DNA of 63,452 nucleotides, counting the filler, from Rozella allomycis CSF55 (taxonomy: Eukaryota), in assembly GCA_000442015.1 (NCBI GenBank). It is 11 parts of 11 records of this genome, joined end to end, with 100 filler letters (N's around TTAATTAATTAA, not from the genome) between each part and the next. Parts side by side here need not be neighbours in the genome. Positions count along the whole stretch, not along the records: positions 19,162 to 34,782 come from KE560476.1; 10 more parts are not named here. One strand, written 5' to 3'. Numbering within the stretch: position 1 is the stretch's first letter; each line of letters opens with the position of its first letter. Below, piece by piece: positions 1-63,452 of the stretch. The translations under genes and the position numbers were made by a program. The notes below the pieces were generated by a model that had not been told where the DNA came from, ran no database searches, and saw only the letters and a list, made by a program, of their open reading frames with translations.

Positions 1-419
1 TTGCTACGCCACTATGCTATTTATGCATTATTAGATGAATAAAACCCTGGTTAACTTTTATCTTTTATCGGATTTACTAATGGTTTTCTTAAATTTGAAC
101 ACATCAGCATCAGTTGAGACTCTCTCAAAATATCGGAAGCAACATCTATTTTCAGGTCCTATAGTAAACATAGTTGCTGAGATATACGGTGGAAGGTTTA
201 GTTTCGTGTTGGATTTCACATTATTATTGCATATTTGTGTCCAATAACAAGTATTATTAAACTTTCGAGACATTATCCCGGAGACTTTATCCACGCCGAA
301 ATAAGGTGAGTTTGTATTCGAGGAGAAAATGTTATTAACTCAACATGCCAATAATCCCGGTTCGTAAACTCCCCGTCCGATAGAAATATTAACAATATAA
401 AAAACGTATTTTTCCAAAG

Positions 420-1194
420 TTAATTCAGGAATATATCATTGATTGATAGGTTGAAGTATGTTTGAACATCTTCTGGGCAAATTCCATTCTTTTCTGGTGA
501 AGGAAGTTATCATCAAGAGTATCAGCCATTAACTCATATCTTTCTATTTCTTCAATGTCAATTTAGTCTTGGCATGTGTTCATCAAGCTTTTTCTCCTCA
601 TTATTTGGTCTGGAATATATGAAGAATAAAAGCCAGCTCTCCAGTCACCTTGGATGATTTGTTGAATAAAAGATATTGCATTGAAGATATTTTCAAAGTG
701 AATATGCCACACCGAGCCATCATCTCCAATCCACACAAATTCCCAATCATTGTTTAAGTCAGTGAGTAGACCAACAGCAGATCTTGCAACGTTTGTGGTA
801 AAAGTATCAGCAGCAATCAACGCATCCTTGATTTGATTAATATGCTCTCCTCAAAATTTTTCTTCAATTCAACAATTAAGCGGAGCCCAGCAAATATCGT
901 GCGATATTTTTTAGCCAATCTGTCAAAAATGGCCCGATCTGCACCACTTTTGATATCATATTATCAAATAGCAATCTGGAATCATCCTTGATAGTTTGAA
1001 GCACCTTCTTTTGAAAAATACCCATTACTTGAATGTCATCAGGTAAATATGGCTTCAAGTAATCTTAAATATAATCCAAGTAAGCTGCCACTGATTTGGA
1101 CAGTCCTCAGTCAATTTTGTCCATTGATAGCCTGGAATCCTAACTTCGACTTCAGGTTATTCAACGTCAACAAATATCTCCTTCAGCTTCAAAG
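420..1194 (-). pseudogene. Crinkler (CRN)-like effector C-terminal domain; disrupted and cut at 1195 by a MULE terminus
   Basis: ORFs 563-820 (IAAD...VGLLTDLNNDWEFVW) and 876-1058 resemble the CRN LLTDLN-type C-terminal domain; frameshifts and stops present. Confidence 0.5.
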
Positions 1195-1365
1195 GGCTAA
1201 ATCTTTAACCACCCGGGGTGCTTGTACACCCCCTGTAGGTTTTACGCGTATTTAAGTGAATGTGATTGGATGATGCTGGGCTGCGCCGTAATGGCATTTG
1301 GCATGTCATTATTAACGCTGGGACTATTTCAACTTAGAAAAAATTTAATGTCTTTCGTCAAATTT
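1195..1365 (+). mobile_element. Left terminal inverted repeat of a MULE of the GGCTAAA family
   Basis: GGCTAAATCTTTAACCACCCGGGGTGCTTGTACACCCCCTGTAGG matches the 32228 terminus and the reverse complement of the 27763 terminus; 1296-1362 resembles 32668-32730. Confidence 0.75.
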
Positions 1366-1499
1366 TTTTTAATTAGTAAAAAAAATTATTTAAGTAATAA
1401 TAGAGAAACAAATATAATATAGTGTCCTGTGTCTAGTGAAAAGTAAAATTTATTATTTTAAAATATATCAACTTTTTTATCGATTAATTAAATGTTCTG

Positions 1500-3360
1500 A
1501 GTTTATCAAGGNATCTAAATTCTTTGTGAAAAAGATTCGCAATCAAACAACCTATGGAACACTGTTTCTTCCTCAACTTGACATTTTTGCATGTGAGTAA
1601 TATGACGACGTGCTTAGTAGTTAATAAAAAGCAAGAATATCAATTGAAAGGAACGGNAATTAGTAAAAAAAATTATTTACGTAATAATAGAGAAAAAATA
1701 TAATATAGTGAAAAGTAAAATATATTTTTTTTCAATATATACTAATTTTATTTAAGAATAAGGTATTTATGCCAGTCTCCTCAGAATCATGGATGCATTC
1801 CTTTTTTGCTAATGTGAAACTAATTTTTAATCTCAGCCTGTGATATACCACANTTGGAAGGTAATTGTAGATCAATTAGAAATTCCCATAAAGGGCAACC
1901 TTTATAAAAGATTCATGGAGACGAGACACTTAAGCAATATATGTCCTGTATATTGGACGTCAACACACTATCNCTCTAAATTCTTTGTGAAAAATTCGCA
2001 ATCAAAAAACCTATGGAACAGTGTTTCTTCCTCAACTTGACATTTTTGCATATGAGTAATATGATGAAATAGTATAGAATTTATAGGTAATAAATATACG
2101 TGCTTAGTAGTTAATAAAAAGCAATAATATCAATTGAAAGGAACGTAGCCTGTGAAGAATATTTAACGGTTGGAATTACGTGTCGACCATGCTCATTAAC
2201 TAATTACTTTCGCAAAACTTTTTACCAGGTTCTCCAGAGAATCCAACTGTTGTGTTTCATTTAGCATTGCTGAAATTGTGCACCTAACAGGGAACNTTGT
2301 TAGAAGACAATGAGCTCTTTAATATGTTGAACGTTTTGATGAATGAATATCCACCAATAGGCGAATAGACTCTCAAATTACATATTTTATGTTATGGCAG
2401 TGTTTTTAACGTGNGTCCAATAATGATTCTGTTTGTGACACAAGCAAATTCTTACAAGTCAAGTAGAGCTTTGCCTGATCAAATATGTGAATCGTTCTTT
2501 TTGAATAACTTAGAATGTGTAATTGAACGTGATGCTTTAAAATCAAAANCCTGAAATTGTGTACCTAACAGGGAAACTTCACATTCCCATAAAGCGCAAC
2601 CTTTATAAGAGATTCACGAAGACACTTAAGCAATATATGTCCTGTCCTGTATATTGGACGTCAACAAACTATCCTTAGAAGGCAGTCGTGGTTTAGGTAA
2701 TGTCCAATGTCCTGCCTGTTGTAATGATGGAAATGGAGTGGTAAATATGGACTGAAAGAGTATTACGGGTGTTACCAAAGGCTCCATTAGCGAACCATTA
2801 GAAAAGGCTGGCTAGTTTAAGGCCTGTAATGAATTAAATCNTGCAGCTTTAAGTCTGGAAACGAACCGCCCAAAAATAATTCTGTTTTTGACACAAGCAA
2901 AATTTTACAATTCAAGTAGAGCTTTGTGATCAAATATGTGAATCGTTAAATAGTTGTATGATCAATGTTGGGCATCACAAGATCAATTTATGTTAGAAGC
3001 AAATGAGCTCTTCACTAAGTNGATATGCTAACATGAATAAACAGCTAATCATGATCTTTATTTATTAAATCTAGTTAAATGGACTTAATGCAGACGCTGC
3101 AGATTCCAGGCTCTTAATGTACTCTGCAGATTCCATCAACCTGGAGAGAGATACATTATTGGTTTTTAGCATATTTCTAACTATAACACCNGTAATTCTG
3201 TTTGTGGCACAAGCAAAAGCTACAATTCAAGAAGAACTTTGCCTGATCAAATATGTGAATCGTTTGTTTGGAACGTGTAATTGAACGTGATGCTTTAAAT
3301 TCAAAAGTGAGTACGTGGAAAAATCTGGATGAAATTAAGATTCGACTGGATGATCTAAAA
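1500..3360 (+). pseudogene. Scrambled fragments of a CxC/KDZ-like transposase
   Basis: Hand translation gives LTVGITCRPC...LPGSPENPTVVFHLALLKL (~2160-2280), QCPACCNDG (~2706-2732) and CSFKSG...VFDTS (~2842-2898); many single-N joins and repeated pieces. Confidence 0.45.
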
Positions 3361-3930
3361 AGANTTCCCTAGAATCAAAAACGTCTTTATCAACGACTGC
3401 TCTAACATCAGCAGCATTTTGACTAGCATCAACTTCATTATCCATACCCGCGATTGCAATAGAATCAAAAACGTCTTTATCAGCGACTGTTCTAACATTA
3501 GCATCTTCTCTAGCCCAATTGACTCGGAAGTCTGATTTGCACTTCCGTGAACTCTTACGGGACTCTATTTTTGAGTTAGGCCTGAGTTCACTTTATTTTT
3601 TTCTAGCCCACGAAATTCTTGGCAATGCGGTTTCAAATCGCAGTCACTCAAAGCGAAGTGCTTCGTCTCATTTGTAAAAGGTTAAACCTTTTATACGACT
3701 GAATAAGTAAGATTTTTCTACATTTCGCGAATTTATCTGCGATAGCTTTATGCGTAGGTATCAAACCAGGCGGCGACATTTTTTTCGATATTTTTAAGAA
3801 GTCAAATTTCCTAATGTCGATTTTTCCGAAAGAACGTTTTCGGTTTCAAAATTACCGAGAAAATTTACGAAAAACCGGGTCAACTAAATAGAGCGCAGTA
3901 CAACAATTTAATCTTGATATAGAATCATTT

Positions 3931-4224
3931 ATGTCAATTCTGTTCAAAAAGGGCAATATTAAAGTAATATTGGAAAAGATATCGCCATTCTATTTTAACA
4001 TTTTTAGTGTTTGGAAGGATTTAGGTATTAATGTAAATATATCAGACGAGATCACCTTTCAAGAAATGTTAAAAATACCTTTAAATCTAAAAGATATTAC
4101 TAATTGTCACTTAAAAAGAGTCAACAATTATGGCTTTTATACTTTTGAGAATATCATGGAAAAAAATGAGAAGAATGAATTAAGTATAATCTCTAGATTT
4201 AAAATNATCTCTCTAAAGAAATAG
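3931..4224 (+). pseudogene. Possible non-LTR retrotransposon ORF2 C-terminal fragment
   Basis: SPFYFNIFSVWK-type segment; weak. Confidence 0.25.
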
Positions 4225-6275
4225 ATTTATTCATAGATTTTTTGATACACAACTACGAATCCCAGCTGGTACAAATTCTATCAGCATCCGATCCCCATCT
4301 CCACTATTCCCTTTTCATAGAGTATGTCATTACCCTCAATTAAACAAGTTTTTGCATTCTTCTTGACAGTCTTCCCGATTTGTGCGACTCTTTGATCTAC
4401 CGCTCCCTGCCACTCTTGAAAATACTCGACAGGCACGCAGTTTCTGCCCAGAAAATTCTCTTNGTGCTTATTGGTCCGCTAAAGCCAATATACACACAAG
4501 ATTCGAAAACTTGCCCGAACACCCAGAATTTTTGCACTACTCTTTACCCGGCTCAGACTTGTCAGGCATGTTCATCGCATTCAACGGTACTGTCATCAAA
4601 GCAGGAACAAATAAAACACAAGAACGTGCGAAAATGTTCAAATGCAAGAAATGCAAGGCAATGTTTGAAATTGAAGTGGATGATGCCTTGTATCACNGAA
4701 TGTGCAGCTGCCAGGAAAGATCCGGAATATGCATGTGTTGGCACGCAGTTTGAAATGATTACCGATCCTAGTAATAATTTTCAATTGATATTATTGATAT
4801 AATTGGCAATTTGATTCAAGACTATCAAGAAATTAGGGTGCAAGAGCAAGTTGGCAGACTCGAAATTGGAACTGTAACATTGACTGGATAATCTGTTGTA
4901 GATGCCTAAAGCGATTACAGTCATTTTGAAGAATGATTTGGTTAACAAAGTCAAAGTTGGAGATAATGTATCTGCAATGTAACATTCATTGAATATAAAT
5001 TGCTAGTGGCACTTTGATTAGAAAATGGAAAGCCACAAAGCCTAATGAACCTTGCATTTTGGATTTAGTGTTTGTTGCAAACAATGTCATCCAGACCAAC
5101 GAAAAAACCTCCATTTTATCGATTTCTGATAATATTAAAAAGGAATTCAAACTGTTTTGGGAAAGTCGCAGGGATAACGAATTGCTTGGAAGGAATTTTA
5201 TTGTACAACAGTTTTGTCCAAATATTTTTGGACTTTTCCAAGTCAAACTGGCTGTTTTGTTGCTCTTGTTAGGTGGAAATTCAAAGAATGGTACTAATGG
5301 CACGAAAACTAGAGGTGAGCCGCATGTTTTGCTATTGGGAGATCCCAGCACAGCGAAATCACAATTTTTGAAAGCGGCTGCGTTACTTTCGCCTAGATCA
5401 ATTTTGACTACGGGGACTGGTACGAGTACGGCTGGTTTAACTGTGTCGGCTGTCAGAGAATCAGGGTCATGGTCTCTTGAGGCGGGTGCATTGGTGTTGG
5501 CTGATCGAGGCATTTGTTGTATTGACGAGTTTGGTTGTGTTAGTACTTCGGATAGAATGGCTATTCATGAAGCAATGGAACAGCAAACTCTGAGTATTGC
5601 CAAAGTAATTCAACTTTAAAGCTGTAATAGGCTGGAATTGTATGCAAGCTTAACACTCGATGCTCAATTCTCGCTGCTACCAATCCTAAAGGGAACTTTG
5701 ATACAAAAGAATCACTAGCTTCAAATTCGTCTTTATCTTCACCCCTTTTAAGTCGATTTGATTTAATTTTACTTTTAATTGATCGAAAAGACAAAGATTT
5801 AGACTCTTGCATCGCTGATTGTATTTTGAAGGATGAGAAATCCGAAATGGAGAACGAATGGAGTTTGGAAAAGTTGAAAATGTTTATAAATTTTGCGAAA
5901 AATGAATTCGCGCCAGAATTGACTGAGAATGCCTCCAATATTATCACTGCGTATTATCAGTTGCAAAGAAGCCAAGAAGACGCTGCATCTGGAAGAACTA
6001 CAATGCGGCTTTTAGAATCTATGATTAGGCTTACTCAGGCGCACGCTAAACTTTTGTTTCATGAAAAGGCAGAAATCTTTGATGCTGTCAGCGTTGTGCT
6101 TTTGTTTGAATCAGCGATGCATAATGGTATAATTTTTGGTAATACTTCATTTCTAATTGACTCGCTATTTCAAGATAATCCAAATGATGAGTATCAGGCT
6201 ATGGGTACATCTCCTTTCTTATGTTTACTTAGAATACACAGTATTGGAATCACTCAATCTCGGCTATTTATGTAA
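4225..6275 (+). CDS. MCM9: MCM9 helicase (multi-exon, 5' end incomplete)
   Basis: [89 protein letters not shown] and an N-terminal Zn finger; 26-nt intron at 5605-5630. Confidence 0.9.
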
Positions 6276-6350
6276 ATAAATTAACAAACATTTAACAAGT
6301 TCATTTTATAAAGATTGTCAATTTCAAACTATTTAATTAATCCGTCTTTA

Positions 6351-7745
6351 TTAGCCTCGTTGCCAGAGCAGTGATAAAATCGCAAGACCCAAAGAAAAGT
6401 CGTCAACATCAGAACCTGAATCATTTGATGACTTTGGCGCGGTGAAAACAATTTTAAGATTTGGCTTATGTTCTTTGAGTGATTCCTTCAATTTCTTATA
6501 AGATTTATTTTGATCACCTTCGATTTCAAGTAGGTCTAGTTTTGATTCGATTATACTTTGAGAAAATATACGAAGAGACTTGTCTAAATAGATATTTCGA
6601 GTCAGTCTCAAAGTCTTCAAATTAGATTCGGTCAGTGCGTTAAAAAAGCGATTGTTATATTTAATATAGTTTTCTTTTATATTTAATGACTGCAAACTAG
6701 ACACCTTTTCAATCAAAACAATAACATCTTTCACATCTAGTCCCGAGTTTGATATATCAAGATGTTCTAAACGATCAGGAAAACCATATGTAATAAGACT
6801 TCCATGAAGCTTAATATTCTTTGAACATGACAAATTAATACTCTTGAGTTTCGAGAGTCTAACCATTTCCATGAGGAGACCCCAAGACAAAGGATTATCG
6901 CCATAGCGATCAATGCCGCTTAGATTTAAATGATTCAAATTAAACATGGCGACATTAGTAAAAATATCAAACAAGTTACTAAGTGTTATATTGTTATCTG
7001 ATAGATCTAGAGACTCCACCTTGGAATTGTTTAAAAATTTTGTAAACTCTCGAGACTTAAAATTTGGAATATTGTTATTAGACAAATCCAAATGAATTAT
7101 TTCTGATTGAGATTTGGAAATTGATTTAATTAGCTCCACTTCACAAGATACTGTGGATTTTGTGATAGAGATAAGCTTTAATGATTTCTTTTTGCTCACA
7201 AATGGCGGTATTAACAGGCACACTTCTTTGGAGGGGATTCTGGCAATTTTTAATGATATCAAATTGACATTATCTTCGCTTAACACCTTAAGAGCACGTT
7301 TAAAGAGATCTTCGCTGTTAAATTTTTCAAAATCTAATATCACTTCGATTTTAGGATGCTCTTTGCTCGTAGACAAAAAGCGGAGCAACAGATTATAATC
7401 TTCAAAAGAATGTATAAGATTGAACCATAAAAATCCCATATGTTCTGTTTGCGAGAGTATATTTTCGTTAACTTTTAACAGAACGGTACTGCCCTCGACT
7501 TTTAATACTCGGCTTATATCTTTCTCGTTTGGATGCATTTTACGTAAATATTCATCAAAATCTTTAATCAACTTTCGATGTATACGTGAATGGACTCTTC
7601 CAAATCGGTACACATCTTGAAACGGGAGCCGTTCAGCAACCTTCAAAAGAATTTCGTTGGGAACATTTAGTATAGGAACTTCATTTGCTAATATTACACT
7701 CAGAATGACGTTTGTTATAAGCCAAAAATAAATAAACATTTCCAA
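6351..7745 (-). CDS. Predicted secreted F-box/LRR protein
   Basis: Hydrophobic N-terminus, F-box-like ILNVPNEILLKVAERL, repeated LDLSxNxI LRRs; intact 464-aa ORF. Confidence 0.75.
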   Translation of the reverse strand: MEMFIYFWLITNVILSVILANEVPILNVPNEILLKVAERLPFQDVYRFGRVHSRIHRKLIKDFDEYLRKMHPNEKDISRVLKVEGSTVLLKVNENILSQTEHMGFLWFNLIHSFEDYNLLLRFLSTSKEHPKIEVILDFEKFNSEDLFKRALKVLSEDNVNLISLKIARIPSKEVCLLIPPFVSKKKSLKLISITKSTVSCEVELIKSISKSQSEIIHLDLSNNNIPNFKSREFTKFLNNSKVESLDLSDNNITLSNLFDIFTNVAMFNLNHLNLSGIDRYGDNPLSWGLLMEMVRLSKLKSINLSCSKNIKLHGSLITYGFPDRLEHLDISNSGLDVKDVIVLIEKVSSLQSLNIKENYIKYNNRFFNALTESNLKTLRLTRNIYLDKSLRIFSQSIIESKLDLLEIEGDQNKSYKKLKESLKEHKPNLKIVFTAPKSSNDSGSDVDDFSLGLAILSLLWQRG

Positions 7746-8033
7746 CGAAGTATTACCAGATTAGGAAATTCCCAATAATATTTTCTGATCTGACAAGATC
7801 TGCAAGGGCAACATTTACGAATTGTGTTCAATAAATGTCATTTCAAANAAAATCAACTTTCTTTTTGGAATATACAATTTCTATAATTTTATTGAAGTAT
7901 TTATGCCAGTCTTCTCAGAATTATTGACGCATTCCTTTTTGCTCATGTAAAATTGATCATTAATCTGAGCCTGTGCCCTGTGATATACCACATTAGTTTC
8001 GATATTTTGCACATTGGACACTGCATGCGCGAT

Positions 8034-10244
8034 NCTTTACATCCAAATACTTTAAATTAGGCATTCTCTTCATAATAACAATAACTGTATTGATCATCAA
8101 GTCAGAATTTGAGACATCTATGGATTCTAAATGCTCCAACGTCAAGTGATCGTAAATGAATAAACACTTAAAAAGTTTAGGATTCGATCCAGATAAACCT
8201 ATGCGCTCAAGTTTAGATTTTTGGACTAATAGAAAAAGGTCCCCCCAAACATCATACCACTTTATACNAAAATTATGAAACTCAATAAGAATGTGTTTCT
8301 TCTAGTTCTTTGCTTTTTATTTTTAATTTTATTTAGAGAAATGTAAAGACCAGTTTGAGATTTGGCTTCTGTTCCTTTAGCTTTTCTTGAAATGTTTCAT
8401 AAAAACTTGACTTGTCTTCTATGTTTATAGCTATTTCCAAGAAATCAAGCTTTGAAGAAATAATACTGTCATAGAAAATATCCAAACTATTATCCAAATA
8501 ACGCGTTCTCGGTATTTTCAGGGTTCTTAAATTGGAATTGCGAAGTGTTTCATAGAATTGATCATCATAATCAAGGAAATTTCCTTTTACATCCATGTAC
8601 TTCAAATTAGGCATTCTCTTCATTATAATAATAACTGTATTGATCATCAAGTCAGAATCTGAGACATCTATGGCTTTTAAATTCTCAAATGTCAGGTGAT
8701 CGTAAATGAATAATGAATAGAAAACCTTGGGGCTTGATCCAGATAAACTTATGCGCTCAAGTTTAGATCTTAGGACTAATTCAAAAAACTGCCACCATAG
8801 ATCGCTATTTTGTCTACAAAAATTATCGTTGATATTTAAATATTTCAAATTATGTCTTGCTGGCCCTGTCAAGATTAGATCTACTGAAATACCGGGAATA
8901 CAGTTCTTTGAAAGATTCAGCGATTCCACTTTTGAATTCTTTAGATATTTTACAAAACGTGAATTGAGATTGCTTATATAATTGTCTGACAAATCCACAT
9001 GTGTGATTGTGGACATTGATTTCGATATGGATTCAAGAATTTTTAATTCACATGTACACCTAGTTTTTGTTATTGAAATGTGTCTCAAGGTTTTCTTTAG
9101 CTCGACAAATTTAGAAACTAAATCACAAATTTCTTGAGTGGGTATCCCGGTGACTCTTAGGGATACCAAATGAANCATAGATCGCTATTTTGTCTACAAA
9201 AATTATCGTTGATATTTAAATATTTCAAATTATGTCTTGCTGGCCCTGTCAAGATTAGATCTACTGAAATACCGGGAATACAGTTCTTTGAAAGATTCAG
9301 CGATTCCACTTTTGAATTCTTTAGATATTTTACAAAACGTGAATTGAGATTGCTTATATTATTGTCTGACAAATCCACATGTGTGATTGTGGACTGCGAT
9401 TTCGATATGGACTCAAGTATCNAAGATTCAAGTATTTCAAATTATGTCTTGCTGGTGTAAAGATTGGATGATATGAAAAACCGACAACACAATTGTTTGA
9501 TAGATTCAGCGATTCCACTTTTGAATCTTTTACATATTTTGCAAAAATTGACATGAGCATCCCTATATTATTGTCTGACAAATCCACATGTGTGATTGCG
9601 GACTGCGATTTCGATATGGATTCAAGTATCCTTAATTCACATGAACACCTAGATTTCGTTATTGAAATGTGTCTCAAGGTTTTCTTTTGCTCGACAAATT
9701 TAGAAACTAAAACACAAATTTCGTGAGTGATCCCGGTGACTCTTAGGGATGCCAAATTAACATTATCCTGACTCAAGAGTTTTAAAGCATGCCTGAAAAG
9801 ATCTTCGCTATCAAGATCGTCATAATCTAATAATACTTCGACTTTGCAGTACATTGAACCCATCGATTGATATTTAAGAAACAATCGAAAGTCTTCAAAC
9901 GAGTAAATAACATCTAAAGGAAGAAACCCCATGCCCAATGGGTGTATCAATGCTTTCTCGTTTGCCTTTAATATGACACTACTCCCTTCAACTCTAAGTA
10001 CTTTTCGTAAATCTACTTCCTTTGGATAAATTTCTTTTAAGTATCGCTCAAAATTTGTATTCAACGGTGCATGTATAAGAGAGTGGGTTCTCACAAACCT
10101 GTAAGCGTCTTGGGGAGTAAGGTGTTCAGCAATTTTTAAAAGTATTTCATTTGGTAAATTCAATAAGCTCGTTTCGTTTGCTATTTGAATCGCTATAACG
10201 CCTAAAAGCAGATTTTGGAACATAAACAAGAATATTAAAAGCAT
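8034..10244 (-). CDS. Secreted F-box/LRR paralog(s), fragmented at single-N joins
   Basis: ORFs 9354-10244 (signal peptide + LLNLPNEILLKIAEHL + LRR), 9157-9378 and 8333-9178, plus fragment 8034-8268. Confidence 0.7.
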
Positions 10245-10321
10245 TGCTTGAAAATTGTAGTATCTTTCAACCCTTGTCGTCTTTATGGATAGATTAGGTA
10301 ATTAGAAAAGTTAATACATAN

Positions 10322-10806
10322 ACATTATCCTCACTCAAGAGTTTCAAAGCATGCCTGAAAAGGTCTTCGCTGCCAAGATCGTCATAATCTAATAATACTT
10401 CGACGTTGTAGTACATTGAACCCATCGATTGATATTTAAGAAACAATCGAAAGTCTTCAAACGAGTAAATAACATCTAAAGGAAGAAACCCCATGCCCAA
10501 TGGGTGTATCAATGCTTTCTCGTTTGCCTTTAATATGACACTACTCCCTTCAACTCTAAGTACTTTTCGTAAATCTACTTCCTTTGGATAAATTTCTTTT
10601 AAGTATCGCTCAAAATTTGTATTCAACGGTGCATGTATAAGAGAGTGAGATCTCCCAAATCTGTAGATGTCTTGCGGAGAAAGTTGTTCAGCAATCTTTA
10701 AAAGAATTTCATTTGGTAAGTTTAATAAGTGTGTATCTTTTGTTATTTTGACAGTTAGAACGCCTAAAAGCAAGCTGTGGAATAGAAACGAGAATATTAA
10801 GAACAT
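10322..10806 (-). CDS. Secreted F-box/LRR paralog, N-terminal part
   Basis: Signal-peptide-like start + F-box; nearly identical to 9761-10244 downstream of the F-box. Confidence 0.7.
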
Positions 10807-11220
10807 TGCTTAAAATTTTACTACCCCGGTCCTTTTGTGGATAGATTCGGTAATTAGCTAAATAATTTTAGTTAAAGATTTTTTTAAACATATCAACTTG
10901 TAGATAAAGGGCAAATTAGATAGAAAAATTAATATAAAAATAGATCTATATGCATAGGAAAATAGACAGGCAAAATTGATGAATTGAACGTAATAACAGA
11001 GTTGAAAATTATGAACTCTAACTTCTTTAATAACTTTTACTTGATTTTATAGGTTAATTGTTACTAAAATCACATTTGATGTTCCATTTTCATCAAACAA
11101 TTTTCCTGTGGCCTGTACACGTTTTTTGAAATACTATGTTTCATTTTAAAAGCCTCGATCAGCCAATTTTTTTGATTTGATTGATTTTTAACATGGAAAA
11201 TTGCAAAAGTGAATTTCGGA

Positions 11221-12329
11221 ATGAGTATCAGAATATCGTCGATTAATCTACCTGATGTCGTATGACTTTTTATGTTGTTAAAGATTTAAGGATACCAGCA
11301 TGCCAGAGGTTTATGAGACACCAGATCCTGTAGTTGTTGTCGATAACAATTATTCACCACCAGAAAATATTCAAAAGGACAATATTATCACAGAAACAGG
11401 AACCAAAAGTATAAAGGATAATATAACTATATTTTCCAGCGAAGATAATCCAAGGTTCGGTATCAATTTTAGAAACTAGCCATAGGTAGAGTACTTTGGT
11501 AATCTAAGTTCGTTTTATTTCCCATGGGCAAGACGAAAAGAAAATTCTATTCAAAAGTATTTTAGATTAAGGCAAGAGATTGAGGAACTTGGGAAAGAAG
11601 TTCAAGATGAAAGCGCAAAGAAATGTTCGAAAATACCAGTCACAGATTTAAGTTTAATGATATCCAAGCTAAGACAAAACCTGGAGCTATTTAATCCAGC
11701 ACAGAATTTTACTGTGCCCTTAAATGAAGGAATCGATGTTCTAATTGAAGATATTCGCCAGGAAAAGCAAAATGTGAAAGAGCCAGCTCGTGAAAAACAT
11801 TCTTTAAATGTTCAAGAAGTGGAGTTAGAAAAGCGACTGCGCTCAATTGAAGACAAATTTGGTCATCCAAATCTGTGGAAAGGGCAAAGTTTGCATGACC
11901 GATTACAGAGATTAGAAGAGATTGCTGAAAAATTAAACCCGCATTATTTAGAAAGTTATTTTAAGAAATTGAAAATCATGGCGAATGACATTGAAAAGAA
12001 TTTCACAAAAACATTTAATGTTGAGAAAATTTCAGAGCTTAAAGATTTGGCTTCCAAGGTGGAAGAAGTGGAGGCTGTTTCTGAAGCAGTGCCTGTTTTA
12101 ATAGATCGCTATAAAGATCTGTGTGAGATAGCAAATAGGACGTCTATTATTTCCCAAACAGCCGAAACAATGGATCAAGAACAGTCCAAAATGCACGAAA
12201 CCCTTGAGTACCAAAATGAAATGCTGGAAAAGGTAATTGATATAAAAATGTTCATACTAGTTTGAAAAATGCTTGATGGAGAATATGGAAATGGTGAAAG
12301 CAAATTTAAAATCATTACAAAACAAATAA
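11221..12329 (+). CDS. DCTN2: Dynactin subunit 2 (p50/dynamitin), multi-exon
   Basis: N-terminal PEVYETPD, ENSIQKYFRLRQEIEEL, VELEKRLRSIE coiled coils. Confidence 0.8.
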
Positions 12330-12530
12330 ACTATTTAAAACATAAAGTTAATTTATATTGTCCTCAGTAGCTAGAAGTCACAGTTGCCATTGAGAAATTT
12401 CAATGTAAATGTTCTTTTAAAAGTAGACTGTAGAACTATTCAAATGAGTCCCTGACCCACTCTACAATCTAGAAAAAACAGATCTCAAGGTTTTGAGGGT
12501 TACACTTCACTGCGCCAGCTGCGCCACAAA

Positions 12531-13471
12531 ATGAAATCTGTCCTTGTTGATTCTTCATCATTCGAAGATTATCGAAAAAAGAGTGCATATTATGTGGATA
12601 AGTCTCTTTTTATTGAGGAATTTATAAATAGCGGTTATAAAGTTGAAGTTATCCTTCGTCCAAGAAGGTTTGGAAAGAGTTTGAACTTGTCCATGTTGAA
12701 ATCATTTTTTCATATCGGAAGTGACCCTAATTTGTTCAAGGATTTGAAGATATACGAGAAAAAGGAACTAATGGAAAAATATTGTGGAAAGTACCCCGTA
12801 GTTCACTTGGATTTGAAGGATGTTGTTGGAAGCTCATTTGAGGAATGCCTAGACCTGTTATGGAAGGAATTTAAGAGAATGGTAGAACCTCACCAAGCGG
12901 TAATCAAAAGTGCTTATCCCGGTCAAGATGTCTATGGTATTTACAAAAGAACCTCGCCTCGCCCATGTACTGGAACTCTTTCCGGCTTTTTAAAGATGGT
13001 TATGAAGATCTTGTGCGAATATTACAAACAGAGAGTGATTGTGTTGGTCGATGAATATGATGCCCCATTGAACAATGCTCAAAAGGAAGGCTTCTTTGAT
13101 CAGACAATAGATTTCTTTTGGCGATTATTCTCAGAAGCTCTGAAAGACAATGATGATGTTCTTAAGAATGCTTGCATTATGGGAGTGTTTGAAATTAGAG
13201 CCAGCGGGTTATCACCTCAATTTGACAATTTTGTCGTCCATTCGTATTCTGATATGCGATATTCTTCATGCTTTGGTTTTACTTTGGAAGAAGTTCGACA
13301 ATTGGGGCTTGACGAAGGGGATGTTGAAAAAGCCATGAATTTGTACGATGGGTACTACTTTAGGGACTCTAAAGTTTCAAATCCTTATTCAATAATGACG
13401 TGGCTCAAGAATGGCAAAAAATATGAAAGTTATTGGGTTGGAACAACAAGACCATTTCTAGTAGAATTTAT
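12531..13471 (+). CDS. AAA-ATPase-like (PF09820-type) protein, truncated by the linker
   Basis: YYVDKSLFI, ILRPRRFGKSLNLSMLKSFF (Walker A), YPVVHLDLK, VLVDEYD (Walker B). Confidence 0.85.
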
Positions 13472-13571
13472 NNNNNNNNNNNNNNNNNNNNNNNNNNNNN
13501 NNNNNNNNNNNNNNNTTAATTAATTAANNNNNNNNNNNNNNNNNNNNNNNNNNNNNNNNNNNNNNNNNNNN
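13472..13571. other. Artificial 100-bp linker (also at 16934, 19062, 34783, 37310, 39201, 45727, 53661, 54840, 62237)
   Basis: N44-TTAATTAATTAA-N44, with stop codons in all six frames. Confidence 0.98.
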
Positions 13572-13967
13572 CCCTTGTCCATTCTTCAGTAGTCTTTCTT
13601 ATTTAATTTTACGTCAAAGTTCTGGAAAACCGTAGACACCAGTCCAAAATCAAGCGTCTGGAAAACAAGTCTGGCTATCAATCGCTTAAAATCAAAGCTA
13701 TTCTCAATACGCACAGGAATGGACCTCAGCAAGTTCAATACCAAACATCTGGAAAATATCAAGCATCTGGAAAACATTTAATGCATGGAATATCAAAGCG
13801 TTCTTAGGCTGGATTATAAAAAGGTACATTTGTTGCATACTCTCTCGACGAAGAAAAGAGGCCACAATTTGTCACGATATATAGTGACAAGTTTATATCT
13901 AACTGAAGGCAAAGTTGCGCATTCGTTCATTCTCATTCTTCGTGTACAATATCACAACTTGTTTGAG

Positions 13968-14403
13968 TTGATGAAAAACTACGAAACTGTAACTGTAGCA
14001 ATCCTTACCCCGAACACTTCAGCTTACCGTCATTTGGGACAAATCCGAATTCCAGATGTACACATGTTTCTTCAACTCCAAAAAGCAAGCAATAATCAAG
14101 AACTCCAGTGAAAGACAAAACGACACTGGCGCAAGTTCAAATTACAGTCACCAAGTGTCCTGAAATATTATTTCTTTCTCGTTATAATATTTGGTGACTT
14201 AACAACTTTAAAGACGTTACCGTTGTGGCTCCTCGTTTGAACTTGCGCCAGTGTTGTTTTGTCTTTCATTGGAGTTCTTGATGGTTGTTTGCCCTTTGGA
14301 GTTGAAGAGACATGTGAACTCCTGGAATTAGGATTTGTCCCAAATGGCGGTAAGCTGTAGTTTTTGGGGTAAGGATTGCTACAGTTTCGTAGTTTTTCAT
14401 CAA
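13968..14403. repeat. ~170-bp diverged inverted repeat (13968-14140 vs 14237-14403)
   Basis: Both arms translate to LMKNYETV..ILTPxTxAYRHLGQI..P.VHM.LQLQ.A.N.QELQ on opposite strands. Confidence 0.9.
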
Positions 14404-15845
14404 GGAAATCGGCATACTGAGATACTTCTCCAAAGAAAGCAAATAATTTAGAGAAATTAGATTTGGCATATCTTTTTCCTGAGTATCATCAGTAAATTCA
14501 AAGTTTGCCATATCTTCCGCAATATTTTGGGCATTGTTATTATGAGCATCATAAAAGAACATTTTTTTGCAGCAAAGCCTACAGTAGTCACATCTGTCCC
14601 CACAAACCGATGTTGCTGAAAAACCTAAAACATCAAATCTCCAATGAGGCACAGATTCGAAAACATAAAATACTTCCCCTTTTCATTGAAAACTGGAATC
14701 ATTTTGGCCAATTGCACTGAATTTTTCCCACAGAATACCACGTAAACTTAAGTTGAACTATAATATCGGGACTGTTATGGAATATCGTCACAAGGTACTT
14801 TAAAGCCGCAAACATCATGAGTATTAACTTTTTATGATNTTTATGATCTTTATGCTGGTTATCATGCATAAAAAATCCAGAACATTCACCAAAAAGAATA
14901 GGAAAGTCAAAGTTCAACGTTTTCAAGGCGATTGTTATATCAACTCTATGGTCTAATGGATATTTTGGAAACTTTGACATTTGATACTCTGGTATATATT
15001 TTATTTTTTCATTCGTGAAACACAATCCAGCCTCAAAAATCCACCCAATTAGGCATCGATATTGNGACTCTATGGTCTAATGGATAGTCTGGAAACTTTG
15101 ACATTTGATAATCTGGTATATATTTTATTTTTTCATTTGTGAAACACAATCCAGCCTCAAAAATCCACCCAATTAGGCATCGATATTGTTCTTCTGGATT
15201 AGCTTCTTTTGAATGCTCGAAAGTTTTGGCTTTAAAAAATGCAACTTTGTATGGAAAACTCTCTGTTACTGTAGGATCAATCACAGTCTCTAAATTCAAA
15301 CATTCAATCTTGCATGACAAACTACTGCTAAACATATTTTCCGAGAGCTTATTCTTTATGAAATTTGGAAACTTAAACAAAAATGATGTATCTAATATGC
15401 CATATTCCAAGCACTCGTAAAACCTTCTCCAGAAAGATTGACCTGGAGTATCTTGAAAGGAACATTTCAAAAGTTTACAAGCTTTGATCCATTCCGACAT
15501 GTATGGTGCAGGTTGACTGTCAAAGATATCTTGAATTATCTCTTCAAATTCGCCCGTTTGATAAAGAAAGTTGTCATCATAACCTTTCACAAAACGTTGC
15601 CACAAATACTTCCTTTGATTAAAATTGAAAGATTGGGCATTATTGTTGAGATATTTTACAAATTCAACAAAATGTATGCGCTTCCTATTTAGTTTCTCTT
15701 GCTCTTGCTCTTGTTCTATTTCCAGACTTAGCTTTTGGATCATCTCATTTAACCTTTTATAATCTATAAAGCTTGCTTTTTCTTCTTCAGTCCATTCTAC
15801 AAACTTTTTTCTGCGTAAAGATTTCAAATAATTGAGCTCTTCCAT
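14266..15845 (-). CDS. Putative CRN-like protein with a PD-(D/E)xK restriction-endonuclease-like domain (fragmented)
   Basis: RVDITI...ILFGECSG...HKDHKKL motif; duplicated pieces at N14839 and N15065. Confidence 0.45.
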
Positions 15846-16224
15846 GACGAATCCTATTGGAAATTTACGACTAATATAAAACAATGAAAATTTTTTGATA
15901 TCACTTTGAACCAAATAGAATAATAGATTTCTTATGATATTAAAATTTAGACTCAGAGCGCAAAAAATGGCGGGAGGTATTTTTCTTACAAAGTGTCGCA
16001 AAAAATATGTTTGGAATGAATAAATACTCTGAATTGGATTTAAAATAGGAGTTATTGCCATTGGAAAGGTAACAACTTTTAATGATCAATGATCGCGTCA
16101 ATGACTAATAAATCATCACCATTATTATTTCTATTTACCCCTCTTCTGAAGTAAAAACTCGCTGAAAGTCTTTATTGATGAAGTGGCTCACCCTTGAATC
16201 TTAAAATTTAACTCTAATTTATTA

Positions 16225-16933
16225 ATGCAATTTAATGAATCACTTGGGAAAAAACCGTTGCATCCTAGATCAGCACTTTCTCTGTTACAATCTTACTCAT
16301 TTTCCTACAAGAGCTACTGTCAAACCCCATATAAAGAACCGTGCCCGTCTTTTAGCTCTGCATATGAGACAACAGCAACTGTAAGACCCAATATAACTAG
16401 TCCTTTAATGGAAAACAGTATTGATGTGCATGAAGATCCAATTATCCCATCCCTGTTATTTTATTTAAAAGGATTGGCATCTGAATCATTCAATAAGAAA
16501 AGGGATTACATCTGCAAAGTAGCGTTAAGTTTGTATGAATATGGTTGCCCGTCGTATCGCTTGGAGTCTAATTTGTTAATGGTGTCGGAGTCTTTTAGAA
16601 TCCAAGGATCATTTGTTATACTGCCATCCTTAATTATAATCTCCTTGAATGACTTTGAATCTGAACAGAGTTGCACGCAAATATTGAAAGCCTCGACTGG
16701 TTTTGACATGTACAAACTGCAATTGGTTGAAAATTCGTTGAATGAACTCTTATTAGGAAAAACTCTTGGCGCTAAGCTTGGCGACTTTATCAAAGATATT
16801 GATGAGATAACTTCACAGCGTTCATATTATTCTTACTTTGCAAAGATTTTAGCTTTTGGTCTTTTTTCAGGTTCAGTCGCTGGATTGTTGTTCAGAGGAA
16901 GTTGGTTAGACATGCTCGTTAGTACCTTCATGG
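16225..16933 (+). CDS. PRM10: ThrE/Prm10 family membrane protein, truncated
   Basis: LYEYGCPSYRLE...FVILPSLIII...GFDMYKL followed by TM helices. Confidence 0.75.
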
Positions 16934-17541
16934 NNNNNNNNNNNNNNNNNNNNNNNNNNNNNNNNNNNNNNNNNNNNTTAATTAATTAANNNNNNNNNNN
17001 NNNNNNNNNNNNNNNNNNNNNNNNNNNNNNNNNCAAAGCATTCATCTCATTTCCTTTGCATGCAATTGATCTTGTGCAGGCATTAAGTTTAAAACATTTT
17101 GGCTTTTGAATGGCCCGTTAGGTGATGAACCTTCGGCGTTGCAAAACCCAAGGTACTAAAAGTTGTTACGTACAATAAAAGTGTCCACGGTAAGCAGGCG
17201 AGACATACAGCTTTAAGGTCCTCTCACAGGCCGCCAGATACATGTATCCGGCGAAAATAATTGCGGCAATAGTGGCCATTAACATGGCAAGTCTCCGGGA
17301 GCAAAAAAATACGTTGTTGAATGTAATAAGAACTTAGGATTAATGTTCGTTTGGTTTTAAAGGACAGATACTTGTTTGGATGCGTTAGCCCGCAAATTAT
17401 TATTTTTCGGCGTGGGATCTCGTTTATGGGCATACTGGCAGATGTAGCCTTTCAGTGAAGAAATTAAATTTGGCGGCTGTTACAAAAGCCCCAGCACACC
17501 TTTTATAGTGACGTGTCGCTTTATTTCGAACACGCCACAGN

Positions 17542-19061
17542 GAGATCAAAAAGTAATTTCTGAAGTACACAAACTGTATCCAAAGAACACCTTCTGATCT
17601 CAATAACATTGGGTACAAAGGTTTGAGAGAATCTACAAGGACAATAACTTAACCACTGAACCGACGAAGCATTTGCTAAGACTCTTCGCTCACAATAACG
17701 AGTCCGTTGCACAGTGGCTGACAAGGCACAATGAATTGAATCCTCTTTGCAGCTGGGATATCTTGAAAAACGATCTACTAAAAGAATTCCTCTCTCCCTA
17801 TTGGAAATCCGAATAATACTCCAAGATATTCAACAGTTCCGGAATTCATCGGAAGATTTTAAGACCTCTTGACGGAGAACAATATCGCCTTTACTGTTCC
17901 GGATTCGCAACANTGTCATTACTAAACTTCTACACTAAACGGTGACTTTGAACTTGGTGCCTGAAATACAATTTATTCAAAATATATTTTTCCCGGCCTG
18001 TTTATGAGTATGACCCCCCCCAAGTCAACGCAGCGTGGGGTAATAAAAATATTGATTCCCTCGTTCTATTTTTTTTAATAAGTTAACGAATTTATTTATA
18101 ATAATCTTTCAAATCAGNTAATAAAGAGTCTGTCGCACAATGGCTAACCAGACATAATGAATTGAATCCTCTCTGCAACTGGGATGTCTTAAAAAACGAT
18201 CTGTTGAAGGAGTTTCTCTCTCCCTATTGGACATCCGAAAAATACTCCAAGATATTCAAAATACAGTACTAGCATGGAGCAACAGTTCCGGAATTCATCG
18301 GAAGATTTCACGACCTCTTGACGGAGAACAATATCGCCTTTACTGTTCCGGATCCGCAGCTNGTCAGAAATATACTCCAAGATATTCAAAATTCAATACT
18401 ACCATGGAGAAACAGTACCTGCATTCATAGGAACATTTCAAGACCTTTTGACGGAGAATAATATTGCCTTTACTGTTCCAGACCCGCAACACAATCTCTT
18501 GAAAGAACTCCTTTTCCCAAAGCTTCCAGATTCTGTAAAGGGACTACTCAACAAAAAACCAGTGAGCAAATTTCCAACAATCTTGAGTCTGATGCAGGCC
18601 GTCAAGGAATTCCCCGGAATTCCTTATNCAACAATCTTGAGTCTGATGCAAGCCGTCAAGAAATTCCCCGGAATTCCTAATGATATGTCGGTTGCATATG
18701 CTAGCAGATCTCCGTCAAAGAGAAGAGTGNCAACAAACCGGTGAGCGAATTTCCTACCATCTTGAGTTTAATGCAGGCCGTCAAGGAATTCACTGGAATT
18801 CCTAATGATATGTCGGTTGCATACGCCAGCAGATCTCCTACAAGTAGAAGAGTTGAGACTCAGAAGGAAAATTCCGGTAGCCCTGCTAAAAAGAAAGTCA
18901 CAACCACTTATTATTGTGAATTCCATAAGAACAATCAAAGGATTACGCACAAAACTGAAGACTTTAGAGCTCGCAAGAGCGGAACAGGAGATAACTCAGG
19001 AAAATCGGAGGAGAAGAAAAAGGCCAGAAAGGATTTTGTCAAGAAGCTATGTGACAAATGT
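17542..19061 (+). mobile_element. Degenerate LTR-retrotransposon gag fragments (several overlapping copies)
   Basis: Repeated 100-200 bp pieces; YYCEFHKNNQRITHKTED and KKLCDKC knuckle-like motifs. Confidence 0.55.
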
Positions 19062-19225
19062 NNNNNNNNNNNNNNNNNNNNNNNNNNNNNNNNNNNNNNN
19101 NNNNNTTAATTAATTAANNNNNNNNNNNNNNNNNNNNNNNNNNNNNNNNNNNNNNNNNNNNCAAAAAAAATAAAAAAAATTGACATGTTAAACTGAATAA
19201 TAAATGTTATAATTACTATAATTAT

Positions 19226-20233
19226 TTATTTAGCAGCCTTCGTTTTATATTTTTTCTTCAATGATCTCCACTTCTATTGTCATTAAGTAATAGTACTTAC
19301 TTCAACGTTGCATCTATTATTTGACGACTTTGAAAAATAGTCAATGTAGTATTCCACTGCTTCATACGCGTCCTTAGAACCTTTTCCAAACCCTGATCCC
19401 ATTTTAATGTATCTTAGACAATTACATTCGTCATTTTTACTTTTCTATATTCTCATAATCATTTTGATATGCAAAATTAGGACCTACTAAAATGGCAGCT
19501 CCTTTTTTTTCGAACACCGTAACAACACAATGCGGCACGAAGGGCTTAAAAGTCATGACGGTTCCAGGTAACTGGACATATACCTGGGGTTTGTCTTTAT
19601 ATTTGAAATAACTTTACAATTTAAAAGGTTTTTTTACCTTAATAATTCTGCTTCGTCGCATGTATATGAGGAAAATTTCGTATTAAATTTAGTTATGCGC
19701 TTCCAAAATAACCAAATTTTGGCAACCTTGACTTTGGTTGGAAGAAACCATGCAAAATTATGCCCCATATCGATGTGTCGATAGGTGACATAATCTCCAA
19801 AATGCGCAAAAGCTGTAAATGTTGGAACACAAACATTTGTACAATCTTTTATCATCCTACATTTTTAAACTCTACTTAATGTTACTTATCATTGAAATGC
19901 TGTAATTCCTTTTCAATAAGTAGAACTGTCTTTTCTTGACCACTTTTTAAAATGTCGTCAATTCTACGCTGTAGCTCGGATTTAGTTATTCCTTGGTTAT
20001 CATAAATATAACTTGTTATTACCAAAGTTTTGATACTGGTTTCCCGCCCACAAAACAACATCTCTTTTATCTGCTTCCCACGTTTTAATATTAAATACTC
20101 CTCTGTCGCATATACTCACATTCGAGTGATAATGCGCAGCCAGAGTTTTTAATATTTGTGGATTGATTTTGGGTTTAAAACCTATCTTCTTCGTCAACAG
20201 AGCCTCTCTGTTCGCTTTTCTCATACAAGCCAC
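19226..20233 (-). CDS. JmjC-domain 2OG/Fe(II) dioxygenase (5 introns; start uncertain)
   Basis: Removing GT-AG introns 19992-20022, 19857-19885, 19612-19637, 19413-19440 and 19274-19300 gives one frame: ...YVTYRHIDMGHNFAWF...KIWLFW...VQLPGTVMTFKPFVPHCVVTV...AILVGPNF...KAAK*; HxD...H triad present. Confidence 0.8.
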
Positions 20234-20746
20234 CTATGTCCCTCAAGCCTAATACATATCCCTTTTTACGTTTTTTCACCTGAAACATATATAATTGTTT
20301 GTAGCGTATGCTGATGTGTCGCTACCACTCATAAATGACCAACAGTCACCACTGGAACCTCGTTGCCTTAAAACATTGATTAGGTAACATTAATGTCTGC
20401 ATGGCGAGCTCAAATTTAAATTTTAATGTAATGCAGGACATATGTCAATCTCATTTATATATAAATGATGTATCTGTCATGAATGGTGTTTCCTTTTAAG
20501 TACGTTTTGTACCAAATATGCCTGCCTAAAACCCATTTGTGAATGAGAGTTACTTATGTTATAACTATTAACTCTTTTAGGGGCTAAAGATATCATAGAT
20601 AAAGTTTTTTTAAAAAACGATTGTGTCGTCTTCAATGGTGTCCCTTTAGTGCACATAGCATTACATTGCTACAATTTATCAAATATCAGAATACAAAATT
20701 ACTTGTTATGATCTAATATTTGTTCTCTCTACGTCTCGCGTATCCC

Positions 20747-23700
20747 ATGTTGCTAACGACGACGACCATCAATCAAATGTGCGCTGACAACAATTCCTAT
20801 GTATGCGATCCGTCTTACGTATCTCACATGAACGAATATGTTTCTGCAGTTGGTGAACTTGAGTTAACATCGGTGGCGATCAAGGAGAGAATACTGAATG
20901 AATCAAAGTCATTAGGTTATGCTCTGTCTGTTGTTCGGACAGACAAGAATAAAATAATTTTGGCCTGCAGTAGGTCAAAATATCCGTCTTGCTTAGCACG
21001 GGTTAGAATATCAACGTATAAAACAGAAATTGGAAAGATTGGTTTGCATGTGTTTGAGCATAATCATCCTCCTAGCGACAAGGTTACAACACTTCCTGAT
21101 AATGTTGATGATGCTATTCGAAGCTTCACACAAGCGCAAATGAATTCGTTTCAAATACATACTGCCATACAGGTAATGTTTCCAGACAATCATATCCCTA
21201 TACATACAATAGTGACAAAAGTGAAAACAATGCGTAAAGAGCTTTTTGGTAGCACGGGAATTGAATATGATAAACTAATAAAGCAAATTGAAACTGAAGA
21301 GAATACATACACACGAATACAGGTAGAAAGAGATTCATTAGGGACAGTGCTAAATTTTATGTGGAGTGACACGCGCGCGCTAAATAACTTTGAATCAACT
21401 AATTGCGATTTGCTACTTGTCGATACTACATACAAGTGCGTAAAATTTGACCAATCACTTGCATTATTTGTATCTATGGACTGTCACGGTGTATACTATA
21501 TTGTTTCAGCTGCTCTGATTTCTTTAGAAGACGCGCGTACATTCACATGGTTAATTAATAATCTCAAAAGTCTTTGTCCAAAGTTGGGTACTAGTCACAC
21601 CATAATCTTCACTGACAATGACGCTGCTATGACGTTAGCATTTGAGGGCATGGCATTTCTTTCGCATTACCTTGATCTATTTTATTTTTTGCAAGCCCTA
21701 GACCGTAATCTCCGATGTCGCATGCATCAGTACGAAAACTTCCGTCGCACTATACGTCGTCATATTCTTTGCATATCTTCNCTTCCTACTTGTCGATACT
21801 ACATACAAGTGATCTATGGACTGTCACGGTGTATACTATATTGTGTCAGCTGCGCTGAGTTCTTTAGAAGACGCGCGTACATTCACATGGTTAATTAATA
21901 ACCCTAAAAGTGTTTGTCCAAAGTTGGGCACTAGTCACACCATAATCGTCACTGACCATGACGCTGCTATGACATTAGCATTTGAGGGAATGGCATTGCT
22001 TTCACATTACCTTGATCTACTTCATTTTGTGCAAGCCCTAGGCCGTAATCTTCGATGTCGCATGTATCAATACGAAAACTTCCGTCGCACTATACGTCGT
22101 CATATTCTTTGCATATCTTCAACTGAATTGGAGTCGGAAATACCAAATCTTGTTAATTAGTTTCACATTACTAAGGCCGGACGTGAATACATACAGAATT
22201 ATGTCGTTCCTATTCTCCCAAAGGTTTGCCGAAAAGATAGAAGTCATGTATTTGATTTAGGAGTGTCGGGTACTAACTCATGTGAGGCATTTAATCGTGT
22301 CATTAAGAGTTACGGGGCGAACTTTGCGTCGCATGCCTTATCATTGATGCAAATAACTGATTTCATATTTGACACTTACACTGAGAAGTATAAATCTATA
22401 ATTGAACGTAAGGCCCAATTAGTTAATGTTTCAAATATGTCCCAATCTGAAAAGGATTTAAAACAGCGCCTCGGAGCCTATGCAGAGTGTAAATTACTGA
22501 AACAAATGCGAAAAGCTATGTTCTTAGACGTTGTGTCTCACAGCGACAATTGCACATATAAAATATCCAGTAATGACATTCAAGTGGCCACTGTAACATT
22601 AAATGATAGCGATGATGACATTAACCGTGTCTATATTACAAGCGCAAAGAAATTATTTGCTCACACATTGTGGCCGTAAAACAAAAATTGGGTCAATCTG
22701 TCTCCTTTAACGACTGTATTCCTCGTTGGCATATGCCCGTCATTAACGAACCAATGTGTCTTCTGGGTCCTCCAATGTAGTGTCAATGACAGTGCGTCCT
22801 CAAACGTCCCTGCGCGAATGCCGCCTAAAATAACACGCTGTCCATAAGTTAATGTATAATGAAGCTTTTAACAGCGTTGAAAAACTACAGATCGCAATTG
22901 ACGGTTGCCAACACACATACCAATGTCTGTTTCTAAATGTTTCCTCCTTTGATCCTCCAGCTAGGCAAAAAAACGTTCTTAACGAAAAAAAAGTGCAAAT
23001 TAAAATTCAAAAGTATTCGGTTTATTAATATCTTAAATGTACTTCTTTTCCAATAGCCCATCGGTCCCCTTCCGTTTGAGTGAATATGCGCATTCGTCTA
23101 AATCGAGTAAATAAATGTCTCCNTTAGTTTCACATGACTAAGGCCGGATGTGAATACTTACAGAATTATGTCGTTCCTATTCTTCCAAAGGTTTGCCGAA
23201 AAGGGAGTGTCGGGTACTAACTCATGTGAGGCATTTAATCGTGTTATTAAGAGTGACGGAGCGAACTTTGCGTCTGATGCCTTGTCATTGATGCAAATAA
23301 CTGATTTCATATTTGAAACTTACACTGAGAAGTATAAATGTATAATTGAACGTAAGGCGCAATAGTTAATGTATCAAATATGTCCCAATCTGAAACGGAT
23401 TTAAAACAGCGCACCGGAGCCTAGGCAGAGTGTAAATTACTGAAACAAATGCGAAAAGCTATGTTCTTAGACGTTGTGTCTAACAGCGACAATTGCACGT
23501 ATAACATATCCAGTAATGACATTCAAGTGGCCACTGTAACATTAAATGATAGCGATGATGACATTAACCGTGTCTATATTACAAGCGCAAAGAAATTATT
23601 TGCTCACACATTGTGGCCGTAAAACAAAAATTGGGTCAATCTGTCTCCTTTAACGACTGTATTCCTCGTTGGCATATGCCCGTCATTAACGAAACACATG

Positions 23701-23960
23701 TGTCTTCAGGGTCCTCCAATGTAGTGTCAATGACAGTGCGTCCGCAAACGTCCCTGCGCGAGTGCCGCCTAAAATTACAAGCTGTCCATAAGTTAATGTA
23801 TAATGAAGCTTTTAATAGCGTTGAAAAACTACAGATCGCTATTGACGGTTGCCAACACACATATCAAAGTTTGTTTCCTCAAGAGTCCACAAATGTTTCC
23901 TCCTTTGATCCTCCAGCTAGGCAAAAAAGACGTTCTAAACGTAAAAAACGTGCAAAATAA
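20747..23960 (+). pseudogene. MULE (Mutator) DDE transposase with SWIM finger; two overlapping versions, each with stops/frameshifts
   Basis: N-terminal ACSR...C...EHNH, LLVDTTYK, IFTDNDAAM, GTNSCEAFNRVIK, PCLYY...ICSHIVAV (SWIM), basic C-terminal tail. Confidence 0.9.
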
Positions 23961-23989
23961 AATTCAAAAGTTTTCAGTTTATTAATATC

Positions 23990-25536
23990 TTAAATATACT
24001 TCTTTTCCATAAGCCCATCGGTCCCCTTTCGTTTGAGTGAATATGCGCATTCGTCTAAATCGAGTAAATAAATGTCTCCATTTGACAAATTTAAGCCCAC
24101 ACCCGTACCGTGCGGAGATTCATCGTACCAAATGTTCGTGACGTCCTTATTGATTTTTTGTTTCAAGTATTGGTAAATTGCTTCTGTAATATTGTAACCA
24201 TCACAATTTAGTTTAACCTTCCATTTTGCTAATACTTTTTTAGGTTCGCACGACAACGCTGCACAATGCATTGGTACATGGCGATCCATCTCACAAGCAT
24301 GTATAAGGGGCGCTTCATGAAAAGTTATTAAAGTCTTCTTAAAATTGTCCAATGTAAATGACAAATTCGTATCTAAAGGGGGTTTTCCTAGCTCAAATTT
24401 TTTAGATTTCCACATGCGAAAATTTTGATTGTAATTATAGACTCCTCGATCAAAAAGAAAATGAAAGTCGTTGCCTTGCAAAAGCGGCACAAGCAATGGG
24501 AATCGGCCATTAACTGTCCAATGCAGCCTTAAAAACCATCCGCTGTCACACCATGTTCATCATACATTGGATATGCCAATTCGTATAAATTATTCACGAC
24601 CCATCTTAGAACAGCGCAACAACGCTCAATAGACGGAAACACAAACTTTTGAAAAACTAAATGTAAACTAATTTTTGTCCCTTTCGACGCGTCCAACACT
24701 ATCACATTATTGACAATTTCTTCCGCATCGTTTATACCCATGCCCCTTAAGGCTTTTGCAAGATACCATTTAAGACTATCCACGACTGCTTCTTTTCTTA
24801 CTAAGCTTTGAAACTCATTAATGACTGCTTGATATTGACAGTCGATGTCCATAAAGAATTTCACGGGCACATTTTTGCGAACTATTTCGTAGCAAGTCTT
24901 GTTGCAGCTGCCTAAAACACTATAGTAATCAAAAAATGTCTTGATGTCAGTGTAAGCATAGTGACGGGCACCCGAGCTATTAACTTCGCGCGAAACAAAA
25001 ATCTCATTTTCCACTGTTTGTTCGTNACGGAAACACAACCTTTTGAAAAACTAAATGTAAACTAAATTTTGTCCCAGTCGACGCGTCCAACACTATCACA
25101 TCATTGACAATTTCTTCCGCATCGTTTATACCCATGCCCCTTAAGGCTTTTGCAAGATACCATTTAAGACCCTTCACTACTGCTTCTTATCTTACTAAAC
25201 TTGGAAACTCATTAATGACTGCTTGATATTGACAGTCGATGTCCATAAAGAATTTCACGAGCACATCTTTGCGAATAATTTCGTAACAAGTCTTGTTGCA
25301 GCTGCCTAAAACACTAAAAAGGTCACAAAATGTCTTGATGTCAGTGTAAGCATAGTGACGTGCGCCCGGCTATTAACTTCGCGCGAAACAAAAATCTCAT
25401 TTTCCACTGTTTGTTCGTTACTTGATGTTAGACACTTATGCAATTTGCGATGCCATTCAATATCCGCTCTTAACTTTTTTAACTTAAATGCTTCCAGTGG
25501 CGATATAGTAACCAAAGTTCTTTTTGAATTCGACAT
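23990..25536 (-). CDS. PrimPol-like archaeo-eukaryotic primase-polymerase (one frameshift at a T-run near 24530; duplicated segment at N25026)
   Basis: GARHY...FFDYY...CYEIVRKNVPVKFFMDID (motif I), DASKGTKISLHLVF (motif II SxH), FDRGVYNYNQNFRMWKSKK (motif III). Confidence 0.85.
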
Positions 25537-25863
25537 TCTAAAGTTTCACTTGCAACTCCCCGTTTATATACCCGTATGTTTCATTTTTAATTGGTTCAAA
25601 ACCACCATTACCCCTAACTCCTTCTATTCTTAGGACATTCTTCTTTATAATTGGTTCAAAACGTAATTTTCATAAACTATATATACACTATACCGCTGAA
25701 TTTGCATATGACTAAACGAGGTAAACACTTTATCGTATCGTTCAATGAGCAAGCGATGCAGAACATACCTGCCCACCGGATACTACAANTACATTCTTGT
25801 TTATAATTGGTTCAAACCGTCATTTTCATAAACTATATATACACCATACCGCTGAATTTGCAT

Positions 25864-27575
25864 ATGACTAAACGAGTTAAACACTTTATCATATTGTTCA
25901 ATGAGCAAGCGATGCAGAACAATTCGGCCCACCGCATACTACAAGCTTTTGATTCAGCTACAAATGTTCCGCCTACTACAGTCACAGGTATTTTGGACTT
26001 AGAAGCCGCTGCAGATAATTCAGATGCCGCAACAATCACTACNCTACTGTCACAGGTATCTTGGACTTAGAAGCCGCTGCAGATACTTCAGATGCCGCAA
26101 CGATCACTACTTTCGTTCTAACAAAATCGTCGGAGGGTCAACAATTATCCTCCTTTTTGTCGTTTAACAAAACGAAAAGACTAGGTCGTCATTTTCTCTC
26201 ACGTATCATTACACACAACGTACACATTCAAAGTGTTAAAGCACTTAAACGTAATTGGAAACATGACTTAATTGCTTTGATCCAAGGTTGCAACAACAAT
26301 TACGAGGTACTTAGGGGGACTATGCCAGACATTAGTTCCTCAAAAATGATTTCATTAATAGATTTTTATGCAATTGCATGTNACTTTGATCCAAGGTTGC
26401 AACAACAATTACGAGGTGCTTAGGGGGACTATGCCAGACATTGACACGGTAGTTAGTTCCTCAAAAATGATTTCATTAATAGATTTTTATGCAATTGCAT
26501 GTGATCATAAATTTCACGACGAATTATGCCTTTTTGCCTTTATTCAAAACCACGAGTCTTCATTTGACATTCAATTAGAACAACTAGCTTTTCAATTAAA
26601 ACTTTCGTAAACCGAAATATGCACTCTAAAAGCATGTCCGTACGTGTTGCCGAAGCAATTTCTTGGGGCGAGTCTCGTCAAGAGGTGTCNCTGACATTCA
26701 ATTAAAACAACTGGCTTTTCAATTAAAAACCTTCGTAAACCGAAATATGCACTCTAAAAGTATGTCTGTTCGTGTTGCCGAAGCAATTTCTTGGGGCGAG
26801 TCTCGCCAAGTGGTGTCTAGACGCCTGCAATCTCGTATGGACATTTTGCATCACCTCAAACCACAAGAGCGCCCTATCGAAACAGATAATATATATTTGA
26901 TTTTGCGAACGCATAATTTAGATCCGCATATCTTTCGTGCGGCTTTACTCAANAGGTGTCTAGACGCTTGCAATCTCGTATGGAAATTTTGCATCACCTC
27001 AAACCACAAGAGGGCCCTATCGAAACAGATAATATACATTCGATATTGCGAACGCATAATTTAGATCCGCATATCTTTCGTGCGGCTTTACTCAAATTTA
27101 TATTTGCCGATGTATCAAACGAAAACGTCGGCTATGCCTTATTGGTTCTTCCAATACCAACAAAAGCAAAATAGCACAAGGCTTATGCGACATATTGAAG
27201 TCTGCGACTTTAATAAGTGAAAACACCGTTTACAAGTTAAAGCCACTTCTCAATGCAGAGCTTATAATAATTCCTGAATTGCAAAAATTATTTAATTCCA
27301 GAGTATTAAAGGAACAAGACCTGCTTGCATTATTGTCTGAGGCAAACACTTTATCAATTCCTGTTTCCAATGACGGAAAACAAAAAAAACTCAATCTAAA
27401 TACACCCATATTTATTATGAATCAAAATGACAATTTTGAAAAATTCACAGACATTTCATCCTTAAAAAACAGGTTAGAAATAATACATTTCAATGGCCCG
27501 GCATTTTCAAGCAACCTTCAACTTCCAATCACCGGCCATGCACTTGCTTACTTTCTTTTGACACCAAATGAATAG
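25864..27575 (+). CDS. Parvovirus NS1/Rep-like superfamily 3 helicase (duplicated pieces at N joins; -1 shift near 27117)
   Basis: NIYLILRTHNLDP...KRKRRLCLIGSSNTNKSKIAQGL (Walker A), ELIIIPE (Walker B), TPIFIMNQN (motif C), SLKNRLEIIHF (Arg finger). Confidence 0.75.
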
Positions 27576-27714
27576 ATATACTTAATAATAAAGGCTATTA
27601 AATATTTTATTTTCTTTAAACCTTTCTATTTTTAAATTTATATATCAGCCACAGTGGATTAAACTCGAGCCAGTGAGGCGCATTACTTGCCATTCCATTC
27701 CACCAATCATATTT

Positions 27715-27763
27715 CTTCTTACCTATGGGGTGTGGTCACACCCGGGGTGTAATTTCTTTAGCC
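27715..27763 (-). repeat. Right terminal inverted repeat with GC hairpin
   Basis: Reverse complement is GGCTAAAGAAATTACACCCCGGGTGTGACCACACCCCATAGG. Confidence 0.8.
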
Positions 27764-27899
27764 GAAAATCCTAAACCATTCAATCAACCAAACCAAATCA
27801 AAGAACAACTAAAATAAGAAATATAACAACAAATTAATGAACAATTCAAACAAAACAAGAACGAATCAATCAAATGATGATGAAAGAGAATAATTCTTT

Positions 27900-28330
27900 A
27901 CACCAGAATATAAAAGGGAAGCAATCAAGAAATAAGCGATCAGTTTCCAACTCATTTCTCTGATTCATCTTCATTTTATCAATTAATCCATCTATCCATC
28001 TATCATACCACATACGATTTTACTTTTGCCTTTAGCCTCCCAGTATTTTCGAATTAGTGTGAAATCGTGGAAGTCAATTTCTTCCTCCCATTGGTTGTAT
28101 GATGGATCATGATTCTTCCAGTTTACCAAATATTCTGATGTATTGTCAGCATTTAGTCTGTGTTCTAATATCTTTTCGACTTGAACAGCTTTGCTGTTTG
28201 GATCCTCGTTAACTGGGGTGCCATGGAATAATATCAATGTATGAGGAGGGCGAGTATTTATGGTGCCATCTGGACCTAAAAGTTCACAGGCGCCACCTTT
28301 GTTTCGTCTGATTATTTTGAAAGGCCCAGT
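27900..28330 (-). mobile_element. Ty3/gypsy chromovirus 3' end (integrase GPF motif, chromodomain, probable LTR)
   Basis: GPFKIIRRNKGG; VEKILEHR...EYLVNWK...YNQWE chromodomain; 27915-28011 resembles 29170-29266. Confidence 0.8.
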
Positions 28331-28552
28331 TTTTAAAGTATGGACTATTCATTAAATTTGAAAATAGCAATGTAAAGCCGTTGTGGCTGAGTTTATTTAA
28401 AAGTTTTTCTTCAGCCTAGGTACNCTAGTAAGAGAATTTGTCTGGTTTTCCGATGGGTTTTTAATTGATACTGGTATTGTTTTCTTTCGTTTTTGCAAGC
28501 ATTCTGTTGAAGTAATCTTTAGTGGCAAAGAAGCTAACGAATCTAAAATCTA

Positions 28553-29007
28553 GGGCAGATCAATTCCCCGCACCATGTTGGTCATGTCCCTACACCACCT
28601 AAATAAAACTTTGAAAAAATGTCAATTGCCCGCACCATTTGTCATTTTCCCGCACCACCTTAAAAAAACATTTCCCCGCACCACATGAAGGACTTGTCAA
28701 AGTTATGCGTTAATTCGACATAGTACAACTCGCCCATTACTTATCGAAGCAACATAGCTTGCATGTAACAGTCGGGACAGAAAAAACTTAAAGAACTTAA
28801 GAAAAAGGGCGACTTTCGCATGAGAAAGAAGACAGAAAACAGGTCACTGAATTTGTACGCAGGAATATATTATAAATATGAATAAATGTATTATTATGTA
28901 TATGCGCAACACCTATATATATCTATTTCTGAATTGAGATTTTGGTGTGAGTTTTTGGTGGTGCGGGGAAATGACATTTTTTGGTGGTGCGGGGAATGAT
29001 GATCTCC
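28553..29007. mobile_element. Non-autonomous MULE-type MITE
   Basis: GG...CC ends; imperfect TIRs built of CCCCGCACCA units; 9-bp TSD TAAAATCTA (28544-28552) / TAAAATCCA (29008-29016). Confidence 0.75.
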
Positions 29008-29266
29008 TAAAATCCAGGTAAACCTTAATGAAGTGTTAGCACACATCAATGAAGTCAGAAGAATAATCTCAAAGAAAGAAGAAGAAGAAAAAAGTGAATC
29101 AATTATAAATGAAAACAATGTATTAGAATCTTCCAGACGAATGGTAGCTATGACAACGTCAGCATATATAAAGGAAGCAATCAAAAAAAAACAAGCGGTT
29201 TCCAACTCACTTTTCTGAGTCATCTTTACTTTATCAATTTATCCATTCATTCATCTATCTTGTTAC

Positions 29267-32227
29267 AAACGATTATATCCTGTTCCTATCGCATTGACAA
29301 ACTAACAGGACCACCAATTATCACACATGGGCGCTGGAGTTCCGCTAAGTCCTTGAAGAATTGGACCTTGATCGCTTTTGCACATCGCCTTCGTATCCAT
29401 TATCTAAATCCAATGCTACCTGACCAAGCCTATAATACTATCCCGGCCACTCCTCCCGGGTGTTGCGATATCTTTCATTTAGAAAATCATGCTCCTCACA
29501 CATGTCAACATCTTCCACTTTGGTATGTGCCAGGAAAATCTCAGTACCTGTTTTGCAAGCATTGTCGCACTGCCGTCACAGTTTCCAGAACTGTTATCAC
29601 CCACCTGCACCATGGGAAACAAGGCGTGACCGGGGTTATCAACAACACCGAAGACGGAATGCATTTCCTAAACCACCTCGTAGACAACAAGATGACCCTC
29701 CTACAAGAAGCGACGAGAATCTCCAACAAGAATCACGACTTGTTCACAATGATGAAGATCCATTTAACCCAAACATATTCTCTAATTGTCTTCATTTAAC
29801 AACAAACAATTTACAAAAACCATGCCATCTCATCAGGTAATACTTGGCTTGTTGACACAGGGCGCACTCATCACATGACTAACAATATCAATCCCTTTCA
29901 GTACTATCACGAAAATGCTAATCCACCTGTTAGATTTGCAAAGATTGGTCTCATTGAAGTTCCAGATTCAGCGTTTGTCACACTCCAGGTGCTATTGCGC
30001 GATGGCACAGTCAAGCCTTTTTCTTATCTAATGTTCTCTATGTTCCAGACGTGAATCATATTTTATTTTCCTGCGAGATCCGAATGTTTAAAAGAATCGT
30101 GTGTTGTTTAGTGATGGGTTTTGTACTGCTGAAGACAAGGTCACTGGAGAAATTTTGTTGGAAGGTATATATGATGGTCGATTTTATCTTATTTTACTCT
30201 AAGAGCCGCGATCTTATCATCTGTAAGTTTTAATCAAATAAATACAATGAATTTGTGGCATGAGAGACTTGGTCATGTGAACGAGGAAACAATCAAACAG
30301 ATGTGGAAAAACCANAGAGGTTCATTTTTCCGTGTTCTTAATTCGTCAGTGACCATGACATATGCTCCTGGTTGAAGATTAAAAATTCTGTTATATTCAA
30401 GGCATTCACCCCCTTCTAGTGTCGCTTTTGTATTAGACAACTTATTAATTTCAGGATACACAATCGATGTCGTTTAGTTAAGATCGATGTCGTTTAGTTA
30501 AGACGAGCCTCCAACTCTATTGGTGATAAAGATATTAACTCTTTTTAATTATTCTAATTCCTAAAAAAGTTAGGAGCCCTTGCGAACATCAACGAAAATG
30601 GTGTAGATTTTGTTGTGTCAGAAACTTTTAGATTACAAATGTATTGTGATTGAGCAACATAGTTATCCCATTCACGAATTTGATCTTGAAGCCAATATGT
30701 CTTTTAGCTATGCCATTAGCACGAGGATTGGATGGAGTTATTAACCTGAATTAACAAGTTGATTCACAAATTATGTACCATTATCAGATCGTCTCCAATT
30801 GTCTTCATTTAACAGCAAACAATTTACAATTACAACAAGCAACATTGCCAGGAGAATACTATCACATGACTAACAATATCAATCCCTTTCAGGACCATCA
30901 CGAAAATGATAATCCACCTGTTAGATTTGCAAAGACTGGTCTCATTGAAGTTCCAGATTCATCGTTTGTCACATTCCAGGTGCTATTTCGCGATGGCACA
31001 GTCAAACCTTTTCTCTTATCTAATCTTCTCTATGTTCCAGACGTGAATCATAATCTATTTTCCTGCGAGATCCGAATGTTCAAAAGAATCGTGTATTGTT
31101 TAGTGATGGGTTTTGTAGAAATTTTGTTGGAAGGCATGAATGATAGTCGATTTTATCTTATTTTATTCTCAGAGCCGCAATCTTATCATCTGTAAGTTTT
31201 AATAAAATAAATACAATGAATTTGTGGCATGAAAGACTTGGTCATATGAACGAGGAAACAATCAAACAGATGTGGAAAAACCAAACCTTTGATGGAATGA
31301 AGCCTTTTAATTAATCAATTGAAAATAGTTCTGGATTCGCTTATATTGAATAATTAGCACAGAAACGTGATGCCGCCGAAGCCATCAAGACATTCATAAG
31401 GAGAATCCACAATAAGCAAAGTTGTAGAATCAAAACAATTAGATCTAATAGAGGTGGAGAATTTGTTAACGGACCTTTAAAAGACTTTTGTGGCCAAATT
31501 ATGAAATTCTAAAACAGGGTATGAATACATATAAGTAATTAGGGGTATTCACCAGGTATGTCATGTATATTCCTTTGACAAAAATGCAAGCAGAAACGAA
31601 ACTGCAGGAGAAGCTTTTGTTAATCAATGGATTAGTATTTTTAGTTTTGCTCATAAAATTTTGTCAGATCAAGGAAGTCAATTCATGGGTAAGNCTTAAT
31701 CATAAGCTTGATTTCTGTGAATCTTGTAGACAGAGCAAATTAACTAGGTCATTCTTTAAAAAAAGCTGTCGCCAAGAGGTCGACGTGGGACAATTTTGGC
31801 ACACAGGTTTTATGGGTCCCATTAATACAACAAATCTAGGACGCAAGATAAATATAATAACTTTCATTGAAAATAGTTCTGGATTCGCTTATATTGAATA
31901 ATTAGCACAGAAACGTGATGCCGCCGAAGCCATCAAGACATTCATAAGGAGAATCCACAATAAGCAAAGTTGTAGAATCAAAACTATTAGATCTAATAGA
32001 GGTGAAGAATTTGTTAACGGACCTTTAAAAGACTTTTGTGGCCAAATTATGAAATNGAGCATATGAAATTATTGGACTATGACTCAGTGAAATGCAAGCT
32101 AGTAGGTTATAACTTAAATTCATAAGCATGGCGCTTTAATGTAATTGGAACTAATAAAATAATTATCTCAACACAGACAGTGTTTCACAAAATTAAGAAA
32201 GAATATATCACACTACAAGAAAATCCT
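29267..32227 (+). mobile_element. Degenerate Ty1/copia retrotransposon (duplicated pieces, interleaved with gypsy fragments)
   Basis: CKHC...H...C knuckle, WLVDTG.THHMT protease, LWHERLGH, CESCRQSKLTR, IRSNRGGEF integrase, KCKLVGY. Confidence 0.85.
30316..30770 (-). mobile_element. Ty3/gypsy integrase C-terminal fragment
   Basis: WDNYVAQSQYICN...STPFSLMFARAP and PGAYVMVTDELRTRKNEP. Confidence 0.65.
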
Positions 32228-34782
32228 GGCTAAATCTATACACACCCGGGGTGTCTGAACACCCCCGGTTCAGAGTNTGAAAATCGCATATAAATGGAAG
32301 CCTGTTTAGCAATAATGCATTCTGGGATTCAACTCCATCAATGTGGGGCGAAGCAATTATGGTGGCAAACTACATACAGAACAGAACAGGAAGACAACAA
32401 CATTCATACAAGANTATCAACAACTTCTACATCAACCGCAGATCATCATCAAACATTAGGAAGAGTGAAGCGTATTAATAAATTTCTTTATCAAATTCTT
32501 TATTTATATTTATCAATGAAAGTCAAAAAAAATTGGGAAATTAATTTACCGATATTTGCCCTTTGCAGATAACTCCAGTATTGTTGAATCCCCTATGTTC
32601 ACTCCTCATTATCATATGTTTGGCCAAAAAGCAAATTTACCTACAGACATTGTATATTTAGATCNGATTTGACATGGATTTATCATGGCTGGCTTGGGCT
32701 TAACTTAGAAAACATTTTGGTCTTCGTCAAGAATAATAATAATAATTGTAATGTTAATCTGCATAATTAAATGTTACTATAATAATTTATTTAGCAGCCT
32801 TCGTTTTATATTTTTTCTTTAATGATCGCCACTTCTATTTTCATTAAGTAATAGTACTTACTTCAAAGAAATTGCATCTATTATTTGACGACTTTGAAAA
32901 ATAGTCAATGTAGTATTCCACTGCTTCATACGCGTCCTTAGAACCTTTTCCAAAGCCTTATCCCAATTTAATGTATCTTAGACAATTACATTCGTCATTT
33001 TCTCTTTTCTATAAGGGCTGAAATGTCATGAAGGTTCCAGGTAATTGGACATATACCTGAGGTTTTTCTTTATATTTGAAATAACTTTACAATTTAAAAG
33101 GGTTTTTGACCTTAATAATTCTGCTTCGTCGGATGTATAGGAGGAAAATTTCGTATTAAATTTAGTTATGCGCTTCCAAATAACCAAATTGTGGCAGCCT
33201 TGACTTTGGTTGGAAGAAACCATCCGAAATTATGCCCCATATCGATGTGTCGATAGGTGACATAATCTCCAAAATGCGCAAAAGTTTTCATTGAAATGCT
33301 GTAATTCCTTTTCAATAAGTAAAACTGTCTTTTCTTGACCACTTTTTAAAATGTTGTCGATTCTACGCTGTAGCTCGGATTTAGTTTTTCCTTGGTTATC
33401 ATAAATAGAACTTGTTATTACCAAAGATTTGATACTGGTTTCCCGCCCACAAAACAACATCTCTTTTATCTGCTTCCCACGTTTTAATATTAAATACTCC
33501 TCTGTCGCATATACTCACATTCGAGTGATAATGCGCAGCCAGAGTTTTTAATATTTGTGGATTGATTTTGGGTTTAAAACCTATCTTCTTCGTCAACAGA
33601 GCCTCTCTGCTCGCTTTTCTCATACAAGCAACCTATGTCCCTCAAGCCTAATACATATCCCTTTTTACGTTTTTTCACCTGAAACATATATAATTGATTG
33701 TAACTAATGCTGATGTCATAAATGACCAACAGTCACCACTGGAACCTCGTTGCCTTAAAACATTGATTAGGTAACATTAATGTCTGCATGGCGAGCTCAA
33801 ATTTAAATTTTAATGTAATGTGGGGCATATTTGAATCTCATGTATATATATATGTATCTGTCATGATTGGTGTTTCCTTTTAAGTACGTTTTGTACCAAA
33901 TATGCGTGCCTAAAACCCATTTGTACATGAAAGTTACTTATGCTATAACTATTAACTCTTTGAGGTGCTAAAGATATCATAGATACAGTTTTTTTAAAAA
34001 ACGATTGTGTCCTCTTCAATGGTGTCTCTTTAGTGCACATAGCATTACATTGCTAAGATTGAGCAAATATCGGAATACAAAATTACTTGTTACGATCTAA
34101 TATTTACCCTCTCTACGTCTCGCGTATCCCATGTTGCTAACGACGACGACCATCAATCAAATGTGCGCTGACAACAATTCCTATGTATGCGATCCGTCTT
34201 ACGTATCTCACATGAACGAATATGTTTCTGCCGTTGGTGAACTTGAGTTAACATCGGTGGCGATCAAGGAAAGAATACTGAATGAATCAAAATCATTAGG
34301 TTATGCTCTGTCCGTTGTTCGGACAGACAAGAATATAATAATTTTGGGCTGCAGTAGATCAAAATATCCGTCTTGCTTAGCACGGGTTAGAATATCAACG
34401 TATAAAGCAGAGATTGGAAAGATTGCTTTACATGTTTTTGATCATAATCATCCTCCTAGCGACAAGGTTACAACATTTCCTGATAATGTTGATGATGCTA
34501 TTCGAAGCTTTATAAAAGCGCAAATGAAATTCGTTTCAAATACATACTGCCATACAGGTAATGTTTCCAGTCAATCATATCCCTATAAATACAATAGTGA
34601 CAAAATGGAAACCTTCCGTAAAGAGCTACGGGAATCGAATATGATACACTAATAAAGCAACTTGAAACTGACGAGAATACATACACACGAATACAGGTAG
34701 AAAGAGACTCATTAGGGACAGTGCTAAATTTTATGTGGAGTGACACGCGCGCGCTAAATAACTTTGAATCAACTAATTGCGA
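32228..34782 (+). mobile_element. Second, partial copy of the JmjC-MULE element, including the left TIR
   Basis: GAAAATCCT|GGCTAAATCTATACACACCCGGGGTGTCTGAACACCCCC; 32770-34782 collinear with 19200-21412; JmjC copy has deletions; transposase ATG at 34131; retro fragments lie between N32277 and N32666. Confidence 0.8.
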
Positions 34783-34882
34783 NNNNNNNNNNNNNNNNNN
34801 NNNNNNNNNNNNNNNNNNNNNNNNNNTTAATTAATTAANNNNNNNNNNNNNNNNNNNNNNNNNNNNNNNNNNNNNNNNNNNN

Positions 34883-35883
34883 CGCAAAATGAGTGCTTGG
34901 TTGAAAAGTAAATGCGGGCTTTCCACTAGCATTTATGTACTGAATGATCACATCTGTATCTATACATCTCGGCGAATAAAAGCATAAATTTGAGACCTCA
35001 TGCTCACCATTCATTGGAATTTCTTGCACCACTATTGTATTTCGCTTCTAATACCATACCTTGAGTGCCATTCAGGAAAACTTTATCAAATAAAATATTT
35101 GAGCTTGAAGGAAAGGAAATCGCCTGTTTTGCAATTATTTGTATCATTTTTTCTGGGACCGTCATTACTATCCAATATAGCCTGGGCCCCGATCTTGTAT
35201 TGCTTCCTTTGGGAACAATGTACTCATAATGAATATTTAAAATCGGTTTTTCTTCTTCATGTTGATACACCTATCACACATGTAACTCACTTTTACCTGC
35301 TTTAAGTACTTTTCCTCGCGTCTAAAATATTCATCTGTTGGTTCAATTACAGTTTCAATTATAGCACCAGTATTAGTGCCCACTAGTAGCTCTAAAGTGG
35401 AACCTTCTAATTCATCAATTTCTAGTGGAGTTGGGCCGAAAGCAATCGCAGTTACAATCATTCCCTGTATTCAAAAATTAATCAATATACCTTCCATTTA
35501 GACAAATTTTTGGGTTTTTGATGCCTCATATTGAGATAATATAGTTCTTGTGTCGAGCTTGCGAAAAATGCATGCCTTCCTGTTGGATCGATAAACATAT
35601 TCAATATCCTCTCCGTATAAGAGGTTCTTTTAGAGGATAAAATATCAATTTCTTCTATGCCACTGGTTTTTGTTAAATCGATCCTTAACAATAGGTCATT
35701 TATTAACAACACATATAGGATTTGGTTACAGACTTTCACTTGCTTCAATTTATGGGGAAAATTAAAATGGATAGGATCCAAAGAAAATATATCTTTGAAA
35801 GACTTGGCTTCGGCATATGGAGAATCGACTGAAAGTTTGTTGAATTCTTCAGTCCAATTCATTTTCGAATTTCCATTGAACAT
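34883..35883 (-). CDS. VPS18: Vps18/Pep3 N-terminal region
   Basis: MFIDPTGRH, LLVGTNTGAIIETVIEPTDEYFRREEKYLKQV. Confidence 0.9.
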
Positions 35884-36164
35884 CTAGCTGAAAATGTAAA
35901 CGTAGAATGATGCATCAGGTCTTGAATAATTTAATACTAATTAAAATTGATCTGTATGATGAATTATAAAAGTGAATATAAATTTAGGGTACATTTCAAT
36001 TTTCTCGCGATTTATTCATCAATGAATCAACAAATCTTTACTGGATCCAGTTAAAACTATAGTCTATAATAACATATAATGAAATAAAATAAACGTGTAA
36101 TCAATGCTATTTCTTTTTAGGGAAATTCCCAAAGTACAAGGGTTCGTGAATTCTGACTTGCTAA

Positions 36165-37207
36165 ATGTCTACTGAACAATCTGTACCAAAACCTTCACCA
36201 AAATGGTATCATATAATCGCATTTAGAAAATCTTTAAATCTGCCTAAACCCAATGCATTTGAGGATTTTAACAAAGAAAGTCGACGTAAAAATGTTTTAA
36301 ATGCTTTAACTTAGTTATGTCGCCTGCATTAATGCTTTTTGACGGTGCTAAAGCTGATATGGCACTTGGGTTATCAAATGCGTTTCATGTGGTTCATTCA
36401 TTTCAACTAGGAAGTTCCCAACAAGGCGTACCTACTTATACCTTCTCAGCTATGAATGGCAATGAGAAGGTATTTTGATAAATATTTTAATTCTAGAATT
36501 TGTTGCAAGCGAATATGTCTGCGTCAGGGATGTTGATGGCTAGAGTACATAAGAATTTAACCGATAATTTAATCACAAAATTTTCATATCAGGTATATAA
36601 GAAATGTTTTCAAAAGTAACTAGAGTGCTTTGAATAGCCCTCAACCTCGGATTCAAGCGGAAGCTGATTATTGCGGATCTGACTATCTTGTATCTTTCAA
36701 AACGTTTGATCCCAATATTTTGAGGAAATCTGGTGTTTTTGTTGCAAATTATGTACAGAGTATCACAAAGAAACTATCGGCGGGAGTGGAATTCGTGTAC
36801 CAGAAACCCGACCAATATCATGAAGACGGTTCTATTTCTTACGCATTAAGGTAATCATTTAATGTTTTTTGTAGAGATATGCCGGGGATAAATGGGTAGG
36901 CTCAGCGGTATTAATGCAGATGAGTATGTTGAACCTTTCGTATCATCAACGAATAAGTGATCGCGTTGAAATCGGAACAGATTTTAATTTTTCGATGACA
37001 GAACCAAGAAAAGAATCGCATACGACAATTGGAGGAAAAGTCGATTTTAAACTTAGTTCCTTGAGGGCTCAAATCGACACGAGAGGAAAACTCGCTACTT
37101 TCTTTGAGCATCGATTAGGGCCAGGTGTTTCCGTTCTTTTCAGTGGCGAGATTGACCATTTAAGAACAACAGGGAAATTCGGAATTGGTATTCAGGTTGA
37201 GCAATAA
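36165..37207 (+). CDS. TOM40: Mitochondrial import channel Tom40 (multi-exon)
   Basis: LP.PNAFEDLNKE, FDGAKAD, FHVVHSFQLG, QAEADYCGSD, SYHQRISDRV, FSGEIDH...KFGIG. Confidence 0.9.
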
Positions 37208-37409
37208 GATTTAATAAATTTGCATCTGCAATGTTACTCGTAAGTAAATTACCTTGACAACGTTTAAAAGTAATTTTTTGAGTTTTCATAATGATATCTT
37301 CCAATAATANNNNNNNNNNNNNNNNNNNNNNNNNNNNNNNNNNNNNNNNNNNNTTAATTAATTAANNNNNNNNNNNNNNNNNNNNNNNNNNNNNNNNNNN
37401 NNNNNNNNN

Positions 37410-38531
37410 TACCTTCCAAGATCAAACTTTGAATGATCTTTGAATTCATATATCAAAGTAATTTCAGGGCTGATTTGGTCCTTGAAAGCGCGAAACATTA
37501 TTAATCGCCATAATTTATTGTCTTGAGAATAATGAAATACAATACTTTGACTATCAGGCATCCATTCGAAGCATGAAATTAGGCCATTACAAGAAACGTG
37601 AGAGGAAGTCCAGGTAAGTGTATTCCAGATCCTAAAGTATGATGGGACGGCGATGGCTAATTTTTCTCCATTTGGAGACCATTTCAACCCAAGGATTGGA
37701 CCATCTAGACGAACAAACGATGTACACTTCTGAGTTGAAATTTCCCATACAAATAATGAATTGCTTCCATCACAGATCGCTGCGAGATAAGAACCGCACG
37801 GACTCCAACTCAAAGATACAACATTTTGCTGTCCTGGGTGACTTAAAAGAGTCATCCAAGATTCTTGCCCTCCGCCAGATGTAAATACTCTTATGTCTGT
37901 GTCCTTTACTTCCAATAACTTTTTGCTAGTTTTTATAGTCCACAAACAAATTCCATATCTAGATTTATGGCTAATATTCTCAAATGTACTTTGAAGCAAC
38001 GGCTAAGGTACTTCCTGAAAATGGTCTCCACTCCAAACATTTAATTTCTTGCATGTGTACATGATAAATTGGATATGAGATCCAGCCTATTTAGCGGACC
38101 AAACCTTCCGTACCTGCTACGTTCAAATCATATACTAGAATTAAATCTTGTCTATGCACAAGAGCTAAAACTTGTCTATATTTATGCCAAGCAATATTTA
38201 ACACTGGTGCATATTTTTCAGAGGTTGCACAGTTAGAAATGGCTGGCTTCGGCAACCTCTTTGACAACTCCCTTTTTACTTCTTTAACCAATGGTATATT
38301 TGACAAGTACTCATCAGTTTGTAATATATTAAGAAAATTTTTAAACTTTGTAAGAAAATTGTTTGAATTATTTTGTAAGAAAACGTCGCCTTTTGTTCTA
38401 TGTAGATCGACTGGTTTATCAATAGATAACGGGACGCAAATATGAGGAAAGGATATTCCTATTTCATTTTCGCCATTTTCTTCTATGTGTATGAGTTTTG
38501 TATTAGCTTCTCCGATTGTTACAGCAGTCAT
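37410..38531 (-). CDS. AAAS: Aladin-like WD40 nucleoporin
   Basis: VTIGEAN, IAWHKYRQVLA, GICLW, SLSWSPCG, LKWSPNG, FRIWNTLTW. Confidence 0.75.
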
Positions 38532-38661
38532 ATGTGGCTTGCCGCCTGTTGGGCTGTTCAGTATTCAGTACAGTTAAAGATGATTGAAATACCGATGTAC
38601 TATTTTTAGACCAATGCGTCTATAAATGGCGATGAGTGAGGGGTATATTTGTTACAACGAG

Positions 38662-39123
38662 ATGAACAAGTACATCACTATCATCGTCTATACCATATTT
38701 ATAAGTTTCGCTCATGCTGCGTTCAGAGCTCCAAATGCTGTTGTGCCAAAAATGCCAGGTATAAAGCCCAAACTGGCTCCAGACAATGCGAAAGTTGTAG
38801 CTATGCGTGACAAGAAATTGGATATGCTTGCTAAACTGGGGGATATAAAATTCAATAAGAAAGGCGGACTTATAAATGGAGTCAAATACTTCGCAGGGAA
38901 GCAAGAATTGAAACGCCTAGAAAATAAACTTGCCAAAACATCGTCTGGATCAGAAATGATAAACACGCACCTTATGATAGAGAGGATGAAAAATAGAGAA
39001 TCCATCTATATGAATGATAATATCAAGGGTCAAATGTCTACCCAGTCGTTAAATAATGCCGGCCGATACTATAGTCATTTTTTGGGAAAGCATCCACCTG
39101 CGTCAACAGGCTTACGTGCGTAA
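38662..39123 (+). CDS. Small basic predicted secreted protein
   Basis: Intronless ORF with signal-like MNKYITIIVYTIFISFAHA; Lys-rich. Confidence 0.55.
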   Translation: MNKYITIIVYTIFISFAHAAFRAPNAVVPKMPGIKPKLAPDNAKVVAMRDKKLDMLAKLGDIKFNKKGGLINGVKYFAGKQELKRLENKLAKTSSGSEMINTHLMIERMKNRESIYMNDNIKGQMSTQSLNNAGRYYSHFLGKHPPASTGLRA

Positions 39124-39300
39124 ACACACATATTTATAAAAATCTTTATATTAAACGTTTTTAATTCTTTTATTTTTAATGGTCTATTTCAAGTATGCCT
39201 NNNNNNNNNNNNNNNNNNNNNNNNNNNNNNNNNNNNNNNNNNNNTTAATTAATTAANNNNNNNNNNNNNNNNNNNNNNNNNNNNNNNNNNNNNNNNNNNN

Positions 39301-40390
39301 CTATTATTGAAACTTAGACCTCGGTCAGAGGCTCTGTATTTATGGATTGTAGATGTCATTGTGTATAATGTTTTCATATCTATCGTTATTGGGGTGATGT
39401 ATGGGTGGGTATCGAGAAAGGTGCTTCAATTTTCGCAAGGCCACCATTTAATAGACAAGGAATCATTTTTAGTGTTTTCAATGGCTTTGGCTGTAACAAA
39501 TGAGATTGTAAAATACTAGTTTCACATTATCGGCGTTGTTAAATTGCTTGGATGCAACGAATTGATGGCTGTTTTCGTTGCTGGCGTTACGTTTGCGTGG
39601 GATGATTGGTTTGTAGAAGAAACAGAAGGATCAAATTTGCAGGAAGTTGTGGATTTTATATTCAACATGTCATTTTTTGTTTTTCTTGGTACTGTTTTGC
39701 CATGGGCAAAGTATGCGGAGATCATATCTCGTTTGATAATGTTATCTTGCTGTATCTTGCTATTTAGAAGACTTCCATTTGTAATGCTGATATCAAAATA
39801 CATGCATGACTTGAAGACGGTGAAAGAAGCAATATTTTTGGGATGGTTTGGTAAGATCATATTAAAGAATAGAAATAGGGCCTATTGGTGTTGGTGCTAT
39901 TTTGTATTCAACCTTGGCAGTTATAATGCTCCAAGATGAGAAATACTACAACATTGCGTCATTTATCGTATTGTCTAGTGTGATTATCCATGGAGCTACT
40001 GTTCCTTTATTCCATTTAACGTTAATAAGATCTAGAACACACTCAGAAGGCACTTTATGGCCGAATCCATTTGTTGGAAGATTTGATCGATNAACTTATT
40101 AAAGAATTGCAATAGGGCCTATTGGTGTTGGTGCTATTTTGTATTCAACTTTGGCAGTTATAATGCTCCAAGATGAGAAATACTACAACATTGCGTCATT
40201 TATCGTATTGTCTAGTGTGATTATCCATGGAGCTACTGTTCCATTATTCCATTTAACATTAATAAGATCTCGAACGCGCTCAGAAGGCACTTTATGGCCG
40301 AATCCATTTGTTGGAAGATTTGATCGATACATGTCGGTATCTGTATCGTCTGAAGTAGACATTGACGAGGATAATGAAATTCTTGTATAA
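39301..40390 (+). CDS. NHA1: Nha1/Sod2-type Na+/H+ antiporter, C-terminal part (last exon duplicated at N40092)
   Basis: LIDKESFLVF, FAWDDWF, LLFRRLP, FLGWFG/PIGVGAI, VLSSVIIHG. Confidence 0.85.
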
Positions 40391-40462
40391 ATAAAATATT
40401 CTCGAATGTGATATCTACATTGTTGTTGCTTTATTTGTAATTTAAATATACGTGGCTGAGCA

Positions 40463-42078
40463 ATGGGTCGCAAAAAAGTCAAACCATTTATTGACAAGAA
40501 AAAGTCATATCAGTACCAAGTGTTGGACCGATCACAAAAAGATTCGAAAATAAATGATGAGAATGCAACACCGCATGTTTTGCAGTTGATTAGTGGCCCT
40601 GATGATATATATGAAGATTTTGAAGAAGAAAATGAAGAGATACTAGAAGATGAAAAAGAAGAGGAAGATATTAAAGATTTTACAGATTATGGAATTTATT
40701 TTGCAGATGGATATGATTATTCNTCCTGATGATATTTATGAAGATTTTGAAGATGAAAATGAAGAGATACTAGAAGATGAAAAAGAAGAGGAAAATATAA
40801 AAGATTTTACAGATTATGGAATTTATTTTGCAGATGGATATGATTATTCCAAGCATTTGAAGAAATCTGGGGTTACACCTGGTGTAATTTCTTTGGAGGC
40901 AGTGAAGCCAAAGGAGAATGACAAGATGAAAAAAGTGTCGTTTCAACTTCCAGAAGATGTGTTTCCATCAAAGGATGAGGAGGAAGTTGGATTTCTGACA
41001 CGTGCATTGATGAATGATAGTCGTAAGGATGATTGAAGATGTTAAAATTAGCTTTGGATTTGGAATTGGATGATGATGTTAGAGAAATTTTGTATGCACT
41101 TGATGATGAAGCGTTTCTTGTGAACAATGAAAATGAGTTTGAGGATACAATTGTTGATAAATTGAATTCCAGTGAAAAGGTTGAAGAAGATGAAGAAGAA
41201 AATGAATATTTGAGGACAATGAATAAGTTTAAGAAATTTCAGATCAGGGGAGATTCATCTGATGAAGAGAGTGAAGTTGGAACTAGATATGCGAGAACAA
41301 ATTATTCAATGACATCTTCTGTTCTGACGAGATCTAAACATCAATTAATTTTAGATGAACATTTTGAGGAAGTTCTTAAGAGTTATGAAGATGAAGAGAT
41401 TGGAGATTTGGAGTCTGTTCAAGGGGAAATTGATGATGAAAGAATTGAAGCTCTTTTAGATGAATTTTTAGAAAATGAAGATGTCGCTGGAAAGAAATTA
41501 ATTCCAAAAAATCATCTTTTTGGTTCTGAAGCGATGGATGAGTTTCGTCAAATTATTCTTGGAGAAGACAAAGATTCAATTGAAGAAAATAGAAAAGAAT
41601 TAAAAAAGAAAATCATTGAAAGTTTAAAAAAGCCACAAAAGAAGGAAAAAATAAAAATAAAGATTGAAAATGATTTTCAAGATGAAGATAAATGGGATTG
41701 TCAATCTGTTTTAACTTCATTTTCAAATCTAGAGAATAGACCAGGGGTTATTAAAGAAGAATCAAAAAAGAAAAAGAAAATTGTTTTAAATAAATTTGGA
41801 TTCCCCCGCCTTGATACAATAAATGAAGATCCCATTGAAAGTGATGAAGAAATAAACAAAGGTAATCAATAAATCTTATTATTCTTCTAGTAAACCTTGG
41901 AAAAGCAAGAAATAAAAAAGAATCAAAAGAAGAAAAAAAGGCGAGAAAAAATGCAATCAAAAATGAGAAAATGATTAGAAGAATGGAAAAGAAAGCAACT
42001 CAAGAATTGTTTGGCAAAGAACTAGAAAGGCAACGTTTCATTCTTCAACAATCTTCAGGAAATCACATTAAAATATAA
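40463..42078 (+). CDS. LTV1: 40S ribosome biogenesis factor Ltv1
   Basis: PFIDKK...RSQKD, YGIYFADGYDYSKHLK, YSMTSSVLTR, WDCQSVLTSFSNLENRP. Confidence 0.9.
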
Positions 42079-42119
42079 ATAAATTTTATTCATCAAAACT
42101 TAAAATAAAAGGTAATTTA

Positions 42120-44553
42120 CGCAGGGATGCATGTCTCATCCATTTTGTCTAGCATCTTTTGGACTTTGAATTGTCTAATCTGCCCCTTTTGCCATTTTTT
42201 ATTTCTTCTCCATCGGTAACAAGCAAACAATCCAATAAACATCAAAATGATTGATCCCCCAATCGAAGACACAGTAATCAAAATCACAATCACTCTTCTC
42301 AGCTACATAAAAACCATCTTCATTAATTACACTACTATCATAGGGACATTGCGCATAATATCCTCCTGTAACCCAACATCCAGGAGAATGTACATCATTA
42401 TAATCTATTCGCACATTCTCCTTCATTAAACTATTCCTAATAACTTCATATAAAGCCTTGTTTCTTCTGGTGACTTTGGCACAGTATACAAATAATTCTT
42501 CTGGCATAAAGGCGATCTTATAGACTGTTTTTGCTCACTTATTTGCCACTCTTAATCTTATACTTCTTTATTTACTTCAAACGGATTATTTATCGATCTA
42601 CATGCAATGTATTTGTCTTCCTCACAGGACCCGGGAACCCATCTACCAGTCTGAACCTCCATTTCAGCACATCTTCCAACATTTGAAATATTTCTAGGCT
42701 CATTATATGTCCAGCTCCAAATACTTGGTAGCGATTCGCTTATATTCTTCTCGTAAATGTATACTGGTGATACAGATCTATTTACCTTTCCAGGATAATA
42801 AACACACTTACCAGCACAAAAATGCTTGAAATATTTAACGGTTCATTAACTCTTTCAATGTAATAAAGAAATGATACGTTTACATAATCATTAAGATAAG
42901 AATTTCTATAATCATCTAAAGTCGAATCAAGTGAGAAAATCTCATTAAACAAATATGGTGGCCACATGAATTCATTGTAAAATGCTGAATTTATCGAAAC
43001 AGTGCTATTTCTCAACCCAATAATAAGTCTTTTGCTTAAATCCAGATCGGCCAATTCGGGCCATTTAAATGTAAGCTTTCCGATGGTATACATTTGAGGC
43101 GAAATTATATAATCAGCCAGTGATTTCAAGCTTTCTGCTAGTCTAGGCATACTTTGGAGAACCTTTTCATCCAATTGAACAGACGTTAGTCCTGTAGTAT
43201 TCATGTTTTCAAAATTAAGATCAAGCAAAATGACCAATGATTCCCTAAAGAATATTGAATTAGTCGTTTTCAGCCAATCGGATATATAAGATAGTATGTA
43301 CTTAACATCATTCTGTNCAGCCTTGTTTTCTTCTGGTGACTTTGGCACAGTAAACAAATAATCCTTATGGCATAAAGGCGATCTTATAGACTGCTTTTGC
43401 TCGCTAATTTGCCACTCTTAATCTTATACTTCTTTATTTACTTCAAACGGATTATTTATCGATCTACATGCAATGTATTTGTCTTCCTCACAGGACCCGG
43501 GAACCCATCTACCAGTCTGAACATCCATTTCAGCACATCTTCCAACGTTTGAAGTATTTCTAGGCTCATTATATGCCCAACTCCAAATAATTGGTAGCGA
43601 CTCGCTTATATTCTTCTCGTAAATGTATACTGGTGATACAGATCTATTTACCTTTCCAGGATAATAGACACACTTACCAGCACATAAATGTTTGAAATGT
43701 TTAAAGGTTCATGAATTCTTTCAATGTAATAAAGAAATGATACGTTTACATAATCATTAAGATAAGAATTTCTGTAATCATCTAAAGTCGAATCAAGTGA
43801 GAATATCTCATTAAACAAATATGGTGGCCACATGAATTCATTGTAAAATGTTGAATTTATCGAAACAGTGCTATTTCTCAACCCAATAATAAGTCTTTTG
43901 CTTAAATCCAGATCAGCCAATTTGGGCCATTTAAATGTAAGCTTTCCGATAGTATACATTTGAGGCGAAATTATATAATCAGTCAGTGATTTCAAGCTCT
44001 CTGCTAGCCTAGTCATACTTTGGAGAACTTTTTCATCTAATTGAGCAGACGTTAGTCCTGTAGTATTCATGTTTTCGAAATTAAGATCAAGCAACATGAC
44101 CAATGATTCCCTAAAGAATATTGAATTAGTCTTTTTCAGCCAATCGGATATATAAGATAGTATGTACTTAACATCATTCTGTACTGTGCATGTGGTGTTC
44201 GATGGTGTGACATAATCATCATTGTTAACAACAGTCGCGTTCCGAACATCTTTGCAAATTGACCAACTATTTTCAGTTTCATGATAGTAAAAGTCCATTA
44301 ACAATACTCTACACCCAGACTCAAGCAAGTTTTCAACGCGAGATATTTTGTTTTTAGTAATTGAATTGTTAAAGAAACCAGGAGTCAAGTTAAACCCTGT
44401 ACGCGTCACCTTGTCCAAGGGAATCAATGCGGACAGTTCACGCTGCGTTCGCATACCAGCTTGAACATAATCAGAGTTTGAAAAGGTTTGCTGGCATGAA
44501 ATTGAAAATAATAGGCTGAATATAATGAATATCATCACGGTTGGAAACATCAT
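42120..44553 (-). CDS. Mtc6-like secreted/membrane protein (two overlapping versions joined at N43316)
   Basis: Signal peptide, RTQRELSALIP, LLESGCRVLLMDFY, WSW...EP...RCAEM...GRW Cys-rich C-terminus. Confidence 0.6.
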
Positions 44554-44587
44554 GCTGTTTTAGGCTTTTAGCAATTTCTCAAATTGA

Positions 44588-44800
44588 ATGAAACCTAAAG
44601 CAATTCCAATGAACTCTGATATTTCAGACGCCATCGAGGAAACAGGCTGCGGTGATTTACATGAGGCACTAATGGAATGCCAATCACAATACAGGGACTG
44701 GCGAAAATGCCAGGGCGAAATGAAACGATTTAAAGATTGCTTCACTGAATATGCAGAAAAACAGCAGCAAGAAGAAACGAAATTTAATTATGCAAAAATG
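44588..44800 (+). CDS. COA4: Twin CX9C cytochrome oxidase assembly factor (duplicate fragment at 45603-45726)
   Basis: IEETGCGDLHEALMECQSQYRDWRKCQGEMKRFKDC. Confidence 0.8.
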
Positions 44801-44849
44801 GTAAGATACATTTATACAATTTTCTATAGGAATGATGCAGTTATTTCCT

Positions 44850-45524
44850 CTATGTCTATTTCAATAAAAATAATTTTTACAAATAAAGATCCAACTCTAA
44901 CCTTGTCACTACTAGATTTCTTAATTGAAGGTAATTCCGCCGGTGATGGCGCCTTTGAATTTTCCTTGCTTAACTGTTGAGATTCAAATTGCAAAAATTA
45001 CTGATTCCGTAATAAATGGGTGTTCCATTGCTTCGTGCGGCTTTAATCGCTTCTCTGGATCCCATTCAAAGCACTTTTCTAAGAAATCGAGAAAAAGTTG
45101 ATCGTTGGATTTGACAGCGACATTTAACTGTCGGCTGGAAATCTTTCTTTTCCTTCCTCTAGAGTTCATGATGATTTTAGGCTCATTCGATGCATCTTTG
45201 ACATAATTAATATTTTGATACCGAAGAATAGCTTTTTTCTCTTAGATAGCTCGAGAATGTTAGCGGGCGGGACACCAAATATTTCCATAATGCAAATTAG
45301 CTGCTCATGCTCATTTTCACCGGGGAATATTGGATGGCCGGAATGAAGCTCTGCTAAAATACACCCTAAACTCCACATGTCAATTCCCATAGTATATGAG
45401 ATGCCAAGAATGATTTCGGGCGACCTGTAAAACCTACTTTGAATGTATGTATAAACTGGCAATCTTTGTTAAATTTTCTTACTTTTTTGGTCATCAAAAC
45501 AGCTACTTCCGAAATCTATTACTT
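44850..45524 (-). CDS. DYRK-family kinase, C-terminal fragment
   Basis: [48 protein letters not shown]. Confidence 0.9.
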
Positions 45525-45826
45525 NTTAGGTTGAATGTAATGAATATCGTCATGGTTGGAAACATCACCCTGTTTTAGGCTTTTAGCAATTTCTCAAATT
45601 CAATGAAGCCTAAAGCAATCCCAATGAACTCTGATATTTCAGATGCTATCGAGGAAACAGGCTGCGGGGATTTACACGAAGCACTCATGGAATGCCAATC
45701 ACAATACAGGGACTGGCGAAAATGCCNNNNNNNNNNNNNNNNNNNNNNNNNNNNNNNNNNNNNNNNNNNNTTAATTAATTAANNNNNNNNNNNNNNNNNN
45801 NNNNNNNNNNNNNNNNNNNNNNNNNN

Positions 45827-48744
45827 GGATTAACTAGATTTCTTAACGCTTCTTCTATTTGTTCATCCTTCATTTTAGCTGGCATCCTTTATTGCAATAG
45901 ATCATTGAAATTACCATTCAGCTTTTAAAACATCATGTGAAGATGGTCGTTCTTTAACGTTGTGGTTTAACAATTGAGAAATAACTTTTCTTTCTAAAAC
46001 AAGATTGCCAGGAAAGTTTGATGGGAAAATAATTTCTGGTCTTCTCAAATCTTTCAAAATCAAATAATAATCAAATCAATAAATTTACTATAGCTCTTTC
46101 CATTTCAGTTCCAAATTTTATTAGCATTTCAAAGAACAAAATACCTACAATTAAAAGTCTATAAATATACCTAGTGAATACATGTCAACTTTTTGGCCAT
46201 ATTTACCACCAGACAATTGCTCAGGCGCAATATAAAACGGAGTCCCAATTTCAGAAGTCAACGAATGATTCTGAAAACTTTTTATAAAATCTTTTGTTTC
46301 CAATCTAGTCAATTCAGTTGTAGTTGAAAGTCCAAAATCACCCAACTTTACCAATCCATTATTATCAAAAAATATATTCGACGGTTTAATATCTCTATGA
46401 ATCAATCCCTTCCATCCTCATCTTTAACTTTAATTACTTGCTCGTGCACATGCACAATCCCCTCCACTATCTGTCGAAGCCATGTCCACGCTGTCTTCAA
46501 ATCTATTCCCTCTTTAATGGCATCCTTCAGTGTTTTATTAGAACAATATTCCATTTGAATGTACAAATATTCTATCCTCTGTGCTGATATGTTGGATGAA
46601 CTAGTAGATGTAGAGCCAATTGGACTGTGTCTAGATGTAACCGTTGACTTTTGACCACTCAGCCAGTCATCATCATGCAGAGCCCAACTCTCGCTTTCAG
46701 ATGATTCAGAATACAAACTTTCACTATCAAAATTATACGACTCTGATTCCCAACTATGTCCATCTCAATTAAAACCATTCAATCCAACTACCTTCTAGCC
46801 ATGCCTGGTAGTATCTAACAACATGCTCATGATGCAATCTACTCAGCGATGAAACTTCTCGCAAAATCTTCTTATTCAACTCTCCATCCCCAGAACTCAA
46901 CTTTATTCTCTTCACAGCATAGTATCTCCCATCAAGCTTATTTCTCACCTTAACAACCTCGCCAAACCCTCCCCTGCCCAACAATTCAATCTCATCAAAA
47001 TCTGACTTGAATCGTGATGTCGTTGAAACAGTCGCTGAATTAACATCAACGTTAACACTCTTAACATTCTTATTATCAAACATTAACGATTTCATCGACT
47101 TTATCTCAATCGGAATCGCTAAATGTTTGCTTTTACTCTTAAAGAATGAATGCTCAACAACATCATCCAACGTTGCTTCTTTATTCTTCACTAGCAGAAA
47201 ATTAGCAAATTCAAAGCATTCTTCATCTTTCTCCTTTAATATTTCCAAACAATTCTCCACATGAATTGATTCACCAAAAATTAGCTTTAAAAATAGAATC
47301 CCCAAATCGTAAATATCCAAACTTCTATTCTGAAATTTCGTAAATCAATTTTACTTTTCATTCAAAGAAAACGTTGCATCTGAAGGAGCATTTTGTATCG
47401 ATTGTCCAAACTCATAATATTTATTCAATTCTTTAATCTTTTTCATATAATACGCATCAGATATCATCAACTCTCCGTTATTCTTAAATATAAAACTATC
47501 AATCTTTATATTCGCATGATACAATTCTTTCTCATGAAGATCTCTAATGGATTTCGTAATTTTCAGAAATAGATCAATTGTTTTCTCCATTGAAAATCCA
47601 CTAGAATCAATCAATGTTCCCAAACTGCAACCTTGAACAAATCTAATCATGAAATCACTTCAAATATTCTACTCTAACAGAAGAACAATCTTTTTCATAT
47701 CAGATGAAACATCAACCAACGCTGCATCATAAAATTTAACAAACTTTGGATGTCCAAAATTCTTCAGTTTCTTTATCTCTTCCAAAACATCTTGCACCTT
47801 TCCTTGCTAAACCCAATCTTTACTCTTTTAATCCCATTCGTTGTAAAGTAATACGAATTCTTTATCGGAATCTCTTTAATCGTCACAACAACCTTGCCAT
47901 TATTAATAAACCCCATATACGTCGCTCCCAGATCCCCCTGTCCAATCAACGGTCCTCTCAACACATACGCAGCCTCCACAAAACTGCCCTTTTGCGGTAT
48001 CACAACCTTTTCCGGAAAATGAATCATCGCCTCGGTCGATTCCACAACAGGCACATTCTTGCGTCTCTGCTGCTCCCGCATCATCTCATCCTTAATCTCC
48101 TCCTCCAACCTTATTTTGGAATCCAGCTCAGAAATCAGCTTCTGCCGCTCCTGGTCATCACGCATCTGTCGCTCAAGAGCCAGCTGCTGCATCTCCAGCT
48201 CCTCCTGCTTTTCATTCTCCAGTGTTCTTTGCACCTCTCTCACCAGCAAATTACAATTACCATCTCGTCATAAAAAGACACATTGTTGCTCTGTCGCTCT
48301 TGCAACAACACATCCTATCACACACATATCATCCCAATTACCCTCACACTCTCCACAATATCAAATATCATCTCGCTCCCCTTCAGCACACTGATCCTGT
48401 CTTCAACAACAGCATACATCCTCTGCATCTTCTTCTCTGACACATCAATCATCGCATTCAATTCAACCGTCGGATAATCTTTCACCGGATAGTTTCGCGA
48501 CAATCTACTCACGTACCATTCATCTTTTTACGTAAACACTATCTGCAGGATCGGATCTTGCGTATCAGCATCTTTTATCACAATTGAAACCTTTTTGGGA
48601 AACGGCGTCTACTCTCTAATAATATTAAATCTCTTGCCTTCCACGGATTCTGCAGAATCTCCATGTCGTCCTTTATTTATTAGTTGCAATTTTTACCATG
48701 AATATCGCCGACAGGGACTCTAGCTCTATTTCTTGCGGATCCAT
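45827..48744 (-). CDS. GCN2: eIF2-alpha kinase Gcn2, N-terminal half (RWD, pseudokinase, kinase)
   Basis: QEIELESLSAIF and YP..YP (RWD); SRFKSDFDEIELLGRGGFGEVVKVRNKLDGRYYAVK, LYIQMEYC, IHRDIKPSNIF. Confidence 0.93.
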
Positions 48745-48834
48745 TTCGAAATTTCTCGAATATTGGAACTCTAACCCATTTAATCAAGTTTTATCTAATT
48801 TATATTTCATTGGTAAAATAAAAGATTCATTTAT

Positions 48835-50210
48835 TTATTTTTGAAGCGACATTTCCACGACAAATCCAAGCGCCATTTTCACAAACTCTTCAACGTGTGG
48901 AAAATCAATTCGGGAAACAACATCCTTGTCGGAATGAATAAATGGACTCGTATTCTTAAAAGATGCTTCAATTGCAAAGGTAGAAGGATACCCCGCCTTG
49001 GTAAAACTTGCATGATCAGAGCACGCGTATCTAATTAGCCGCGTGCAAATTCAATTACCCGCACTGAGTTTCTATCACATCTTTTGATGTATATGTTTCA
49101 GCTACATCCTTTAGAAAACCAGTCAACTGTTTATTGGTAAAATCCGTAACAAGTGCAATCACATCCTCTGAATTAAATCCATCCATGTCAATTTGCAAAG
49201 TACCCGCAATTTTTCTATTCTTGCGTTTCATTGAAGACACAACATCTTGGCTTCCTAGTAACCCTCCCTCTTCCGCGCTGTAAAAGTGAATTTCTACGGG
49301 CAAATTGGGTCTGAATTTCTTCTGAACTAGAATTTGAAGCACCTCGAGAACAGTTATCGAACCCGATCCATCATCATCAGCACCTGGTGCTCGATTGTAC
49401 GCCCCAAAGAATCCAGCGGTAGAGTCCAAATGAGCAGAAAGAATTACTGTTTCTTGGTCAGTCTTCACTCCATCGAATTTCACGATGATTGAAAACTGCT
49501 TCCATTTATCGTGATGGAATTTGTGCGCAGAAATGTGCGTTGCATTGGATACTTTTATCATTGTCTCGATTTCATTGAACAGCCACTTGGACGCTTCAAG
49601 ACCGCTGTCGCTTTTATAATGGCGATTGAAAAATGATGTAAACTTTTTCAAATTGTTTTCCATCCTGCCTTGCGATATTAAATATGTTAGCTCGCGTACC
49701 AATTCCTGGTTGTTCATAGATTTTGGTATCTTAGCTAAGTTAACGNTTAGATCGTTATATATAGGTAAGTTGGGTCACATAGTATTTAATAGGTAAGTTA
49801 GGTCACATTGCAATAAGTAGGTAAGTTGGGTCACATAGTATTATCTAGGTAAATCAATAAAAGTCTCTTCAAAGGTTAAATCGTTTTGTCATCCTACAGA
49901 AATTAATAAACAACCAAAAGCGATTGGCGTTGTATTTTCAATACCCAAAATAGTCAACTACTTGGGCGCAGGNACCTGGTGCTGGTTTCATGTTATGAAA
50001 GACATCCTGATGATTTGTAATGTCCATGAAGTGGATATTTTTGCTTATTAATGACTCCACTTCATATTCGGTCATCCATTGGCGATTGTTAACTCCAAGT
50101 TCAATAAGTCGACGTTCATTATTCTTATTGTTAAATATGCTAAATGGTATTGGTATCGCTGTAATTGGTATGAGCAAAGTTAAGATAACGCAAAGTAGAG
50201 GAGATCGCAT
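48835..50210 (-). CDS. LAP1: Secreted M28 leucine aminopeptidase (interrupted by an N-bounded insert at 49746-49972)
   Basis: Signal peptide, FMDITNH, LSAHLDS, APGADDDGSG, YSAEEGGLLGS, CSDHASF. Confidence 0.9.
49763..49850 (+). repeat. Three 28-bp tandem units
   Basis: AGGTAAGTT(G/A)GGTCACAT... repeated three times. Confidence 0.8.
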
Positions 50211-50356
50211 ATGAGGCTGATGCTAATTAATTACCCGTGGCAACCAAGTTGAATTTTTTTGGTTTACGAGAAAACTTCATTTCTGATACTTTATTTTTTT
50301 TGCCTTGATTTTCATTATGGAATTGAAAAGAATTCATGATCCATTGAAAAATCCAA

Positions 50357-50758
50357 ATGGCAACAGCGAATATTTCAAAAAGATTTTGCATAGTTTATAT
50401 AACTTGTCCAAAGATTGAAGTTGCTGAATCCTTAGCTAAAATGCTTCTTGAAAAGAGAACTATTGCTTGTGCTAATGTTTTACCTAATGTCACGTCAATT
50501 TATCGCTGGAACGGAGAGATTAAGCAAGACCCAGAAGTTTTAATGGTAAAAAAATAGTATATAAGTTAAAGATGATCAAAACTCGTCAAGATAAACTGTG
50601 CGCATTGAAAAGTATAGTCGAAAAAGAACATCCGTATGATGTACCTGAAATAGTAAGTGTACCGATGCAAGGTAATATTTTTGAATCATAAAAATATAAA
50701 AGACGGAAGTGATAATTATTTACAATGGCTTGATTCTTGTTTGGACGATGAGAAATAA
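50357..50758 (+). CDS. CUTA: CutA divalent cation tolerance protein
   Basis: IVYITCP...LLEKRTIACANVLP.VTSIYRW.G, HPYDVPEI. Confidence 0.92.
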
Positions 50759-50787
50759 ATATTGAAAAAACCCTTACGAAACTGATT

Positions 50788-51717
50788 TTATTCATCTTTC
50801 ACAATAGTAGCAAAATATAACGGACCAAAACCCTCGCATTTATCTGGAAGCATCAACCATCCGAAATTGGTCTTTTCACCAAATGGCATGTTTGGGCGAA
50901 CTACTTTTACACTCTCCTTGTATTTTTTCAAAACGTATCCGACAACTTCATCATTTTCTCTTGGATTTAAAGAACACGTCGCGTAAACTAGTCTGCCACC
51001 AGGCCTTAACCATTCCAAAGCATTTAGCAATAACTGACGCTGCTTCTTTACAGTTTTACTACATGACTTCGCAATAGGCTCTCCTTTTTGAATTAAATGA
51101 CGATCACTGGAACAAGGAGCGTCAACCAAAATTTTATCAAAAGAGCCACCGATGAATGAATTTATGTTGGTGGCATCGTAGCGGGAAACTGTTACATTGA
51201 GGCCTTTTCCAATATATGACTTTGTAACATTATAAAGTCTTTTGTTTCTATCAGGAGATGGTTCATTACAAGTCAGAGATACAGTGGAGGCATCAGAATT
51301 CTTTTGCTTTCTCGCTAAGTAGACATGCTGAGCGATTGCAAGTGTTTTTCCTCCTGGGGCAGCACATACATCAAGTATAAAATCATCTTCGTCGGTTATA
51401 TTTAGAGCTTCGACCGGCAGTATTGATGCTGCATCTAACAAATAGTAGTTTAAAAGATTTGATTCCACATTTTTTTCTGGACTCGGAAAGGAAGTTTCTT
51501 TTCCCAAAAATGCAGGAATCTTAGTATGTTGAAATTTTTCTCCCAGAAAAGGATACAGTGGAGGATTTGCAAACAGGTTAATCATACAAACATGCCGGGT
51601 GGGCTGGGCCAAGGAATCTACGAGCGTGTTCCACCTGTCACCAAATAATTCCTTGTATGAAGCACATAATGATAACGGTGTAGGGTTTTTGTAAGAAGAA
51701 AGGTCTTGAACAGTCAT
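50788..51717 (-). CDS. NOL1/NOP2/Sun m5C RNA methyltransferase (NSUN3/4-like)
   Basis: YYLLDAASILPV, LDVCAAPGGKT, FDKILVDAPCSSDR, LVYATCSL, FGPLYFA. Confidence 0.9.
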   Translation of the reverse strand: MTVQDLSSYKNPTPLSLCASYKELFGDRWNTLVDSLAQPTRHVCMINLFANPPLYPFLGEKFQHTKIPAFLGKETSFPSPEKNVESNLLNYYLLDAASILPVEALNITDEDDFILDVCAAPGGKTLAIAQHVYLARKQKNSDASTVSLTCNEPSPDRNKRLYNVTKSYIGKGLNVTVSRYDATNINSFIGGSFDKILVDAPCSSDRHLIQKGEPIAKSCSKTVKKQRQLLLNALEWLRPGGRLVYATCSLNPRENDEVVGYVLKKYKESVKVVRPNMPFGEKTNFGWLMLPDKCEGFGPLYFATIVKDE

Positions 51718-51738
51718 TTGCTAAGCCGCTTAAAAGAT

Positions 51739-53439
51739 TTAACTAAAATTTATTTCATCTGTGCCTTTTTCTTGCGGATTCATCATCTTTGCTGTTTTAC
51801 TGCCAAATTGAATAGCTCTTTTCTTAAAATGGCTCGTTTCTCCTAGTCTTAATTTGTCAAAGGCGATTTTGCGTAACAAAATTTTCTCTCCTAGACCTTC
51901 CACCAAAGTGGGGTCGCATTTTAGTCTAACTGGTAGTTGACGCCAATAGTCAATTAAGTTTTCATCAAGGAAAGGATATCGTACCTCCCTCCCGTGATCA
52001 GATATTATTCTATCATCCCTCCCTAAAAACATCCCGTAGTTTACTTACCTAGATTTCGATCATTTAAACGAGACAAATCGCGTTGCATTTCGTCCACTAG
52101 CCCTTTCCATGAGTGTAGGTTGAATTGAACTCTGTGCCTACCATAACCACCAAGCAATTCGTCAGCACCCAATCCAGAAAATAGGACTTTTGACTTGAGT
52201 TTGTAATCATAAAATGTATTATCATCTGATTTGACAACTCCGTGTCCCCTGGAAGCGAACCAAAAGGGTAGGGAAATGCTCATGTCCATTACTGTTGAAC
52301 ATGGTTTCATAAGAGACAAAACTCTTCTTTTATGTTTTTCGGTGTCTTCAAATGGAACATTAACGTTCACAAACACAAAGTTTCTTGTTGGATTATTCTT
52401 TCTATTGTTCTTTTGTATGTTTTTGGTTACTTTAAAGTCAGGTAAGATTCGATTCCACTTTGACGATCAGGGACATTAAATATGTCGTTGGAACCATTTT
52501 TTATATTTTTAAGGTAACGAGGATTTTCAAATGCCACATTTAACAATTCAATAGTTACATTTAATGGCGCAATATCATTGGCTAACTGCGCAATAACCGA
52601 ACAATCTAAACCACCTGAAAATAAAATAGCAACTGATGCATCATCCGATCTTTCAAAATTAAAATAAATGAATACTTTATGTTGGGTATGTTAAGAATCC
52701 GTTTCTTCATCGACTCTGTAAGTAATAATAGGGTTTCGTTAACGGTCGTTTCCCATAGTAGCTCTGAAGGCGTATCCATTAAAACTTCTTTATTAAGAAC
52801 CAATTCTTTCGGGTAAGCAACGAAATTCTTTGAAATATCATTTGACAACGAAATAGAGTGGATCCCTGTTGATGGAAGTTCCTTAAAGTCTCGAATACCA
52901 TTTCCAACTGACGATATAATTATCTCTTCGCTATAATGTTTTTCATTAATGAGGAGACTACGCCTTCCTAGAAAATCCCTTCCAAAATACAACATTTTCT
53001 CTAGTTTCTAGCAATAATATTTTGTTAGGCATTTACGTCAAGAAGAATAAATGCGTAGGGTCCCTGAATATTGGAAAACATATCCATTAAGTGATTCAAA
53101 TCAAAAATTTTATCATCAAACTTCTGAATAAACTCAAAAACCGCCTTTGTATCACCTTTGCGTTCATCAACATCTAGACCACCAAATACTTCCCCATTCC
53201 AAAGGAAAACAAATCTTTCATTTTCTAGTGGCTGTGAAACAGTTGAATCTCCGCGCAAATGAAGCACCGCTCCGGTTATTGCCAAGTAAAAATTATCGAT
53301 CTTGACTTTAACAGTTTTTATCGATGAAGGACCTATATAACTTTTGAAAAAGTTATTTACCTCTTTTACCTAATCTGTCAATAATCTCTTCATCGTCCAA
53401 AAAATTTACTTTTGACACGAAGACGCTTATTCCGCACAT
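51739..53439 (-). CDS. ASNSD1: Asparagine synthetase domain-containing protein
   Basis: MCGI start, VLHLRG, LWNGEVF, FGRDFLGRRSL, SGLGADELLGGYGRH, NLGRDDR, KRAIQFGS. Confidence 0.92.
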
Positions 53440-53508
53440 GCTGCGCCACCAGGCATTCGTAAATATCCTTTAAAGAATAATGAATAGTTATAGACATAAT
53501 TCCTCCTT

Positions 53509-53660
53509 GGTGACTTTGACGATGTGGATCCTCATCCTTAATAAATATGATTATTGAATTAATTGTATATATATTTTAAAAATATGATTATTGAATTAAT
53601 TGTATATATATTTTAAAAAAATATTTATTAAGGATGAGGATCCACATCGTCAAAGTCACC
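53509..53660. repeat. 152-bp foldback: perfect 40-bp TIRs enclosing two ~37-bp direct repeats
   Basis: 53509-53548 is the exact reverse complement of 53621-53660. Confidence 0.9.
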
Positions 53661-53760
53661 NNNNNNNNNNNNNNNNNNNNNNNNNNNNNNNNNNNNNNNN
53701 NNNNTTAATTAATTAANNNNNNNNNNNNNNNNNNNNNNNNNNNNNNNNNNNNNNNNNNNN

Positions 53761-54803
53761 TGAGGTAGAAGAAGAAGATAGTGAGAGTGAGGGTGATATT
53801 GAAGATAGTAACAATGAAGTGAATGAAGTAGAAGGAGAATCAATGGTAGCCAATGAAGACAATGATCAAGACATTGAAGATGAAGATTTATCAGACTCTG
53901 AAATGTTTCAATTTGATCAACAATTGGCAAACATTTTCTCTGAAAAGAAAAGACTCAAGAAAGAATCAAAAGAAGTTTTAAAACAATCTACTCATTTTAA
54001 ATTTAGAATTTTAGATTTTATTTCAATTTTAATTAAAAAATCTCATCCGTTAGTCCCAAATTTCATTCTTCCTTTAATGAACCTTTTGAGAAAATTCCTA
54101 AATAGCAAAAATGATGAAATTCATAATTTAGCCTTGAAAATTAAATTTATCCTTGAAAATCATTTATTCAAACTAAAATTTGATAATTTAGATTCAAATA
54201 GTCTCACAGACTTTACTCAATCATCTCTATTGAAACCCAAAGTTCATGATTCATCTCTCTACACAACTTGCTTACATTCTCTTCTAGTTTTCATCTTTAA
54301 AAATTCAAATGATAAATCTTCAATCTTGGATTTCATTAAATCAGCCCTCGATGATTTTATGAATAACAAAAATTCAAATATTTCTCCTTGTCTATTCCAC
54401 ACTTTTATTGAACGATTTCCTTCAAATCTTCAAATTCTCATTCCCGATGTCTTAAAGTTCTCTTCACTAGACTCTAACAGAAAACACTTTAAAACAATCA
54501 AAGCTTGGAATTTCCTCACTTGTTAATTAAATCATCTGTAAACTTTTCTTTCTTCTTTCATCTTAGGAATCCAGCGACTCTTTAAACAATCAAATTTCAT
54601 CTCTCGTTTCTCAAACCTTAAATTTATTGCAACTCTCTGAAAATTCTAAACTTTTAAAAGAATTCATCAAAATTCTGCCATTCTTTATTAAAAAGTTTAA
54701 AATCTCTTCTCTAAATGATTCTTTAAAATCTATCGCTGATTCAAATCAATCAAACCCATCAATTATTTCGTTTTGTTCTCAGTTTTATGATGGCCCAAAG
54801 TAA
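53761..54803 (+). CDS. POL5: Pol5/MYBBP1A C-terminal part
   Basis: Acidic tract followed by LSDSEMFQFDQQLANIF...HFKFRILD. Confidence 0.8.
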
Positions 54804-54939
54804 ACTTATTTTAAATGTTTTATATAGTCCAATCATTGTNNNNNNNNNNNNNNNNNNNNNNNNNNNNNNNNNNNNNNNNNNNNTTAATTAATTAANNNNN
54901 NNNNNNNNNNNNNNNNNNNNNNNNNNNNNNNNNNNNNNN

Positions 54940-55849
54940 TCAACACTTTCTCAAATGGTGCAACTTGTTCAAAAGAAATTAAGAAATAAATTATATATCA
55001 CAATTGAGCAAATTGAAAACGCCTTGAAGCCTTTAAAATGTGATTTAGAGTTTACACCGAACGACTGGTCGGTTGCAAGAAGCAGAGTCTTGTTTTTATT
55101 AGAGAAGGAATTAAAACAGACTGAATTAATATTAGAGGAAATTCATTCAAGATATGACAAAAGAACACTGCTGAACGCTGTGGAATACCTGAAGAAACAA
55201 AGGTTAGGTAAATTGAAGAAAGACGATTACATGGATCCTTCACTTATTAAAAAGGGAAATGAAGCAGCTATCCTTAACAAGAAAATCAATATTTTAAAAT
55301 ACCGNCGAATTGAAGAAAGACGATTACATGGATCCTTCACTTATTAAGAAAGGAAATGAAGCCGCTATCCTTAACAAGAAAATCAATATTATAAAATACC
55401 GCCTGGATAAATTAAGGGAATCAAATTGTGAAGTTCCATTTTCCGTTTATGAAGATTCTCAACGTAGATCATTCTTTTCCAAATTTATGCCAAAAAAGAA
55501 ACAAACCAGTGTTTACGACTCTGATAAAATAAATGATCACGAGTCAGTCTTATTAATTCAAAAAGATCTTTGCCAATCGCTGTGTCCAGAAATATACATG
55601 TATTTGGTCTTGGAAAAGGCATTATCTTTAACTTCCATGTTTGTTTATTCAGAAATAGTCGAAGAATGTCTGGACCCTATTCCATCAGTCGATGAATACC
55701 GGCTTTACAATATGGACCCTGAATTTGCAAAAGAATTTGCCAAGCAAAATCCTCATATCGCCTCTCAATTAAAGTTGCAAGAAAGAAAAGCTATTTTGGA
55801 AAAGGCTAGGTTTAAATTGAGTAGTCTGTTAAACAGGGACAACAATTAA
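54940..55849 (+). CDS. Hypothetical protein, C-terminal part (duplicated piece at N55305)
   Basis: Continuous ORF after de-duplication; no family recognised. Confidence 0.55.
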
Positions 55850-55989
55850 CAAATAATTATCTCAATAAATATGTACTTCTGTTCCAATTCATTATGCGAT
55901 TCTAGACTTTGAATCTGGAACATTTTAATGAAAAAATAATTTACCCTGAATCTCTGACCCTGGTAACCTAAATTCCCCGTCGCACACCA

Positions 55990-56898
55990 ATGACAATAAC
56001 AGTTGAAAGTGTATATGCACTATGCGGTGGCATGTTCATATGTGGAAGCTGCGTCTTATCCTCTCTCGACTTTCTCCTCAAGTACCGGTTCACATTGAAT
56101 ATATTCGACCCGAAATCTCGTCAAACATGTATTCTATTTCTCACCTTCATCGGCTCCATATCTTTGGCATTATACTATGGATTCACACAATCAACCAAAC
56201 TCTCATACGTTTCAAATGTCACACTATTCATTGGCGCTGCAAGTATCCAGATTGGCCTTTCAATGATCAATCACAACAGCATCGACAAGGCATGCATCGA
56301 GTGGCCTGAATTTAGCAAAAAGTTTAACGCGTTCAAGAACAATGTTATTCTTGTCATCTACTGCGTCCCATTGTTTATTCTGATACCAGTAATTATCGGC
56401 TATTTGGAAGCATCCGGCCAAGGCGTATTCTTACGATTCACGCCAGCCTATGTAGACAACTACAAGCCCGCCGTTCTGTGCTACGTAGTTGTTACCAATG
56501 CACTCGCGGCGATTATGGATACGATAGTGTTGCAGCGGTACATGGCACTGAAAGCGAAACCGTTTGGATGGGTGCCGGAAAACCCAAAGATTGCTAACAT
56601 TGACCGCTGCTATATGTATGGAGTGTATGTGAAGATTTTAATTTTGTTTGTGGTGGATATAGCGTTGATCATAGTTGCCGCCGAGAGTCTGCCGTCGTTT
56701 GATAGCTCTGTAACGGTGGAATTGATTAGATTACGGGCTGTTGCAAATTTGGAGTTTGGATTGGGGTTTGATAGGCAGTCGGCTAAAAAGCATAGGGATA
56801 TAAAAGCGCATAGGCAGAATGAATTGAATGATAAGCAAATGAATGATGCTGATGTAGCACCTAGAGAAATGAAAACTGCAGCCTTGTACAATGATTGA
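55990..56898 (+). CDS. Intronless multi-pass (6-7 TM) membrane protein
   Basis: 302-aa ORF with evenly spaced hydrophobic segments. Confidence 0.7.
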   Translation: MTITVESVYALCGGMFICGSCVLSSLDFLLKYRFTLNIFDPKSRQTCILFLTFIGSISLALYYGFTQSTKLSYVSNVTLFIGAASIQIGLSMINHNSIDKACIEWPEFSKKFNAFKNNVILVIYCVPLFILIPVIIGYLEASGQGVFLRFTPAYVDNYKPAVLCYVVVTNALAAIMDTIVLQRYMALKAKPFGWVPENPKIANIDRCYMYGVYVKILILFVVDIALIIVAAESLPSFDSSVTVELIRLRAVANLEFGLGFDRQSAKKHRDIKAHRQNELNDKQMNDADVAPREMKTAALYND

Positions 56899-57093
56899 GA
56901 GAAGAGTTTAAATATTTAATGCTTAATAAATAGAAATAATTCTTTTGTTGCTAAATAAATATTAATTTAACTGGACTCATCTGAATAACTTATTTAGATT
57001 TGCATGTTTTGATTGCATGATTGCATTGTTTACATCGCTTTTGATTGCTCATCTTTTCGTGATAATTAAGGTTTCCCTTCACTCAGCCACAAA

Positions 57094-60000
57094 ATGACGA
57101 TGAGCATTTCCACTATTTTAGACAAGGTAAAATCACATTTAACATGGAATGAGATTACTTCTGTGGACAAGGATTACCGATACATGGCCCTTGTTGATAT
57201 AAAGTCGTTTCTTACTCAAAAGAACTTGATGAACAATAGACAGTGTGACGCTGTTGTAAAGGCAATCTTGGATTGTCTCAAAGATGACAATCACGAAGTG
57301 CAAAACATGTCTATTCAGTGGTATATGATTTAATTTGATGGGATATAGTCTTGGAGCGTTGGTGGAGTATGAAAAGCAGAGGATGGGCGAAGTATTTAGA
57401 TTTTTGGGTGAGATGGTTAATGACAAGGAAGATGAGAGGAGGGAGATTGCTGTGATGGGTAGTTGGTTGAATGTTGTGTGATGTAGGAATCAAGACGTTG
57501 GTTGGAGAGGTGCAAGGAAAGAATGTTGAGAGTTTGCTGAAGCTGTTGATTCCATTTCTTGTAAAGCAGCTGGTAAATTGATTGATATTAAGTGATAGCA
57601 AATTGATGAGGAGGGTAAAATTGTAGAAGCGTTGGAATTGATGATTAACGTTTCAGCCAGATATTCACTTTATCAGTATGAAATGGAGCTTGTTGATGTT
57701 TTGAAAAAGTTGATTATGTATCCTAGAGTATTAATAAGAAAGAAGAGTATAGCGGTTTGTGGGAATGTTATGGGGAATGCAAGTTTGAAGTTTTTTGATG
57801 AGATTGTTAAATATGTAGCAAAAGATTTGGATAGTTCAAGTAATTTGGAATATAAAACGACTGATATGATTTTACTTTCTGGCATGTGGTAAGGATGATA
57901 ATGTTTAGTAAGGCTAGTCGATCTAATGCAGAGTGTATGAAGAATTATTCGCAAACTTTGGTGAAGAAGACATTAGATTTTGTAAAGAATGTTAAAGAAG
58001 ATGAAGAATTTTTAGAAAGCTGTTTAAATTTTGTTGAAAGTGTTTCTAGTTCAAATTTTAGTTCAATTTCATGTTTTTCGAATGAAATTTTTAGTTTAAT
58101 TGAAGAATTTATAAAATTTGATCCAAATTATTTTGAAGAAGATTTGATGGAGGAAGATTATGAAGAGGAAGAAGAAGAAGAGGAATACACAGACGATGAA
58201 GATTTAAGTTGGAAGGTTAGAAAGGCTGCTTTAAGATTAACTGCAACATTTTCTTCAATCAACAAAGATTTGAATTCTTTATTGTTTAATATTTTAATTG
58301 TGAGATTGAATGAAAGAAATGAAAATATTTTAACTAACGTAATTCAAGCATTGTTGATTGTGATTGGAAATGAAAGTTTAGATTTGAATCAAAATCAAGT
58401 TGATAGTTTTAAGAAATTTTATTTAAATGCAATCAAAAAGTCTAAAACTGTGAAAGGAAAACTTTTGAATCTTCATGAAGCATTTATAGCAAAATCTGGA
58501 GATTGTTTTCTTGATTATTTAATTCCATTAATGAAAAATAAAAATTTAAGAATTGATGCGTTTAAAATTATTCTCCAAGCTGGCAAAATGAATTTAGAAA
58601 TTTCATTTGAAATTCAAGAATCTTTGATAGAAAAAGATTGTGAAGAAATTTGTTTTGAAATTTTAATAATTTTAATTGAAAATAACAAAATTCATTCAAA
58701 TTTAATAAATAATTTATTTCAAATATGTTTGGAAAATCTAAACATGAAAACTGAAGGAATAAATTCAATCTTGAAAATTTTATCATTAATCTTTGTTAAA
58801 ACAAATGAATTTGATAAAGAAATTCCAAAGGTTTCTAATTTTCTTATTGAACAACTCAAAAGATCTCCAAAGGCAGCGATGATTGACATTTTCACTCAAA
58901 TGTTTAATGAAAGAAGCAATTTGGAGTTTAAAGATGAACTCTTCAATGTTCTTATTAACCTTCTAGGCAGAGTAGAAAAAGATATTAGAGTTGCAAGCTT
59001 ACATTGTCTAATTTGCATTGTTGAGAAATTTAATGTTGATTACATTCAAATATTAAATTCTATTGAAAATATTTTAAGAATTGAATCTCAAGATTTGAAT
59101 TTAATGGCAAATCTTTCTTCAATTTGTTTTCAGAAAAATCCAAATTTAATTTACGAAAAAGAAGAATTGATAAACTTATTGAAAGAAAATACAAATCTAT
59201 TAAATTTAATTAGTGGAATAGCAAATTTATCATTCCTTGAAAAGTTATTTTATAATATATTTTCAATTGATGACTTGGATAAAGTTGGGAAACTTGCATG
59301 TTCACTTTGTTTAAACAATTCACAACTTTATGAAGCAGTTTTAACTAGAATGATTGAAATTTTAAACTCTCAAACTGAAACTGAAATGAATAAGAAGAAA
59401 TCATTAGTCTTAATTGGTGAACTTGGAAAGAATTTTAATATTTTTGATAAAACATTTCAAATGGTTTCTGAATGCACTAATGAAGAATGTTTGAGAAGTG
59501 TAGCTTCTAATACGCTTGGATTTATTTCTTCTTTTAATGTTGAATCAAATCTTCCCCTTCTACTTGAATTCATAAAAACATCTAATTTTAAATCTTCTCT
59601 ATTCAAATCATTAATTAATTTGATTTCTATTAAAAAAGATGAAATTTTATCAACAGAGCCAATTTTAAATCTTCTAATGAATGAAATTGAATCTGATAAT
59701 GAACCAAACAGAGAAGCTGCCGCAGAAGTTTTAAGTCAATTCTATTTAATTGATCACAACGCCTTTTATTCTTTAATTAGTCATTTATTATCTCAATCTG
59801 AAAATCACAAACTTTCTGCTTTAATTGCACTAAGAACAGCTGCACCCCTCTTGGATTCAATTGAACAACCAATGAAAATGTTAATCCCAATAATTGGGGA
59901 TCCTATCGCTGTAATTAAAATATTATTATTCTCATCTAGAATGTAAACAAAAACGCTCTTTCAACTCTAAAATCTTTCATTCATTGGAAACCTAGCCAAA

Positions 60001-60587
60001 TTGGCCCCTTTGCTGATTCATTAGCTTCTAAATTATTTGACGAAACAAAAATCAAAGTAACAAACGTTTTATTCAGAAAATATTAGCAAGATTTGATAAA
60101 AGAAATTCAAATGGGCCCCTTCAAACACAACGTTGACCAGGGTCTCGATTCTCGCAAACTTACATTCGAATGTCTCTATTCTCTAAACAATCTTTCATTA
60201 ATCAACACCTCAGATTTTATAAACACGCTAATCGATGGTTTAAATGATGACAACAACATCAAGCTGTACGTTCTATTTGCTATTTCTAAGCTATCCGCAT
60301 CACACCAATCAGCCATCATCTCCAAACTAGAAAAGTTTATAAATCCACTCAAAGATATTCTAAATGTAAAGTTAAAGGACAATTCTGTTAAACAAGAACA
60401 AGAAACTCATTTGAATCTTGTGAAAGCTACCATTAAATGTGCTGTTCATCTTGAACAGTGCGTGAAAAACTCAAAGTCGCTTGGAATCGCACGTGAGTTT
60501 GACATCTTTTACCAAGATGAAATTGTTGGTGGGAAATACAAGGCGGAATATATTAAGCAATTGGAAAACATTATGCATAATCAATAA
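57094..60587 (+). CDS. CAND1: Cullin-associated NEDD8-dissociated protein 1
   Basis: DKDYRYMALVD, D.NHEVQNM, FDPNY...DDEDLSWKVRKAA, ERNENI, IKEIQMGPFKHNVDQGLDSRKLTFECLY. Confidence 0.93.
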
Positions 60588-60791
60588 AACAATATTTAAT
60601 CTTTCACATTAATTCTATTTCAAAAATTTATATTGATCAATCAAAAAAGTGTTGTCACCTTGTTGTGAAACTCTACTATTTTCAATTACCGTGGAAGACA
60701 TATTGTAGACTCAGACTAGTCACACATTGACAGCAAATTATGATTTTGAGCCTGGTACTTTTGCGTATCCAAGCGGTAAGTTTCTAAAAGT

Positions 60792-61697
60792 ATGACAGAT
60801 TCACAAACACCAGGCCAAATATTCTTCATGAGCGGGGCAGGATTCGCATTCACTTTGTTTAATGTGATCCTTATAATAATTAGAGTCATCATCGACGTGA
60901 AACTCAAATCAAAGTCAAACCGACATTGGATATCGGCTACCTTTGCCATTACAATACCAGTATACAGTGTCACCCACATATGCGCCATTTTCAACCCGGA
61001 GCTTTTGACAACTAGCCATGCGGTATATCTATTATACGGTCTGACATCAATTACTGCAGCTATCATGTTTGTGTTCTTGGCCACACTGAAATATTATGCG
61101 ATTATTGCAAATCCAATTAAAAGGAAGATGGTGGAAAGAGCCTGCGTCGTGTTTAACCTAGTGTCAATGGTTATTTTGCAGATATGGGCTATCATCGTAA
61201 TCGTACCACAAAGTGTTTTACCGCCAAAATATTCATCGGCCCTGAATGTAAATGTAGTGCTGATTTTGATTCAAGTTTTACAGGTATTTGGTTTGGGCCC
61301 CATTTTCTTTGTCTTGAAGCTACGAAACCAAATAAAACAATTTGAAAGTAAAAGGCAAAATATCAAGGATTTGCTGGATGTTGTAAATAGCATGAATATT
61401 GGATTCTTTATTGTTGGGGCATATGGAATTTGGTCTTCGGCAACTTTTACTGGGACAATCTACTTTGCTCCTAATGTGGTTATGACTCTCAATTTGATGA
61501 TATTAGTCGAGAATATTGGAGACTTTATGCTCAAATACAACGTTAACAAATCAAAATTTCAAACCAAAAGACGGACAAGAGCACCTTGCAAAGCACGGCG
61601 AAATAAAGAAACAATTACTCTCTTAATAAACCCTCTTATTCCTAAGTGCCTCCTAAGTAGCACATTAACTTTTGGCAAAGATGCCGAATTCTGGTAG
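60792..61697 (+). CDS. Multi-pass (about 7 TM) membrane protein
   Basis: 301-aa ORF with about seven hydrophobic segments. Confidence 0.7.
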   Translation: MTDSQTPGQIFFMSGAGFAFTLFNVILIIIRVIIDVKLKSKSNRHWISATFAITIPVYSVTHICAIFNPELLTTSHAVYLLYGLTSITAAIMFVFLATLKYYAIIANPIKRKMVERACVVFNLVSMVILQIWAIIVIVPQSVLPPKYSSALNVNVVLILIQVLQVFGLGPIFFVLKLRNQIKQFESKRQNIKDLLDVVNSMNIGFFIVGAYGIWSSATFTGTIYFAPNVVMTLNLMILVENIGDFMLKYNVNKSKFQTKRRTRAPCKARRNKETITLLINPLIPKCLLSSTLTFGKDAEFW

Positions 61698-61774
61698 TTT
61701 TTTAGATGCAGCCATTTGAAAATGACGGCATCTTTCATTAATTCTGTGGGATATCATTTTTCTCTAACCTTTTA

Positions 61775-62075
61775 GAAACTCATTTGAACCTATAAGACTA
61801 TTCATATTGAAAAGTGCGTGAAATGTTTCTCTGGAAATCGGTTTACCAAGCAAGATGAAATTGTAAATGTGAAACATAAGGCGGTATACAATCAGCAATT
61901 GAAAATTATGCGTAATCAATAAAAATATTTTAATCTATGATATTAATTCTATTTTTGTATTCGTAGTTCCTCTTCATTATGCCACTGTTAAAAATGCAAA
62001 CGGGAAATAACTCGCATTTACCTTGTTTAATACAAATCATCACAAGAGTCATAATCGACGTAAAATTCAAATTTT
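61775..62075 (+). pseudogene. Decayed duplicate of the CAND1 3' end and the start of the TM gene
   Basis: Similar to 60401-60620 and 60850-60910. Confidence 0.7.
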
Positions 62076-62336
62076 TAAAAGAAAAACGTATGTTTATGAC
62101 CAATTAATTTCCGAAGTCTGTAACAGATCAACAATCGCATGGCCTCTTTAACCAGGGTGTTAGTGTAATCTAATAGATTTCGGTAACATTCAACTACATT
62201 AACAAGTCTCGCAGTGCTCGTTAAATCGGACGGGGANNNNNNNNNNNNNNNNNNNNNNNNNNNNNNNNNNNNNNNNNNNNTTAATTAATTAANNNNNNNN
62301 NNNNNNNNNNNNNNNNNNNNNNNNNNNNNNNNNNNN

Positions 62337-63412
62337 GGAGAACGCACAAATGGAGCTTCGACATTATCGATCATCGATGATTAAAGAGAGTATAAGGATA
62401 GGACAAATGCAAGTGGCAGAAGTTTTCCACAAGTATGGGCAATACGAGGAAGCACTAAAATCCTATTCTGCTGTTAGAGAAGTCTGCACTACCAGTCATC
62501 ATGTTTATGATTTGACATTAAAGTTGCTTGACGTAATCAATCATTTCTATTTTAAAAGGTTTATTTAAATCTTTCAAACTTTTCTGGTATTCCTATTTTG
62601 ATTTCGAGAGCGAAATCTAGCGCGTCAAGGTTGAGTGAACAGGAATTGGGAATTTTTGATATTTACTTAGCTTTGAGTTATTTTGGGCTTGGCGATTTTA
62701 AGAATGCCGCGAATGTTCTACTTTCATTGAAACTCTCAACCTTTGAGACTAATGGCAATTCAGTAATGCAACAGTTCTTTGTTAAGAGGAGATGTTACCA
62801 TTAATTCCATGTGATGTTGCGATACTAGGAACACTTAGCGCTCTTGCATCATTTAGTAGGGAGGATGTGTTCCAAAGAACGATCCAGAACAGTGAGTTTC
62901 AGAAATTCTTAGAAACGCAAAATGAGATGAAAGATTTGATAGAAATGTACAAATACGCTAAATTAAATGCATTTTTTGACTTTTTAAATGGGAAATTGGT
63001 AAAATATTTTACGATGTTTCATCAGTTTAATGTCTACAAGTTTGATGTATTCATGAATCCTCAATTGTCAAACATTNTTCATGAATCCTCAATTGTCAAA
63101 CATTTATTCAACGATTAAAGAAAATGTTATTTTGGAATTCATTAAAATATTTGATTGTGTTTCAATAGAGTATTTAGCGAAATCATTTATGTCTGAAAAG
63201 AATGAACTTTTGGAAAGATTGGTTTATTTGATCAACGAGCACAACTTGCCAATTATGATTGACGAAAAAGAAATGGTAAAGAAACATAGTCTCTTAAAGT
63301 TTAGAAGGTTTTGTTTGATGAGAAAGCATCAAAGAAAAAGGTAGATATTGTTTGCAATGAAATGGATTCGAAATTGACTTCATTGGAGCAATTTTACAAA
63401 TCAAATCAAATA
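62337..63412 (+). CDS. CSN1: COP9 signalosome subunit 1 (PCI domain), partial
   Basis: ELRHYRSSMIKESIRIGQ, ALKSYSAVREVCTT, DVAILGTLSALASFSR, F.KFLE. Confidence 0.85.
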
Positions 63413-63452
63413 AAGAATATTTAATTTGTATTTAAACAAAATGAGAATTAAT

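What the first reader, a model, noticed from the sequence alone, without database searches (positions are those of the whole stretch)
19162..27763. Candidate self-synthesizing Mutator transposon: MULE transposase + PrimPol + SF3 helicase + JmjC within one TIR/TSD-bounded unit
Seen in sequence: four tightly packed genes in alternating orientation (JmjC -, transposase +, AEP -, SF3 +). The transposase and primase stop codons are only ~30 bp apart, leaving no room for an internal TIR. A TIR follows ~150 bp after the helicase stop, and the JmjC-transposase arrangement recurs at 32228-34782. Established: primase/polymerase plus SF3 helicase is a minimal replication module of viruses and plasmids, and self-synthesizing transposons such as Polintons and casposons use PolB with an rve integrase or Cas1, not a MULE DDE. 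Inference: this element (~6.5 kb de-duplicated) may copy itself, possibly as an excised form, and integrate via Mutator chemistry. I do not know of a described family with this gene set.
Basis: partly seen in the sequence, partly recalled or inferred. Interest (0 to 1): 0.95.

Follow-up and report, generated by a model that had tools for sequence, protein, structure and literature searches.

The report
Mutator transposon carrying primase and helicase
A roughly 6.4-kb Mutator-type jumping gene in an early-diverging parasitic fungus carries its own primase-polymerase and viral-type helicase genes between its ends, a gene set that I did not find described for this transposon class and that may let the element copy itself.

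Summary
The core observation holds. Scaffold 19162-34782 is a tiling of overlapping, 89-96% identical contigs joined by single Ns. De-duplicated, it gives one element of about 6.4 kb.

- **Genes confirmed:** a MULE transposase (Pfam 4.8e-12), a convergent PrimPol-type AEP (human PrimPol by sequence and fold) and a divergent NS1/E1-type SF3 helicase.
- **Contiguity:** every gene junction lies inside an N-free contig. Independent read-derived contigs support the tiling.
- **Ends:** imperfect ~45-bp TIRs at 32228 and 27763. Both are flanked by the same 9 bp, GAAAATCCT. Contigs from three runs join the two flanks directly, sharing those 9 bp, which is an empty site. The scaffold is circularly permuted through a high-copy retroelement.
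- **Recurrence:** named gene models from Rozella allomycis CSF55 show the primase and helicase as neighbours on other contigs, in two lineages about 56-62% identical with catalytic residues kept.
- **Not confirmed:** the JmjC gene, and any self-synthesis. There is no PolB, no expression data and no extrachromosomal form.
- **State of this copy:** it is defective, with frameshifts, a 10-nt deficit in the SWIM finger and a Walker A G-to-N change.
- **Literature:** eight full-text searches found no description.

Verdict: a real MULE with a replication-initiation module; its function is inferred.

The parts
32219..32227 (.). Left target-site duplication, GAAAATCCT
   Evidence: Identical 9 bp at 27764-27772. 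Contigs of X1, X4 and X5 join 32218 to 27764 with 9 letters fitting both sides, which is the empty site.
32228..32276 (+). Left terminal inverted repeat (GGCTAAA...CACCCGGGGTG...ACACCCC), at the end of a 220-bp contig piece
   Evidence: 33 of 50 columns identical to the right end, 36 of 49 to a third terminus at 1195. Contigs of X1 and X4 join 32276 to 32667.
32667..34782 (+). Second variant (copy B) of the left part: subterminal DNA, the fragmented left ORF, and the transposase 5' part. Cut off by the scaffold end.
   Evidence: 32728-34782 matches 19162-21408 at 90-94%. tblastn.
19286..20668 (-). Left gene, fragmented over three frames.
   Evidence: ORFs. No family found.
20717..23957 (+). 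MULE DDE transposase with a C-terminal SWIM region. The span holds assembly-overlap duplicates: 21782-22120 repeats 21410-21780, and 23124-24079 repeats 22157-23122. De-duplicated it is about 650 codons.
   Evidence: PF10551 at 4.8e-12; weak SWIM at 0.0058. Frames. TAG at 22158 and the frame break at 23568 are absent from read-derived contigs.
23993..25536 (-). PrimPol-type AEP primase-polymerase, about 383 codons. 25027-25418 is an overlap duplicate of 24633-25025. Two frame changes lie near 24515-24556.
   Evidence: P0070 is 87-98% identical. Motifs DID, SLH and FDRGVY...R..S.K.
25537..25707 (.). 171-bp divergent spacer between the primase and helicase start codons, with two copies of a 19-nt direct repeat 60 bp apart (25584-25602, 25644-25662)
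   Evidence: 5 matches at 2 mismatches or fewer against 0.78 expected. One of the 5 is an overlap duplicate; two are a 2-mismatch variant in the other divergent spacer and its copy.
25708..27572 (+). NS1/E1-type SF3 helicase, about 408 codons after de-duplication of five overlap joins. The window copy has Walker A GSSNTNKS.
27719..27763 (-). Right terminal inverted repeat
   Evidence: It lies in N-free piece 26954-28423 together with the helicase 3' end and the flank.
27764..27772 (.). Right target-site duplication, GAAAATCCT
27995..28348 (-). Chromodomain ORF of the high-copy retroelement into which the transposon inserted (the target, not part of the element)
   Evidence: PF00385 at 2.5e-10. 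The flank has a much higher summed word depth.

Best explanation
This is a copy of an autonomous-type Mutator-like element (MULE) of about 6.4 kb, most likely from Rozella allomycis.

Shown:
- It is bounded by imperfect ~45-bp TIRs and a 9-bp target-site duplication, and sits in a high-copy chromodomain retroelement.
- Between the ends lie four genes: an unidentified left gene (-), the DDE/SWIM transposase (+), a PrimPol-type AEP (-) and an NS1/E1-type SF3 helicase (+).
- The primase-helicase pair is an integral part of this family, not a misjoin.
- The pair is kept as neighbours in at least two diverged lineages of the same genome.

Inferred:
- The pair is a replication-initiation module working on the element's own DNA.
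- After the transposase frees a copy, the helicase loads at an internal site. Candidates are the 19-nt repeats in the divergent spacer or the palindromic TIR core.
- The AEP primes or extends, and host polymerases finish.
- The excised copy is thus multiplied, or the donor gap is refilled, before re-integration. A cut-and-paste element becomes a replicative one.

The window copy is itself defective and would have to be served in trans.
For: **Contiguity**
- All 8 single-N junctions from p0 to p8 are end-to-start overlaps of 67-980 bp at 89-96% identity.
- N-free pieces span each gene junction: p0 (left gene/transposase), p1 and p2 (transposase 3'/primase 3'), p3 (primase 5'/first 27 helicase codons) and p8 (helicase 3'/TIR/flank).
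- A 1999-nt contig of run X4, from another study, runs from the transposase C-terminal part into the primase.
- Joints 26042>26112 and 26682>26954 in X1, X4 and X5, and 26274>26384 in X5 only, collapse the helicase overlaps.

**Transposition**
- An identical 9 bp flanks both ends.
- An empty-site joint 32218>27764 is present in X1, X4 and X5.
- Other flanks follow the right TIR in X1 (4 contigs), X5 (4) and X4 (1), and another precedes the left TIR in X4.
- A joint 32249>27491 in X1 looks like a short deletion derivative.

**Identities**
- MULE at 4.8e-12.
- P0001 matches human PrimPol at E 2.6e-6 and by fold at E 3.3e-9.
- 18 of 44 aligned relatives carry Herpes_UL52 and 10 of 44 carry AEP_C962R.
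- P0078 exceeds both SF3 cut-offs. Its Atlas neighbours are NS1/E1 clusters, with scores of 0.94-0.96 and TM 0.45-0.62.

**Recurrence and constraint**
- Primase and helicase models share contigs of 5,103, 9,602, 5,122 and 18,012 bp.
- The three primase lineages are 56-74% identical, with DID, S-H, D, R, S and K invariant. Helicase lineages are 61-62% identical.
- dN/dS between overlap variants is 0.08-0.44 in 6 transposase or primase segments.
- No repeat or TSD brackets the primase-helicase block.
Against: - No function was tested and no extrachromosomal form was seen.
- There is no processive polymerase in the element.
- P0001 has gaps at 3 of the 4 columns that hold the UL52 zinc-finger ligands in its relatives, so priming activity is uncertain.
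- The window copy is broken: TAG at 22158, a frame break before the SWIM region in both overlapping variants, two frame changes in the primase, Walker A G>N, and a fragmented left gene.
- The tiling mixes variants 4-11% apart, so no single physical copy has been read end to end.
- The left TIR is tied to the interior only through copy B and read-derived contigs.
- Whether the other primase-helicase lineages also lie in MULEs could not be checked.
- The two named assemblies are of one strain, so their contigs may be the same loci.
- The one helicase overlap gave dN/dS 1.64, on 44 codons and 6 differences.
- Pattern scans found no relative in metagenome contigs.
Confidence: 0.5

Rival explanations
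1. Passenger cargo. The primase-helicase pair is a remnant of a small virus- or plasmid-like replicon, or a captured gene pair, that once landed in or was picked up by a MULE. It is now carried along without any role in transposition.
For: MULEs are known for carrying foreign sequence (Pack-MULEs; passages of PMC6431247). The helicase's nearest clusters are viral NS1/E1 proteins, and the primase's structural neighbours include giant-virus primases. The window copy of both genes is damaged.
Against: Catalytic residues are invariant across primase lineages only 56-74% identical, and the pair stays adjacent in two lineages. That is not expected of dead cargo. No own termini flank the block. Intact 383-aa and 408-aa models exist.
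Confidence: 0.27
2. The reverse polarity. This is a capsid-less episomal replicon (primase + initiator helicase) that acquired a MULE transposase as its integration module. It would then be comparable to piggyBac-herpesvirus Teratorn or to replication-integration modules such as transpovirons.
For: The gene set matches a replication module plus an integration module. The concept is in print for other enzyme pairs (passages of 10.64898/2026.10.13.758929; Teratorn passages in PMC6431247).
Against: The ends, the 9-bp TSD and the short deletion derivative are those of an ordinary MULE. No free form was seen. That preprint reports AEP replicases going with tyrosine recombinases, and DDE enzymes with PolB.
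Confidence: 0.13
3. Assembly chimera. Pieces of separate repeats were scaffolded together, and the genes are not contiguous in any real molecule.
For: The scaffold is demonstrably imperfect. It holds 15 single Ns and duplicated overlaps, and two unrelated pieces sit between the left TIR and the interior. Junction 28424 has no overlap, and the order is circularly permuted.
Against: Each gene junction lies within an N-free contig. An independent 1999-nt contig spans transposase to primase. Primase and helicase models neighbour each other on other contigs.
Confidence: 0.04
4. Host genes. The PrimPol and helicase are cellular repair genes that merely lie next to transposon debris.
For: PrimPol is a cellular enzyme in many eukaryotes; relatives of P0001 match human PrimPol at 5e-75 as a profile. 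P0001 lies on a 102-kb contig.
Against: The genes lie inside the TIR/TSD-bounded insertion, which is absent from the empty site. They are multi-copy and diverged. The helicase is of a viral initiator type.
Confidence: 0.04

Closest known systems
Mutator-like elements (MULE/MuDR superfamily) of fungi and other eukaryotes
   Same: DDE transposase with a MULE domain and a C-terminal SWIM-type finger, TIRs, a 9-bp TSD, a second gene beside the transposase, and short non-autonomous derivatives.
   Different: It carries a PrimPol-type AEP and an SF3 initiator-type helicase as intact-capable genes. I found no MULE described with these. Rozella is listed only as having MuLE elements (passages of PMC5751038). 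That paper's supplementary tables were not seen.
Self-synthesizing transposons: Polintons/Mavericks and casposons
   Same: A transposase/integrase combined with element-encoded DNA-replication proteins, and the idea of copying the element itself.
   Different: Those use a (protein-primed) PolB with an rve integrase or Cas1, and are 15-20 kb or prokaryotic. Here there is no PolB, and the transposase is a MULE DDE in 6.4 kb with no capsid genes. Seen: search listings and abstracts of PMC4046053, and passages of PMC6431247.
Teratorn (piggyBac transposon fused to a herpesvirus) and transpoviron-type replication-integration modules
   Same: A cut-and-paste DDE transposase joined to a viral-type primase/helicase replication set.
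   Different: Teratorn is 180 kb and holds a whole virus. Transpovirons pair pPolB with DDE. The element here is minimal and has MULE ends (passages).
Bacterial elements with their own primase-helicase or PrimPol helpers: the SCCmec primase-helicase pair and the IS-excision enhancer IEE
   Same: A mobile element moved by a recombinase or transposase that also relies on an AEP/PrimPol-type enzyme and a helicase, proposed to act after excision.
   Different: They are prokaryotic, with different recombinases and no homology shown here. I saw only search listings and abstract starts (PMC7581432, PMC9943667, 10.1101/2023.06.07.543989).
Poxvirus D5 / giant-virus primase-helicases and human PrimPol
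   Same: AEP fold and motifs of the NCLDV-herpes-PrimPol clade, partnered with an SF3 helicase.
   Different: Here the two are separate, divergently transcribed genes. The helicase is closer to the NS1/E1 families than to D5. The UL52 finger is not aligned. The only viral contig found (L001) is 25% identical, and its primase ORF is 982 aa or more with PriCT_2 and Herpes_ori_bp.

Membership tests
MULE / Mutator superfamily | DDE transposase with a MULE domain | tested here: met
   PF10551 E 4.8e-12, 46.6 bits (cut-off 27.6), on 20717-21895. A second variant scores 2.2e-4. Candidate D (VDTTY), D (TDND) and E (CEAFNRVIK) read by eye.
MULE / Mutator superfamily | Terminal inverted repeats | tested here: met
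   32228-32276 against the reverse complement of 27715-27763: 33 of 50 columns identical. The shared 11-nt core is found only at the three termini.
MULE / Mutator superfamily | Target-site duplication of about 9 bp | tested here: met
   GAAAATCCT lies on both sides. Empty-site joint with 9 shared letters in 3 of 3 DNA runs laid.
MULE / Mutator superfamily | C-terminal SWIM-type zinc finger (CxCxnCxH) | tested here: inconclusive
   The window has only C-x10-C-x-H, after a frame break; Pfam SWIM E 0.0058, below cut-off. In the X4 contig 12 letters stand in place of 2. Read by eye, this keeps the frame and supplies the CxC (table 5c).
Self-synthesizing transposons (Polinton/Maverick, casposon) | Element-encoded family-B DNA polymerase | tested here: not met
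   No polymerase family among the Pfam hits of 26 ORF pieces of the scaffold scanned. The only polymerase-like protein is the AEP.
Self-synthesizing transposons (Polinton/Maverick, casposon) | rve-type integrase or Cas1 as the recombinase | tested here: not met
   The recombinase is a MULE DDE transposase.
AEP superfamily, PrimPol / NCLDV-herpes clade | Catalytic motifs I (DxD/E), II (SxH) and III (D...), plus conserved R, S and K | tested here: met
   K147, S149, H151, D221, Y225 and R234 are invariant in 44 of 44 sequences; D89 in 43 of 44. The same residues are invariant in the three element lineages and present in the window ORFs.
AEP superfamily, PrimPol / NCLDV-herpes clade | AEP fold | tested here: met
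   AF2 model of P0001: pLDDT 75.1. Foldseek top 10 are all human PrimPol, E 3.3e-9 to 2.4e-8, TM 0.34-0.42 by query and 0.47-0.60 by target. Next come poxvirus D5/E5 AEP domains.
AEP superfamily, PrimPol / NCLDV-herpes clade | UL52-type zinc finger (C, H, C, C) downstream of the AEP domain | tested here: not met
   Of the four ligand columns conserved in 37-40 of 44 relatives, P0001 has gaps at three. The alignment is weak in this region. An invariant H-x3-HC-x4-C cluster in the three lineages might substitute; this is inference.
AEP superfamily, PrimPol / NCLDV-herpes clade | Match to a curated family model | tested here: not met
   No Pfam family for P0001, P0070, P0072 or the window ORFs, even at E 10 for P0001. 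Membership rests on PDB sequence and fold hits and on the families of relatives.
SF3 helicases (Parvo_NS1 / PPV_E1_C) | Match to curated SF3 models | tested here: met
   P0078: PPV_E1_C 29.8 bits (cut-off 26.5), Parvo_NS1 24.8 (cut-off 20). P0069: Parvo_NS1 23.1. Window ORF 27060-27572: PPV_E1_C 24.8, below cut-off.
SF3 helicases (Parvo_NS1 / PPV_E1_C) | Walker A, Walker B and motif C | tested here: met
   Read in the sequences: GSSNTGKS / GPSNTGKS, LIIIPE and IFIMNQ in P0078, P0069 and P0067. The window copy has GSSNTNKS. The motif names are from my own knowledge.
SF3 helicases (Parvo_NS1 / PPV_E1_C) | N-terminal origin-binding domain, as in E1, NS1 and large T | tested here: inconclusive
   My AF2 model was unusable, pLDDT 37.7. 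Atlas structural neighbours (E1 and NS1 clusters) align over residues 1-408 at TM 0.56-0.62, which is a lead only.
JmjC dioxygenases | JmjC/cupin domain with HxD/E...H | tested here: inconclusive
   The pattern is visible by eye in 19637-19864 and 19440-19613. No Pfam hit at E up to 10 on 8 fragments, no PDB hit better than E 0.13 and none to a JmjC protein, and no Atlas hit. The fragments are short (53-94 aa), so absence is weak.

The most novel reading that the evidence does not exclude
This is a new class of eukaryotic replicative DNA transposon. A Mutator DDE transposase excises and integrates the element. An element-encoded initiator helicase and PrimPol fire replication on the freed copy from an internal origin. 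The element would then pass through a short-lived episome and gain copies without a PolB. That would be a minimal, capsid-less bridge between cut-and-paste transposons and small DNA replicons or viruses, and it has persisted through lineage divergence in an early-branching fungal parasite.
Probability: 0.3. Interest if true: 0.92.

Novelty: new variant of a known kind. Interest (0 to 1): 0.8.

Why it matters
Cut-and-paste DNA transposons are thought to gain copies only indirectly, through the host's repair and replication. The known self-replicating eukaryotic elements pair PolB with an rve integrase. A MULE that keeps its own primase-polymerase and initiator-type helicase would be a third solution, built from an AEP and a DDE enzyme. 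A recent survey of small DNA viruses reports AEP replicases going with tyrosine recombinases instead.

It offers a small, tractable system of four genes in 6.4 kb. With it one could ask how replication modules and integration modules combine, and whether transposons can pass through an episomal stage. It also suggests where capsid-less replicons and small DNA viruses may exchange genes with transposons.

It also shows that the many short 'hypothetical' gene models in this genome are pieces of one mobile element.

Tried and rejected
I re-ran them on ORFs.
- **No whole genome** is held for the window, so copy counts and other loci could not be examined directly.
- **JmjC:** Pfam, PDB sequence search and the Atlas gave nothing.
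- **Helicase searches:**
  - The 'longer' homologue search found none.
  - PHROGs gave nothing.
  - PDB sequence searches gave only E 0.2 or worse, with AAV Rep40 at 1.5.
  - The AF2 model from 4 sequences was unusable at pLDDT 37.7, so I made no fold search of it.
- **Pattern scans** for relatives of the primase and the helicase found none in metagenome contigs, none for the helicase in viral contigs, and one distant giant-virus contig for the primase.
- **Earlier findings of this scan:** nothing.
- **RNA:** no RNA holder was listed. The one RNA run laid (X9) gave no contig on the scaffold. This says nothing about expression.
- **Word depths** are of the same order over the four genes and 10-50 times higher on the flanks. 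The tool warns that they are not copy numbers, so I draw nothing firm from them.
- **Two mis-spaced TIR patterns** found nothing, and a fuzzy-regex script timed out. A Hamming scan replaced them.
- **Nested-element test:** no direct or inverted repeat brackets the primase-helicase block beyond AT-rich 10-18-mers.
- **P0007,** a 2769-aa protein matching the primase C-terminal stretch 8 times, carries bacterial surface-protein domains. I set it aside as unrelated.
- **One paper search** failed on term length and was not repeated.


Full report
**1. What the window is**

The 63,452-base window is a concatenation of 11 scaffolds joined by N44-TTAATTAATTAA-N44 linkers. The finding lies in the scaffold 19162-34782, which is 15,621 bp and holds 15 single Ns.

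I split the scaffold at those Ns into pieces p0 to p15 and compared them. All 8 junctions from p0 to p8 are end-to-start overlaps of 67-980 bp at 89-96% identity. These are the Ns at 21781, 23123, 25026, 25789, 26043, 26382, 26690 and 26953.

The scaffold is therefore a tiling of slightly different copies of one repeat. Each overlap is written out twice. Junction 28424 has no overlap.

No whole genome is held for this window.

**2. Organism**

All close protein relatives that carry a name are from Rozella allomycis CSF55, in two assemblies of that strain.

- One gene model, P0002, equals the window's primase C-terminal ORF apart from a 6-residue stretch that the model skips. It lies on a contig of 15,621 bp, the length of this scaffold.
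- Other scaffolds in the window carry ordinary eukaryotic genes, such as MCM at 1.3e-49 and dynamitin.

**3. The genes**

*Transposase (+).*
- MULE domain PF10551 scores E 4.8e-12 on 20717-21895.
- Candidate D, D and E residues can be read.
- The C-terminal SWIM region (23568-23957) is weak in Pfam at 0.0058.

*Primase (-).*
- It runs from ATG 25536 to 23993. It has no Pfam hit.
- The ORFs are 57-77% identical to P0001 (376 aa) and 87-98% identical to the intact 383-aa model P0070.
- P0001 hits human PrimPol by sequence at E 2.6e-6.
- An exhaustive HMMER search gave 65 proteins at E 0.001 or better.
- I aligned P0001 with 43 of these. I dropped 22, chosen by eye: the 5 close fragments, P0007, and 16 further hits, most of them shorter than about 300 aa or matching outside the core.
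- Of the 44 aligned sequences, 18 carry Herpes_UL52, 10 carry AEP_C962R and 3 carry DNA_primase_S.
- The profile of that alignment hits PrimPol at 5e-75. This shows what the relatives are. It is not a score for P0001 itself.
- The AF2 model (pLDDT 75.1) has human PrimPol as its ten best PDB matches, with poxvirus D5/E5 and herpes UL52 primases next. Its viral neighbours are giant-virus primases.
- The catalytic residues are invariant.
- Three of the four UL52 zinc-finger ligand columns are gaps in P0001.

*Helicase (+).*
- It runs from ATG 25708 to 27572.
- The window's last ORF scores PPV_E1_C 24.8 bits, just under the cut-off.
- The intact 408-aa model P0078 shares a 90% cluster with P0069. 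tblastn gives 63-91% identity to the window piece by piece.
- P0078 passes both PPV_E1_C (29.8) and Parvo_NS1 (24.8).
- Its Atlas neighbours are NS1, E1 and Rep clusters, with feature scores of 0.94-0.96 and TM 0.45-0.62.

*Left gene (-).*
- It spans 19286-20668 and is fragmented over three frames in both variants.
- It matched nothing.
- JmjC remains a guess from an HxD...H pattern.

**4. Are the genes really contiguous?**

Each junction lies inside a piece without N:

| Piece | Coordinates | What it spans |
|---|---|---|
| p0 | 19162-21780 | left gene and transposase 5' part |
| p1, p2 | p2 = 23124-25025 | transposase 3' end, the 29-bp gap between the two stop codons, and the primase 3' half |
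| p3 | 25027-25788 | primase 5' half, the 171-bp divergent spacer, and the first 27 helicase codons, which equal the start of P0078 |
| p8 | 26954-28423 | helicase 3' half, right TIR, TSD and flank |

Logan contigs from three DNA runs of three studies were laid on the scaffold.

- A 1999-nt contig of X4 covers 22260-22625 and then 23571-24975. It runs from the transposase into the primase.
- Joints 26042>26112 and 26682>26954 in X1, X4 and X5, and 26274>26384 in X5 only, collapse the helicase overlaps.

On other contigs of the named assemblies the primase and helicase models are neighbours:

- RKP17813 and RKP17814 on a 5,103-bp contig.
- RKP19426 and RKP19427 on a 9,602-bp contig.
- For a second lineage, O9G_004988 and O9G_004990 on an 18,012-bp contig.
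- Also for that lineage, ROZALSC1DRAFT_30407 and ROZALSC1DRAFT_30409 on a 5,122-bp contig.

Because both assemblies are of one strain, these contigs are not all independent loci.

**5. Ends and transposition**

The 7-mer GGCTAAA alone is at chance level, with 8 sites. Three termini share a ~45-bp end: 1195 (+), 32228 (+) and 27763 (-). The 11-nt core CACCCGGGGTG occurs nowhere else at 1 mismatch or fewer. Left and right ends are identical in 33 of 50 columns.

The 9 bp before 32228 and the 9 bp after 27763 are both GAAAATCCT.

- In X1, X4 and X5 a contig joins 32218 directly to 27764, with 9 letters fitting both sides. This is the unoccupied target.
- So 32228 and 27763 are the two ends of one insertion, and the 9 bp are its TSD.
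- The scaffold is circularly permuted through the flank. The flank is a high-copy retroelement with a chromodomain ORF at 27995-28348.
- X1 and X4 contigs join 32276 to 32667. They skip two unrelated pieces that the scaffolder placed between the left TIR and the interior.

Other copies exist.

- Other flanks follow the right TIR in X1 (4 contigs), X5 (4) and X4 (1).
- Another flank precedes the left TIR in X4.
- An X1 contig joins 32249 to 27491 with 7 letters between, as a short deletion derivative would.

**6. State of the copy**

The window copy is defective:

- TAG at 22158.
- A frame break just before the SWIM region in both overlapping variants.
- Two frame changes near 24515-24556 in the primase.
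- Walker A GSSNTNKS in the helicase, where the paralogues have GSSNTGKS.

Some of these defects are not in the read-derived contigs.

- At 22157 and 22158, all contigs laid in X1, X4 and X5 carry A and G, which makes the codon GAG.
- The X4 contig has 12 letters where the window has 2. Read by eye, this keeps the frame and supplies the missing CxC of a CxC-x10-CxH finger.

Intact 383-aa and 408-aa gene models exist. They are predictions, and introns may have been drawn round defects.

**7. Constraint**

- The three primase lineages (P0070, P0001, P0072) are 56-74% identical, with all catalytic residues kept.
- The helicase lineages are 61-62% identical. That is similar to the primase divergence, as expected if the pair diverged together.
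- Between the overlap variants in the window, dN/dS is 0.08-0.44 in six transposase or primase segments of 29-224 codons. It is 1.64 in one helicase segment of 44 codons with 6 differences. These are small samples and only suggestive.
- No repeats or duplications bracket the primase-helicase block.
- The divergent spacer holds a 19-nt direct repeat twice, 60 bp apart.

**8. Interpretation**

Shown: a MULE with TIRs, a 9-bp TSD and evidence of past mobility, which carries a PrimPol-type AEP and an NS1/E1-type SF3 helicase as resident genes.

Inferred: the pair serves the element. It might replicate an excised copy, or it might drive repair synthesis at the donor or target.

From my own knowledge, not checked here:
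- SF3 helicases of this type are origin-binding initiators in small DNA viruses.
- AEP-helicase pairs replicate many plasmids using host polymerases.
- Bacterial relatives of Mutator (IS256) form circles.
- Extrachromosomal Mu circles were reported in maize.
- The zinc finger of human PrimPol is needed for priming but not for polymerase activity.

The term 'self-synthesizing' in the Polinton/casposon sense does not fit. There is no PolB and no rve integrase or Cas1.

I put the architecture at about 0.85-0.9 and a role in the element's own propagation at about 0.5.

**9. Literature**

Eight full-text searches found no MULE with a primase and an SF3 helicase.

Passages read:
- PMC6431247 covers giant transposons, including Pack-MULEs and Teratorn. 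It remarks that a primase plus a suitable integrase could give new elements.
- PMC5751038 lists MuLE among seven superfamilies in Rozella. Its supplements were not seen.
- 10.64898/2026.07.28.741278 describes MULEs inserted into virophages and PLVs, which is a different thing.
- 10.64898/2026.10.13.758929 reports AEP replicases associating with tyrosine recombinases and DDE enzymes with PolB. It also discusses replication-integration modules.

Repbase and Dfam could not be searched, so a curated entry may exist.

**10. Verdict**

The finding is real and unusual. It is a new variant of a known kind, a MULE with a replication-initiation module. Whether the element copies itself remains untested.

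Noticed in passing
window 13472-13571, 16934-17033, 19062-19161, 34783-34882 and six more: The window is a chain of 11 separate scaffolds joined by N44-TTAATTAATTAA-N44 linkers (six-frame stops). Neighbouring scaffolds are not physically linked.
   Followed up: yes
window 21781, 23123, 25026, 25789, 26043, 26382, 26690, 26953: Single Ns mark unmerged overlaps. The 67-980 bp before each N recur after it at 89-96% identity. This inflates the element from about 6.4 to 8.6 kb and splits genes into pseudo-duplicates.
   Followed up: yes
window 32278-32664: Two small pieces (136 and 250 bp) sit between the left TIR and the element interior. They are skipped by read-derived contigs (joint 32276>32667), so they are probably mis-scaffolded. 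By eye they look like retroelement integrase, but Pfam found nothing.
   Followed up: partly
window 27773-32218: The target DNA is retroelement-rich. It holds a chromodomain ORF (27995-28348, -), Pol_BBD ORFs (29800-30051, 30755-31192) and a gag-pre-integrase ORF (30175-30312). It has more overlap duplicates and much higher word depth than the MULE.
   Followed up: partly
window 25584-25602 and 25644-25662; weaker 20504-20518 (-) and 33888-33902 (-): A 19-nt direct repeat (TTTWTAATTGGTTCAAAAC) occurs twice, 60 bp apart, in the primase/helicase divergent spacer. A 2-mismatch variant lies in the left-gene/transposase spacer. It could be a promoter element or an initiator-binding site.
   Followed up: partly
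window 1195-1243: A third terminus of the same TIR family lies on another scaffold, which carries host genes (MCM at 4999-6272, dynamitin at 11486-12262). No partner end or transposase is nearby, so it may be a non-autonomous or truncated copy.
   Followed up: partly
window 32249 joined to 27491 in run X1: A read-derived contig joins the left TIR, 22 nt in, to the last ~270 bp of the element, with 7 letters between. This looks like a MITE-like deletion derivative. In X4 the right-terminal 266 bp lie on a contig of word depth 169.5, against 12-15 for interior contigs.
   Followed up: no
P0007 (search hit, not in the window): A 2769-aa protein with bacterial surface-protein domains matches residues 302-362 of the primase C-terminal domain in 8 stretches (E 1.2e-13). 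It may be a shared small beta-rich repeat or a chance compositional match.
   Followed up: no

Follow-up and report, generated by a model that had tools for sequence, protein, structure and literature searches.

A divergent gene with a predicted JmjC/Cupin_8-type metal site, hidden by tiny introns and in head-to-head orientation with the gene of a MULE transposase in Rozella allomycis

Transposons that bring chromatin or nucleic-acid modifiers of their own are rare, and they are informative on how mobile DNA stands against the silencing by its host. The KDZ (Kyakuja-Dileera-Zisupton) transposons of fungi carry genes of TET/JBP dioxygenases, and two-gene elements are found among the Mutator-like elements (MULEs), where mudrB of the maize MuDR and mutB of the Yarrowia Mutyl are the second ORFs; to our knowledge, neither mudrB nor mutB has recognised oxygenase motifs. 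As for the oxygenases themselves, the Cupin_8 and JmjC-only relatives are taken here to be the FIH/JMJD5/JMJD6-like branch, and the usual spacing of the H-x-D/E...H motif in JmjC and Cupin_8 proteins is about 70-90 residues between the two histidines. In the portions of the literature considered here, VANC of the VANDAL MULEs of Arabidopsis is described as a sequence-specific DNA-binding anti-silencing protein (PMC5735166, PMC10398659), and Epe1, a JmjC protein of fission yeast, is described as opposing heterochromatin, partly without catalysis (PMC7192584, PMC6317313). For Rozella, the part of the survey by Muszewska et al. (PMC5751038) that we considered places MuLE among seven DNA-transposon superfamilies and makes no mention of extra genes. 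A search of open-access full texts gave no report of Mutator-like elements with a gene of the JmjC kind.

The present analysis concerns a locus of R. allomycis CSF55 (assembly GCA_000442015.1), where a gene on the minus strand, called gene X below, stands beside a MULE transposase ORF on the plus strand. By the window we mean the whole stretch of DNA that was analysed, of 63,452 nt with filler. Our main reading, to which we give a probability of about 0.5, is that gene X may be a divergent JmjC/Cupin_8-like oxygenase gene that is accessory to the adjoining MULE family and acts for the element.

Gene model, tiny introns and paralogous family

The whole coding region of gene X runs on the minus strand over 19226-20224, from the ATG at 20224 to the TAA that ends at 19226. 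In the unspliced state it appears as five stop-to-stop ORF fragments in differing frames of the minus strand. A previous inspection of this DNA by sequence alone (the sequence-only reading) had proposed that a single frame is hidden there by introns, and this is borne out: on removal, by coordinates, of five GTAA..AG introns of 31, 29, 26, 28 and 27 nt, there results a coding sequence of 858 nt, which is one open frame of 285 aa with no internal stop. The span proposed at that time, 19226-20233, was correct at the stop end, 19226, while its other limit, 20233, is the edge of a stop-to-stop ORF, the ATG being at 20224. Reading TAA and TAG as Gln, as in the ciliate code, was also tried and rejected, as it yields no single frame, and the standard code already gives long ORFs for the host.

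Exon 1 (20023-20224, this and all the following features being on the minus strand) begins with a start codon that is common to the annotated paralog model P0007, and the junction of the 31-nt intron 1 (19992-20022, GTAA..AG) is also the same in P0007. Exon 2 (19886-19991), the part for a predicted helical linker, is absent from the gene model of P0001, and it is followed by the 29-nt intron 2 (19857-19885, GTAA..AG), the donor of which is also the start of a 73-nt deletion in a second copy of the gene (copy 2, described below). Exon 3 (19638-19856) encodes T127-x-x-H130-x-D132 together with the lysine of an AKIW stretch, the codon of H130 being at 19777-19775 and that of D132 at 19771-19769. 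After the 26-nt intron 3 (19612-19637, GTAA..AG) there comes exon 4 (19441-19611), encoding QLPG..PH203CVV and GPNF with the codon of H203 at 19532-19530, and then the 28-nt intron 4 (19413-19440, GTAA..AG); the junctions of both these introns are identical in P0002. Exon 5 (19301-19412) is the part for the predicted C-terminal helices, with a stretch YIKMGSG.. that is conserved in P0002 and P0004. The 27-nt intron 5 (19274-19300, GTAAGT..AG) is in frame but contains a stop, and exon 6 with the stop codon occupies 19226-19273.

Introns of this size are the norm within the window, at 26-29 nt. Among the ORF-bridging GTAA..AG candidates of the whole window there is a peak at 26-29 nt, with 35 candidates as compared with 12 when a control pair of dinucleotides is used, and the neighbouring 4-nt length bins hold 5-12 candidates each; GTAA..AG was used in place of plain GT..AG, for which the bridging scan is not discriminating. 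Moreover, one gene of the host, an MCM gene by its Pfam matches (MCM and MCM_lid), is interrupted at 5605-5630 by an intron of 26 nt that reads GTAA..TAG. For the species as a whole, the part of PMC8476143 that we considered gives a mean intron density of about 2.5 per kb. It is also noted that at the copy-variant joints in the DNA contigs the skips are of 63, 91, 76 and 98 nt, and none of these four matches an intron of gene X. Introns of 26-31 nt conceal real genes from ORF-based scans in the R. allomycis genome.

The gene model is supported because independently annotated models of paralogs agree with it on the start and on the junctions. The alignment of P0002, annotated with 279 aa, to spliced gene X extends over the whole length, with 145 identical residues in 251 aligned columns, and besides its junctions 3 and 4, which coincide with those of gene X, its junction 2 nearly does. 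P0007, the annotated model of copy 2 that has the ATG and intron 1 in common with gene X, is 96-100% identical to copy 2 in the window. In the model of P0001, exon 2 is left out and the acceptor lies 44 nt further along. Since the protein collections searched gave no protein identical to the gene X product, gene X itself appears to be unannotated. We regard the interval 20224-19226 of the minus strand as a real and intact predicted gene with an uncertain N-terminus: both P0001 and P0002 run on upstream, and that frame is shifted in gene X.

The family around gene X is small. A phmmer search with P0002 against 1.84 billion representatives gave five matches including the query, a search with the family profile at E<=10 gave five among 2549 candidates, all family matches are named as Rozella allomycis (CSF55), and two metagenome scans for the gene X family found no members; judged by such sequence searches, the family is thus found only in R. 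allomycis among the databases searched. Its members go down to 37-58% identity with the key residues conserved, the figure of 37% being the identity of P0004 to P0002 in the phmmer listing. The HxD is kept in all four family proteins that cover the site in frame, and the distal His is likewise kept in four of the four that cover it, P0004 among them; the aligned Lys is replaced by Ile in P0001. The annotated models P0003, P0005 and P0007 are truncated or frameshifted.

Fold and metal site of the predicted product

The Fe-binding triad and the PG..PH.V...NF stretch that the sequence-only reading had named are both present in the spliced product. The motifs are TYRHIDMGHNFAW, with H130 and D132, VYVQLPGTVMTFKPFVPHCVV, with H203, and VGPNFAY, so that the H-x-D...H triad is formed by H130, D132 and H203 with 73 residues between the histidines. 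A Thr is located three residues ahead of H130 and a Lys about 18 residues past the first His.

By contrast, the match to a JmjC or cupin profile, the lack of which for the spliced product the sequence-only reading had named as grounds for refutation, did not come: Pfam returned none for P0001 and P0002, and a locally built Cupin_8 HMM gave spliced gene X only 0.7 bits, a score equalled or exceeded by 43 of 1000 shuffles. With full-length P0001 and P0002 the Pfam searches at E<=10 gave nothing relevant, as did Pfam on five single-exon translations of gene X, and NCBIfam and PHROGs held nothing relevant to the family. For P0002 the same HMM gave -2.3 bits (293 of 1000 shuffles equally high), and the HMMER Cupin_8 scores of both proteins are at or near chance. 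PDB sequence searches with exon 3, the family profile, P0002 and P0004 listed no JmjC protein, the best E with the family profile (A3) being 0.27. A similarity of P0004 to galectin, with an E of 2.7e-4 for a tandem galectin-1 fusion chain, the one row of that search under 0.001, and of at least 0.095 for single chains, was taken as chance. AlphaFold2 gave pLDDT 37 with an 8-row alignment and 35 with a single sequence, both models being unusable, and Foldseek with the model of pLDDT 37 gave no match at E<=0.001, a result that is uninformative with such a model.

Profile-profile comparison behaves differently. In the hhalign runs the query was the five-sequence gene X family and four templates were tried, those for Cupin_8 being made from bacterial proteins. 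Bacterial genomes with JmjC (PF02373) were 3 of 401, too few for a profile, and those with Cupin_8 were 40 of 401; that count takes in G384, an unpublished genome that supplied no sequence and on which no claim depends. With 17 divergent Cupin_8 proteins of bacteria as the template, the score was 28.0 (Prob 9.3%, P 0.0035), with an aligned core at 123-208 where Thr127, His130, Asp132, the AKIW lysine and PG..His203 are in register with the Cupin_8 consensus. None of 214 column shuffles reached 28.0 with this template (mean 13.6, sd 2.4, max 22.6), and the reversed query scored 12.75. Against the first set, of 28 closer Cupin_8 proteins, the score was 20.6, with five of 200 column shuffles equally high; against a RoxA family profile it was 13.7, which is null level; and the family profile A3 against E. 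coli RoxA alone gave no match. The signal of gene X is weak in absolute terms because a true remote pair, the RoxA family versus Cupin_8, scores 59-80 as a positive control.

A further line of evidence comes from the ESM Atlas, of which the feature and structure searches count as one source. In the feature search with P0002, sets with JmjC, Cupin_8 or JmjC_2 accounted for 23 of the 30 nearest clusters, and the best family-bearing match was at 0.95, which about 1 in 100 shuffled proteins reach, with 178 shared features, a number in keeping with true family members. With the Atlas's own model of P0002 (pTM 0.62), nine of the ten rows listed were JmjC_2/Cupin_8 and one was 2OG-FeII_Oxy_5/PhyH, to be read with the caveat that about one third of shuffled proteins get ten family-consistent matches and that the TM values here, 0.40-0.47, are below 0.5, which usually means another fold. 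The fragment P0004 had no match above 0.77. TET_JBP gave no Pfam match with P0001 or P0002 and no cluster among the listed Atlas feature and structure rows.

Two other explanations of the protein have to be weighed with these data. One is that gene X encodes an orphan protein, neither cupin nor oxygenase, in which H-x-D...H and PG..H have arisen by chance and the language-model matches are false. This explanation is in line with the uniformly negative curated-profile and PDB sequence searches, with the chance-level score of P0002 against the Cupin_8 HMM, with the lack of a usable AlphaFold2 fold and with the readiness of shuffled proteins to collect family-consistent Atlas rows at TM below 0.5. 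However, it would have to attribute to coincidence the Atlas match at 0.95 with its shared features, the hhalign score that no column shuffle attained, from an alignment in which the Thr, the Asp, the Lys and both His match the Cupin_8 positions, and the conservation of the triad in every in-frame paralog, and we regard it as unlikely. The other is that gene X encodes a 2-oxoglutarate oxygenase of another branch, either TET/JBP-like or of the PhyH/2OG-FeII_Oxy kind. The single 2OG-FeII_Oxy_5/PhyH row among the ten listed structure rows would fit this, and so would the precedent of TET/JBP genes as cargo in the fungal KDZ transposons; but the other nine listed structure rows and all 23 family-bearing feature matches are JmjC, Cupin_8 or JmjC_2, TET_JBP is missing from the listed Atlas rows, and it is a Lys, not an Arg, that aligns with the Cupin_8 Lys, so that we consider another branch to be very unlikely.

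The naming of the product as a JmjC dioxygenase is thus upheld in part: the Atlas neighbours and the hhalign result against the divergent Cupin_8 proteins (P 0.0035) point to it, whereas no curated profile matches. We consider it quite likely, from the aligned sequence and the modelled neighbours, that the gene X product folds as a double-stranded beta-helix of JmjC/Cupin_8 type and that its metal site is intact. Given the complete putative Fe(II) site, the Thr, the Lys at the Cupin_8 position and the likely fold, the product is probably a 2-oxoglutarate-dependent oxygenase, predicted to be a very divergent one. Any named substrate would be put forward with much lower confidence than the fold.

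Linkage to the MULE transposase gene

Gene X and the transposase gene are arranged head to head with about 490 nt between them. The divergent intergenic region (20225-20716) is 93-95% conserved in copy 2, and beyond it the N-terminal part of the transposase ORF, with the MULE domain (Pfam E 4.8e-12), lies on the plus strand at 20717-21780, contiguous with gene X with no N between. The C-terminal part of the transposase, with a SWIM-type zinc finger, lies at 22161-22780 on the plus strand and is reached via single-N scaffold joins only (21781).

Copy 2 of gene X lies on the minus strand at 32728-33623 and corresponds to the annotated fragment P0007; it is 90-94% identical to gene X, and three deletions disrupt it, one of 73 nt, one of 91 nt that takes away the distal His, and one of 1 nt. 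Its own intergenic region and the start of its MULE ORF follow on the plus strand at 33624-34782, ending at the contig end. Both linked copies in the window thus comprise gene X, spacer and the beginning of the transposase ORF, the second being broken. As the two stretches, 19162-21780 and 32666-34782, are free of Ns and the identity of 90-94% is similar across gene X, spacer and transposase start, the pair was copied as a unit. Over 237 codons the two copies of the gene differ by 10 synonymous and 15 non-synonymous codon changes; for this small sample pN/pS is 0.37 with a binomial p of 0.015.

The surroundings of the pair are set by the assembly. The window is a chain of contigs, with ten linkers N44-TTAATTAATTAA-N44 between the pieces. 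Gene X is at the very beginning of the piece 19162-34782, with 64 nt of sequence past its stop codon, and there the linker at 19062-19161 forms a contig boundary that masks the downstream end of any element. No inverted repeats of at least 18 nt were found around the gene X-MULE pair in the visible sequence, which stops 64 nt past gene X. On the side of the MULE, copy 2 is cut by the contig end, so the ends of any element are outside the visible sequence, and copy 2 also adjoins a copia-like fragment across an N. Within the pieces, the single Ns are flanked on both sides by near-identical overlapping ends, for example 22157-23125 versus 23124-24082 at 92%, and because of this the seeming tandem duplications in the window are most likely assembly joins. 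As the assembly is chained from overlapping pieces, the distances between copies carry little meaning.

Concerning the proposal that gene X is transposon cargo, the head-to-head arrangement with the MULE and the joint duplication stand in its favour, but terminal inverted repeats were not found around the pair and the contig boundary is 64 nt off; the location of gene X within the element therefore stays a candidate one. An alternative is that gene X belongs to a lineage-specific host family, JmjC-like or not, that happens to stand beside a MULE and was doubled by segmental duplication, or that appears double where the assembler chained allelic or paralogous pieces. MULE insertions are often near gene starts. 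With neither terminal inverted repeats nor target duplications found around the pair, and with the downstream end masked by the contig boundary, segmental duplication stays a live rival. Only two linked copies are seen in the window, both within one scaffolded stretch that is made of overlapping pieces joined by single Ns, and the 37-58% identity with conserved key residues resembles that of a protein under its own selection. The five introns in 858 nt of coding sequence, versus the species mean of about 2.5 per kb given in the part of PMC8476143 that we considered, would also suit a host gene. Against this, the identity is alike, at 90-94%, across gene X, spacer and transposase start, as would be expected for copying as one unit, copy 2 decays like a transposon relic, and the truncated or frameshifted state of P0003, P0005 and P0007 is typical of repeat families. 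On balance the host-family explanation is considered to be somewhat unlikely.

A further alternative is that the frame at 19226-20224 has stayed open by chance and is silent, this copy having died recently within a repeat family in decay and having no function at present. The broken state of copy 2 and of several annotated paralogs would agree with this, as would the frame shift of the N-terminal region relative to P0002 and P0001. However, an open frame of 285 codons that depends on exact splicing at five introns would hardly persist for long without selection, pN/pS between copy 1 and copy 2 is 0.37, and the catalytic residues are conserved across paralogs of 37-58% identity, so that a dead copy seems rather improbable.

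Proposed role and comparison with known systems

Returning to the reading of gene X as an accessory gene of the MULE family, we propose that the shared spacer would serve as a divergent promoter region for gene X and the transposase gene, which would give their co-expression, and that the gene X product would then hydroxylate or demethylate a protein target (a histone or another protein) or a nucleic-acid target, to the benefit of the element. That the target is chromatin or a silencing factor, and that the effect is one of anti-silencing, is conjecture. The most specific version, in which the MULE of this early-diverging fungal parasite carries an active JmjC-type oxygenase that, at the element, takes away repressive methylation or acts as a hydroxylase on a protein of chromatin or of silencing, we hold to be quite doubtful. 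If it were true, gene X would be a counterpart, of an enzymatic kind, to VANC in plants and to the TET/JBP genes carried by KDZ, with an oxygenase that has diverged from host JmjC genes beyond the reach of standard profiles.

Even without the link to a transposon, the gene X family would constitute a very divergent, species-restricted candidate branch of JmjC/cupin oxygenases. It also illustrates that a whole protein family can fall under every curated profile threshold, with language-model and profile-profile methods still suggesting a fold.

Compared with the Cupin_8 and JmjC-only oxygenases (PF13621, PF02373), the predicted product of gene X is likewise small and of a single domain; with Cupin_8 it has in common the hhalign-aligned arrangement of T-x-x-H-x-D, a Lys about 18 residues later and a PG....H.V strand 73 residues past the first His, and the ESM Atlas neighbours of P0002 are mostly these families. 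Unlike them, the gene X family lies below all curated profile thresholds, has no homolog outside one species among the databases searched, and is coupled to a transposase gene.

The resemblance to Epe1 is one of description only, as Epe1 is portrayed in the sources considered: a JmjC-type protein with an anti-silencing role makes the logic proposed for gene X biologically possible, whereas Epe1 is a large host gene. As with VANC, in the account of it given by the sources considered, there is an extra gene beside a Mutator-type transposase, for which a role in countering silencing would, in the case of gene X, be conjecture; unlike VANC, the gene X product is a putative oxygenase, and a sequence relation between the two is not expected.

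As in MuDR and Mutyl, a MULE would have a second gene besides the transposase, in contrast to which gene X is divergent from the transposase gene and has a spacer in common with it. As in the KDZ transposons, a putative Fe(II)/2-oxoglutarate dioxygenase gene is tied to a DNA transposon in fungi, with the differences that the transposase superfamily is MULE and that the oxygenase branch appears to be JmjC/Cupin_8-like, TET_JBP being absent from the listed Atlas rows. If the reading is true, VANC and KDZ with its TET/JBP genes would be joined by a third type of case, a MULE linked to a JmjC-like oxygenase, and its source would be the lineage next to the microsporidia.

Assembly joins and repeats in the window

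The window consists of contigs chained together, with ten N44-TTAATTAATTAA-N44 linkers as the joints; examples of linkers and joins lie at 19062-19161, 22157-24082 and 42454-44182. Given that the overlapping ends flanking single Ns in the window are 86-98% identical, many stretches that seem to be duplicated in tandem, the ones within the ORF of the Mutator-like transposase (MULE) gene among them, look like joins of the assembly rather than biology. The single-N joins also coincide with a part of the repetition among the related ORFs arranged in series at 6354-10857 (-), which have in common an N-terminal LNLPNEILLKIAE motif and one of which gives a sub-threshold F-box-like match (E 2.9e-4).

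In the contig neighbouring the JmjC-like gene, degenerate direct repeats of 76-240 nt are present within ORFs at 17694-18806 (+), and the same contig has a Cys/His-rich stretch near 18900-19060, which may be retroelement gag-like; neither the repeat-bearing region nor this stretch has a Pfam match.

Retroelement fragments and possible elements around the copies of the JmjC-like gene

Between the two copies of the pair formed by the JmjC-like gene and the MULE gene, two unassigned minus-strand ORFs are present at 23993-25050 (-). Together with the ORF at 27060-27572 (+), which has a weak match to a superfamily-3 helicase (PPV_E1_C, E 1.5e-5, below the cut-off), they may belong to another mobile or virus-like element. 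A pair of 39-nt inverted repeats (28614-28684 and 28952-28996), which are 85% complementary, spaced by about 270 nt and rich in a CCCGCACCAC motif, could mark a miniature inverted-repeat element. Copy 2 of the JmjC-like gene is adjoined by fragments of a copia-type retroelement, at 30755-31192 (+) and 32056-32660, which contain internal repeats and give a Pol_BBD match (E 4.1e-8).

It is also noted that the C-terminal part (residues 175-212) of P0005, an annotated R. allomycis paralog model of the JmjC-like gene, matches 1215-1328 (-), distant from that gene, with 55% identity. Based on this match, the P0005 model is probably chimeric, with remnants of the gene fused with another repeat.

The 73-nt deletion and the tiny introns

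Copy 2 has a deletion of 73 nt, corresponding to 19813-19885 in copy 1 and located near 33284-33285 in copy 2, which starts exactly at the donor GT of intron 2, ends at the AG that the gene model of the paralog P0001 uses as acceptor, and shifts the frame, as is seen in P0007, the model corresponding to copy 2. This deletion may have been left by a mis-spliced RNA that was copied back into DNA, or could have arisen by chance. An internal standard for tiny introns in this genome is the 26-nt intron (GTAA..TAG) at 5605-5630 (+) within the host MCM gene (4999-6272).

Follow-up and report, generated by a model that had tools for sequence, protein, structure and literature searches.

In the genome of Rozella allomycis CSF55, a PrimPol-type AEP gene very probably belongs to an element of the Mutator superfamily, in which it lies between a MULE transposase gene and an SF3 helicase gene. 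With a probability of roughly 55 %, we read this AEP as the DNA-synthesis enzyme of an approximately 6.5-kb transposon equipped with a replication module of its own. The window analysed, a stretch of 63,452 nucleotides, is an N-spaced concatenation in which the contig of the finding (G000:C128) covers only positions 19162-34782. Spacers of 100 bases, consisting of N runs and the linker TTAATTAATTAA, separate the contigs (13472-13571, 19062-19161, 34783-34882 and others), thus genes on either side of a spacer are not neighbours. The original prediction had compared the AEP gene with neighbouring host genes; this comparison falls away with the concatenated structure, as just 19162-34782 represents this contig. 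Elsewhere in the window, tandem genes on the minus strand (6351-10809) combine a hydrophobic N-terminus with F-box and LRR pieces and resemble secreted F-box proteins. Imperfect palindromes at 13968-14403 and 53509-53660, about 78-80 % self-complementary, are possibly MITEs.

Architecture and copies of the element

The features of the element in this contig are:
19226-20233, minus strand: fourth gene, situated in subfamilies A and B on the stretch from the left TIR to the transposase; to the eye it resembles a cupin/JmjC protein (HxD...H)
20747-23960, plus strand: MULE DDE transposase with SWIM finger, ending 29 bp short of the AEP stop, with N-joined duplicates here too
23990-25536, minus strand: PrimPol-type AEP gene, ATG at 25536, stop at 23990, here in two N-joined haplotype pieces
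24633-25421 (24633-25028 / 25027-25421), no strand: 396-bp tandem duplicate, 93 % identical, single N at 25026
25708-27575, plus strand: gene of an NS1/E1-like SF3 helicase, in head-to-head orientation to the AEP gene at a distance of 171 bp
27664-27763, minus strand: right TIR, ends TTTAGCC
27764-27772, plus strand: right copy of the 9-bp TSD, GAAAATCCT
32219-32227, plus strand: left copy of the 9-bp TSD, GAAAATCCT
32228-32276, plus strand: left TIR, starts GGCTAAA
32728-34782, plus strand: left subterminal region, fourth gene and transposase 5' end once more, in another version (94 %)

The transposase matched Pfam PF10551 with an E-value of 4.8e-12 and 46.6 bits against a cut-off of 27.6, and the SWIM finger was present. 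The TIRs are imperfect, as seen in the 10 ends aligned. Mutator elements and MULEs generate TSDs of about 9 bp, and 9-bp TSDs flanked all three insertions with both ends assembled (window, C217 and C616). The TSD was perfect in C217, where the interior is collapsed, and 8/9 identical in C616, a 4672-bp insertion with pieces of all three genes. The left TIR is scaffolded after the right end, either by a permuted assembly or as part of a second copy. Each of four runs, from three studies, contained the empty site (32218>27764), its joint being ambiguous over 9 letters. Once duplicates are removed, the element measures about 6.3 kb, not counting the left end, and roughly 6.5 kb overall. Pieces of the fourth gene had no Pfam match, and the gene was not seen at this place in subfamily C (C656). 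The target site of the element lies inside a high-depth repeat (27764-32227) with Copia-like pol pieces (Pol_BBD match at 30755-31192); other copies of this repeat are empty. Both TIRs (27704-27763 and 32228-32276) contain repeated ACACCC/GGGTGT motifs, inverted and with variable spacers, which are candidate binding sites of the transposase or helicase, or weak hairpins. Terminal palindromes folded better than shuffles (z < -2) in only 3 of the 10 ends, which we do not take as evidence for hairpins.

Matches to the AEP were found on 10 contigs: seven with the same MULE, two with the 5' end of the helicase gene head-to-head, and the last of 528 bp. The order of transposase, convergent AEP and divergent helicase recurs in subfamilies A (window), B (C597, C616) and C (C656), the AEPs of which are 55-75 % identical. 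The intergenic gaps are short and conserved, with 29, 36 and 15 bp between MULE and AEP, and 171 and 115 bp between AEP and helicase. The three-gene arrangement is known from one species, and nearly every copy in the assembly is broken. The original prediction of a transposon-encoded AEP was borne out by the position of the gene inside a TIR- and TSD-bounded Mutator element. Joints at 21035>21352, 21599>24240, 21941>24253 and 22156>24165 trace a rearranged derivative, whose transposase contains a piece of the AEP in inverted orientation; this derivative was seen at high depth in three of four runs, and C198, C712 and C1016 look alike. The surroundings of the subfamily C copy (L012:608-5555 on C656) include an unrelated MULE, a fragment of hAT type and a dioxygenase-like ORF split by another element end.

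Frame breaks in the AEP gene

Single Ns inside the contig link near-identical duplicates of 91-95 % identity, therefore the frames of the contig were judged piece by piece. The tandem duplicate at 24633-25421 evidently represents two haplotypes or copies placed end to end by the assembly, and because of it the AEP motifs I and II are present twice. A second assembly of the same strain contributes P0191, the unbroken AEP copy on record (383 aa), and P0007, a truncated protein that ends at the same stop as the window, near 24530. In a residue-by-residue comparison, P0191 tracks the downstream duplicate first and the upstream duplicate later, while P0007 does the opposite; thus the window crosses two haplotypes or copies. 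Four breaks, a frameshift, a stop and two single-base insertions, interrupt the gene:
24510-24535, minus strand: two single-base insertions near 24530, about 18 nt apart, DNA compared with P0191 (decayed copy)
25187-25372, minus strand: the 5' duplicate, of the same decayed copy, is frameshifted near 25370 and has a premature stop at 25187-25189

A single frameshift in a homopolymer, possibly a sequencing error, had been proposed originally. The count has to be corrected to four breaks plus an N-joined duplicate, and the break at 24530 consists of two insertions, no single homopolymer slip. The breaks are real variation of a decayed copy and not read errors, because P0007 shares the stop and contigs of two studies (X2 and X5) span 25370 with no gap; X1 and X2 are one sample, which may be the source of the window. 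One X4 contig joins 22260-22625 to 23571-24975, lacks the duplicate and is two bases shorter, with two gaps. The window thus combines parts of an unbroken copy with parts of a decayed one. The break at 24530 lies within a GT-AG stretch of 23 nt, and Rozella introns are similarly small; an intron at this site was rejected because two more breaks lie upstream in that copy and the unbroken copy needs no splice.

Identity of the AEP

The conserved motifs of the AEP are located as follows:
24841-24852, duplicate 25235-25246, minus strand: motif I, MDID (D99/D101 of P0191)
24652-24669, duplicate 25046-25063, minus strand: motif II, SxH (K157/S159/H161)
24443-24457, minus strand: Asp of motif III, LFD (aligned to D280 of the human chain)
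24416-24430, minus strand: NQNFR

The functions of the individual motif residues we take to be those of human PrimPol. The catalytic residues are kept in all three subfamilies. A natural AEP protein with an open frame has the accession RKP17813.1. A natural unbroken frame of 330 aa is provided by P0001, a paralogous AEP copy on contig C597. Compared to the PDB by sequence, P0001 matched human PrimPol with an E-value of 1.1e-8. Its AlphaFold model (pLDDT 81) had human PrimPol as the best Foldseek match (E 1.7e-11), and in the VIA comparison 198 residues were aligned to human PrimPol with Z 18.4, rmsd 3.0 and 29 % identity. Poxvirus D5/E5 followed with Z 15.5 and 16 % identity (given for D5), the ASFV primase with Z 10.7 and herpes UL52 with Z 10.1; viral predicted structures matched the model at just 10-20 % identity. 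Fold and motifs I-III are those of the PrimPol/NCLDV-herpes clade of the AEP superfamily. Judged from the model, the AEP is a PrimPol-type enzyme, closer to cellular PrimPol than to the primases of poxvirus (D5), ASFV and herpesvirus. The assignment to the PrimPol clade with motifs I-III, made originally from the window, agreed with the motif positions, the PDB sequence match, Foldseek and VIA.

C-terminal region

The C-terminal region (23990-24310, minus strand) consists of a linker with a Cys/His cluster, followed by a helix-plus-sheet domain. By homology, this domain corresponds to the first half of the domain that bears the finger in relatives, with the four zinc ligands absent. The UL52 finger (Pfam PF03121) gave no match in the element proteins, and the ligand-bearing segments were also missing in the alignment; a C-terminus devoid of a C-H-C-C finger had been anticipated correctly. 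There is no space for an extra AEP exon, since the transposase stop lies 29, 36 and 15 bp off in three copies. The nearest relatives outside the element (P0011, P0083 and P0059) retain the C-H-C-C pattern. Further near relatives are P0084, P0020, P0027 and the chytrid protein KAJ3094531.1; P0059 is encoded on a contig of 8.9 kb. The subfamily C tail aligned with the tail of P0083 (z 13.4, reached by 0 of 300 shuffles; hhalign E 2.6e-4), in one of 27 pairs compared, the remaining 26 having z values of at most 3.6. In the multiple alignment, the Cys-His loop is deleted and the last Cys pair substituted in the element AEPs. Because the nearest relatives keep the finger and the P0083 tail aligns, we infer a secondary loss in which the ligands disappeared and the scaffold was retained. 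A profile of the element C-terminus scored 10.7 against 79 pooled finger domains, no better than shuffles (median 10.9), and the C-terminal domain, which was not folded alone, matched no fold clearly (best Z 5.8). The Cys/His cluster in the linker (24257-24310, minus strand) is conserved across the three subfamilies and is situated in a low-confidence part of the model; it may be a new metal site and serves as a lead only.

Host PrimPol and origin of the AEP

The host has a PrimPol of its own on contig C861 (L067:305-1710), with 410 aa, six introns of 24-38 nt, a DVE motif and an intact finger; it was the sole match in a PF03121 search of the genome. A quick tree was built from 96 rows (matches of at least 300 aa, 13 of 109 left out for want of a motif III pattern). 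In it, the host gene joined cellular-type PrimPols in a group of 74 (support 99), to which the element proteins did not belong. A careful tree of 36 of these rows, selected after the quick tree, grouped the element proteins with four metagenomic proteins (97/97). Constraining them with the host gene cost 30 log-likelihood units (AU p=0.022). The trees have long branches and sample the hits to the query, the only two organism-named rows being a fish PrimPol and a chytrid protein. With matches on 10 contigs, the element AEP is not single-copy, and by trees and AU test it does not belong with the cellular PrimPols. It is hardly credible that the AEP is simply the PrimPol orthologue of the host, or was recently duplicated from it: cellular PrimPol is the best match by structure and PDB sequence, but the separate gene on C861 with DVE, introns and finger, the split in the trees and the AU result against a shared clade speak against it, subject to the long branches. 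The original prediction would have fallen with a branching as the single-copy host orthologue; the phylogeny placed the element AEP apart.

The DxD of motif I (MDID), also noticed originally, is present but loses its value as a pointer to a viral origin, since DxD is common among relatives: it occurred in 39 of 120 parseable relatives, 20 of the 39 having the finger pattern (a crude pattern parsed 120 of the 135 rows examined). Likewise, the absence of introns had been taken as a sign of a viral or mobile origin and is not diagnostic. A cellular PrimPol paralogue captured long ago is as compatible with these data as a viral source. Many compact PrimPols of 350-400 aa with intact fingers (P0013-P0123) are encoded on metagenome contigs of up to 13 kb. 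These ENA metagenome proteins were considered as viral kin and rejected, as they retain the finger and fall among the cellular PrimPols in the trees.

SF3 helicase

SF3 helicases of the NS1/E1 type are known for origin unwinding in viral replication. The helicase of the element possesses the SF3 Walker A, Walker B and motif C, with Walker A reading GPSNTGKS in subfamily C and GSSNTNKS in the window, where the copy is probably decayed. Matches to Pfam PPV_E1_C had E-values of 1.5e-5 and 6e-5, both below the cut-off, and a PDB profile search yielded weak P-loop matches at most. ESM features placed the helicase at 0.95-0.96 to parvovirus NS1-like clusters. The N-terminal part reached 0.80-0.82 to Rep/E1 origin-binding domains, a level attained by a third of the shuffles, and an HUH His pair was not visible by eye; a Rep-like N-terminal domain is thus a lead only. 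The AlphaFold model had a pLDDT of 42, so that a fold search from it is meaningless.

Selection

Fifteen pairwise codon comparisons were made, of which the subfamily C pairs were the three cleanest, with dN/dS values of 0.064 for the AEP (230 codons), 0.12 for the MULE (330) and 0.079 for the helicase (347). Between subfamilies, pN/pS ranged from 0.18 to 0.47 with dS near or at saturation. Two close pairs were near-neutral (pN/pS 0.76 and 0.66), therefore recent decay is assumed. All three genes are under purifying selection. These values bear on the view that AEP and helicase are passenger cargo in the manner of Pack-MULEs, captured and not serving the element, perhaps serving the host. MULEs with captured gene fragments are described in the accessible text of a review (PMC6431247), and the majority of the copies is broken. 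Cargo is nonetheless very unlikely here: the genes are whole, their strong purifying selection matches that of the transposase, their order is conserved across subfamilies of 55-75 % identity, and none of the 10 AEP-matching contigs presented a TIR-free parent.

Proposed function

In the replicative reading, the MULE transposase would cut the element out and reinsert it elsewhere. The SF3 helicase would bind the ends via its N-terminal Rep/E1-like domain and unwind the excised DNA, and the finger-less AEP would follow behind the helicase, mostly as a primer-dependent polymerase elongating 3' ends. Candidate 3' ends are the excision ends, folded-back termini or host-made primers. One excision could thereby give rise to several insertable copies. 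A primer-dependent polymerase would be expected because human PrimPol without the finger loses priming and gains polymerase activity and processivity, as far as the available text of that study goes (PMC5295015). According to the same text, the processivity of the finger-less enzyme is still poor and its fidelity low (PMC5295015), which would make it a poor replicase, ill-suited to 6.5 kb. A further point against this reading is the source of the primer, which neither the AEP, lacking the finger, nor the helicase, with no visible HUH pair, accounts for.

AEP and helicase might instead help transposition at the donor site or on an intermediate, by gap fill-in, template switching or microhomology joining, and raise copy number or excision in the way of the bacterial IS-excision enhancer (IEE). 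We regard such a role as unlikely. IEE works in trans from a separate locus and not within the element, and the helicase belongs to the NS1/E1 type, a viral origin unwinder. On the other side, the genomic evidence is the same as for a replicase, and short repair synthesis would be a fitting task for a polymerase of poor processivity that lacks the finger (PMC5295015, from the portion accessible). IEE itself is a PrimPol-helicase with an effect that requires an active transposase, as given in the available part of the report (10.1101/2023.06.07.543989).

Quite unlikely is a capsid-less or helper-dependent virus or plasmid replicon, with an adomavirus- or PLV-like AEP and SF3 helicase, that captured a MULE for integration, comparable to Teratorn with its piggyBac, and relies on genes elsewhere for its packaging or spread. 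The approximately 6.5 kb between the TIRs is taken up by four genes, none of them capsid-like, and the ends and the 9-bp TSD are Mutator-like. IMG/VR scans, which detect close relatives only, provided no relative. In favour, adomavirus genomes contain genes for an AEP and for an SF3 helicase of E1/LT type (10.1101/341131), PLVs combine a primase-helicase with an integrase (PMC10120064, PMC11296320), and MULEs insert into PLVs and virophages of a protist (10.64898/2026.07.28.741278), in each case by the accessible portions of these sources. The three diverged subfamilies with saturated dS would also fit a long independent replication.

For the AEP as replicative polymerase of a Mutator element, a wider claim can be made tentatively, at a little below even odds: the element may represent a previously undescribed class of capsid-less self-synthesizing transposons. 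Such a class would join the transposase of Mutator elements to an SF3 helicase of the parvovirus/papillomavirus type and to a PrimPol that was turned into a replicative polymerase by the loss of its finger, or that primes via a new Cys/His module. Finger-bearing relatives would be expected in other zoosporic fungi and protists. If true, the union of Mutator, PrimPol and SF3 helicase would be a third design, linking cut-and-paste transposons with the replicons of small DNA viruses; the known eukaryotic self-copying transposons use PolB and an rve integrase. A natural finger-less PrimPol under purifying selection also offers a ready test of the role of the finger, and of AEP initiation and extension without it.

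Comparison with known systems

A word-indexed homologue search with the AEP returned three matches, all from Rozella, and a search with the AEP alignment six, five from Rozella and one input sequence. None of 8000 scored candidates was a homologue of the helicase. PHROGs gave no match, IMG/VR scans no relatives, and a metagenome scan one locus with a chance match of 23 aa in an unrelated prokaryote-like ATPase. The blank IMG/VR, metagenome and homologue searches are no proof of absence, because the methods reach close relatives only. A Mutator element with AEP and SF3 helicase was not described in the accessible full-text literature (including PMC5751038, PMC6431247, PMC11071296, PMC11296320 and PMC10120064), a coverage with Repbase and most subscription papers outside it. 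A MuLE is listed in Rozella in PMC5751038, the word 'primase' occurring 0 times in the main text as available. The MULEs inserted in PLVs, as far as the accessible text describes them, are a different arrangement from the Rozella element (10.64898/2026.07.28.741278). New elements from other pairings of polymerase or primase with integrase were anticipated in the available text of a review (PMC6431247), and the module of this one species suggests a variant of the self-synthesizing transposon idea.

Eukaryotic PrimPol (CCDC111; PDB 5L2X, 7JK1) has the AEP fold and motifs I-III in common with the element AEP. The latter differs in the missing C-H-C-C finger and C-terminal RPA-binding tail, the DxD, the multi-copy state, the absence of introns and the location on a transposon. 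With Mutator and MULE transposons, including Pack-MULEs, the element shares a MULE DDE domain above the Pfam cut-off with SWIM, TIRs starting with G, the 9-bp TSD and derivatives with internal deletions. What sets it apart from other MULEs are the conserved AEP and SF3 helicase under purifying selection.

Polintons/Mavericks and casposons are also bounded by TIRs and TSDs and encode an integrase together with their own DNA-synthesis enzyme. The Rozella element has a MULE instead of rve or Cas1, a PrimPol-type AEP instead of PolB, no recognised capsid gene and about 6.5 kb; neither a protein-primed PolB nor an rve integrase was located between its TIRs. PLVs and adomaviruses possess the same two classes of replication enzymes, AEP and SF3 helicase. 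In contrast, the Rozella element has no recognised virion genes, its AEP and helicase are separate, divergent genes, the helicase is NS1/E1-like and not D5-like, and the ends are those of a MULE. Between the TIRs, in a fragmented assembly, capsid or packaging genes were not recognised and have no space. In IEE, an AEP and a helicase are likewise functionally linked to a DDE transposase, as one fused bacterial protein acting in trans, whereas the Rozella element encodes the two as separate genes inside the element. Teratorn, the fusion of piggyBac and a herpesvirus, likewise unites a DDE transposase with a virus-type replication kit; by the accessible description it has about 90 genes including capsid and PolB, compared to four genes in the Rozella element.

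What the first reader, a model, noticed from the sequence alone, without database searches (positions are those of the whole stretch)
27764..32227. Identical 9-bp TSD (GAAAATCCT) ties the two element ends to one insertion in a copia ORF
GAAAATCCT lies immediately after the right TIR (27764-27772) and immediately before the left TIR (32219-32227). Joining the flanks restores one copia-like frame: ...IIISTQTVFHKIKKEYITLQENP|KPFNQPNQIKEQLK. GG...CC ends with a 9-bp TSD are Mutator hallmarks, which supports the whole cargo having moved as a unit. The ends appear in permuted order, implying a tandem duplication or two haplotypes scaffolded end to end.
Basis: seen in the sequence. Interest (0 to 1): 0.8.

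Follow-up and report, generated by a model that had tools for sequence, protein, structure and literature searches.

The report
Mutator transposon carrying primase and helicase
The 9-base duplication is a real footprint of a cut-and-paste (Mutator) transposon that jumped into an old retrotransposon of a fungal parasite, and the reversed order of its ends is an assembly error; the transposon family itself is unusual because it carries its own conserved DNA primase and a virus-type DNA helicase, which may let it copy itself.

Summary
GAAAATCCT is a true target-site duplication. Uninterrupted copia copies hold it once, and 4 of 4 element loci with both ends have their own, different 9-bp repeat. 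The 'permuted' order is not a tandem duplication or two haplotypes. Contig C128 is 16 pieces joined by single Ns, and run contigs and sister copies show the join at N28424 is false. The locus is one nest: a Mutator inside a copia inside a chromodomain gypsy.

The element is the interesting part. It is about 6.3 kb with ~40-bp TIRs and encodes a MULE/SWIM transposase, a PrimPol-type primase, an NS1/E1-fold SF3 helicase and a JmjC-like gene. An N-free, TIR-to-TIR sister copy with its own TSD holds traces of all four. Primase and helicase evolved under purifying selection like the transposase. Best guess (~0.45): they replicate a circular or copy-out transposition intermediate, as in bacterial TnGBS. 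No activity is shown, and every copy seen in this assembly is partial or broken. Nine literature searches found no such element. An earlier scan note described the JmjC gene alone.

The parts
27764..27772 (+). Right copy of the 9-bp TSD GAAAATCCT (copia integrase-RT linker sequence)
   Evidence: single copy at empty sites on C525 and C622
32219..32227 (+). Left copy of the 9-bp TSD
27724..27763 (-). Right TIR of the Mutator element (GG...CC ends, ~40 bp, imperfect)
   Evidence: same end with other flanks on C217, C626, C672, C861
32228..32276 (+). Left TIR and first 49 bases of the element; about 52 further bases are missing before 32666
   Evidence: sister left ends on C850 and C392 run from this TIR into the 32667 sequence
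32666..34782 (+). 5' part of the element, variant beta (JmjC-like gene with internal deletion, transposase start)
   Evidence: 90-95% identical to 19162-21408
19226..20233 (-). JmjC/cupin-like gene with HxD...H motif (variant alpha); family assignment not confirmed here
20717..23960 (+). MULE DDE transposase with C-terminal SWIM finger, in overlapping pieces of two variants, with stops
   Evidence: PF10551 E 3.6e-12; SWIM above cut-off in sister copies; DTTYK, TDND, CEAFN motifs
23990..25536 (-). PrimPol-type (AEP) primase-polymerase gene, frameshifted in this assembly
   Evidence: sister copy hits human PrimPol, E 1e-4, with DxD, SxH and hD motifs aligned; PF23162 above cut-off; start at 25536
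25537..25707 (.). Short spacer between head-to-head primase and helicase genes; candidate two-way promoter or origin (inference)
   Evidence: same head-to-head layout on C656 and C835
25708..27575 (+). SF3 helicase gene (parvovirus NS1 / papillomavirus E1 fold); this copy has a frameshift and an altered Walker A
   Evidence: open sister proteins C656 and P0015; model matches AAV Rep and E1, Z 17
27773..27909 (+). Copia linker downstream of the insertion, followed by a deletion of RT-RNase H
   Evidence: 78-84% identical to C525 and C622
27904..28010 (+). Distal remnant of the copia 3' LTR, ending CA; followed by CATAC (28011-28015)
   Evidence: 80% to the 5' LTR; aligns to LTRs on C525 and C747
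28016..28338 (-). Chromodomain end of a Ty3/gypsy pol, the element the copia inserted into (continues at 30316-30633)
   Evidence: PF00385 E 2.5e-10; continuous on C433 and C703
28424..28424 (.). Single-N scaffold join that creates the permuted order; false adjacency
   Evidence: loose ends behind 28423 in 4 of 4 runs and before 30316 in 1 of 4 match one ~140-bp repeat
28505..29280 (+). Copia 5' LTR (starts TG after CATTC at 28500-28504), interrupted by a MITE at 28553-29007
29290..32413 (+). Copia gag/protease/integrase pieces, interleaved with downstream-flank pieces (30316-31693); 32278-32413 is misplaced
   Evidence: colinear with C525; joints 31311-31695 and 32413-32072

Best explanation
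Locus (shown, ~0.85): a ~6.3-kb Mutator element inserted once into the integrase-RT linker of a decayed copia, duplicating GAAAATCCT; that copia had inserted at the end of a chromodomain gypsy. The scaffolder joined the downstream flank to the upstream flank at N28424 and interleaved pieces of two ~93%-identical element variants, so the right end appears before the left end. Element (gene content shown, mechanism inferred): the family is a Mutator with a built-in replication module. The transposase binds the TIRs and integrates with a 9-bp stagger. The SF3 helicase, akin to small-DNA-virus Rep/NS1 proteins and apparently without nicking residues, would load on element DNA and unwind it, as papillomavirus E1 does. 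The PrimPol would prime and fill in. Together they would copy a circular or copy-out intermediate, so the element multiplies rather than merely moves. The JmjC-like gene in one subfamily may counter silencing. The confidence given is for this replication mechanism.
For: TSD and empty site. False join. Unit: C616 is 4672 bp, N-free, TIR to TIR, TSD 8/9, with JmjC, transposase, primase and helicase traces in the same order and strands; an N-free C656 piece has transposase, primase and an open 478-codon helicase frame; a 1999-bp run contig spans transposase end and primase. All 16 helicase matches and 19 primase matches in the genome lie on contigs with this family's genes or ends, or on short contigs holding only these genes. 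Purifying selection: helicase pN/pS 0.14 (347 codons, C656 vs C607), primase 0.10-0.44, transposase 0.19-0.47 between subfamilies, with synonymous sites largely saturated. Primase catalytic motifs align with human PrimPol. Helicase model matches AAV Rep, NS1 and E1 (Z 16-17). A 25%-identical relative lies on a 5.4-kb circular contig beside a capsid-like ORF. Precedent: Mutator-superfamily elements form circles, and TnGBS replicates its circle with its own replicase (PMC3942029, passages).
Against: No activity, expression or element circle was seen. No copy in this assembly has all genes intact: the window's helicase has a frameshift and an altered Walker A, and its primase and transposase are broken. 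The two young variants show pN/pS 0.66 in the transposase N-terminus, i.e. decay. Walker B reads I(V/I)PE, with Pro in place of the first acidic residue, in both subfamilies. The primase lacks the UL52 zinc finger that the host PrimPol has. The helicase N-terminus is modelled at pLDDT 40-70 and was not searched alone, so 'inactive HUH/origin-binding domain' is an inference. Non-autonomous derivatives without these genes are abundant, so the genes are not needed in cis. For the locus: one search's tables were truncated (11 joints, 169 loose ends, 4121 pieces not shown); the repeat at 28339-28423 is multi-copy; runs X1 and X4 may be the assembly's own sample; the two LTR remnants are only 80% alike.
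Confidence: 0.45

Rival explanations
1. The primase and helicase serve transposition but not replication of the element: they repair or refill the donor site, resolve the strand-transfer intermediate or strip the transposase, like the bacterial PrimPol-helicase IEE acting on copy-out IS families.
For: Same conservation data. IEE is an AEP plus helicase that acts on circle-forming IS families, and IS256 is listed among those families (bioRxiv 2023.06.07.543989, abstract and passages). The primase lacks the zinc finger and Walker B is atypical.
Against: The helicase is an SF3 replicative-type ring helicase with the oligomerisation domain, not IEE's SF2 type, and it is kin to replication initiators of small circular DNA genomes.
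Confidence: 0.25
2. The two genes are the remnant of a virus or plasmid replicon that fused with a MULE and used it as integrase (Teratorn-like). Their selection reflects an extrachromosomal life, not transposition.
For: Primase look-alikes are mostly nucleocytovirus and herpesvirus AEPs; helicase look-alikes are parvovirus NS1 and Rep; the genes are a compact head-to-head pair.
Against: No capsid-like gene among the four genes that fill the element; three scans of viral contigs found no relative; MITE-like derivatives show ordinary TIR mobilisation.
Confidence: 0.15
3. Passive Pack-MULE cargo with no role for the element.
For: MULEs often capture genes (PMC6446971 and PMC6431247, passages); all copies seen here are decaying.
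Against: Whole genes, same layout in subfamilies about 50% apart in protein, pN/pS as low as the transposase's; no host donor: the host PrimPol matches only at E 0.03 or worse and no helicase match lies outside the family.
Confidence: 0.08
4. One reading: the permuted ends reflect a real tandem duplication or two haplotypes scaffolded end to end.
For: The 5' part occurs twice at 90-95% identity and many internal stretches twice; run contigs show two variants at similar depth.
Against: Duplicated bits beside single Ns are skipped by run contigs; 28423 continues elsewhere; the gypsy is continuous from 28338 to 30316 in sister copies; upstream and downstream pieces are interleaved after N28424.
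Confidence: 0.1

Closest known systems
Eukaryotic Mutator-like elements (MULEs; PMC6446971, passages and second part of its group table)
   Same: DDE transposase of PF10551 with SWIM finger, TIRs, 9-bp TSD, extra ORFs on the opposite strand, non-autonomous derivatives
   Different: The words helicase and primase do not occur in that survey's main text; extra ORFs in the rows seen are mudrB/MutB, PMD, SET, FAR1. Here: PrimPol, SF3 helicase and a JmjC-like gene.
TnGBS and Mycoplasma ICEs with Mutator-like transposases (PMC3942029, passages)
   Same: Mutator-superfamily transposase, 8-9 bp duplications, element-encoded replication of the circular form
   Different: Bacterial, large, conjugative, plasmid-type replicase; here eukaryotic, ~6 kb, primase plus SF3 helicase, and circles not shown
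Polintons, casposons, Teratorn (PMC6431247 passages for Polintons and Teratorn; casposons from search listings and recall)
   Same: Integrase or transposase joined to DNA-synthesis genes between TIRs
   Different: They use family B polymerases or a whole herpesvirus genome; no such polymerase or capsid gene was found here, and the transposase is Mutator
Parvovirus NS1 / AAV Rep, papillomavirus E1, CRESS-virus Rep
   Same: Oligomerisation domain plus SF3 AAA+ fold (Z 16-17); P0015 passes PF01057 and PF00519 cut-offs
   Different: No conserved HUH histidines or catalytic tyrosine seen in the N-terminus (weak alignment); Pro in Walker B; sits in a TIR transposon
IS-excision enhancer IEE (bioRxiv 2023.06.07.543989, abstract and passages)
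   Same: AEP primase-polymerase and helicase acting with a DDE transposase
   Different: IEE is one fused protein with an SF2-type helicase, encoded outside the IS

Membership tests
Mutator/MULE superfamily | DDE transposase of the MULE family | tested here: met
   PF10551 47 bits vs cut-off 27.6; D, D and E motifs
Mutator/MULE superfamily | Terminal inverted repeats | tested here: met
   ~40 bp, 28 of 41 columns identical; same ends at other loci
Mutator/MULE superfamily | 8-11 bp target-site duplication that differs between loci | tested here: met
   4 of 4 loci with both ends: 9/9, 9/9, 8/9, 8/9, all different; loci with one end only were not testable
Mutator/MULE superfamily | Present-day mobility | not testable with these tools
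   no intact transposase frame seen in the copies read
Pack-MULE | Cargo is host gene fragments that decay neutrally | tested here: not met
   whole genes under purifying selection; no host donor found
Polinton/casposon-type self-synthesizing transposon | Family B DNA polymerase | tested here: not met
   element ORFs scanned give MULE, SWIM, AEP and SF3 only; four genes fill the element
Polinton/casposon-type self-synthesizing transposon | Replicates its own DNA | not testable with these tools
   inferred from gene content only
AEP/PrimPol | Catalytic motifs DxD/E, SxH, hD | tested here: met
   aligned to human PrimPol; PF23162 above cut-off for one of two copies scanned
AEP/PrimPol | C-terminal UL52 zinc finger of canonical PrimPol | tested here: not met
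   PF03121 matches only the host gene on C861
SF3 helicase (NS1/E1 type) | Walker A, motif C, arginine finger and fold | tested here: met
   open sister proteins; fold Z 17.2, rmsd 5.6, 249 aligned to AAV2 Rep40
SF3 helicase (NS1/E1 type) | Walker B with two acidic residues | tested here: not met
   I(V/I)PE in both subfamilies
HUH Rep (rolling-circle initiator) | HUH motif and catalytic tyrosine in the N-terminal domain | tested here: inconclusive
   N-terminus has a beta-alpha-beta-beta-alpha-beta-alpha pattern at pLDDT 40-70; no conserved His or Tyr in a weak alignment; domain not searched alone
Ty1/copia (interrupted element) | Integrase before RT; TG...CA LTRs; 5-bp TSD | tested here: met
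   order read by eye in C525 and C622 (motifs recalled, no Pfam scan run on them); TG start, CA end, CATTC/CATAC 4 of 5
JmjC oxygenase | JmjC domain with HxD...H triad | tested here: inconclusive
   triad conserved across copies; Pfam and PDB searches of exon pieces blank

The most novel reading that the evidence does not exclude
A eukaryotic Mutator lineage that replicates itself: it captured the Rep helicase of a small circular DNA virus (nickase lost, as in E1 or large T) and a PrimPol, and uses them to amplify an excised or copied-out circle before reinsertion. This would be a self-synthesizing transposon built from a Mutator transposase, an AEP and an SF3 helicase, and a eukaryotic counterpart of TnGBS.
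Probability: 0.35. Interest if true: 0.88.

Novelty: new variant of a known kind. Interest (0 to 1): 0.68.

Why it matters
How cut-and-paste transposons such as Mutator raise their copy number is usually credited to host replication and repair (recalled). An element that keeps its own primase and ring helicase under selection for as long as its transposase would make a replicative route testable with three small proteins. It would also link Mutator elements to small DNA viruses, as Polintons and Teratorn link other integrases to large ones. The TSD matters as proof that the TIRs are functional ends. The reversed order matters only as a warning that contigs of this assembly with single-N joins can be circularly permuted.

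Tried and rejected
Tandem duplication and end-to-end haplotypes: rejected. The 9-mer as part of the element: rejected. A target preference for AAAATC, suggested by the MITE in the LTR (TAAAATCTA/TAAAATCCA): the other three TSDs of this family do not share it. Single-sequence structure prediction of the helicase was useless (pLDDT 35.6); a 9-row alignment gave 71.7. Word-seeded homologue search with the helicase found nothing; with an alignment, 4 hits, 3 of them this organism's. Primase search gave 3 hits, all labelled Rozella allomycis. Three scans of viral contigs found no relative. The neighbourhoods of the closest outside helicase (P0006) and of a Paraphysoderma protein (P0012, E 4e-4) could not be fetched. 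No RNA holder listed. No TIR-TIR circle joint among the 15 joints shown of 26. Depth could not separate alleles from paralogues. The second JmjC exon comparison was in the wrong frame and is dropped. The TIR pattern search was too strict to count copies. A repeat at C656 3' of the helicase gave no clear ORF. Literature: nine searches found no Mutator with primase and SF3 helicase; Repbase, most subscription journals and all supplements were not seen, and could hold such an entry.
Full report
Observation. GAAAATCCT lies at 27764-27772, right after the right TIR, and at 32219-32227, right before the left TIR. The window is a chain of contigs joined by artificial linkers. Positions 19162-34782 are contig C128 of genome G000, and C128 holds 15 single-N joins. 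Both junctions sit in N-free pieces, but four Ns lie between them. Source labels on sister proteins name the organism as Rozella allomycis.

The TSD is real. Searching the genome with each junction found the copia empty site on C525 (twice, as two identical pieces, counted once) and on C622. There the left-flank and right-flank matches overlap by exactly 9 bases, and the sequence runs on into reverse transcriptase (RT and integrase motifs read by eye). One of four runs laid on the contig has a high-depth contig joining 32218 to 27764, with 9 letters fitting both sides. Four loci show both element ends: C128 (GAAAATCCT twice), C217 (GATCGGGAC twice, an N between the ends), C616 (TATAAAACT/TATAATACT) and C1046 (GGGATTCTC/GGGTTTCTC). 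All four have a 9-bp repeat and all differ.

The order is an assembly error. The copia's 5' LTR starts at 28505 after CATTC; the remnant of its 3' LTR ends at 28010 before CATAC. The flanks on both sides belong to a chromodomain gypsy (PF00385) and are contiguous on C433, in the order 28430-28503, 28046-28328, 30321-30633. So 28425 is upstream of the nest and 28423 downstream. In 4 of 4 runs the sequence behind 28423 continues into a ~140-bp repeat, and in 1 of 4 the tail of that repeat precedes 30316. The piece 32278-32413 precedes 32072 in 2 of 4 runs and in sister copies. The left TIR leads into 32667 on C850 and C392. The 90-95% duplicates beside single Ns are skipped by run contigs, so they are alternative variants, not tandem copies. 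The likely true order is therefore 28425 onward (LTR, gag, integrase), TSD, element, TSD, linker, LTR remnant, gypsy. I infer that links from empty-site gypsy copies or an empty allele closed this into a loop, which the scaffolder opened inside the element. Limits: the tables were cut, the repeat at 28339-28423 is multi-copy, two runs may be the assembly's own sample, and the two LTR remnants are only 80% alike.

The element. Removing duplicates gives about 6.3 kb. From the left TIR it holds a JmjC-like gene (- strand), a MULE transposase with SWIM finger (+), a primase (-) and a helicase (+), the last two head to head across 170 bases. C616 is an N-free copy of 4672 bp from TIR to TIR with traces of all four genes in the same layout. 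C656, C597, C853, C712 and C835 show pairs or triples of them; the C656 subfamily has no JmjC match. Helicase (16 matches) and primase (19 matches) occur only on family contigs or short contigs holding just these genes. Short derivatives made of the two ends are abundant.

The cargo is functional, or was. Between subfamilies synonymous sites are largely saturated, while pN/pS is 0.14 for the helicase (347 codons, C656 vs C607) and 0.26-0.27 for its C-terminal part against the window copy. It is 0.10-0.44 for the primase and 0.19-0.47 for the transposase. The helicase N-terminal parts are less constrained (0.45-0.65). Local protein-guided alignment biases these ratios downward somewhat. The primase aligns to human PrimPol with all three catalytic motifs, resembles viral AEPs, lacks the zinc finger and is only remotely related to the host PrimPol. 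The helicase passes the Pfam NS1 and E1 cut-offs in its full-length form P0015, and its model matches AAV Rep, B19 NS1 and E1 at Z 16-17. A search of 1.84 billion representatives gave 9 hits; one, 25% identical over 187 residues, lies on a 5.4-kb circular contig next to a capsid-like ORF (the capsid call is by eye, Pfam was blank). Against activity: Walker B has Pro in its first acidic position, and no copy seen here has all genes intact.

Mechanism. Shown: TIR ends, 9-bp staggered integration, four genes inside the ends, selection on primase and helicase. Inferred: the helicase loads on element DNA and unwinds it, the primase primes and fills in, and a circular or copy-out intermediate is replicated before reinsertion (0.45). 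Passages of PMC3942029 state that Mutator-superfamily elements, including maize Mu1, form circles and that TnGBS replicates its circle with its own replicase. Rivals: an IEE-like repair or resolution role (0.25), a fused viral or plasmid replicon (0.15), passive cargo (0.08).

Known and new. By every feature tested it is a MULE. It is not a Pack-MULE and not a Polinton or casposon. In the MULE survey PMC6446971 the words helicase and primase do not occur. PMC5751038 only lists MuLE among Rozella's transposons (passages). PMC6431247 speculates that a primase-coupled replicon plus an integrase could give new elements (passages). PMC8647823 filters 'helicase-primase' as a transposon-related label in Rhizophagus (passages), a hint that related cargo may exist elsewhere. 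The Replitron preprint (passages) does not mention Mutator or primase. Nine searches found no description of this combination; Repbase and supplements were not seen.

Verdict. Observation confirmed; TSD and unit reading right; tandem or haplotype reading wrong. The arrangement is an artefact, but the element is a new variant of Mutator with a conserved primase-helicase pair. Interest 0.68.

Noticed in passing
window 28553-29007: A second GG...CC MITE with its own 9-bp TSD (TAAAATCTA/TAAAATCCA) inside the copia 5' LTR; the site is empty in LTRs on C525, C861 and C747, and related copies occur on C699, C62, C253 and C656.
   Followed up: partly
window 28339-28423: A ~140-bp dispersed repeat with variable 5' ends (C463, C217, C861, C479, C806) inserted in the gypsy; no TIRs noticed; nature unknown.
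   Followed up: partly
window 30792-31693 and 32415-32663: A second copia fragment (85-99% to the first) broken by a high-depth gypsy-integrase-like repeat; run contigs join 31693 to 32415/32421.
   Followed up: partly
L035 (C392) 2667-3303: A left end of the element sits inside a helicase remnant of another copy: self-nesting.
   Followed up: no
L052 1-5557: A 5,434-nt circular metagenome contig with a divergent Rep-like SF3 protein, an Arg-rich capsid-like ORF and a large ORF with a lipase class 3 domain (PF01764 above cut-off): an odd small DNA virus candidate.
   Followed up: partly
P0012 (Paraphysoderma sedebokerense, contig of 419 kb): A weak relative of the helicase (E 4e-4) in another zoosporic fungus; its neighbourhood could show whether the element occurs outside Rozella.
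   Followed up: no
L023 8030-8620 and L024 130-680 (C656): A ~290-bp tandem repeat with Cys-rich reading frames downstream of the helicase in the subfamily that lacks the JmjC-like gene.
   Followed up: no
window 17034-19061: A separate small contig with gag-like frames in duplicated pieces ending in a Cys/His motif; probably another retrotransposon fragment.
   Followed up: no
window 6351-10809: A tandem cluster of secreted-looking F-box plus leucine-rich-repeat genes, candidate effectors of this parasite against its fungal host.
   Followed up: no
L058 (C15) 59-830: A more distant JmjC-like copy (53% in the exon compared) without a visible TIR in the 1.5-kb contig.
   Followed up: partly
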